Shown one piece after another: positions 1 through 20,000 of a DNA stretch of 20,000 nt (positions within the stretch are counted from its first letter, which is position 1; each line of letters begins with the position of its first letter). The stretch is from contig QPGO01000302.1 in the NCBI GenBank assembly GCA_008632985.1, forward strand, positions 46,042-66,041, read 5' to 3'. The position numbers were made by a program, and so were the translations under genes. Source of the DNA: Psammoneis japonica. Its lineage: Eukaryota. The notes beneath the pieces were generated by a model that saw nothing but the letters and a program-made list of their open reading frames with translations, made no database searches and was not told the origin of the DNA.

Positions 1-1
1 A

Positions 2-2278
2 CCTCAGCATCAAGCCAACAGCGCGTTTGGGAGCGGAGCATCCACCGGTGCTCCTCCTTCTGTGGCGGCTCTTGGAGCGGACTTGCTAGATAAGGACCAG
101 TCCCTTTCGTTAAAGCAAGTGAGGAACACATCTCATCTTCCAATTGTATCTGTCGATCTCTATGGAACTGAAGCGAAAATCGCCTCGTTTCCGCCCAAGT
201 CTGAGTCCTTGGGAGCTATTCAATTTCCCGCGTCGTCGGGATCGTTGTCGTCGACTCTGACCTTGAATGCTACCGAGGCTTCCCATAAGGCATTGCGCAA
301 GTGGTTATCTAAAAGCAAGGGGTATGAATCTGTTCAAACTGCTGTTCTAGTCAAGGGAGACAACTGTGTTGAAGTTGTTCGTCCTCATCAGCTCTTGGGG
401 GTTCGCCGGCTCAAGGACCTACCTCAGGACGTTCGCGAGTCCTATTCAATAGACGAAGATGACTCCCCAGCTATTGCAGAGGAAGCCAACGCAGGATCCA
501 TTGGAGTTTCAATCGCGAACGGGACCATGGACGGAGGAACACCCAACGGGGACGACTATGACCGGGTTGTGTTCAAGATTCGTCTCCATGAGAGCAAAAA
601 GGCAGTCACGATGCTTCCCGAGGAAGCAGTTGCTCTTGCATTAAACCAAGCAAAGTTCAAGGTTGCACGGAATACAAAGTCAAAGGATGACGAGGAGGAA
701 ATTTTGGAATACCCCATGGCATTGGCTCTTCCGAGTTGGGCTTGTGGCGATGCCGGTGTCGACGCGATCATGGATGCGGTCGACGGAACAGCAGTGATAT
801 TCCAACGTAACGTAGCGGCTCTTTCGGGTGCGCTCTTTCCTGGTTCTCAGCCGGGGTCGAAAAACGTAATCTTGGAACGATTGCAGAGCACCATTCAACA
901 GCGAGCACAGGAGTTTCAACGGGACAAGAGCCGCGACGAGGACGCGGAGTTTAGCGACGATTCCGTATTGATTGTGGTTGGGGTCTCGGCTGGTGGTGTG
1001 GAATGCACAGCCATTTCGGTTTCAAACTATCAATTGCTCTCGGGCCAGGCCGCGTCGTGTAACAGTTGTCCGTTTGGAAGCTTCAAGGTTTTGACCAATG
1101 TTGCGTACGCAACCAAAGACCCAATTGCCAAGCTCGGCAAGTGCATCAGAAAGCTTCAGTCCACCCTGGAAGACGTTGCACCAGAAGAAGACCTCCCGGT
1201 GGCGTTTGTTACGCACGGAACTGTTGCAGAGCAATTGGCTATCAACAAGGCATTAAAGGCGACAAAGCTAGAGTCGTGGGGCAACGTCCCAATGTTTTCC
1301 ACCAAGGCAGATTGTGTGGCAGTTGGAACTGCAATCCTCGGAGCCGTCGGTCACGGACGTTTACTAACTCCGGTGGAAGGTGCCACCAGTAAGAAGCACA
1401 TGACGCAGCGTGCTTTGCGCCTTTTGAATGTGGCTCCTACGTCCGTTGGCATTCGCATGAACTACCACGGTGACGATCCTAGCAAGTGGGCTCCCGTCAA
1501 GGTCATTTTTGACTTTGACCGTCGAGTCCCCGCCGGGCCTCATGTGTTGGACCTGGATGCCGCCGAGTGTGCCGCGCATCGCAACGCAAACGAGTTGGAG
1601 CTTACGCACGACGAAGCCTTTGAGGCAGCCAAAAAGTATCAGGGTTCCAAAGGTATTCCGAAGCGAGAAGAGGCCGCTCTTGGATTTCGAATGCAGATTG
1701 TGCAAAAGCTGACACGAAAAGGGGGGTGGATCCCTGTCGGTAACCCAATGAGTCCTCTCTCCAAGCGCGACGATGATGACGACGAGATTCGTCACGCCTT
1801 TGAGAGCTCAAAGCTTGAACTTAGCTTTGTTGCGACGGGTATTATCACTGCTTCACTAACGAGCGACGGAAAGTCAGTGGTGCAAGCTACGAAATCCGCA
1901 CGAAACTCCAAGCTACGATATTACGCAGGAGTGATTCTTGCTATAGCGTTCTTTGGTGGGTTCTTAATCAAGTCTTACTGGGAGGAGCATGTTTTTGAAC
2001 GCGATACGGAGCGTCTCTTGGCGTATTACAAGCACGTTATACCTGGCTCCTTCCATGATGGCGATCGACAAAACGCCCGGTACCTTGTTTGGAAGTACGG
2101 AGGCAAAAAGGCAAAGCTATGGAAGCGCCTTGAAACCAAGTATGGAGTGCCAGTTCGGCATGCTGACGAGTGGGACGATGATGAAACGGAGACAGAGGAG
2201 GAAGCTACAGAAAACTTGGACGAGGAAGAAAGCACCCAAAAGGCCGAAGACGGTGAAAACGAAGAGCCAGATCTTTAG
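2..2278 (+). CDS. Highly divergent Hsp70-like protein with a C-terminal TM helix, small helical domain and acidic tail ending EPDL (5'-partial)
   Basis: Frame is open from position 2, so the start lies upstream. Colinear Hsp70 echoes: VSVDLYGT (cf. GIDLGTT), LPEEAVALAL (cf. PEEISAMVL), MALALPSW (cf. AVITVPAY), DCVAVGTAILGA (cf. DEAVAYGAAVQA), LLNVAPTSVGI (cf. LLDVAPLSLGI). Hydrophobic YAGVILAIAFFGGFLI near the C-terminus. Confidence 0.6.
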   Translation, partial: PQHQANSAFGSGASTGAPPSVAALGADLLDKDQSLSLKQVRNTSHLPIVSVDLYGTEAKIASFPPKSESLGAIQFPASSGSLSSTLTLNATEASHKALRKWLSKSKGYESVQTAVLVKGDNCVEVVRPHQLLGVRRLKDLPQDVRESYSIDEDDSPAIAEEANAGSIGVSIANGTMDGGTPNGDDYDRVVFKIRLHESKKAVTMLPEEAVALALNQAKFKVARNTKSKDDEEEILEYPMALALPSWACGDAGVDAIMDAVDGTAVIFQRNVAALSGALFPGSQPGSKNVILERLQSTIQQRAQEFQRDKSRDEDAEFSDDSVLIVVGVSAGGVECTAISVSNYQLLSGQAASCNSCPFGSFKVLTNVAYATKDPIAKLGKCIRKLQSTLEDVAPEEDLPVAFVTHGTVAEQLAINKALKATKLESWGNVPMFSTKADCVAVGTAILGAVGHGRLLTPVEGATSKKHMTQRALRLLNVAPTSVGIRMNYHGDDPSKWAPVKVIFDFDRRVPAGPHVLDLDAAECAAHRNANELELTHDEAFEAAKKYQGSKGIPKREEAALGFRMQIVQKLTRKGGWIPVGNPMSPLSKRDDDDDEIRHAFESSKLELSFVATGIITASLTSDGKSVVQATKSARNSKLRYYAGVILAIAFFGGFLIKSYWEEHVFERDTERLLAYYKHVIPGSFHDGDRQNARYLVWKYGGKKAKLWKRLETKYGVPVRHADEWDDDETETEEEATENLDEEESTQKAEDGENEEPDL

Positions 2279-2657
2279 AGGCCGTTTGGAGCTTTTGAAA
2301 CTCCCAACAGGAGATCTGTAAGCGGGGAAGAGAGAAGAGAGTAGCTAGCTTGTGTCACCATACTGTAGCTTGTCTTCTGCATTCCACAATTTACTACTCT
2401 CTCTAGAGCTTGTCTAGAGTGAAAAAAATCTAAAAGTAGTCAGTTAGTTGGCCAATCTAAGGATGGAAATGCGATGCCGAATCAGATTCAGTCCTACTGA
2501 TTATTATTAGAAGTTGTCTAAGCGTTGCCAAAAGTGTTTCTACAACAAGAGAGAACTGTGGTACAAGTAGTCATGATACTACGGCCTAAGCAGTAGCAAC
2601 CACACTGTTTAATAGTATGAAGCAGATAGCATGGAAATGAGGACTGATGAATATGGT

Positions 2658-3647
2658 CTACAATGGTACGCTTGGCCATCCCACTCCAGCAGCTCTTTTG
2701 GATCGACCAAAAGCGGGATTAGACAGCAAAGTCGGCGGCTCGGCGGAAAGATTGAGCTGCTCAAGCTGTTGTGTAGGCGCTGCTGTCTCCGCAGGTACTG
2801 GTTTCTGGGAAGTTCTGCTTGCTTGATACATTTCTGGAGTCGGTGGAGTCGTTCTGATGTACCAGCCCCACTCTGGACTGACGCAGCCATTGCTCGCCAC
2901 ACCGAACGGCTTGGTGGGCATAACCAATCCGTTCGCTCCTCCACCAAACCCCTTGGGAGCTAGCTTCGACGATTTTCCTCGTCTCTCGAGGCCGATATTA
3001 GCTTTCATTGAGCGTGATCGCCTCATTGCTGACTTGACAGGCTTTGACCCGGCTGTACTCGAGGGTAAAAGTGGAGATGAGTTTGACGAGTCGCGACCGT
3101 CGTGCTCGGCCTGCTCCAAAGAACAAAAAGAAGAACGTTTAGAGTATGAACCAGCTGCTAAGAGTTCCAACAAATTGAAGAAAGAAGCACTTACTTCATC
3201 GATAACTACTGCGAGATCTTGACCGCTCTCGTCCGACCAACTCATCTTTTTCGATCTCTTCAAGTTAGGCTCGTCAACCTCAGCAGCGGTCTCTGCTGAG
3301 ACGGCATGATGCGCGTGCAAAGCTTCTTGTTCCGACGCAAACTCTCCAAAATGCGATATATCTGACCCAAGTAGTTGAGGGGGAGATCTTTTCTTGCTCC
3401 CGCTTATATCCACACATTGAGTCGATTCTAGAAGAGGCGATCGTCTTCCACGTCGCTCCGTGGTCACGCCGGCACCATCCGAGTCTTGAACAAGCTCCTG
3501 TTTCACTTTTTCTTCCTCGTCGCGTTGCTTTGCCATATCACCACCAATCATCCACATTATCGTTCCAACCACAGGAGCTCTCAAAAACACAGAGAAGAGT
3601 CCCAGGTCATCAACGCGATCTGCCTCCAATGGTTGCTCAAATGCCAT
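2658..3647 (-). CDS. Hypothetical Ser/Pro-rich protein, probably 2 exons (in-frame intron 3111-3194)
   Basis: Long ORF with likely ATG at 3647 (MAFEQPLE). GTAAGT donor at 3194 and CAG acceptor at 3111 give an 84-nt stop-free intron. Short motifs KKMSWSDESGQDL and SPEWGWYIRTTPPT. Confidence 0.65.
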   Translation of the reverse strand: MAFEQPLEADRVDDLGLFSVFLRAPVVGTIMWMIGGDMAKQRDEEEKVKQELVQDSDGAGVTTERRGRRSPLLESTQCVDISGSKKRSPPQLLGSDISHFGEFASEQEALHAHHAVSAETAAEVDEPNLKRSKKMSWSDESGQDLAVVIDEVSASFFNLLELLAAGSYSKRSSFCSLEQAEHDGRDSSNSSPLLPSSTAGSKPVKSAMRRSRSMKANIGLERRGKSSKLAPKGFGGGANGLVMPTKPFGVASNGCVSPEWGWYIRTTPPTPEMYQASRTSQKPVPAETAAPTQQLEQLNLSAEPPTLLSNPAFGRSKRAAGVGWPSVPL

Positions 3648-5819
3648 GGTCGTCGGAGCTTCTGGCAGCAAGTAAGCAGTGGCAACAAATTTTGCTTCGG
3701 GCTGGCGCTGAACGAAGAAACTGTTCTGTGACTGCAACACGCGTTGGGACCTGGTACAAAACCTACGTGACAACCTCCCGTACAAGTGCACTGAACGAAC
3801 TAATATACTTATTGGGAACTAAAGGTGATAATTAGTGGGTCGGACAAACTGGCTGCCTTCAACTTGCGCGCGAAGTGTCAAGGCAATCAAATTACTATCC
3901 TCATCTTTGAATAACTGAATTTGGGCTGGAATGGGGTGCGTCAGCTATCGTCAGCCAACTGGTAGAAAGGTCGTAGAAATATACATACGTGTTTTATAGT
4001 ATGTGACATGTACGGCGCGAAAATGCACGCAGACGCGCAAGATTGCCAACGTCTTATGTGTGATGGGCTACTGTGCTTCAAAGGAACGTTGGGATCGTGC
4101 GTGGCGTGCGCATCGCACTGTGGTTGCGGTTGAGAATCCCCATGGGATTCCCGGCCACCGCCTCAGCGGATCAGCACCTCGATGACGTGCAACAGTGATC
4201 CACAGCACTGGATCTAAGGTGTGTGATAAACAGCAGTAGTTGCACCGTAGAAGCAGCAGCTGACAGGAACCCGGACATGCGAGTCTGAAGGTCTGTGCAG
4301 CAATGCAGCCTGGACAAAATGGAGGACATCCGGCACTGTGCCGAGAACAAACGTCACTTCACCCATTCCACCAGGCGGAGGAGCAACATACCCCGCAACC
4401 AACCCCCAGTGCTGGGCATGCTCAGCAGCAACCTCGAGACGCTCCTCTTCCTTCCGAGTGGGGGGGGCGGGGTGCCGCGGCGATCCCTTGACACAACGCC
4501 ACAAGTTGGTCGTTCGTCATGCCGCCATTGTTGCCAACACCGCCAACTGCCAACAGACGATCCGAGATGTCGAAACCATCAAAATCCGCAGCGTCATCCA
4601 TCTTGCTCGCATCAAACAAAGGGCTGCCCTTCGTGACCGAGCGCTCGTCGTTGTTTGCTGCAATGCATTGCATGCCACGCTTCCATGCAGCTCCCAGTGG
4701 GAAATCCGCACCCAACTCCGGAGTGGGCTCATCCACAGGAATGCCACTGGGGAAAGTCTTGCCTGGTGGCAAAGGCAGGAACAGCTTCAGAACAGAGATC
4801 TGAGGGTGGTCTTCCGCAGCCGCAGGTGGAGGGAAATGCAGACGCCCCACAGGTGCAACCCAGTCATCCTCCGGTGGAGTTGTTGGGCCGTCAACAGTGT
4901 CCGGCGCCTGATTGCGAAGTCATTGAAGCTTGAAAGGAGTTGAGAGCGACAGAGACTGGGGTGTGACTCCCAATCTCGTCCGACAAGCTCCCAATGACAG
5001 AGGTGGTCCCTTCCGTCGAAGCAAACACTTGAGGGCGGGTGAGAATCATGATCCACTTTGAGCAAACAAAGGCAAACTGGGTTGCTTTCATTGGATTGGA
5101 TGTGACAGTGTGGCGAACCTCATGGTTCACACCCGGTCGAAGCGTCGAAGCCAGTGCCATTGCATTCTCGTCTGAGAACGGAAACGCTGTTGTGTGGTGC
5201 TGGTCAGCAGCACCACGACCCTGCTGGACAGCAGCGGCGGAAGGAGCAAACACAGTCATTGAACAATGACTTCACAGACTCAGTGTAAATGGCTGACTTC
5301 GGAAATTGTGAGGAGCCACTCCCATGGGTTCCGGCCGTGAACTCTGCAGGTGGAGCATCCTGTCCACAACTTTGTGGTGTTTGATTCAGATTTTCAAAAT
5401 TTTCAATGGCTGCAAACAATGTGAACCGTGAACCCTGCATGACGGTTGCTCTCAAGCAGGCACCACTGGGGCTTGGAGGACCCATCATGCTCCGTGCCTG
5501 CATCGAAACATTCGTGGCTCGGACAGACATGTTGTGTGGTCGAGCGCTGAGCATGCAGGACCAGCAGTTGAACAACCAGCAAGAAACAGAGATGCCATTC
5601 TCAAGAGGCACACACACATGAACATGTTCACAATCCCACACTCGACGCGTTCCAGATGCAGGTGGGAATCCGTGTGACATTGGGCCCGCAGACTTCTGCG
5701 TGCGAGCTCCGCAGTAAAATCACACGGTGATTAAAATGTCAATGATCGCCAACAGAAAATGAGGCAATTTTGCGAATGCACAAACTCGCACATGATTGAA
5801 GTACATCATTTTTTACTTG

Positions 5820-5858
5820 GCCAGTTACATTCTTCAGACATTGAAGAATGTAACTGGC
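5820..5858. repeat. Perfect inverted repeat, 17-bp stem with 5-nt loop
   Basis: GCCAGTTACATTCTTCA-gacat-TGAAGAATGTAACTGGC. Confidence 0.95.
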
Positions 5859-5934
5859 GCATCATTGTTTCTATAAATTTGTCACACAAAACGTCTGGGG
5901 AACAGCGAGTCTGGACAATTTTTTTAAAATGTCA

Positions 5935-5952
5935 CACGTAGAAATCTACGTG
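5935..5952. repeat. Short perfect inverted repeat with 8-bp arms
   Basis: CACGTAGA-aa-TCTACGTG. Confidence 0.85.
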
Positions 5953-6594
5953 CAAAACATACGACGGATGATAAAAATCATTGTTGTCACACGTCAGCAC
6001 TGCGAGCTCCCACCTGGGGCTGGAACGCGTCACTCGCACCAGCGAGGGGGTCAACCATGGCCGACAGCATGCGGCCATTTCCCGCCGGCGAGGGTGTGAC
6101 CCACACACGCCGAGCGGTTGTCAAGAAAGTGGCTTTTGGTTGCATAGAGGAGACCATCCTCTCAGTGTCAGGCATTGCCGCATTGGCACAGTAAAAAAGA
6201 GGGGGATGGAGACAACGACTGTTCATGAGTCGGTTCCGGAATCCCAGTCAAATTGCTCTGTCATGAGCGCAGAATTTGATGGAGTGAACATGTGGGACAC
6301 CTGTGTCACTCCCCGATCCTTAGCAATCATCAACAGAGTGTTAATTTTGCAATGAGACATGGTCGCTGCAGTGGACCATGGTTGCACCCCTCTGATGCTG
6401 ACTGCCAAGGGAACAATGCGTGGATTGGTCAGTCTAGGATCTCGTCGCGTCCGTTTGTCCTCCGTCCTCGGCCTCCCGTCTGTCCCTCGCTAGTCTACCT
6501 CCGCGATGACCCCCGCGACTCACCCAGCCACAGCTTCCTCTCATTGCTTGGCTTGGAGTCTAGGGCTAGAATAGATACCGGTAGATACTTTACG

Positions 6595-6661
6595 ATAGAG
6601 ATAGATAGATTTCTTGAAGATTGCTTGATAGATTGAATGAATGGATGGAATGGATGGATGG
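6595..6661. repeat. Imperfect microsatellite (GATA)n then (ATGG)n
   Basis: atagagatagatagat ... gaatgaatggatggaatggatggatgg. Confidence 0.7.
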
Positions 6662-6974
6662 AGCCAGCCACCGCACTCTCTCTAGAGCTAAGAGTTAGAT
6701 TTGCCATTGACAGTTTTGCTACACCCCAGAGAGCTCCATCCAGTACAGTCTCAACTCATTACTTCTATACTTCTGCATTTAAAAAAGTTGTTATCAATCT
6801 AATTCTACCTACTACTCTAACTCTACAACCACAGGCTCAGATATTCCACTAGAAAAATGATGGACGGAAGGAGCAACTATGTTGTCTTCCAACCAGAGCA
6901 CGTGAGCCTAACTTTCACGATTAAATGGCAAGATATGCTCGGTTCTAGCACCAACGTCGCTTTGATAAGTAACT

Positions 6975-9483
6975 CTATTGTTTTAGTTTGAATGTGCAGA
7001 ACTGACGATGCGTCGTTAAATCAACGGTATAGTCCGAACTAGTCAATACGCCACTTTCAATCTTTCGTGTCATCATATGAAGAAAGACGGAATTCCCAAC
7101 AGATACCTTTGCAAGACTTTTCAACTCCTCTGCACCAATGGGAGACAGGTCTAGTTGTGCTTGCAAGAGCTTGTCAACAGCTGCCTTGCTACGTTTGAAG
7201 CAGTCAGCGGCGGATGACAACAAATCGGTCTGCGTCACTTTGCTAAAGTCGGTGCCTTGTAGAAAGTCACTATACGATAGTGATGGTGGGTGAGGAATGA
7301 CTTGGAAAGCATCAAATTGTTTCTTGAATTTTTGCTCGGGTGACGTAAACTGGTATGTTTGGTGAGGCACAGCTTTCATTTGGTCTAGAGCGGTAATGAG
7401 CTATCGATACAGCGCGCAGAAACGATGCAAGGTTAGACTGGACTTGCGCCAGACATACATAAAGAATCACCGCAAAAAGGAATTGCAAAAGCTACTCACT
7501 CGAACGAGACCTCGACACAAATCTCGCCGCATTTGTACCAACACGATTTCAAATTCACTTCGCAAGTCCTGAGCCTCTTCTTCTTTTGTTTTCCCGTGAG
7601 TCTTTCTGCGTCCGGCGCCCTTCTTTTTACCCTTTTTCTGGGCTTCTGGTTGTGTCTTTTGTCGCCAAAGGGCTCTTGTCTGTTGAAACGAAACAATGCT
7701 GTTCAAAAGAGACGACAACAAAAAGTCTCTGTACCAATAAGCGGTCAACAACTCGCGGATTCCGCGAAAGAGTTCGAGCTCAATTCCAATGGCAAGGTGG
7801 CGATCCATGAGCGAGTTGGTTGTGCGAAGAATGTAGAGTGTAAAGATGGGAGGGGCGCTATCTGCACCATCACGCGCCCTGCTTTGTCCAAGGTCCACTG
7901 CATGCGCTTCTTGTTGTAGGGTTGCCCACTCTGGGAACATTACTGTGTCTATAAAAGCTCGTTGTCGATTCCGGTTCAAAAGAAATAGCTTGAGGGTATC
8001 GTAGATTGGTTTGGCTATACGACTCACAAAGGCTCGACAGTGGTGATTGTCAATGTCATTGAGTGGAACACCACTCGCTTCAACAATGTCTTGAGCAATA
8101 AGTGTTGTCACCACATGTTGACCCAAAAGAAGATCATCAAAATACAAGTAAAGAACTGATAGAGAGCGGCTGAGAATGTTCACCGACGAACTGGAGACGC
8201 GTTCCAACATGTCTCTGGTTCGACCCAGCGTCGTCCCTTTCAAAAGCAAGTCGCAAGCTACCCAGCTAACCTCAGATATAATTGTTTTGAGGGACCCGAG
8301 TGACTCTTTAGCAGATCGAAATATCGTTTTGCGGATAGGCGTGTTACCAACGAGGGGACGATTCACGTAGGGATCGAAGCACTTGGAGAGCAGCTGCTTT
8401 TCCGCGTCGCTGTACTCCGAAACGAATTTCTGCAGTTGGTCCATTTTCCTCTCTCCTAGAGCGATTATCGGCTTCGTTTTTGTGGCCACGTCACGCACTG
8501 TTGTCGCAGAAAGGCTTGTCTAGTTTCGCAGCGTTGCAGTCCACAAGCAATTGAGCTGTCTCGATACAACTATTTTCGAGAACACATTCATTTGTACTTA
8601 CCAACGGTAGACACGAACGAAGAAAGTCTAACAGAAATCCCAACACCAGTTTCACAACAGCACTGTTTGGATCGTCACCCACTAGAATAAGAGCATCATG
8701 AAGGGCATGAAGAGCGAATGCTTCGTCACCCTCGCCGAAAAAGTCTAGCAGTCCATAAGTATTCACTGAGAAATCTTCTTCCTCGTAAATGTCCGCATTG
8801 AAAGCAATGTTCTGAACGACAAAGGATATTGCTATCACACCTAATGCTGCTGCATAAACCACATGTTGTGCTGGAGTTGCGTTATTTGTCCCTGACTGGA
8901 TGACATGAGAGCGCCCATTCGTTCCGTCATGTCACCACCGGCACAATGAATTTGCATCTCTCTCACCACTTCAGCGTGCGTATACAAACAGCTAAAGGTG
9001 CTTTCACACACAGATGCACCACTCAGAAGTGATTCTAACCTTGTCAGTATCTCCAAACAAATGATTTCGGCTTCCTTCATTGTGAGTGATTCCCACGGCA
9101 AATTCTCGAGTCCTGTCGGTGTTGGTCGGGGCGGAACAGTTTGTTCACTAGATGCTTTCGTCGTATCATAAGCTGAAATGGGAAGTTCACAACAGTCAAG
9201 TTTTCGATCCATGAGCACAAGGGCAGTCATACTTGTGTGTAGGCTTTGGAGGAAGAGAGGCGTCTGCGTAAGTGTTTTACCACAACGAGGAAAATACCGT
9301 GACCGCGAGACATGCAACATACCTGAAATCATCACCACAGAGGAATGGATCTGACACCGATAAGGATGATGCGCATGATTCTACCACAGATGTGATATCT
9401 ACCCAGTTATCGCTGTCTTTAGAAACGTCGCTTTTCTTTTCGTCTCCGTCGCCACCGTTCAGCAACCCCGGCTCCGTCGTCAT
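6975..9483 (-). CDS. NAA35: N-alpha-acetyltransferase 35, NatC auxiliary subunit (MAK10)
   Basis: Family motifs WVDITS..SLHTSMTALVLMDRKLD, LSGASVCESTFSCLYTH, ADIYEEEDF, FDPYVNRPL, NRNRQR, GIELELF..AYWYRDFL. ATG at 9483; GT-AG introns 9244-9322, 8520-8601 and 7401-7499 restore frame. One unresolved frame change near 8860-8970. Confidence 0.9.
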
Positions 9484-9715
9484 GGTGGCTTTTTCTGCTT
9501 TTGCTCTCTTTTTTGCTTCGCAAGTGTCCGCGCGTCGCGTCGCGCGTCCCCTTTGGCTCTCGAAAAGAAGGAAGGACACTCTGTAGAAGATTTCAATTTT
9601 CCTTGTAGAAAAGACACGGCTAGCCGTAACACGTTTATGGCTGAGCACGAAGGACACGCTAAAAGCGCACCGCACAACATCTTTCCCTTCGCTTCTTGCA
9701 TTCCTTCCACGCGCC
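9484..9715. promoter_or_regulatory. Putative bidirectional promoter region between NAA35 and the Ero1-like gene
   Basis: Head-to-head start codons about 230 bp apart. Confidence 0.5.
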
Positions 9716-11054
9716 ATGACGATGGGATTGCCCTCCCGCGATGTCAAAGCCAGCTCAATTGGATTGTTTCTCTTGATAGGGACTGGTCAACTCTTGTCTC
9801 TAGTTCTTGCCTTCCCGACTAGATTTTCAAAGCCTTTTGGCGGGAGCGTTTCATGTCGTTCGTTTGTTTCTCAATCGAAAATTGCCTTGAGTTCAGTTGA
9901 AACAGTATCTTCGAATGAAGATCTTTTGCCAGGAATTGAAGCTATCGATTCTATGAATGCGGATCTGCGTGAAAGCCTTGAGTTGTTGCGCAATCAGCCC
10001 TACTTTCGCCTCTATAGTATTGACATGTTAGCCAGCTGTGAGTACTTACCACAAGAGCTGTTTGAGTGCTACAGCGAACGTTGCGAGATCTACCCAGTGG
10101 ATGAAGAAGAAGTGAGTATCGTGCTTCCATCCCTGTTCTATGCAATGATATGTGTTTACAGTAGTTATTTTTAACCAGATGATGATTTGCTCATGCCTGA
10201 ATGCGTAGATACCGACTGATATGAAAGATGTAGACGCAGATGAACATGATTTTGAGTTGGACGGTTGGGCTCGATGGGACATGCCAACTGATGACTACTA
10301 TGACATTGAACAGTTCCCAGAAGGCTACACAGGATACGACGGATCAGATATATGGCGCTTCATTCACGATCGGATTGCTTTTGAAGGCTACGAATACGAT
10401 GATGATCATTGGAAGGCAGACTTCAACAAAGCTGTTTCGGGTTTGCATTCAATGATATCAGCTCAGGTCGTTAGAGGAATCCAAGACAAGATCGACAGTG
10501 GCGAAGAATTTACAGATGAGGAAATATGGCGTGATGCAGACGCAGAGTTTGAACGGCGTCTTGGTCAAGGTGGTGAGACCCCTCTGGCTATTGAGAACCT
10601 TTATTTCTGCTACATGCTTTTGCTTACCGGAGCGTCAAAGGCGAGAGACCGATTGTTGCAAGACTGTGATTCTGGAAAGATTGATGCAGATGCTGCCTCG
10701 GCTTTGAGGCCTGTTTTGTCAAGCGAATTACTTGATCACCCTTCTGTTGGAGTTGCGTACGCAAAGCTTCATGATCACGCTGTGAAGGACTCAGACTCCA
10801 AGGCTGCCTTGTGGGAGGCGCGGCTTCGAACAAGGGAACTAGTTCGGATCATGAATTGCGTTCAGTGCAACAAGTGCCGCCTTCACGGCAAAATATCCGG
10901 CATGGGACTGTCTACTGCACTACAGCTGAGCCTTGGCTTCACCGGAGAAGGTGGCGATGCGACGCGTGTTCATCGGGTGGAGCTCGCGTGTCTGATGGCT
11001 ACTCTCGATAAGTTCTCGAAGGCAATCGAAACATGTCAACGAATGCGTTCTTAA
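9716..11054 (+). CDS. ERO1: Ero1-like FAD-dependent thiol oxidase, 2 exons (intron 10112-10208)
   Basis: YFRLYSID..CEYLPQELFECYSERCEI (outer cysteines), PEGYTGYDG..IWRFI, VSGLHSMIS, IENLYF, IMNCVQCNKCRLHGK..GLSTAL (CxxCxxC). GTGAGT..TAG intron joins the two ORFs in frame. N-terminal signal-like peptide. Confidence 0.9.
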
Positions 11055-11482
11055 GGCAAAGTCCGACATTGCTACAAGCTCTTGATCATAATCATTCTCG
11101 ACTGAAGTACATTTTCTATATCTATAGGCAATTTTTAGATTTAACCTTTCGCTCAATCGACACAGATTCGCGTCCAACAAACTTTCATTATCTGCCCCTT
11201 ATGGCAGACATGGTGCGACATTTGGTTACCAATCAGCAGTATGTACTGTACTTCACTCCCAAGCTTCGAAGAAATTGTCCCTATGCAATATATTTGTTCG
11301 TGTGTCTCATCGTTGAGGCTCAAAACGCGTTTGTTTCCTACTTGGTTGAGGCAGCTGTAAACTCCCAGCTCACGGCTTCTTCCTCGACCTGCTTCACAAG
11401 AAAAGTCAGATGGCGACTCGATAACTGCTAATGAGGTTTCTCGAGGGCAGACACTTAAAAAAGGAGTCTCGGATCTGTTCGA

Positions 11483-13556
11483 TTAACCTGCAGTGTACGC
11501 AGGCGATCCGTTGAAACTGTCGGAACTAGGTTTTGGAGCTTGTATCTGTGAAGCGGAAGTGCTTTCGGTCTTGACAAGATCTGCGGTCGCAGGGATTGGA
11601 TTGCTTGAATCGAACGGAGAAGCTGGATTTCGGACCAACGTCACACAGAAACACTTAGCAATCCCATCGTCTCCCTTGATAAGAGAGACACAAAGACCAA
11701 GGTCATCTCGATCCTTCATCGATCCTCTGAGCAAACATGTTCTTTGACCTTGAGCCTTGGCATTAGAAGGCGGTGAAATCATTTGACTGATGAGGTCAAA
11801 CGCATTCTGTAGATCTTGACGACTTGTCAGGTTGAAGACAGTCATGGCACAAACTTCCTGCTTCGTGTAACCGGACAACGAACAGAAGAGTTCGTTGCAG
11901 TCGATAAAAGCACCGCCCATTGACGCAATCGCCTGATTAATTCGAAAGAAAGACAAACGGTTAATGCCCGGATTGATGAAATTGCGAAAATCGGACGATG
12001 GATTTTGGGACAATGTACCCTAACTTACCATACCCACTGAACATGAATTGAAGACAAACCGATATTCATGCTCTGCGATGTTTGACACCAACAAAGTATC
12101 ATCCTGTCGGTCGTCTTTGGGGTTACCAGGGTCATCGCCACCTCCACTACTCGTGTCCGGCTGTGCAAGAACAAGATAAACGGTCAGCAAAATATATCTG
12201 AATACAAATATTCCGCGCAGGAATCAGATACGTACCTGCTGATAAAAGCTCATAGCTGATTTCGGTGGCACACCACCGAAGTTTCCAAGAGACCAAACAC
12301 CATTCTGAGCCGCAACGTGCCGTACAGCCTTGGCCGCTTGCGGACCCAGTGCACCGCCTCCAATCATCTGTAGCTGCTGAATCAACTGATGCCGATCTCT
12401 ACTCACAATCAAAGCAGAGGAGGCGGAAAAGCAAGTTCAGAAAAGAATCCTTTCCAAAGGGAACTGAAATCGGCACTTCTCGGCACTTACATTTCGGATT
12501 TGTATTGATGCTGCTGCAGCATTCTGATGTAGTTGGCAGCTTCCGTCAACACCGAGCTTTTCGTTCCTTTGGGAACTATGACGCCACCACTAGATAAGAG
12601 GTTCCGAAGCTCGTTGATTTGTCGAGATATACGGAAACTCCTCTCCTTCTCGCGTGCATTTCGTTCCTCTCTCTTCTGTTCGTCAAGGTGCTTTCCTTTC
12701 TTAGCTTTGCCTTTCGCTGACTTTGCAGCTCCCGAATCCTTGGTCGCAGAGTTCGTCGCCCCTGAACTATTGGCGCGCGAAGATGGCGCACTGTCCGGGA
12801 TTTTGGTCTTTGCGTTCTTCCGACCACGTGAGGACTTTGCCTCATCGTCGTCGCTGTTGTACCCACCACTGTCGTTGTCTGACTCTCCGTTGTCTCTAGT
12901 GCGGCGCTTCTTTCCAGATAGTTGGCGAGTCCCTGAATTATTTGTACGACGAAAGAAGAGATTGAGTTAGTCACATGCATAAGCGTGCAGAAAATGAGCC
13001 TTTCGGGTTGCGAAAGACATTCACTCCATTCGTTACCTTGTTTGTTTTGGACTTGCGTCGAATCTGCCGCAGAGCTAGGCTTCTGATTCTTTCCACCTCT
13101 GTTGGCTGAGTTAATCGGTGATTTTGGCAGAAGGTTTGGAGTAGCAGCGATAGGTCCTTTCGGGGCAGTCCCTGCTGATGCCCGAGGTGAATATGTGCTT
13201 GCTTTTCTCCCACCATCGCTATCGCTTTCTCCGTTCTTCGCGTCAATCTCAGAAGCCTGAAGCGATACTCCGTTCAGCATGGCTTCCTCGCTATCGAAAT
13301 TGAATCCAAATGTATTATTTCCCAAACTAAGAATGCCTGAGTTGTCTGAGTTGTTCCCGCTGCCTCCGCCACTTGAGTTACTGCCAACGCCGCTCCCATC
13401 TCTCTTCAAGGTACGATCTTTAGTCGCTCCATTTGATGGCTTTGAACCTGCATCCGCGGCTGCAACTTTCTCCTTTGCGTCTGATATTTTTTCTTGGCTG
13501 TTTCGCGGGGGCGGTGCTTCTGAACTACTTTTCATTGATAGTCCGCCTTTGTCCAT
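11483..13556 (-). CDS. bHLH-PAS transcription factor (diatom family that includes RITMO1), 5 exons
   Basis: Introns 12933-13036, 12399-12490, 12161-12235 and 11933-12028 (all GT-AG) give one frame. bHLH: KREERNAREKERSFRISRQINELRNLL..KGTKSSVLTEAANYIRMLQ. PAS: YRFVFNSCSVGMAIASMGGAFIDCNELFCSLSGYTKQEV..TVFNLT. Confidence 0.9.
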
Positions 13557-13685
13557 AGCGAAGGTTTGTTCGGGATAGTCTACTAGCTAGAGATTGAGAA
13601 CAAGAATGAGAGATTCCATAACGTTGGCAACAATGCTGTAAACGAGAACCCGCGTGACGACGTATCGACTTCCAGACACGACACA

Positions 13686-13693
13686 TGACGTCA
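13686..13693. promoter_or_regulatory. CRE palindrome TGACGTCA, candidate bZIP/aureochrome site
   Basis: 130 bp upstream of the bHLH-PAS ATG; further TGACGT hexamers at 14092-14097 (-) and 14118-14123 (+). Confidence 0.35.
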
Positions 13694-14408
13694 GTTTCGA
13701 CAGGATGAAGAACAATATGCACGTAGCAACACGTACGCCAGTACCAAGCAACACTCCCGCCAACACAGCCACCGCTGAAAACAAAGACGATGACGACAAG
13801 AAAGCGTGCTTTTAATCGCTTCGATAACACACGATTTCACGTTGTCACTCACTTCTTTCCTTTATCGATGATTTTCTCAATACGATGTGAATTCCCAACG
13901 GGTCAAACCTGGGTGAGGTGACATGTATTAGCGACCGGCTCTGTCTCTGTTGAACTTCTTTGCCTCTTTCTTTCTCTCGTATTTTTTGTGCGGTGTTGTG
14001 TGACGACAGCACTTCTTGTTCGAAAATATATTTATATTTGTATATGTTTATAATTTCATTCAGTATTCAGTCATTAATATTCATAAGAAGTACGTCACCC
14101 GTCTCTGACGAATATGATGACGTTATCACTTATGACCGTGTCATTTTATTTATTCCATGGTAAAACGTGAAAAAGTTCCCGCCAAAACTAACAGATAGCC
14201 CTGCTTATTATTTACGAGCTCGAATTTGCACAGACATGCTCCAGAGCGTGTCTGTGCATTTACGTAGATTTTGTACCAGTCGCATCGTAGAGTGATGTTG
14301 TTCGCCTGCCCCAACGAACTCTTTCTCGTACATAAAATATTACTCACGCCTGCCGGATAGGTTGGAGGTACATTTTCCTGGTACAAACACGTAGAATTTA
14401 ACGCAGCT

Positions 14409-14479
14409 GCAGTGACCCTCGTTTTGGGGGGTCACTGCACGCGCGGTGGCAGTGACCCTCGTTTTGGGGGGTCACTGCA
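14409..14479. repeat. Two identical 31-bp hairpin-forming direct repeats, period 40 bp
   Basis: GCAGTGACCCTCGTTTTGGGGGGTCACTGCA at 14409-14439 and 14449-14479; each has a GCAGTGACCC/GGGTCACTGC stem. Confidence 0.95.
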
Positions 14480-15260
14480 TAAGCAGGGATAGTGGCGCGA
14501 CCGAAAGACCACAGTCATCTTTAATCTACTCTACTATCGTTCTCTATCTCTCTCTACTAGGAGTACCGGTAGGGGGCCTTTCTACAGTAGCTACAGTAGA
14601 GAGTAGAGCCTCTGCGTACTCTCTCTAGCTACGGTAGCTCACTGCTCTAGTAGCTGGCAGCTCTCTGCTCTAGAGAGTGGAGCTAGAGTGCCTTAGTAAG
14701 GAGAGGAGTGCATGCAAGAGAGCTGCCATACTACTAGCTAGCTAGATTCCCTACTTGACCAAGAGGAGAAAAGCATGGTTAACACCATCTGCATTGCAGC
14801 AGTTTCTGCTGAGCGTGATTGCGCTGGTTCGCCGGGACCAGGTTTCTCACAAACAAAGAACTGGGACTTCCGAGCGGGAGACTAAGTGTAGCGAAAACTG
14901 GTACAGTGCCGAAGGAGTCCTCACTCTGGAGATATCGACAAGGTTCAAGGTGGTGGTGGACCAACACGCGCTTCAACCATTGTTTTGCACGAGTGCTGCA
15001 GCATGCAGGTGCTCGTTGAGTGAGTATGGTAGTCGGTGGAATGCGAAAGCATGCGCGATCTTCACCCCGGCTCACGCACGATCGGGTGACTCAACACTCA
15101 ACCAAATGAAGACATTCGATGGGTCAAGCGACTGTACATTGTCACTTCAAATAGGTACGACGTCGATTTTAAAAGATATATCCATTGGCCTGAGAAAGAA
15201 AAGGGTGCGATTATGACAGACAACCAGCAAGATTCGGTAGCCGCTGACCAACGACCAAGC

Positions 15261-16076
15261 ATGGCAAAGAAAAGAAGCAGCTTGTTCAGTCGAGCAAGGC
15301 AGAGTTTCTACAGGTGCGTCGATGTTGTTGGTAAACATTGACAACTAACGAGCACGTCAGATCTGGAGTTTTCTGTTGTCGGATATCCCTGATTGCGTTC
15401 TTTCTCTGTTCGTGCTCTTTCAGATCTGGGGGGAAGAAAGGTGCCAGCGTGGAAACCCTTCGCGGAAACAAAGGTGCTGATTTTGAAGGGCACGCCCGAG
15501 TGAAACGGGGGAAGACAAGAGGCTTAGGTTGCTCATGCTTTGGTGGAAAGGAGGTAAGGCATTACGAGTCTCCTTCAACCTTTACCGCCAAATTTCTGGC
15601 AGGTCGAGTCGTCCCACATACTTTACTCTCCTCGCCTCTTTGCACAGGAAAAAGATCGTTTTATACTCATCAAAGGGCATTTCTGCTTCGTTTTCTCAGA
15701 CGAAGATGCGAAGTCGCCCAAGTATGCCATCGATCTCACACATAGAAAAGCTTCGATTCAAGAAGCATCAAGGGATGGTAAAACGGTTGTTCTATTAGAG
15801 ACAGGCCTCGGTGATGTGGATTACGAATTTGTGTTCGACACCAAGCAGGACAAAAATATTGCAAAGAAGTTTTCTAGCGCCGTCGGAGAAGAAGCTGCTC
15901 GAGCGGAAGCAGAACTTGTGAAAAAGCGTCTCGGCCACGAGCACTTGATGAAGACCCGGCCCTCTGTCAGATACGCGGAGAAGATTGGCGAGAAGAAAGT
16001 TGAGAGTCAACCTGATGCTCCTGTAACAGCTGCCGAAATTGCTGATGCCTCTCCACTGCCGATGAATGCTATCTAA
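15261..16076 (+). CDS. Small hypothetical protein, possible PH-like fold, 3 exons (introns 15314-15423, 15554-15647)
   Basis: Splicing gives MAKKRSSLFSRARQSFYRSGGKKG..DFEGHARVKRG..GGKE/EKDRFILIKGHFCFVFSDEDAKSPKYAIDL..VVLLETGLGDVDYEFVF..PMNAI*. The RFxLxxxxxxxF..P...I.L pattern resembles PH-domain beta strands. Confidence 0.7.
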
Positions 16077-16198
16077 AGCTATTCCTCAAGTTGTAGTACA
16101 TGAAGCGGCACAACAAGAGATCCATTTTGTGTGAAGCGAAGAAGTCTAGAGATATCTAGTAGAATGTCCCTGCGTGTTCGCCCTGCGTGTTTGGTGCC

Positions 16199-16971
16199 CT
16201 ACCTTCCAGTTGGACGACCAGCCACTGACACTAAGTTGATGCAGTATCGATTGCCCTTTTTGTCCGGGAGATTATGTCCAAGATGAGTTCCGTCTATCGA
16301 CACTGATTCTCCGTCAGGGAGAATCCTCATGTTCTCCCAAACGACCTCGTCGTCTCGAAACGACGGCTTGCAGCACAGAGAAAAGTTCAGTGGGCCACTA
16401 AATGCACATAGTACTTTATCAGAATCATATCGACGGTACGGCACTTACCCACCCATGGGAACGGCTCTCAATGAGAAACTCCTCCATAGTCCTGCCTCGC
16501 GGAGCAATGAAAAGAGGTTTGCCAGTGTTTGAGTCGTAGAATGTGATTTCACCTTTCGCAGTTTTAGCGTCATCAATAAACGAAGTCTTCTCAAAATACC
16601 CAGAGTGTTCGGCGTAGTGTCTAGTGTTGTCGTTTTGGGCAGGTTCGAGAATGAAAGTTACATGCAAAAGAAGTCATGAGAGGGTGCGTGAGAACCACGA
16701 AACAACCAAAGTACCGTGTTACTACAGCAAACTTAAATCTCCTCCCTACCTGTTGAAGTTGCAGATTCGATCCGCAGTACTTTTATCACATCCCCATCTT
16801 AAATTATCCTGAACAGGTCTGCAAAAAGAACACGAGCAAACCGGTGAATGAAACTAAGATTGAGTAACTCGCTGTCAAAGCCAAAAAAGGCTCTTACGTG
16901 TTCGAACTACCATGTTTCTTTTTAGCCATGATAGTTTCATCGCCCATAACCACTTTACTTTGTCGACTCAT
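16199..16971 (-). CDS. MsrB/SelR-like (Mss4-fold) protein, 4 exons (introns 16819-16897, 16621-16749, 16367-16448)
   Basis: Spliced product MSRQSKVVMGDE..CNFNRHYAEHSGYF..GKPLF..HGWPSFRD..GTHLGHNLPD..RYCINLVSV matches the MsrB motifs GWPSF, HLGH and RYCIN. Confidence 0.8.
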
Positions 16972-17522
16972 GGTGATGCGGTGGCCGAAAGGAGGGAGGA
17001 AGATGGTAACAACAGAGCAAGAGTTTTACTACCGGGATGCTGTCAGCGACGGCAGAAGGCCGAAGGCCGGCCGCCGCCGAAGCCCGAAGCTGAAATGAAA
17101 AACGATGAGCGCGACAAACGTGCCGTGCCAGGGGCAGACGTTGTGTTCAAAAGCCAACTAAAAAACAAATTGGTTCCTCCTCCTCTTTTAGGTGGAACTC
17201 TCTAGATAGATCGAAGTCTGAAACCGAAAGATTTTGGATTGCCGCCCTCGCTACTATCAGAAAATAGAGCCATGACGATTGCCTGCACCAATCATTTTGC
17301 TGCATTTTGCGCCGGGCGTTCGAATTAATTGTGACACATGACGGTCATTTCGGTGCGCACTTTTGCGCGACCCACGCGACATGACTAACATGCGTTAGTG
17401 CGTGGTGCTGGTTGTTTTGCTTCTGACCGTTCTGTCTTCTGTGAGGTTTCATGAGGCTGTCTGTGCACATTGATGTTGTCCAGTTGTGCATGTTGATGTT
17501 GTCTGAGGCAAGCTGCATTGGA

Positions 17523-18096
17523 TCAAGTGAACGTGGAAATGTGCGAAATTTGCGCATTGTTGCAGTTTCTTTGCCAAACAGCCAGTCCTTGTTCATGGCC
17601 ACACTCAATCCACGGCGGCTTAAGTGAAAGTCCATGTGCATGTGTTTTGCGCATTGATGCAGTTGTCTTTGCTGAGTGGTTGTTTGCAACTTGCTCAATT
17701 CCATCACCTCTGGCCACACTTCTTCTGAAGGGACTTTGCTTGCTCCTTCTCCTGCTCCGCCATCTCCTCCTCGGTGAAAAATCTCCCCGACCGCTGTGGA
17801 ATCGCCGCTGCACATGCTGCCTTCAGCTCCTCCATGGTTGAATCATCCTTGGGCGCGACCGTTGTTTCCACATGATGACTGTCCGCTGTCGTGTTGTCTT
17901 GCACAAGTGCAGAAGTGACATCAAAATTTCCCGAGGCAAGGTCAAACGCCGCTCTTGCTTCTTCCAAGGTAATCTCCTCTTTGTCTTCCTCACTCATCAA
18001 TGACTGAAGAAGTTCCGCATGTGTCTGCACCTTTTTCTTGTCCTCACCAGTTTTCTTTGGCTCGTCTGCCTTCTTTGTTTGTTGTTGCAAATCCAT
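17523..18096 (-). pseudogene. Degenerate accessory ORF downstream of the helicase, with a UBA-like segment
   Basis: Charged ORF MDLQQQTKK..ITLEEARAAFDLASGNFDVTSALV.. with no Tyr, apparently continuing in another frame (KPPWIECGHEQGLAVWQRNC). Confidence 0.4.
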
Positions 18097-18230
18097 GTTT
18101 TCTCCATTGCTGCGTTTTCTGTGACGGCTGCGTTCGCGTTTCTTGGTTTGTTGGTTAAAATCCGTTCGACGTTGTGTGACGCATGTGCAGATTTCCATGC
18201 AATGTGCTGATCTAATTGAAACATTTTGTT

Positions 18231-19939
18231 TTACGAAATTTCCGCATTTTTGCGGTTGGGGTCGCCAAACAGTTGTGCAGTGGTTGAGCATCCTAATCTA
18301 ATGTTTGTGCACCACATTGACATTTCTGTGCACTGTTGCTGAGAAAAATGCATGGCGCTTCTCTCCTTCATGAGTCTTGTCAAGGCTTTGCAGCCTTCTG
18401 GGACCTTGCATTTTCGCAGGTCCTTGCTCAGTGGCTTTCGCATGAACAGCCCTTCTCTGGTCTTTACTCTGGAGAGCACAACATGCACCCAATTCTGAGT
18501 GCAGCTCCAAGAGTGTGCAAACAACTGCGGGACTCCACTCCCTTGCAGTTTGTGCCCTGCAGTGGCATTGTTGATGACAAACGGCAGCTGGGTTGCCTTC
18601 AGTTGGAAAGTGTGCCTTTGTTCATCGCCTTCTTCTAAAATTAGGCTGGGCTTGGCGATGCAAGCCCTGAAAGCATTTGTTTTTGGCTCAACTAAAAACT
18701 TCGCGGGGTCGATGCTTTTGTTGCAGTGTTCCAATGCAACGTGGTCCACCTGACTGGCAAGTGCAGCAGGAATGCCAATGTTGTTGTCTAAAGTCACTGG
18801 TCTTGGTTCCTGTCCTGGTTTGAGAACGACCTTGTCAACAGTGGCTTGCGTTCCGTTTGCTTGACCGTTTGCCACATTTTCGTTGAAAGGTGTCATGACT
18901 CTGCATCTTCTGTAAATTCGTAAGACTGGATCCATTCTTCCTGATTGCATGACAACGTCTCCTTCACCACAGTTGTTCCAGAAGCTGTTGCAAACCGGAA
19001 ATGGTTGGCAGAGTCTCGTGCCATTCTGCACCTGCAAGTCGTCACTGAAAATCAACATTGAGTCAAGGACATCTCCATCTCTTCTGTGCAGTGTTTCTGC
19101 TCTTTTTTCGAACAGGCCAGTGTCAATTGCATCTCTGTCCTCATTTGCGCACACAGCACAGCGGAGGTCACTGGGCAGATCATCTTCATTCTGAACTGCT
19201 CGTTCGTTGATGTGCTCCATGTCGTCAACTGCAATCTTGCCAGTGCGGAATCTCTTGAGCAGTTTTCCCCATGATGGATCGTCTTTGAACCTGTGTGCAC
19301 CACGAAGTTCCATGCAGCAGTTGATCCACTCGTGAAACTCGGGACATGCATCTTTGTGTGGTGGTTTCACTCCTTTTCCAACTGGCTCTAGTTGCCTGAG
19401 GTCACCTGCGAGAACAATGTTGATGCCACCGTGCGGCTTGCTTGGTTCGCTCTTCAATGCTGTTAAATTCTCATGGAGTTTTTCTAGTTCTCTCTTGCTT
19501 GCAAAAGAAATCTCGTCCACCACCAAAAGTCTCGTGTCTGACCATGCTTCAATTTGCTCTTCGGTTGTTTGCTTTCTTCTCATGAGGCATGCAACTTGGT
19601 GGATTGTGTCCCTTTGAGAACAGTCGCAGCCACTCTGGTCAGTGCAGTCACTCTGATTGTGCTTGTTGTGAACGGCTGCTCAATGAGCGAGCAATGCTCT
19701 CTTCCGCACTCCACGACGAGGTCCATTGTGGTTGATTTGCCACTTCCACCTGCACCATGTAAAAAACACACAAGTTGCAATGTTCTGCGTCTTTGCACTT
19801 CCACGAGTTTCTTCAATCGGCGAAGGTTTGTTGCCAAATTCGTGTCTGCCATTTCTCCTGTTGAGTCATTGTGTGACGTCTCATCTTGAAGAGCGTCTTG
19901 GCAGCAAGTGAGCACAAAGGTTCCTGCTAGAAAAAGCAC
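18231..19939 (-). pseudogene. PIF1-family (SF1B) DNA helicase, degenerate and frameshifted at ~19610
   Basis: Walker A LHGAGGSGKST, Ia VTALTRVAA, Ib G/DTIH split by a 1-nt frameshift in the G run, Walker B LLVVDEISF, III GGINIVLAGDLRQLEPV, IV HRFKDD..LLKRFRTG, V QLPF..ATAGHKLQG, VI VHVVLSRVKTREGL. Confidence 0.9.
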
Positions 19940-20000
19940 GCTGCTGTTGCCTCCAGTCTTGCTTTCCTAGCCCAGTCTACGTGCGCTTGCTGCAGATCCG

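Follow-up and report, generated by a model that had tools for sequence, protein, structure and literature searches.

A block of the window (by which we mean the whole 20,000-nt stretch of DNA analysed here) at positions 4261-5700 has lost nearly all of its TpA dinucleotides. We propose that this block belongs to a repeat island whose TpA was, very probably, erased after integration by a local process that acts on repeats and turns TpA into TpG and CpA. It is a further instance, from another lineage, of a process so far described in a single preprint on one other alga.

Results

TpA loss in the block

The window has a G+C content of 49% and a general TpA observed-to-expected ratio (o/e) of about 0.5-0.6. 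The original prediction of near-total TpA loss, with two TpA in the 1440 bp of 4261-5700, was borne out by an exact recount, which placed the two sites at 4389 and 5286 and left 897 and 429 consecutive bases of the block free of TpA. The expected number is 70.1 by base composition and 42.0 at the window background o/e of 0.60 (Poisson P of 9e-28 and 5e-16, respectively), and the minimum reached in 2000 mononucleotide shuffles of the block was 51. With an o/e of 0.03 against a median of 0.54, 4261-5700 is the lowest-TpA 1440-bp segment of the 20 kb. The footprint combines this reduction in TpA with a rise in both CpA (o/e 1.54) and TpG (o/e 1.61). CpG, which had been described as plentiful, is so in absolute number, with 75 CpG still present, but not in relative level, since its o/e is 0.67 in the block compared with 0.97 outside.

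The low-TpA zone is wider than the block. Past a TpA-bearing patch at 5715-5972, which exists because a nested MITE sits there, depletion starts again at 6032-6359, a partly depleted segment with 4 TpA against 17.9 expected (o/e 0.22) and a CpG o/e of 0.70. The TpA-erased core itself spans 4261-5643, where 2 TpA are found against 68.0 expected (o/e 0.03), with an o/e of 0.65 for CpG and of 1.57 for CA and TG taken together.

The repeat island and its neighbours

Contig ends and word depth place the core within a repeat island at 4134-6571, on either side of which the DNA is unique and contains genes. In run X1, single-copy contigs (word depth about 62) break off at 4162 and start again at 6543; as X1 contigs use 31-letter words, the repeat borders are placed near 4133/4134 and 6571/6572. 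One contig links 6571 head-to-tail to about 4134, and another links 4177 to 6360. The block is repeated and not single-copy, given that word depth summed across 4003-5336 reaches 286-336, a rough guide only to copy number, compared with 62.9 in the flanks. About three to five further contigs are present at island variant sites, with pieces of other copies being 82-92% alike; such a summed depth and so few further contigs point to a low-copy island family. The contigs come from public runs of one sample, possibly the assembly's own source, and the best DNA run, which may be from the assembly's own sample, gives weak independent support. The block is thus the core of a ~2.4-kb intergenic, low-copy dispersed repeat that contains a gene fragment, a nested MITE and more repeat DNA, with the segment at 6032-6359 forming part of its right side.

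At the island ends, terminal inverted or direct repeats were no better than chance, and no likeness to the end of the Helitron was seen. The flanking genes have short GT..AG introns, and contigs of run X2 are spliced over them. These X2 contigs give no cover at 4003-6670 (depth 0-0.29) and at 17343-20000 (depth 0), a gap that speaks neither for nor against silence. A search of Rfam returned two sub-threshold miRNA rows and nothing more.

A gene remnant within the island

On the minus strand, at 4599-5259, the island carries the frameshifted 5' part of a gene whose protein family, of about 760 aa, has no name, with an ATG at 5259 and a reading frame that runs in frame -3 to about 4915 and then in frame -1 to 4599. 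Queried with the ORF at 4425-4919 on this strand, HMMER retrieved 55 representative proteins (E<=1e-3; best 1.9e-13), mostly of 730-860 aa, and tblastn placed homologue residues ~5-120 on 5235-4915 and residues ~130-245 on 4910-4599, in a different frame. Judged by this homology, the island holds the first third of a gene of the family, broken by one frameshift near 4915, with the rest missing. The remnant keeps 69 of 96 conserved columns. At its only conserved tyrosine column, which is Tyr in 49 of 53 aligned homologues, it has a Cys codon, TGC, at 4665-4667 on the minus strand, and there is no Tyr in 220 codons of the remnant, against 1.84% among homologues. The DNA of a relative of the gene family, a single 1.9-kb locus reached with family protein P0139, has a TpA o/e of 0.70, so the TpA-poor state is not intrinsic to this gene family. 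A single-copy, conserved, expressed gene with orthologues of the same composition had been named beforehand as the outcome that would count against a host process, and the composition of this relative is of the other kind.

Pfam gave sub-threshold chance matches only for all 46 six-frame ORFs of at least 35 aa in 4100-6600, and no match came from a word-indexed protein search with 4422-4919 on the minus strand among proteins of near length, from a metagenome scan with a plus-strand ORF, or from a scan of viral contigs with family protein P0125. The ~760-aa family itself has no Pfam domain except for a weak zf-CCCH match in 2 of 13, its members have no source names, and a protein atlas returned hypothetical clusters only; it has no sequence match in PDB, and a model with a pLDDT of 83.5 found no Foldseek match in PDB at E<=0.001.

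A Helitron with the same signature

A further low-TpA block lies at 17177-20000 on the minus strand and runs beyond the end of the window. This is the helicase element of the original prediction, a putative Helitron Rep/Hel remnant recognized by a match to the PIF1 domain. The longer proteins matched by its ORF number 253, and Helitron_like_N, PIF1 and PF20209 (PF14214, PF05970 and PF20209) occur together in most of the 120 listed. Its predicted Rep/Hel protein identifies this block as a Helitron, whose Rep part would lie past the window end. The block has a TpA o/e of about 0.16-0.17, a CpG o/e of 0.66 and a word depth of about 3,900-4,500. When the 120 listed homologues were projected onto the window ORF by BLAST, the 10 majority-Tyr columns were found to read Cys in six cases (TGY), His in three (CAY) and Tyr in one, while 167 of 207 other conserved columns are kept. 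Neither blastn nor tblastx found a match between the two blocks, in agreement with the first impression that the island block is unlike the helicase element, and these unrelated sequences carry the same TpA signature. The earlier description of two foreign sequences sharing one signature that their neighbours lack therefore stands as regards the unrelated pair and the flanking genes; for the block, a low-copy repeat with an uncharacterised gene fragment, the term foreign is not established.

Direction of change

Dinucleotide mass balance points to TA>TG/CA as the main loss. The core lacks 66 TA and 37 CG and has an excess of 98 CA and TG, and the Helitron lacks 146 TA and 56 CG and has an excess of 198; two background stretches, in comparison, are unbalanced (TA and CG -105 against CA and TG +31, and -304 against +160). 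At conserved columns, TpA is the site of 17 of the 19 single-step A:T>G:C changes in the Helitron and of all three in the block, with polarity obtained by crude parsimony in which distant homologues (36-50% identity) stand in for the ancestor. Single-step CpG>CpA changes number two in the Helitron and four in the island. Beside its 19 A:T>G:C changes, the Helitron has 15 transversions and 6 G:C>A:T changes, as expected for an old element to which ordinary decay has been added.

Comparison between copies shows that the change runs from TpA to TpG and CpA and that it acted in situ on the copy in the window. Forty of 496 variant rows are listed, 36 of them in repeats. In seven of these 36 listed rows (4262, 4264, 5729, 5863, 17644, 17705 and 18313), TG or CA in the window stands against TA in other copies, and none shows the reverse; in 14, TG or CA in the window stands against CG in other copies, and one shows the reverse. 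The nested MITE holds two of the seven TA rows and two of the 14 CG rows listed. At the left end of the core, three other contigs keep TA at 4261-2 and 4264-5, where the window copy has TG and CA. TG-versus-CA double differences at 4224/5 and 5267/8 fit an ancestral CG as well as an ancestral TA. At the interior rows listed (4389-5643), no other copy has TA, and much of the core loss may therefore predate the divergence of the copies and be inherited rather than local.

The recoding of conserved Tyr to Cys and His, the mass balance, the copies that keep TA and the relative with a TpA o/e of 0.70 agree with the original attribution of the signature to a host process rather than to codon bias. 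Collectively, they exclude native composition or codon bias as its cause.

Strands, flanking bases and borders

Both strands are struck about equally, as seen in the similar o/e of CA and TG and in the numbers of Cys and His replacements (6 and 3). ApA is intact: AA has an o/e of 1.12 in the block and 1.55 in the Helitron, and TT of 1.13 and 1.06. In the Helitron, one single-step A>G change follows A, against 17 at TpA; the change is restricted to TpA. It also has a flank preference. Among the 45 TpA that survive in depleted segments, 26 are in the context YTAR, compared with 123 of 570 in the background (Fisher 5e-7), and one is in the context RTAY, compared with 156 of 570 (Fisher 2.5e-5). 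Since survivors are mostly YTAR, TAY is the preferred target, with an A before a pyrimidine being the first to go.

The gradual return of TpA at the left edge, reported in the original prediction, is seen at 4134-4260, where 4 TpA are present against 5.9 expected (o/e 0.68; P=3e-5 at the rate of the core). These TpA lie at 4215, 4227, 4237 and 4248; the next is at 4389, and 897 bp without any follow. A gradient is also found at the right border of the island, at 6360-6571, with 5 TpA against 7.9 expected (o/e 0.63; P=0.03 at the rate of 6032-6359), and at the border of the Helitron, whose first ~220 bp have a TpA o/e of 0.60 compared with 0.13 beyond (P 2e-4). Depletion thus fades across about 130-220 bp at three borders, short of the neighbouring genes. 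It is confined to the repeats, with a TpA o/e of 0.03 in the core and 0.17 in the Helitron, compared with 0.91 and 0.96 in the island flanks (the latter measured at 6572-6974) and 0.60 in the background. CpG loss accompanies TpA loss, with an o/e of about 0.61-0.75 in island segments and 0.66 in the Helitron, and a second process, from CpG to TpG and CpA, therefore runs beside the TpA loss.

A young MITE nested in the island

The TpA-bearing patch belongs to a nested high-copy MITE at 5644-6031, recognized by its inverted repeats, target duplication, depth and empty sites. Its terminal inverted repeats are 24 nt long (5644-5667 and 6008-6031) and 88% complementary, the target duplication read from the sequence is the 4-bp ACTC (5640-5643 and 6032-6035), and its centre is a perfect 17-nt palindrome at 5820-5858. 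Two contigs from other island copies are without the MITE, joining 5644 to 6039 and 5608 to 6039. Its abundance is apparent from a bin depth of 69,196, from the 112 contigs at 5693 and from the 22 contigs that diverge before 5644, and Pfam gave no match to it. The element is therefore short, non-coding and high-copy, has inverted repeats and a target duplication, and is absent from empty sites in related sequence, as a MITE should be. It entered the island later, after the island repeat was in place, and its TpA o/e of 0.44 and CpG o/e of 1.13 mark it as young. Compared with most family contigs (31-37), the copy in the window has two changes each of the TA>TG/CA and CG>TG/CA kinds among the five rows listed, and these changes of its own indicate that mutation acted at the present locus after the MITE had inserted. 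The MITE family is far commoner than either depleted element yet barely affected, and a small repeat at ~14.2-14.5 kb has a TpA o/e above 1. Since TpA has been erased from neither, repetition alone is not the determinant.

Discussion

Our data are best accounted for by a process that would make A:T to G:C transitions at TpA only, and fastest at 5'-TAY, with ordinary decay of CpG to TpG and CpA alongside. Such a process would strike repeat DNA of any family; its targets in the window are an element of unknown kind and a Helitron. A candidate chemistry would be the enzymatic deamination of adenine in DNA to inosine, which is read as G. The joint decay of CpG and the gradients at the borders suggest that targeting would follow the silenced, cytosine-methylated state of repeats, and guidance by chromatin is plausible in this respect. 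The process may still be active.

The closest known case is Bigelowiella natans, where de novo mutations of the TpA>TpG/CpA type only were reported in integrated NCLDV and virophage DNA, in a preprint that proposes adenine deamination in DNA with an ADAT2-like candidate (Mettrop et al., bioRxiv 10.64898/2026.01.13.699255). As far as the preprint text goes, the two cases have in common the A:T>G:C change at TpA that gives TpG and CpA, the clustered footprint of low TpA with high CpA and TpG, and the sparing of the neighbouring genome. TpA-poor genes of B. natans are enriched for transposon domains, and the targets here are a repeat island and a Helitron. The cases differ in lineage, with a probable stramenopile (diatom) here and a rhizarian there; in target, with a 2.4-kb low-copy island and a Helitron here compared with viral inserts of 25-186 kb; and in depth of loss, with an o/e of 0.03 here compared with a Rho of 0.45 in the B. 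natans NCLDV region. An atlas row (Bacillariophyta, score 0.85) and the short introns of the flanking genes lend weak support to the diatom placement. Three features of our locus, namely CpG loss, the TAY flank rule and the gradients at the borders, were not found in the preprint text, which does not contain the words "diatom", "trinucleotide" or "flanking"; its Table S2 and Figure 2B may have information on flanks.

The block is the reverse of what RIP would leave behind, namely TpA up with CpA and TpG down, since its o/e values are 0.03 for TpA, 1.54 for CpA and 1.61 for TpG. In Neurospora and other fungi, RIP changes C to T mostly at CpA and so raises TpA, by transitions only and in duplicated DNA. 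RIP resembles the present case in that hypermutation is limited to repeated or mobile DNA, destroys coding capacity and, on our reading, consists of transitions. Its chemistry, however, runs the opposite way, as A>G at TpA removes TpA here. Moreover, the very high-copy MITE is barely affected here and the B. natans targets are single-copy in the preprint text, and therefore duplication need not be the trigger. That preprint names RIP in its Discussion (bioRxiv 10.64898/2026.01.13.699255). The CpG component of our footprint, with an o/e of 0.65-0.70 in depleted segments and the 14 listed rows that have CG elsewhere and TG or CA here, resembles the decay expected from methylated cytosine. Deamination of 5-methylcytosine leads to CpG decay in methylated transposons. 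Nevertheless, CpG accounts for about one third of the CA and TG excess (37 of 103 lost dinucleotides), and this decay cannot remove TpA.

Among other explanations, TpA loss could be collateral damage from error-prone repair, in which deamination of methylated CpG in silenced repeats would lead to non-canonical mismatch repair and a Pol-eta-like polymerase would miscopy A in WA. That CpG and TpA losses share the same segments speaks for such a link between them. According to the text of PMC7884765, Pol eta prefers WA hotspots, of which TA has one on each strand, and somatic hypermutation by this polymerase resembles our footprint in the A>G change at A after T and in its link to nearby C-deamination lesions. 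Mutation at A would then be expected in both TA and AA, but the AA half of the WA rule fails here, as the intact AA ratios and the one A>G change after A against 17 at TpA demonstrate, and somatic hypermutation concerns another organism and another process; we consider this explanation unlikely. Only marginally less probable is that the TpA-free state was inherited from a master copy, either mutated on a single occasion or poor in TpA from the outset, whose spread would have brought that state here with no host process acting at this locus. The absence of TA from every other copy at the interior rows listed would fit such a history, as would the ~4-5 further family contigs that are 82-92% alike. 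It is at odds, however, with the private TA>TG/CA changes of the window copy at 4262 and 4264, with the two such changes that distinguish the nested MITE from 31-37 family contigs and with depletion that is graded toward both borders, unlike a copied composition; the same signature in the unrelated Helitron, the Tyr of the homologues and the relative at a TpA o/e of 0.70 also count against it.

It is less probable still that the signature is an artefact, with bases in repeats being called or assembled wrongly in a systematic way where they are modified. Some long-read chemistries are prone to miscalls that depend on context when bases carry modifications. Against this, X1 contigs built on 31-letter words (depth about 58-63) are identical to the TpA-free core, and X1 is not a mere copy of the assembly because a few unique sites distinguish it from the window. 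The text of the B. natans preprint, in addition, gives the same signature as measured, real de novo mutation. Least probable of all, in our estimate, is editing of RNA by an ADAR- or ADAT-like enzyme that favours an A preceded by U, with the edited transcripts then being reverse-transcribed and reintegrated. The 5' T preference is indeed like that of RNA adenosine deaminases as described in that preprint (bioRxiv 10.64898/2026.01.13.699255). But the Helitron is a DNA element, Pfam detected no reverse transcriptase among the island ORFs, both strands are changed, and the changes are private to integrated copies. ADAR has a 3' G preference, whereas TpA survivors here are enriched for TAG and TAA, the opposite of what such a preference would leave. 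We therefore retain erasure of TpA in integrated repeat DNA as the preferred reading.

If this reading is true, TpA hypermutation is more than an oddity of a single chlorarachniophyte, and a group of major importance to marine primary production has a second, adenine-directed counterpart of RIP. Our locus adds a sense of scale, as a very small island between active genes has been fully erased, and an internal time marker, the nested MITE, which is only starting to mutate. Together with the fade over ~130-220 bp at three independent edges and with the TAY flank rule, these features constrain the candidate enzyme and the targeting signal. It is tempting to go further and suppose an adenine-directed, DNA-level genome defence common to diatoms and chlorarachniophytes, and maybe old in SAR, that would read 5'-TAY in silenced, cytosine-methylated repeat chromatin and act in situ and continuously within a domain whose border decays over 100-200 bp. 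We offer this wider proposal tentatively, as one that could well be wrong. Under it, so short a decay would explain how a 2.4-kb island could be erased to 3% of its TpA with genes a few hundred bases off being spared, and the MITE copy, already losing both TpA and CpG, would reflect action that is in situ and continuous. Our literature searches brought up no report of repeats losing TpA in a diatom. The consulted text of a mutation-accumulation paper on P. tricornutum (PMC6604790) does not contain "TpA", "hotspot" or "transpos", and PMC4504042 mentions TA only as nucleosome-excluding.

These observations also bear on annotation. TpA-free DNA is without TAA and TAG stops and consequently yields long spurious ORFs, while true remnants have their Tyr recoded to Cys or His. 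The longest ORF of the island illustrates the first point: it has 226 aa, compared with 184 on average in simulations, 15% of which gave an ORF at least as long. Since TpA-free DNA produces such ORFs by chance, their length is no sign of coding.

Gene remnant, nested MITE and possible other island versions

The TpA-depleted island (4134-6571) contains, at 4599-5259 on the minus strand, a remnant of an unnamed eukaryotic protein family whose members (P0121-P0175, comprising 55 representative clusters) mostly measure approximately 730-860 amino acids. The fold predicted for this family is a confident one (pLDDT 83.5), and a CCCH-like motif is located at the C-terminus. Searches of Pfam, PDB sequences, and Foldseek returned no match for the family. 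Also nested in the island is a 388-bp MITE (5644-6031), which ends in inverted repeats of 24 nt, is flanked by a 4-bp ACTC duplication, and carries a perfect palindrome of 17 nt at its center. When the depth of 31-letter words in the run contigs is summed, the MITE reaches ~1000 times the single-copy level.

Contigs from X1, one of two public sequencing runs derived from a single sample, contain two junctions that differ from the arrangement in the window. In one contig (depth 50.5), the right end of the island at 6571 is joined head-to-tail with the left end at 4134; in another (depth 60), 4177 is joined to 6360 and the island interior is absent. These junctions suggest that other places in the genome carry copies of the island that are arranged in tandem or have suffered deletions. 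Short tandem repeats with periods of 9-13 and GATA/GGAT-like units (6604-6662) lie immediately beyond the right end of the island.

A repeat lacking TpA depletion

Single-copy X1 contigs break at 14228 and 14462, in a second short repeat (~14198-14492) with a bin depth of 875 and two closely spaced copies of a ~31-nt motif able to form a hairpin. CpG is low in this repeat and its TpA observed/expected ratio is 1.1-1.4; it therefore provides an example of a repeat without TpA depletion.

Flanking genes and comparison with the sequencing runs

Contigs of the second run, X2, omit intervals of 75-266 nt bounded by GT..AG or CT..AC in the flanking genes (9782-16898), including 10111-10209, 11931-12028, 13586-13853, and 15310-15421, and thus supply intron positions for these genes. 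Although labeled 'DNA?', X2 behaves like a transcriptome, judging by its contigs. The runs differ from the window at unique sites 516, 7986, and 16155, and X2 alone at 11171; at 7986, inside a NAA35-like gene, the window has TA and both runs have CA. Given these few differences, X1 and X2 do not duplicate the assembly exactly. A 758-amino acid open frame (2-2278, plus strand) extends past the window start and had no Pfam match. Its nearest protein atlas clusters are Hsp70-like and most frequent in Bacillariophyta (score 0.85), a placement that we treat as a lead only.

Follow-up and report, generated by a model that had tools for sequence, protein, structure and literature searches.

Neighbour-dependent loss of TpA from a dead Helitron copy of Psammoneis japonica

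Introduction

In ascomycete fungi, RIP changes C to T mainly at CpA, creating TpA. As for the deamination of adenine, the base that tRNA deaminases attack follows a U/T (U33-A34). TadA and ADAT2-3 edit position 34 of the tRNA. The early TadA-derived editors required a strict 5' pyrimidine, with YAC as their preferred target, as described in PMC7056309.

To date, a single preprint, of 2026 and on one alga, Bigelowiella natans, has described TpA-directed hypermutation, and its main text identifies no enzyme. It reports that MA lines acquired A>G/T>C changes almost exclusively, and at TpA only (Mettrop et al., bioRxiv 10.64898/2026.01.13.699255); the affected DNA is integrated viral and other foreign DNA, its authors propose an ADAT2-like deaminase, and the TpA-poor coding sequences of the alga are enriched in transposon-type Pfam domains (10.64898/2026.01.13.699255). 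Flanking bases are not analyzed in the main text, where the words "context" and "trinucleotide" occur zero times. A literature search for TpA loss in transposable elements of diatoms had this preprint among the top 20 of its 266 matches, and none of these 20 reported such loss in a diatom.

Composition and copy number of the two islands

The window, a stretch of 20,000 nucleotides from contig QPGO01000302.1 of P. japonica, holds two islands that are poor in TpA (Table 1). The part of island 2 between 17385 and 19980 has an observed/expected ratio (o/e) of 0.14 for TpA, compared with 0.50 for the whole window, and values of 1.56, 1.68 and 0.60 for TG, CA and CG, respectively. With both islands pooled, the strand-symmetric rho of TA is ~0.11 vs 0.60 in the background, and that of CA/TG is 1.58; TpA is depleted about 5-fold, and CpA/TpG are enriched. 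The only other lowered dinucleotide is CG (0.67 in the islands, 0.97 in the background), while AT, GA/TC, AC/GT and AG/CT are unchanged; by island rho, TpA is lost without loss of CpA, ApA or GpA.

Table 1. Features of the window
Feature	Position	Strand	Basis or remark
TA-poor island 1	4249..5801	.	repeat, 4 TpA in 1553 bp
Only Tyr codon of ORF 5204-5680(-), TAC after T (TTAC)	5285-5287	-	in CATTTACA
TA-poor island 2	17327..20000	.	multi-copy Helitron fragment, continues past the window end; 23 TpA
ORF P0002, 195 aa, Lys/Glu-rich, downstream of the helicase	17704..18291	-	ORF list
PIF1-like helicase ORF P0001, 450 aa	18231..19583	-	Pfam PF05970, E 2e-12
Sole remaining helicase Tyr codon, TAC after T (TTAC)	18912-18914	-	in AATTTACA
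Upstream helicase piece (P-loop region), different frame	19580..19939	-	domain match, alignment

These values bear on the known A-mutating activities, Pol eta at WA or ADAR on double-stranded RNA copied back to DNA, each of which gives A>G; as the origin of the islands they are extremely unlikely. Pol eta mutates A after A or T (the WA motif) and should deplete AA/TT too, but the rho of AA/TT is 1.24 in the islands and 1.14 in the background, with 1.22 vs 1.13 at the other loci described below. The original prediction had looked to the flanking context to set Pol eta apart; the dinucleotide level is already sufficient for its exclusion.

Regarding the TpA that survive between 17385 and 19980, they are 23 in total: 16 are YTAR (nine CTAA/TTAG, four CTAG and three TTAA), six are GTAA/TTAC and one is CTAC (at 19978), with zero ATA/TAT or GTAC among them, a census identical to that of the original prediction. 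Two of the 23 (17386 and 17396) lie inside a palindrome, CTAACATGCGTTAG, at 17385..17398, and another belongs to the TAA stop codon of the helicase (18231-18233). In island 1, TpA is found as ATAC at 4389, its one ATA-type survivor, as GTAA at 5286 and 5715, and as TTAA at 5732.

Both islands are repeats. The summed contig depth is 3900-4500 on island 2, ~300 on island 1 and ~62 on unique DNA, and the copy-equivalents by depth are ~70 for the Helitron of island 2 and ~5 for the repeat of island 1. Unique contigs stop at 4162 and 17206, the islands begin within ~90-120 bp of there, and the repeat boundary of the Helitron is near 17207. The genes between the islands have a TA o/e of ~0.4-0.7: in the window, the loss is localized to repeats and the neighbouring genes are spared. 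A short repeat at 14229-14461 has no TpA depletion. The contigs of one run, RNA-like in that GT..AG introns are absent, have zero cover on both islands, which is not evidence of silence.

The Helitron fragment and the direction of change

Island 2 (17327-20000) belongs to a Helitron present in many copies; it represents the helicase end of the element, and the copy is dead. Helitrons are rolling-circle transposons (RepHel) and have 5'-TC and CTRR-3' ends, with a 3' hairpin. The PIF1-family helicase of such elements is recognized here through its Pfam match; the ORF has 77 homologues at ~50% identity, and the closest protein homologues are at most 62% identical; one homologue carries the label Attheya in its source. 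The Rep domain (PF14214, Helitron_like_N) is present in the relatives L009, L003 and L010 and would lie beyond the window end in this copy; in full-length relatives, Helitron_like_N and PIF1 are joined in a single ORF of more than 1400 aa.

The helicase ORF is open yet dead: eight of its nine conserved Tyr are replaced (five by Cys, three by His), the invariant N154 is changed to D, and T342 to A. In the upstream piece, a Cys and a His stand in place of two further conserved Tyr, and this piece is separated from the ORF by a frameshift of the window copy, as other Helitron copies have an extra C behind 19609. Long ORFs are in any case expected in the islands, because TA>TG/CA changes never make stop codons. 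As for the remaining ORFs, neither P0002 nor those of island 1 match a Pfam family; ORF 5204-5680 has no homologue in the protein search, and ORF 4338-4943 has a single, repetitive match (E 2e-9).

Comparison with relatives and other copies reveals the direction of change. In the helicase, the 11 columns with a consensus Tyr contain six Cys, four His and one retained Tyr, while other residue types with at least four consensus columns are retained in 40-100% of them; thus, 10 of 11 conserved Tyr have become Cys (TGY) or His (CAY), as produced by A>G/T>C. Transitions account for 408 of 495 places that differ between copies. At 4264, 5268 and 17644, other copies keep ATA/TAT and the window copy reads TG/CA; similarly, CG in other copies faces TG/CA in the window copy at 14 best-supported places among those listed. 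These data show that the DNA of this Helitron copy was altered by a process converting TpA to TpG or CpA; CpG is lost to these products as well, but less strongly.

Flanking bases of lost and surviving TpA

The dependence on neighbours was evaluated with the islands pooled (4249-5801 and 17327-20000, 27 TpA) against the 630 TpA in the rest of the window. YTAR makes up 17/27 in the islands and 137/630 elsewhere (Fisher p 8e-6), ATA/TAT 1/27 and 273/630 (p 1e-5). The counts reject uniform loss, whether the baseline is the background of the window itself (deviance 47.3, df 9, p 3e-7) or a set of 62 related loci (deviance 50.9, p 7e-8); both baselines are proxies for the real ancestors, and the products balance the deficit only approximately. 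Survival is 0.57 for TTAA, 0.53 for CTAA, 0.42 for GTAA and 0.32 for CTAG, and at most 0.05 for every other class.

Expressed as loss exponents, TAR has 0.34-0.38 and TAY 1.9-2.0, so that TAY is lost ~5-6 times faster; by the base 3' of A, the values are 0.08-0.30 for A, 0.40-0.70 for G, 1.3-1.4 for C and 3.5-3.7 for T. A graded rule, TAT >> TAC > TAG > TAA, performs better than a Y-versus-R model (LR 11.7, 2 df), with no significant misfit left (p 0.06-0.08). Hence, it is shown statistically that the rate of TpA loss depends on the neighbours, in the 3' base order T >> C > G > A.

This rule modifies the picture from which the study started, in which YTAR and TTAC were spared. YTAR is indeed lost more slowly, but it is not immune: its survival is ~46% of baseline, and comparison with copies and relatives reveals hits at TTAA and CTAA, such as CTAA>CTGA at 4262 or the N154D change (T|AAC>GAC), which is a hit at a YTAR site. 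A separate exception for TTAC is unnecessary because the graded rule fits; under this rule, TTAC is the slowest possible context for a Tyr codon, and the single Tyr of the helicase and that of ORF 5204-5680 both lie in it (AATTTACA, CATTTACA), as first noticed. The suggested effect of a 5' T/A tract has some exploratory support, with W before TTAC in 16/17 survivors vs 560/964 at baseline (p 0.002). A second flank effect, equally exploratory, concerns TATG among the TAT that survive.

The products and the Tyr codons tell which strand was read. YTGY/RCAR exceed RTGR/YCAY by 93:37 in the window and by 101:29 in four other loci, an excess leaning to the TAY strand by 2.5-3.5 to 1. Tyr codons preceded by Y gave Cys and His at 16:2 (binomial p 0.0013), an internally controlled test, and those preceded by R at 9:11 (p 0.82); the two outcomes differ with a Fisher p of 0.006. 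There is also counter-evidence: at three ATA|G sites Ile has become Met, which would mean a hit on the TAR strand provided that the codon was ancestrally ATA. Furthermore, at places where other copies retain TA or have the alternative product (CA facing a TG of the window), the inter-copy events at one-flank sites (from 40/496 differing places) are six on the TAR strand and three on the TAY strand, with polarity assumed from the majority and with sites that are slow by construction, so that the 9-11 events available are a sample too small and too biased to yield rates. Overall, the data support a strand-specific T-A-Y (= R-T-A) motif, in agreement with the preference for T-A-Y on either strand originally put forward.

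Two other readings of these figures were weighed. The first assigns the flank bias to repair, with a lesion at any TpA that is removed better in TAA/TAG than in TAT/TAC, by hypoxanthine excision or mismatch correction, for example; it is distinctly unlikely. The data record net fixed changes only, and a graded, four-step ranking in place of an all-or-none motif would be expected from context-dependent repair; instead, for the YTAY sites, where 16/18 Tyr-codon changes are on the T-A-Y strand, the simplest cause is an enzyme that reads a single strand. The second, very unlikely, dispenses with a mutator, and takes the survivors as a reflection of original composition, of selection, or of TpA regenerated from CA/TG by C>T. 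Here it counts that one of the 23 survivors is the helicase stop codon, that regeneration must occur given ~120 TG+CA per kb, and that the baselines are proxies; however, the window background and the 62 family loci agree with each other, the ATA/TAT of other copies at the three positions given above are TG/CA in the window copy, and the Cys:His test does not depend on the composition of the survivors. Selection on the retained sites is itself unlikely, because the copy is dead, with a frameshift and changed catalytic residues.

The CpG loss has a flank profile of its own, in which YCGR is most depleted. As this differs from the profile of TpA, a common reader of both dinucleotides is not indicated.

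Related loci in metagenomes

The same Helitron family is represented by 66 metagenome loci, of which 62 are not TA-poor (o/e 0.32-0.98) and four are TA-erased (o/e 0.02-0.13). For the 40 survivors of the four erased loci, uniform loss is rejected (p 0.003) and the 3' bases rank again A<G<C<T; the TAY/TAR contrast is only ~2-fold, weaker than in the window, and 13/40 survivors are of the ATA/TAT type. Together with the ATAC at 4389 in island 1, they limit the absence of ATA/TAT to the stretch where it was noticed, and it does not hold as a general rule. L010, one of the erased loci, contains a single Tyr, compared with 39-50 in its relatives; Cys occupies 15 and His seven of its 29 columns with a consensus Tyr (22/29), and the reading frame of L010 runs for 1423 codons without a stop.

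Close pairs of the non-erased loci have no clear bias at the +1 base (C 33, T 35, G 20, A 35) among the 123 TA<>TG/CA within 913 counted differences, 443 adjacent differences being left out; these differences are probably ordinary divergence. The three-copy polarization of L059, L060 and L061 is ambiguous, with seven TA losses vs five gains.

Proposed mechanism

As a whole, the best explanation is that a TpA-directed hypermutation with a flank rule, likely an adenine deamination, erased the TpA of the Helitron; it is proposed with moderate confidence, from sequence comparison. Statistically, the contribution of each strand follows the base that lies 3' of its own A, T >> C > G > A, and therefore RTAY vanish first while YTAR and TTAC persist. 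At one-flank sites, the A:T pair of the strand that reads T-A-Y is the one to change, and at the symmetric RTAY sites both strands are hit equally. This strand pattern points to an agent that works on resident double-stranded DNA and on both of its strands; an action on one transcript, or on a single-stranded transposition intermediate, does not fit it. The agent would be TpA-directed hypermutation as in B. natans, and the likeliest chemistry may be the conversion of adenine into hypoxanthine by a TadA/ADAT-type enzyme that needs a 5' U/T, as on tRNA, with the deaminase presumably directed at silenced repeats.

The base under attack is the part of the original prediction that the context leaves undecided: a T-A-Y read on one strand is at the same time an R-T-A on its complement, and for this reason the flanks do not tell A from T. 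The same rule would then arise if T in 5'-R-T-A-3' were modified on either strand and mispaired with G to give T>C, an unlikely alternative; one example would be a dioxygenase of the TET/JBP type that oxidizes T to 5-hydroxymethyl- or 5-formyluracil. All the flank counts fit such thymine chemistry equally well, and symmetric base modification would suit the fact that TpA is palindromic like CpG and that the two share their products. In the telomere repeats of trypanosomes, base J takes the place of T in front of A, and the hydroxymethyluracil of dinoflagellates is enriched at TpA. Conversely, the different CpG flank profile argues against a shared TA/CG reader, and the sole published proposal, as worded in the main text of the B. 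natans preprint, is an adenine deaminase.

Thus, the expectation that context would discriminate between mechanisms holds for Pol eta and ADAR, and not for adenine deamination versus thymine chemistry. As for ADAR, it prefers 5'-UAG on double-stranded RNA, as described in PMC10661471; instead, the target here is a DNA transposon, TAG is among its slowest contexts, and its symmetric sites are hit 9:11 on the two strands. The UACG target of TadA itself, named originally, is not the best match, since loss is faster at TAT than at TAC.

More tentatively, a dedicated enzyme acting at T-A-Y (or R-T-A) on both strands of silenced double-stranded DNA, either a deaminase of TadA/ADAT descent or a thymine modifier, might combine with the decay of methylated CpG to erase both palindromic YpR steps from transposons, never creating stops, and might be widespread in environmental protists; that it is not the peculiarity of one alga is suggested by the four TA-erased loci, which come from unrelated metagenome samples.

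As for its significance, the flank order TAT >> TAC > TAG > TAA, with a strict 5' T and on both strands, offers a biochemical fingerprint for candidate enzymes and predicts which flanks to expect at the ~230 de novo mutations in the supplement of the B. natans preprint. The TpA-loss signature reaches Helitrons and appears in the environmental DNA of several samples, and the erasure of TpA explains the long, misleading ORFs of dead elements, which are poor in Tyr and rich in Cys/His.

Comparison with known systems

Decay of CpG by methylation and deamination resembles the process described here in that CpG is lowered in the islands; it cannot remove TpA, its flank profile is different, and it is best regarded as an ordinary companion process.

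RIP shares with the window a hypermutation by transitions that is confined to repeats, directed at a dinucleotide and able to kill transposons. The direction is opposite: in the window TpA is destroyed and CpA/TpG are created, so that the TpA excess of RIP is not found, and, unlike in RIP, no stop codons are generated and the ORFs stay open.

With regard to TadA/ADAT, the analogy would lie in the 5' U/T before the target A, which is found here, and in the favoured 3' pyrimidine. Compared with the early TadA editors, the 5' base must be T in the window (CpA accumulates) and a 3' T is preferred to a 3' C; with respect to the 3' C preference (ACG/YAC), C (exponent 1.3-1.5) ranks second here after T (1.8-3.7).

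The closest system is that of B. natans, which has in common with the window the TpG/CpA products, the confinement to blocks with normal neighbouring genes, and a low TpA combined with high CpA+TpG. In that chlorarachniophyte, according to the main text of the preprint, live mutation was measured and the depletion is moderate, with a rho of 0.45 in the NCLDV region; the window instead displays, in another eukaryote and through fixed differences only, a near-saturated fossil signature (rho ~0.1) in a Helitron, with CpG lost alongside.

Two TpA-Poor Islands in Repeated DNA

The TpA observed/expected ratio (o/e) is moderately low across the whole window, 0.50, and its collapse is confined to two islands (table), the first holding 4 TpA in 1553 bp and the second 23. 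With strand-symmetric values, TA is 0.11 in the islands vs 0.60 in the rest of the window, CG 0.67 vs 0.97, and CA/TG 1.58 vs 1.12; all the other dinucleotides are unmoved, AA/TT being 1.24 vs 1.14.

Coordinates of the features of the window
Feature	Position	Strand	Description
Island 1	4249-5801		TpA-poor repeat
High-copy repeat	5337-6003		
NAA35-like protein	7467-8498	-	encoded protein
ERO1	10221-11054	+	encoded protein
Short repeat	14229-14461		
Tandem units	14402-14481		two 40-nt units, each a hairpin
Island 2	17327-20000		TpA-poor Helitron fragment, off the window end
48-nt motif, copy 1	17520-17567		inside the Helitron
48-nt motif, copy 2	17617-17664		inside the Helitron
48-nt motif, copy 3	18210-18257		inside the Helitron
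Helicase ORF	18231-19583	-	PIF1-like helicase

The window is eukaryotic, encoding ERO1 and a NAA35-like protein; contigs of the run X2 skip GT..AG or CT..AC intervals across 9782-16898 (e.g., 10112-10208, 11932-12027, and 15311-15420), which places introns in ERO1 and in the genes around it. As for copy number, contigs of a DNA run, seemingly from the same organism, were placed on the window: unique DNA has a depth of ~62 and unique contigs stop at 4162 and 17206, while the summed depth is 3900-4500 in island 2 and ~290-340 over most of island 1, so that both islands lie in repeated DNA. One contig of this run, with depth 60, connects 4177 and 6360 through the dinucleotide AG alone; the run thus also contains a form that lacks the entire island-1 block, which would be an empty allele or a site in a paralogous position. 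The high-copy repeat reaches a summed depth of ~69,000, vs 62 for unique DNA, and its TpA o/e is only intermediate (0.35-0.40). The short repeat, with its tandem units, has a depth of ~875 and is TA-rich (o/e 1.1-1.4), that is, repeated yet without TA erasure; repetition alone may not be enough, or this element may be short or young.

Regarding island 2, the helicase has 77 homologues with ~50% identity, mostly from metagenomes and one assigned by its source to the diatom Attheya; because full-length relatives on metagenome contigs join Helitron_like_N and PIF1 within a single ORF of more than 1400 codons, the island is the helicase end of a Helitron. The window copy is dead: behind 19609 it lacks a C that is found in other copies, and invariant residues are altered (N154D, T342A). 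The 48-nt motif occurs in three diverged copies (60-71% identity) downstream of the helicase ORF and overlapping its end.

Direction of the Change

In A1, the protein alignment of 43 helicase homologues, the nine consensus-Tyr columns are occupied in the window by Cys (5), His (3), and Tyr (1), and the other residue types with at least four consensus columns are 40-100% retained. A Tyr>Cys and a Tyr>His are also present in the upstream helicase fragment; three Val>Ala cases via GTA>GCA are consistent with TA>CA/TG, as are Thr>Ala, Asn>Asp, and Met>Val where the preceding codon ends in T. The family is not inherently TA-poor, with a TA o/e of 0.32-0.98 in 62 of 66 related loci. Differences between copies are mostly transitions (408/495); among 40 of the 496 differing places, those within the repeats are such that the window has TG/CA where other copies have TA at 7 places, TG where they have CA at 2, and TG/CA where they have CG at 14. 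Therefore, the TG/CA excess has two sources, namely TpA erasure and an ordinary-looking CpG decay.

Flanks of the Surviving TpA Sites

The original prediction, that TAY is hit while YTAR and TTAC are spared, was built on 23 TpA in 17385-19980, and this count was reproduced exactly: CTAA/TTAG 9, CTAG 4, TTAA 3, GTAA/TTAC 6, and CTAC 1, with neither ATA/TAT nor GTAC; likewise, the last tyrosines of the helicase and of ORF 5204-5680 are both TAC codons within ATTTACA. Island 1 retains GTAA twice, TTAA once, and ATAC once, the latter outside the prediction. Compared with the 630 TpA in the 15.8 kb outside the islands, survival is 0.57 for TTAA, 0.53 for CTAA/TTAG, 0.42 for GTAA/TTAC, and 0.32 for CTAG, and at most 0.05 for ATAA, ATAC, ATAG, ATAT, CTAC/GTAG, and GTAC. 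YTAR makes up 17/27 island survivors vs 137/630 in the baseline (p 8e-6); it is slower yet not immune, since 46% of the baseline remains and loss is seen directly in N154D and at 4262.

In the Poisson models that were fitted, each strand contributes a flank term, and the two add up to the loss rate of a TpA. Uniform depletion over contexts, the opposite of what had been anticipated, was rejected for the islands with the window baseline (deviance 47.3, df 9, p 3e-7) and with a second one of 7514 TpA from 62 loci of the Helitron family (p 7e-8). A purine/pyrimidine model bore out the faster loss at TAY (1.89, vs 0.38 for TAR) and left a misfit (p 0.003); the four-base model fits (p 0.08), with 3′ flank terms of A 0.08, G 0.70, C 1.34, and T 3.54, and the second baseline agrees (A 0.30, G 0.40, C 1.40, T 3.71). 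GTAA/TTAC is indeed in excess, 8 observed vs 4.6 expected from this graded model, but the sparing of TTAC needs no special exception because it is the slowest context possible for a Tyr codon.

Replication in Metagenome Loci

Scanning metagenome contigs with A1 gave 66 loci of the family, and four are TA-erased (L010, o/e 0.02; L049, 0.05; L048, 0.07; L033, 0.13), the next lowest being 0.32. Their CpG, 0.02-0.30, is erased more strongly than in the window islands; their identity to the window's helicase is 36-49%, and no close nucleotide relatives of them were found. L010 is a stop-free RepHel ORF of 1423 codons with one Tyr, vs 39-50 in relatives; its 29 consensus-Tyr columns hold Cys 15, His 7, Phe 4, Asp 1, Gly 1, and Tyr 1, and this sole Tyr is again T|TAC. 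For the 40 surviving TpA of the four loci, uniform loss is rejected (p 0.003): RTAY, which is T-A-Y on both strands, accounts for 2/40 vs 30% in the baseline, and YTAR, T-A-Y on neither, for 13/40 vs 18% (p 0.04). The 3′ flank terms rise once more from A 0.72 through G 0.93 and C 1.52 to T 1.77, a contrast of only ~2-fold, and the absence of ATA/TAT survivors, true of 17385-19980, does not extend to these loci, where 13/40 are of this type. Counting against the flank rule, the +1 bias was absent from close pairs of non-erased loci.

The predicted protection by a 5′ T/A tract agrees with A/T preceding surviving TTAC in 16/17 cases (window 7/8, other erased loci 9/9) vs 560/964 in the baseline (p 0.002), in a comparison that is exploratory only. 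In another exploratory count, 11/14 surviving T-A-T half-sites (4389 in the window; L033, L048, and L049) are TATG (= CATA) vs 28% in the baseline (p 1e-4), one possibility being descent from TACG beside a methylated CpG.

Two further metagenome homologues, the proteins P0004 and P0053, resemble the window's helicase in having 0.2% Tyr and 5-7% Cys+His, and are probably further TA-erased copies. L059, L060, and L061, copies of a helicase element that is more distantly related, are at least 99.4% identical and differ mostly by TA<>TG/CA and CG<>TG/CA, 21/27 and 13/18 of the counted differences; polarisation of their TA changes was ambiguous, and they may show how this pair of processes begins in a different organism.

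Strand of the Change

A symmetric count alone gives the same result whether a 3′ pyrimidine aids the adjacent A or a 5′ purine aids the adjacent T of the same strand. At sites with one favourable flank, YTGY/RCAR, the products of change on the T-A-Y strand, exceed RTGR/YCAY by 93:37 for the islands and by 101:29 for the four erased loci after removal of CpG-derived products, and the excess is 2.7:1 with the window baseline. Tyr codons offer an internal control, as the coding strand is invariably T-A-Y and the other strand is T-A-R if a pyrimidine precedes the codon and T-A-Y if a purine does. Pyrimidine-preceded codons became Cys 16 times and His twice (window 2:0, L010 11:2, three small loci 3:0; binomial p 0.0013), purine-preceded ones 9 and 11 times (4:4, 4:5, and 1:2; p 0.82), and the two classes differ (Fisher p 0.006). 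From both tests, the motif is T-A-Y>T-G-Y whichever strand carries it, and symmetric sites show no preference for the coding strand; this argues against action via the sense transcript, or confined to a single strand of a rolling-circle intermediate. On the contrary side, three Ile>Met at ATA|G would be T-A-R-strand hits if the codon had been ATA, and one-flank events, where other copies keep TA or the opposite product, number 6 on the T-A-R strand vs 3 on the T-A-Y strand, a small sample (from 40/496 differing places) polarised by majority only and made of slow sites by construction.

Mechanism and Comparison with Known Systems

Context was suggested as a possible way to separate mechanisms. 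A Pol eta-like polymerase error, the motif of which is WA, is ruled out by the normal AA/TT. TadA/ADAT enzymes target A34, after U33. The strict 5′ T and 3′ pyrimidine of the islands are like these enzymes and like early TadA-derived DNA editors, but TAT is lost faster than TAC, unlike the preference of these editors, reported to require a 5′ pyrimidine and to favour YAC (PMC7056309); position 34 is given as the site of the tRNA editing enzyme in PMC10661471. That account also has ADAR-type editing preferring UAG, on dsRNA; such editing is disfavoured, TAG being slow in the islands and the element a DNA transposon. Thus, the islands follow a flank rule, and as its agent we infer a deaminase, held at that level because thymine-directed chemistry fits every count equally well (T-A-Y is R-T-A on the partner strand) and the flank order could be set at the repair step. 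Overall, the observation behind the prediction is confirmed and its interpretation partly supported.

TpA loss in diatoms was not described among the 20 best-ranked of 266 matches of a full-text literature search. In Bigelowiella natans, a preprint (bioRxiv 10.64898/2026.01.13.699255) reports that integrated viral DNA is hypermutated by A>G/T>C changes at TpA only, together with a TpA-poor, CpA+TpG-rich CDS class enriched in transposon domains; its main text has no flank analysis. The Helitron erasure is a new instance of this very recently described kind of process, with a quantified flank fingerprint; what is added here is the fitted four-step flank order, its recurrence in four Helitron loci from the environment, and the comparison of Cys and His outcomes at Tyr codons.

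Follow-up and report, generated by a model that had tools for sequence, protein, structure and literature searches.

How did 2671 nucleotides of a diatom genome come to be almost free of the dinucleotide TpA? The question is raised by the last part of the window, by which we mean the whole 20,000-nucleotide stretch of Psammoneis japonica DNA analysed here, and the answer for which we argue, at a probability of about 0.8, is that a dead copy of a multi-copy RepHel Helitron was rewritten by hypermutation of TpA to TpG/CpA, acting on DNA itself and directed against mobile elements. The parts of the window on which the argument draws are the following:

17330..20000, no strand assigned: TpA-purged block, the putative body of a multi-copy Helitron-family element, running into the end of the window
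18231..19583, minus strand: 450-aa open frame encoding the middle and C-terminal regions of a PIF1-like helicase (Pfam PIF1), with its tyrosines replaced
19580..19939, minus strand: P-loop (Walker A) region from the N-terminus of this helicase, read in a different frame, with weak AAA/P-loop Pfam matches
17704..18291, minus strand: 195-aa open frame downstream of the helicase, matching 0 Pfam families
17207..17329, no strand assigned: repeated DNA with ordinary TpA (5 TpA), bordered by the single-copy flank on one side and by the purged block on the other
4249..5714, no strand assigned: second TpA-purged block, a different, low-copy repeat with 2 TpA in 1466 nt
4599..5241, minus strand: remnant in two frames, corresponding to the ~250 N-terminal residues of a family of ~760-aa proteins (phmmer, tblastn)
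5337..6003, no strand assigned: very abundant short repeat or repeats with an internal perfect hairpin, mildly TpA-poor (summed depth 69196)

In the contigs of a public run, the block at 17330-20000 reaches a summed depth of 3900-4500, against about 62 in the flanks, and by contig depth the Helitron family is abundant in this genome. A preliminary description of this DNA had the element start at 17330, and the TA-poor block does begin near that point; the repeated DNA, however, is already present from 17207, the single-copy contig stopping at 17206, and 17207..17329 is perhaps a repeat in its own right, or else an end of the element that escaped the purge. The helicase frame shifts between 19580..19939 and 18231..19583, the window copy having a frameshift near 19609, and contigs totalling 2562 of 4444 in depth carry one extra base behind 19609, by which the frame of the window copy is restored. 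The 195-aa frame may be open merely through the absence of TAA and TAG.

The 450-aa frame matches Pfam PF05970 (PIF1) at 2e-12 (47.7 bits, cut-off 25.9) and has 77 homologues. In one related metagenome locus, L011, a PF14214 match (5.4e-11) and the helicase lie within a single 1423-aa frame, and further members of the clade (L002, L004, L008, L009 and L019) match the Rep region of L011 at 46-50% identity. As expected of RepHel Helitrons, the window thus has a PIF1-like helicase and its clade relatives carry Helitron_like_N plus PIF1 in one frame; the difference is that the Rep part of the window copy would lie past base 20000. The earlier Helitron call is supported through these relatives with Rep plus helicase and, judged from them, the block is a multi-copy PIF1-helicase remnant of the RepHel Helitron family in a diatom host. 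Helitrons have a 5′ TC end and a 3′ CTRR end with a hairpin, and insert between A and T. A search for the 3′ hairpin by folding 17195-17345 (minus strand) gave a result no better than that of shuffled sequences (z -0.04).

The compositional anomaly is confined to a few dinucleotides. A recount upholds the figures given in the preliminary description (about 23 TpA in about 2660 bp with no TAT or ATA, and about 17 TpA in the first 600 bp of the window): the block contains 23 TpA in 2671 nt, where base composition predicts 164 (o/e 0.14), and the first 600 bp contain 17 (28.3/kb). TpA o/e is 0.56 in the remaining window and 0.49-0.67 across all 133 single-copy windows of 2671 nt; at the single-copy rate of 40.6 TpA/kb, 108.5 would be expected in the block (Poisson 2.4e-23). 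At the same rate, 28.9 TAT and 27.6 ATA are expected and none is seen of either, against 151 TAT and 152 ATA in the remaining window, and none of the 23 surviving TpA stands in an ATA or TAT context, which accounts for 44% in host DNA (p 1.6e-6). The block is purged also at its ends, outside the coding parts. Its GC content is that of the host (0.487 vs 0.488), TG and CA are in excess (314 against 201 expected, o/e 1.56, and 217 against 129, o/e 1.68), and AT, AA and TT show no depletion (AA o/e 1.57). The description of CpG as common holds only in part: 101 CpG remain where 158 are expected, and the resulting o/e of 0.64 falls below the 0.98 of single-copy DNA. Altogether 104 dinucleotides are missing from the element (75 TA and 28 CG) and the surplus of TG and CA amounts to 98, so that about a quarter of the TG/CA excess is due to CpG decay (~28 of ~104 missing dinucleotides).

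At the protein level, this loss is seen as a loss of tyrosine. The preliminary reading of a ~570-aa helicase with 1 Tyr, and with about 17 Cys in its 450-aa frame, is borne out: that frame contains a single Tyr next to 17 Cys and 14 His, and the 119-aa N-terminal piece of the helicase has 0 Tyr. That homologues might carry the same Cys and His residues had been named as a point against substitution; 75 of the 77, however, have a Tyr share of 2.0-4.8%, against 0.2% in the window frame and in the homologues P0002 and P0051. At the family-conserved Tyr columns the window retains 1 of 10, with 6 Cys and 3 His at the rest, and P0002 retains 1 of 14 (6 Cys, 5 His, 2 Phe), whereas control homologues keep 11/11, 13/14 and 12/14. 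The replacements in P0051 are more varied (H3, F2, N2, I, Q), and its pattern looks less like that of a pure transition process. The individual sites proposed earlier fall on columns where Tyr predominates (93% for KPHGG, 84% for WSC, 99% for WVH and 83% for RKC), and for VECGREHC, which is N-terminal and outside the alignment, a comparison by eye finds Tyr in homologue sequences reading MEYAREYC. A conserved two-tyrosine motif of Rep is affected likewise: both tyrosines, present in 19 of 22 aligned relatives, are replaced in L011, by C and H.

The direction of change was inferred from homologues and from majority copies. No purged/unpurged pair comparable at the DNA level was found among 80 loci, the best matches being ~64-75% identical over at least 100 nt, and the direction therefore rests on conserved columns, taken as columns of a codon alignment with TA in at least half of 12 TA-normal relatives. 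At 17 such columns the window has TA 1, TG 6, CA 6, TT 2 and TC 2, and at 16 L011 has TA 0, TG 8, CA 2, TT 5 and TC 1, while the controls keep TA at 130 of 182. As reconstructed from these columns, the ancestral family sequence is shown to have borne TA and Tyr. TG and CA have taken the place of the lost TpA in roughly equal shares, which means that both strands were hit, in agreement with the earlier proposal of A→G on both strands, to which the TG and CA excess and the Tyr replacements (Cys 6, His 3) also conform. CG is the only other dinucleotide in the codon alignment lost in like manner. When the purged loci are pooled and compared with normal ones, TA trinucleotides fall to 0.04-0.14 and CpG trinucleotides to 0.45-0.68, all others staying at 0.72 or above, with AAT/ATT mildly low at a ratio of 0.72. 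Depletion depends on the 3′ base, with TAT ahead of TAC and both ahead of TAG and TAA, which are about equal, so that sites followed by a pyrimidine go first; Tyr codons are exactly the T-A-pyrimidine context. TA is lost in all codon phases, overriding conserved catalytic residues.

Of 80 related metagenome loci, at least 6 have undergone the same purge, some down to 0 TpA per 2-4 kb, and the split is bimodal, with whole-locus TpA o/e values of 0.02-0.13 in 5 of the 80 and 0.29-0.98 in the others. CpG o/e is 0.02-0.46 in the purged loci, which come from several unrelated assemblies. In L030, TpA o/e drops from 0.5-0.9 to 0-0.09 inside a single contig, and an adjoining retroelement integrase has normal TpA. 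On a quick IQ-TREE tree of 42 rows, which excluded sequences of <300 aa or with >1 stop (among them the purged L030 and L071), the 5 purged rows stand amid TA-normal relatives and need 5 changes, of which the starred branches force at least 4; on this phylogeny the purge is shown to have arisen independently at least 4 times. The near-identical purged sequences P0002 and L011 are separated by 9 differences in 480 residues, 4 of them at Tyr codons (C/Y, Y/H, H/C, H/C) and 3 through AAT↔AGT. Where such copies have Cys and His at the same ancestral Tyr codon, this points to independent hits on one TA-bearing ancestor. TA-normal near-identical pairs serve as a baseline, and in them TA↔TG/CA is the smaller part of the differences: 24 of 252 in L045/L046, 3 of 22 in L044/L056 and 1 of 35 in L051/L052, though 6 of 14 in L006/L060. 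A scan of viral_contigs gave 597 pattern matches, 0 of which were confirmed as relatives.

Within the same genome, copies were compared through the public run contigs, which match the window sequence; 40 of 564 variant places were listed, a small and non-random sample. In 7 of the 36 listed repeat differences other copies have TA and the window TG or CA, but the CpG type, with CG in other copies and TG/CA in the window, is more frequent (14 of 36). In two adjacent pairs among the listed differences, TG of the window faces CA in the other copies, and one listed difference is AA→AG in the window.

The Helitron is not the only purged DNA in the window. The two TpA of the block at 4249-5714 lie at 4389 and 5286, its sliding-window TpA o/e is 0.02-0.21, and its summed depth is 286-336, compared with 62.9. 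Its protein has no Pfam match and no hit in a word-indexed search, the family being found by exhaustive phmmer only (55 hits, best E 1.9e-13; tblastn location 5241-4599), and the sole conserved-Tyr column that the remnant covers is Cys. This repeat is unrelated to the Helitron and is purged as well. The starts of the two blocks resemble each other only over a short motif, a likeness that may be chance. Within the window, only repeated DNA is affected, as the earlier notion of a transposon-restricted purge implies, but three repeated stretches are unpurged, namely 5700-6542 (20 TpA), 14228-14462 and 17207-17329. Run X2 consists of spliced host-gene contigs and has zero cover on both purged blocks, which is not evidence that the elements are silent.

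Under the hypermutation reading, A:T→G:C transitions would occur at TpA only, giving TpG, or CpA when the opposite strand is hit, and ordinary CpG→TpG/CpA decay has acted additionally on the Helitron block. Changes of TpA to TpG or CpA never give rise to stop codons, and they remove TAA and TAG; frames consequently remain open, and it is by missense that the proteins are lost, with both tyrosines of the Rep motif in L011 among the casualties. By analogy with Bigelowiella natans (see below), the host may use the process defensively against DNA that is mobile or foreign, and the candidate chemistry is the deamination of adenine to inosine, carried out by an ADAT2/TadA-type enzyme. Enzymes of this type have a U before the target A in their natural tRNA substrate.

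The same targeted process might run on another chemistry, Pol-eta-like error-prone repair (WA→WG) recruited to silenced repeats, which we consider unlikely. Errors of this kind follow a WA motif, and the AAT↔AGT differences between P0002 and L011 (3/9), the AA→AG copy difference and the AAT/ATT ratio of 0.72 fit a secondary A-A target; ApA overall is nevertheless undepleted, and a reduction of TA trinucleotides of at least 10-fold beside 0.72 for AAT is more TA-specific than that motif predicts. It is improbable to a greater degree that TA-poverty is the element's own, acquired through selection against TA (TA-cutting factors, TA-targeting insertions) or from a TA-poor donor. The abundance of the family, the frameshift restored in contigs that make up over half of the depth, and the open frames, with 1423 codons free of stops in L011, speak for this, but open frames are expected anyway of a change that makes no stops, and an intrinsic property sits poorly with purged rows scattered among TA-normal relatives, with conserved tyrosines of helicase and Rep giving way to Cys and His, each a single transition away, and not to Phe, with Cys facing His in near-identical copies, and with the purge of an unrelated repeat in the same window.

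We give very little credence to RNA editing, that is, ADAR- or ADAT-like A-to-I change on double-stranded transcripts followed by copying back into DNA. According to the B. natans preprint, ADAR usually prefers U before the edited A (bioRxiv 10.64898/2026.01.13.699255), and double-stranded RNA would fit hits on both strands; yet a rolling-circle DNA transposon with Rep plus helicase has no reverse-transcription step, the non-coding ends of the block are purged too, and the mutations described for B. natans arise in place in single-copy integrated DNA (bioRxiv 10.64898/2026.01.13.699255). Just as hard to believe is that no special process was at work and that CpG methylation decay, GC-biased conversion, TpA-specific damage left unrepaired in silent chromatin, or an artefact of assembly or sequencing suffices. 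Low CpG here and in the purged metagenome loci and the CpG-type share of the listed copy differences agree with it, but CpG decay cannot remove TA, the same purge recurs in several unrelated assemblies, and the public run contigs match the window; undepleted AT, AA and TT in an element with the GC of its host argue against GC-biased conversion. CpG decay alone was rejected, as it explains ~28 of ~104 missing dinucleotides and none of the TpA loss, and so was RIP, which runs in the opposite direction (TpA o/e 0.14, CpA 1.68, GC 0.487 vs 0.488). GC-biased conversion and artefact were rejected as well.

The closest known parallel to the hypermutation favoured here comes from B. natans, in which, according to the preprint, mutation accumulation yielded TpA→TpG and TpA→CpA only, on both strands (Mettrop et al., bioRxiv 10.64898/2026.01.13.699255). 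By the same account, mutation was confined to foreign or mobile DNA and spared host DNA, its rate was raised about 1000-fold in some lines only, it leaves behind, over the long term, low TpA and high TpG+CpA, TpA-poor coding sequences are enriched in transposase and reverse-transcriptase domains, and a defence role and ADAT2 were proposed (bioRxiv 10.64898/2026.01.13.699255). As far as that account goes, signature, strand symmetry and limitation to mobile or foreign DNA are alike in the two cases. They differ in host (a chlorarachniophyte, Rhizaria, there; a diatom, Stramenopiles, here), in target (single-copy giant-virus and virophage inserts against a multi-copy Helitron and an unrelated repeat), in degree (TpA o/e 0.45 in the NCLDV region against a near-complete purge, with 0-23 TpA per 2-4 kb) and in evidence, the process having been demonstrated by mutation accumulation there and being read from sequence comparison here. 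The words 'diatom', 'Helitron' and 'trinucleotide' are absent from the main text of the preprint (bioRxiv 10.64898/2026.01.13.699255), and relative to its account the 3′ pyrimidine preference, the CpG co-depletion and the loss of conserved Rep tyrosines are additions of this analysis. Our literature searches found no report of a TpA hypermutation signature in diatoms; this agrees with the earlier remark that no description of such a system in diatoms was known, but the signature itself was shown in 2026 in B. natans, as the preprint reports.

Fungal RIP is also a dinucleotide-specific transition hypermutation; it inactivates repeats or mobile DNA in place and is marked by a strong dinucleotide skew. 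It runs the other way, however: RIP turns CpA into TpA, with a fall in GC and new stops, whereas in the window element TpA is lost, GC stays at the host level and stops disappear. In B. natans the target is, by the preprint's account, single-copy. The decay of 5-methylcytosine is apparent from sequence alone in the CpG o/e of the element (0.64), where it feeds TG and CA, but it leaves the TpA loss and most of the missing dinucleotides unaccounted for. ADARs are animal proteins. Like APOBEC3, they make deaminase-type, context-specific transitions in the parasitic nucleic acids of animals (retroelements and viruses), ADAR with a preference for U before A as the preprint has it, but the substrates are single-stranded cDNA (C→U) or double-stranded RNA, in contrast to a DNA transposon without an RNA step.

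If the hypermutation reading is correct, a process whose first demonstration, in 2026, came from a single rhizarian alga is also at work in diatoms, which are dominant and genetically tractable ocean phytoplankton; the signature appears in several environmental eukaryotes too, and what was a one-species curiosity would move towards a widespread defence against mobile DNA. A further-reaching proposal, 'inverse RIP', holds that one conserved enzyme-driven defence (ADAT2/TadA-type, acting on T-A-pyrimidine) operates in diatoms, chlorarachniophytes and other marine protists; we put it forward as tentative, with the odds somewhat against it. It would target mobile elements and integrated viruses, leaving frames open and erasing tyrosines, and would for this reason be especially lethal to enzymes with a catalytic Tyr, such as HUH Rep, tyrosine recombinases and topoisomerase-like proteins. 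Hypermutation of this type would also be a natural form of A-to-G DNA editing, for which engineered base editors are otherwise the main example, and would raise GC locally, counter to the usual AT-biased mutation pressure. Open frames that are free of TpA and Tyr and rich in Cys and His would be dead transposon genes that gene callers report as proteins, and dinucleotide maps (low TpA, high TpG+CpA) offer a cheap way of finding targeted DNA in any assembly.

The block at 17330-20000 (2671 nt, GC 0.487) contains 23 TpA dinucleotides against 164 expected from base composition (observed/expected, o/e, 0.14) and neither TAT nor ATA, and our recount agrees with the preliminary description in all three numbers. 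Outside this block the window has a TpA o/e of 0.56, with 151 TAT and 152 ATA, and all 133 single-copy windows of 2671 nt lie between 0.49 and 0.67; at the rate of the window's single-copy DNA (40.6 TpA per kb), 108.5 TpA would be expected in the element (Poisson 2.4e-23). The o/e is 1.56 for TG and 1.68 for CA, and the deficits of TA (75) and CG (28), together 104, stand beside a TG+CA excess of 98; in a second purged block the combined TA and CG deficit is 57 and the excess 53. CpG, which had been described as still common in the element, is reduced, with an o/e of 0.64 as compared to 0.98 in single-copy DNA. The 450-aa frame of the element encodes 1 Tyr, 14 His and, as previously counted, 17 Cys. 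The features concerned are:

4249-5714, no strand assigned: second purged block, 2 TpA in 1466 nt, in a repeat distinct from the element (summed depth 286-336)
7467-9338, minus strand: NAA35/Mak10-like host gene, among those with introns placed by spliced contigs
10221-11054, plus strand: host gene ERO1, whose nearest named relatives are diatoms
18231-19583, minus strand: frame matching Pfam PIF1 (2e-12)
19580-19939, minus strand: P-loop part of the same helicase, in another frame

Since its P-loop part sits in a different frame, the window's copy of the helicase carries a frameshift. In a public run covering the window, contigs accounting for 2562 of a depth of 4444 have one extra base behind 19609, so that only some of the copies are frameshifted. 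The contigs of this run have a depth of ~62 over 1-4162, 6543-14228 and 14462-17206, and over 17343-20000 a summed depth of 3900-4500 from 3153 pieces with a likeness of 80% to >99%, which speaks for many copies but is not a copy number. The other half of the protein, Rep, is expected past base 20000. Among 80 related loci on metagenome contigs, L011 carries Helitron_like_N (5.4e-11) and PIF1 within a single 1423-aa frame and is 49% identical to the window in the helicase, and in five further loci (L002, L004, L008, L009 and L019) the sequence upstream of the helicase matches the L011 Rep region at 46-50% identity. As these five fall with the window into a common, well-supported 15-row clade, the family is one of RepHel Helitrons, in line with the initial Helitron call; typical Helitron ends were looked for in the window but could not be shown.

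The preliminary description had raised the possibility that homologues share the low TpA content and the Cys and His residues. Instead, 75 of 77 protein homologues contain 2.0-4.8% Tyr, with 0.2%, as in the window, in P0002 and P0051. At family-conserved Tyr columns the window has Tyr in 1 of 10 (Cys in 6, His in 3) and P0002 in 1 of 14 (Cys 6, His 5, Phe 2), and three ordinary members have it in 11/11, 13/14 and 12/14. A codon alignment that included 12 TA-normal relatives was scored where at least half of these have TA: the 17 columns of the window read TA 1, TG 6, CA 6, TT 2 and TC 2, and the 16 of L011 TA 0, TG 8, CA 2, TT 5 and TC 1; normal relatives tested alike retain TA in 130 of 182 pooled columns. 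Among the remaining 15 dinucleotides, poor retention extends to CG alone (2/12 and 3/12 vs 64/120). Judged by these comparisons, the loss of TpA is a change away from a TA-bearing ancestor, and the proposed combination of TAY→TGY and TAY→CAY is borne out at conserved Tyr and conserved TA alike.

Whole-locus TpA o/e is 0.02-0.13 in five of the 80 loci and, after a gap, 0.29-0.98 in the others. L011 has 5 TpA in 4338 nt, L072 none over about 1750 nt, and in L030 the o/e falls from 0.5-0.9 to 0-0.09 inside one contig. A quick maximum-likelihood tree was built from 42 rows (leaving out rows with <300 aa or >1 stop, including the purged L030 and L071); on it, the five purged rows need five state changes, of which well-supported branches force at least four. 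The near-identical purged copies P0002 and L011 differ at 9 of 480 residues, four of them at Tyr codons (Cys/Tyr, Tyr/His, His/Cys, His/Cys); as Cys (TGY) and His (CAY) lie two base changes apart, one each from TAY, this fits independent hits on two strands. For copies within the same genome, in a sample of 40 listed of 564 variant places, 7 of 36 listed repeat differences have TA in other copies and TG or CA in the window, and at two adjacent pairs, 4224/4225 and 5267/5268, the window has TG against CA in the other copies; CpG-type changes account for 14 of the 36 differences and other kinds for 11, which counts against the TA pattern.

None of the 23 surviving TpA of the element lies in ATA or TAT, as compared to 44% of host TpA (p 1.6e-6). 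Counted on both strands, the densities per kb in the element are 0 for TAT, 2.6 for TAC, 6.7 for TAG and 7.9 for TAA, and in the host 21.2, 21.7, 21.9 and 16.6, respectively. Pooled over eight purged stretches, the ratio to normal loci is 0.04 for ATA/TAT, 0.05 for GTA/TAC, 0.11 for TAA/TTA and 0.14 for CTA/TAG, followed by the four CpG trinucleotides (0.45-0.68), AAT/ATT (0.72) and all others (≥0.82). From this ranking, the target is T-A with a pyrimidine preferred 3', and Tyr codons (TAY) are exactly the preferred context. In the helicase frame of the window, 1, 10 and 1 TpA survive at codon positions 1-2, 2-3 and 3-1; the corresponding densities in normal relatives are 3.3, 4.8 and 4.8 per 100 codons. 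Given the genetic code, TA→TG or TA→CA never turns a sense codon into a stop and only removes TAA and TAG, which explains the long open frames of purged copies predicted to be enzymatically dead, such as L011 (1423 codons). Its two-tyrosine Rep motif, whose tyrosines we take to be catalytic, has Cys and His in place of the Tyr pair present in 19 of 22 aligned relatives. Gene callers would annotate dead transposon genes of this kind as intact proteins.

The stop-free stretch of L011 (1-4269) has lost essentially every TpA and has one Tyr in the part compared with P0002. Three of the nine differences between the two are Asn/Ser (AAT/AGT; P0002 positions 138, 349 and 479), and in trinucleotide depletion AAT/ATT follows directly behind the TA and CG classes; A-A-T may be a secondary target after TpA runs out. 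The most TpA-purged loci (L071, L072, L031 and L011) have the lowest CpG as well (o/e 0.02-0.30), perhaps through a long stay in methylated chromatin or through a single enzyme that attacks A as well as C.

In the second purged block lies a coding remnant covering the N-terminal ~250 residues of a protein family of ~760 aa, which has no Pfam match and has its own Tyr-poor, Cys/His-rich members (e.g., P0207 and P0247). Restriction to transposons, as first proposed, holds in that both purged blocks lie in repeats. Not every repeat is affected: three repeated stretches (~5337-6003, 14228-14462 and 17207-17329) have ordinary or mildly low TpA, and the retroelement integrase adjoining purged L030 is also normal. 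The targeting rule is therefore not simply 'any repeat'. In L030, the integrase frame (3-803) has ordinary TpA, and the helicase remnant (1750-4169) is fully purged and stop-riddled; mobile elements side by side can differ in fate. The mildly TpA-poor 5337-6003 comprises one or more short repeats (summed contig depth 69196 vs ~62 for single-copy DNA), with a perfect hairpin of 16-bp stem near 5820-5860, and looks like a MITE. The stretch at 14228-14462 is not bridged by single-copy contigs (bin depth 875, TpA o/e about 1.05), and 14402-14481 holds two tandem 40-nt units, each with a palindrome around a T4G6 run. The TpA-poor blocks start (4003, 17331) with a like short motif, TGTGACA..ATG..ACGG, without further similarity, which may be chance.

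Conserved TA columns, independent events and two purged repeats make a DNA-level mutator aimed at repeats, as already suggested, the best reading: TpA→TpG/CpA hypermutation of mobile DNA plus ordinary CpG decay, to which we assign a probability of roughly 80%, the direction of change resting on homologues and majority copies. CpG decay alone is unable to remove TA, and biased gene conversion is at odds with undepleted AA, AT and TT and an unchanged GC content. Avoidance of TA selected by the element itself does not account for the scattered origins, the replacement of conserved Tyr by Cys or His, or the effect on an unrelated repeat, and an artefact is countered by a like purge in several unrelated assemblies. 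RNA editing followed by copying into DNA, already considered unlikely, is rejected for a rolling-circle DNA transposon without an RNA copy step. The hypermutation would proceed through adenine deamination by an ADAT2/TadA-type enzyme, which would fit the invariant 5' T because tRNA A34 comes after U33. The main alternative chemistry is Pol-eta-like WA→WG repair error, to which the AAT/AGT differences lend slight support but against which stands the lack of ApA depletion.

A precedent comes from mutation-accumulation lines of Bigelowiella natans, in which 231 of 302 nuclear point mutations fell in one integrated giant-virus and one virophage region; almost all of these were A→G or T→C changes, each of which lay at TpA (bioRxiv 10.64898/2026.01.13.699255). 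The preprint also describes a class of 324 TpA-poor coding sequences enriched in transposase and reverse-transcriptase domains, and it proposes an ADAT2-like deaminase. Diatoms, Helitrons and trinucleotide context do not come up in its main text (10.64898/2026.01.13.699255). The literature search returned no further report of the signature and none for diatoms; within the scope of that search, the earlier remark that no such system is described in diatoms stands. In contrast to Bigelowiella, the host here is a diatom: the relatives of ERO1 include a cluster with Asterionellopsis glacialis (77% identity), Epithemia and Mayamaea (70%) and a Pseudo-nitzschia cluster (66%). Over 9782-16898, spliced contigs of run X2, which is labelled 'DNA?', give the intron positions of host genes, with GT..AG or CT..AC ends at the joints (e.g., 10111-10209, 11931-12028, 15310-15421 and 16620-16750).
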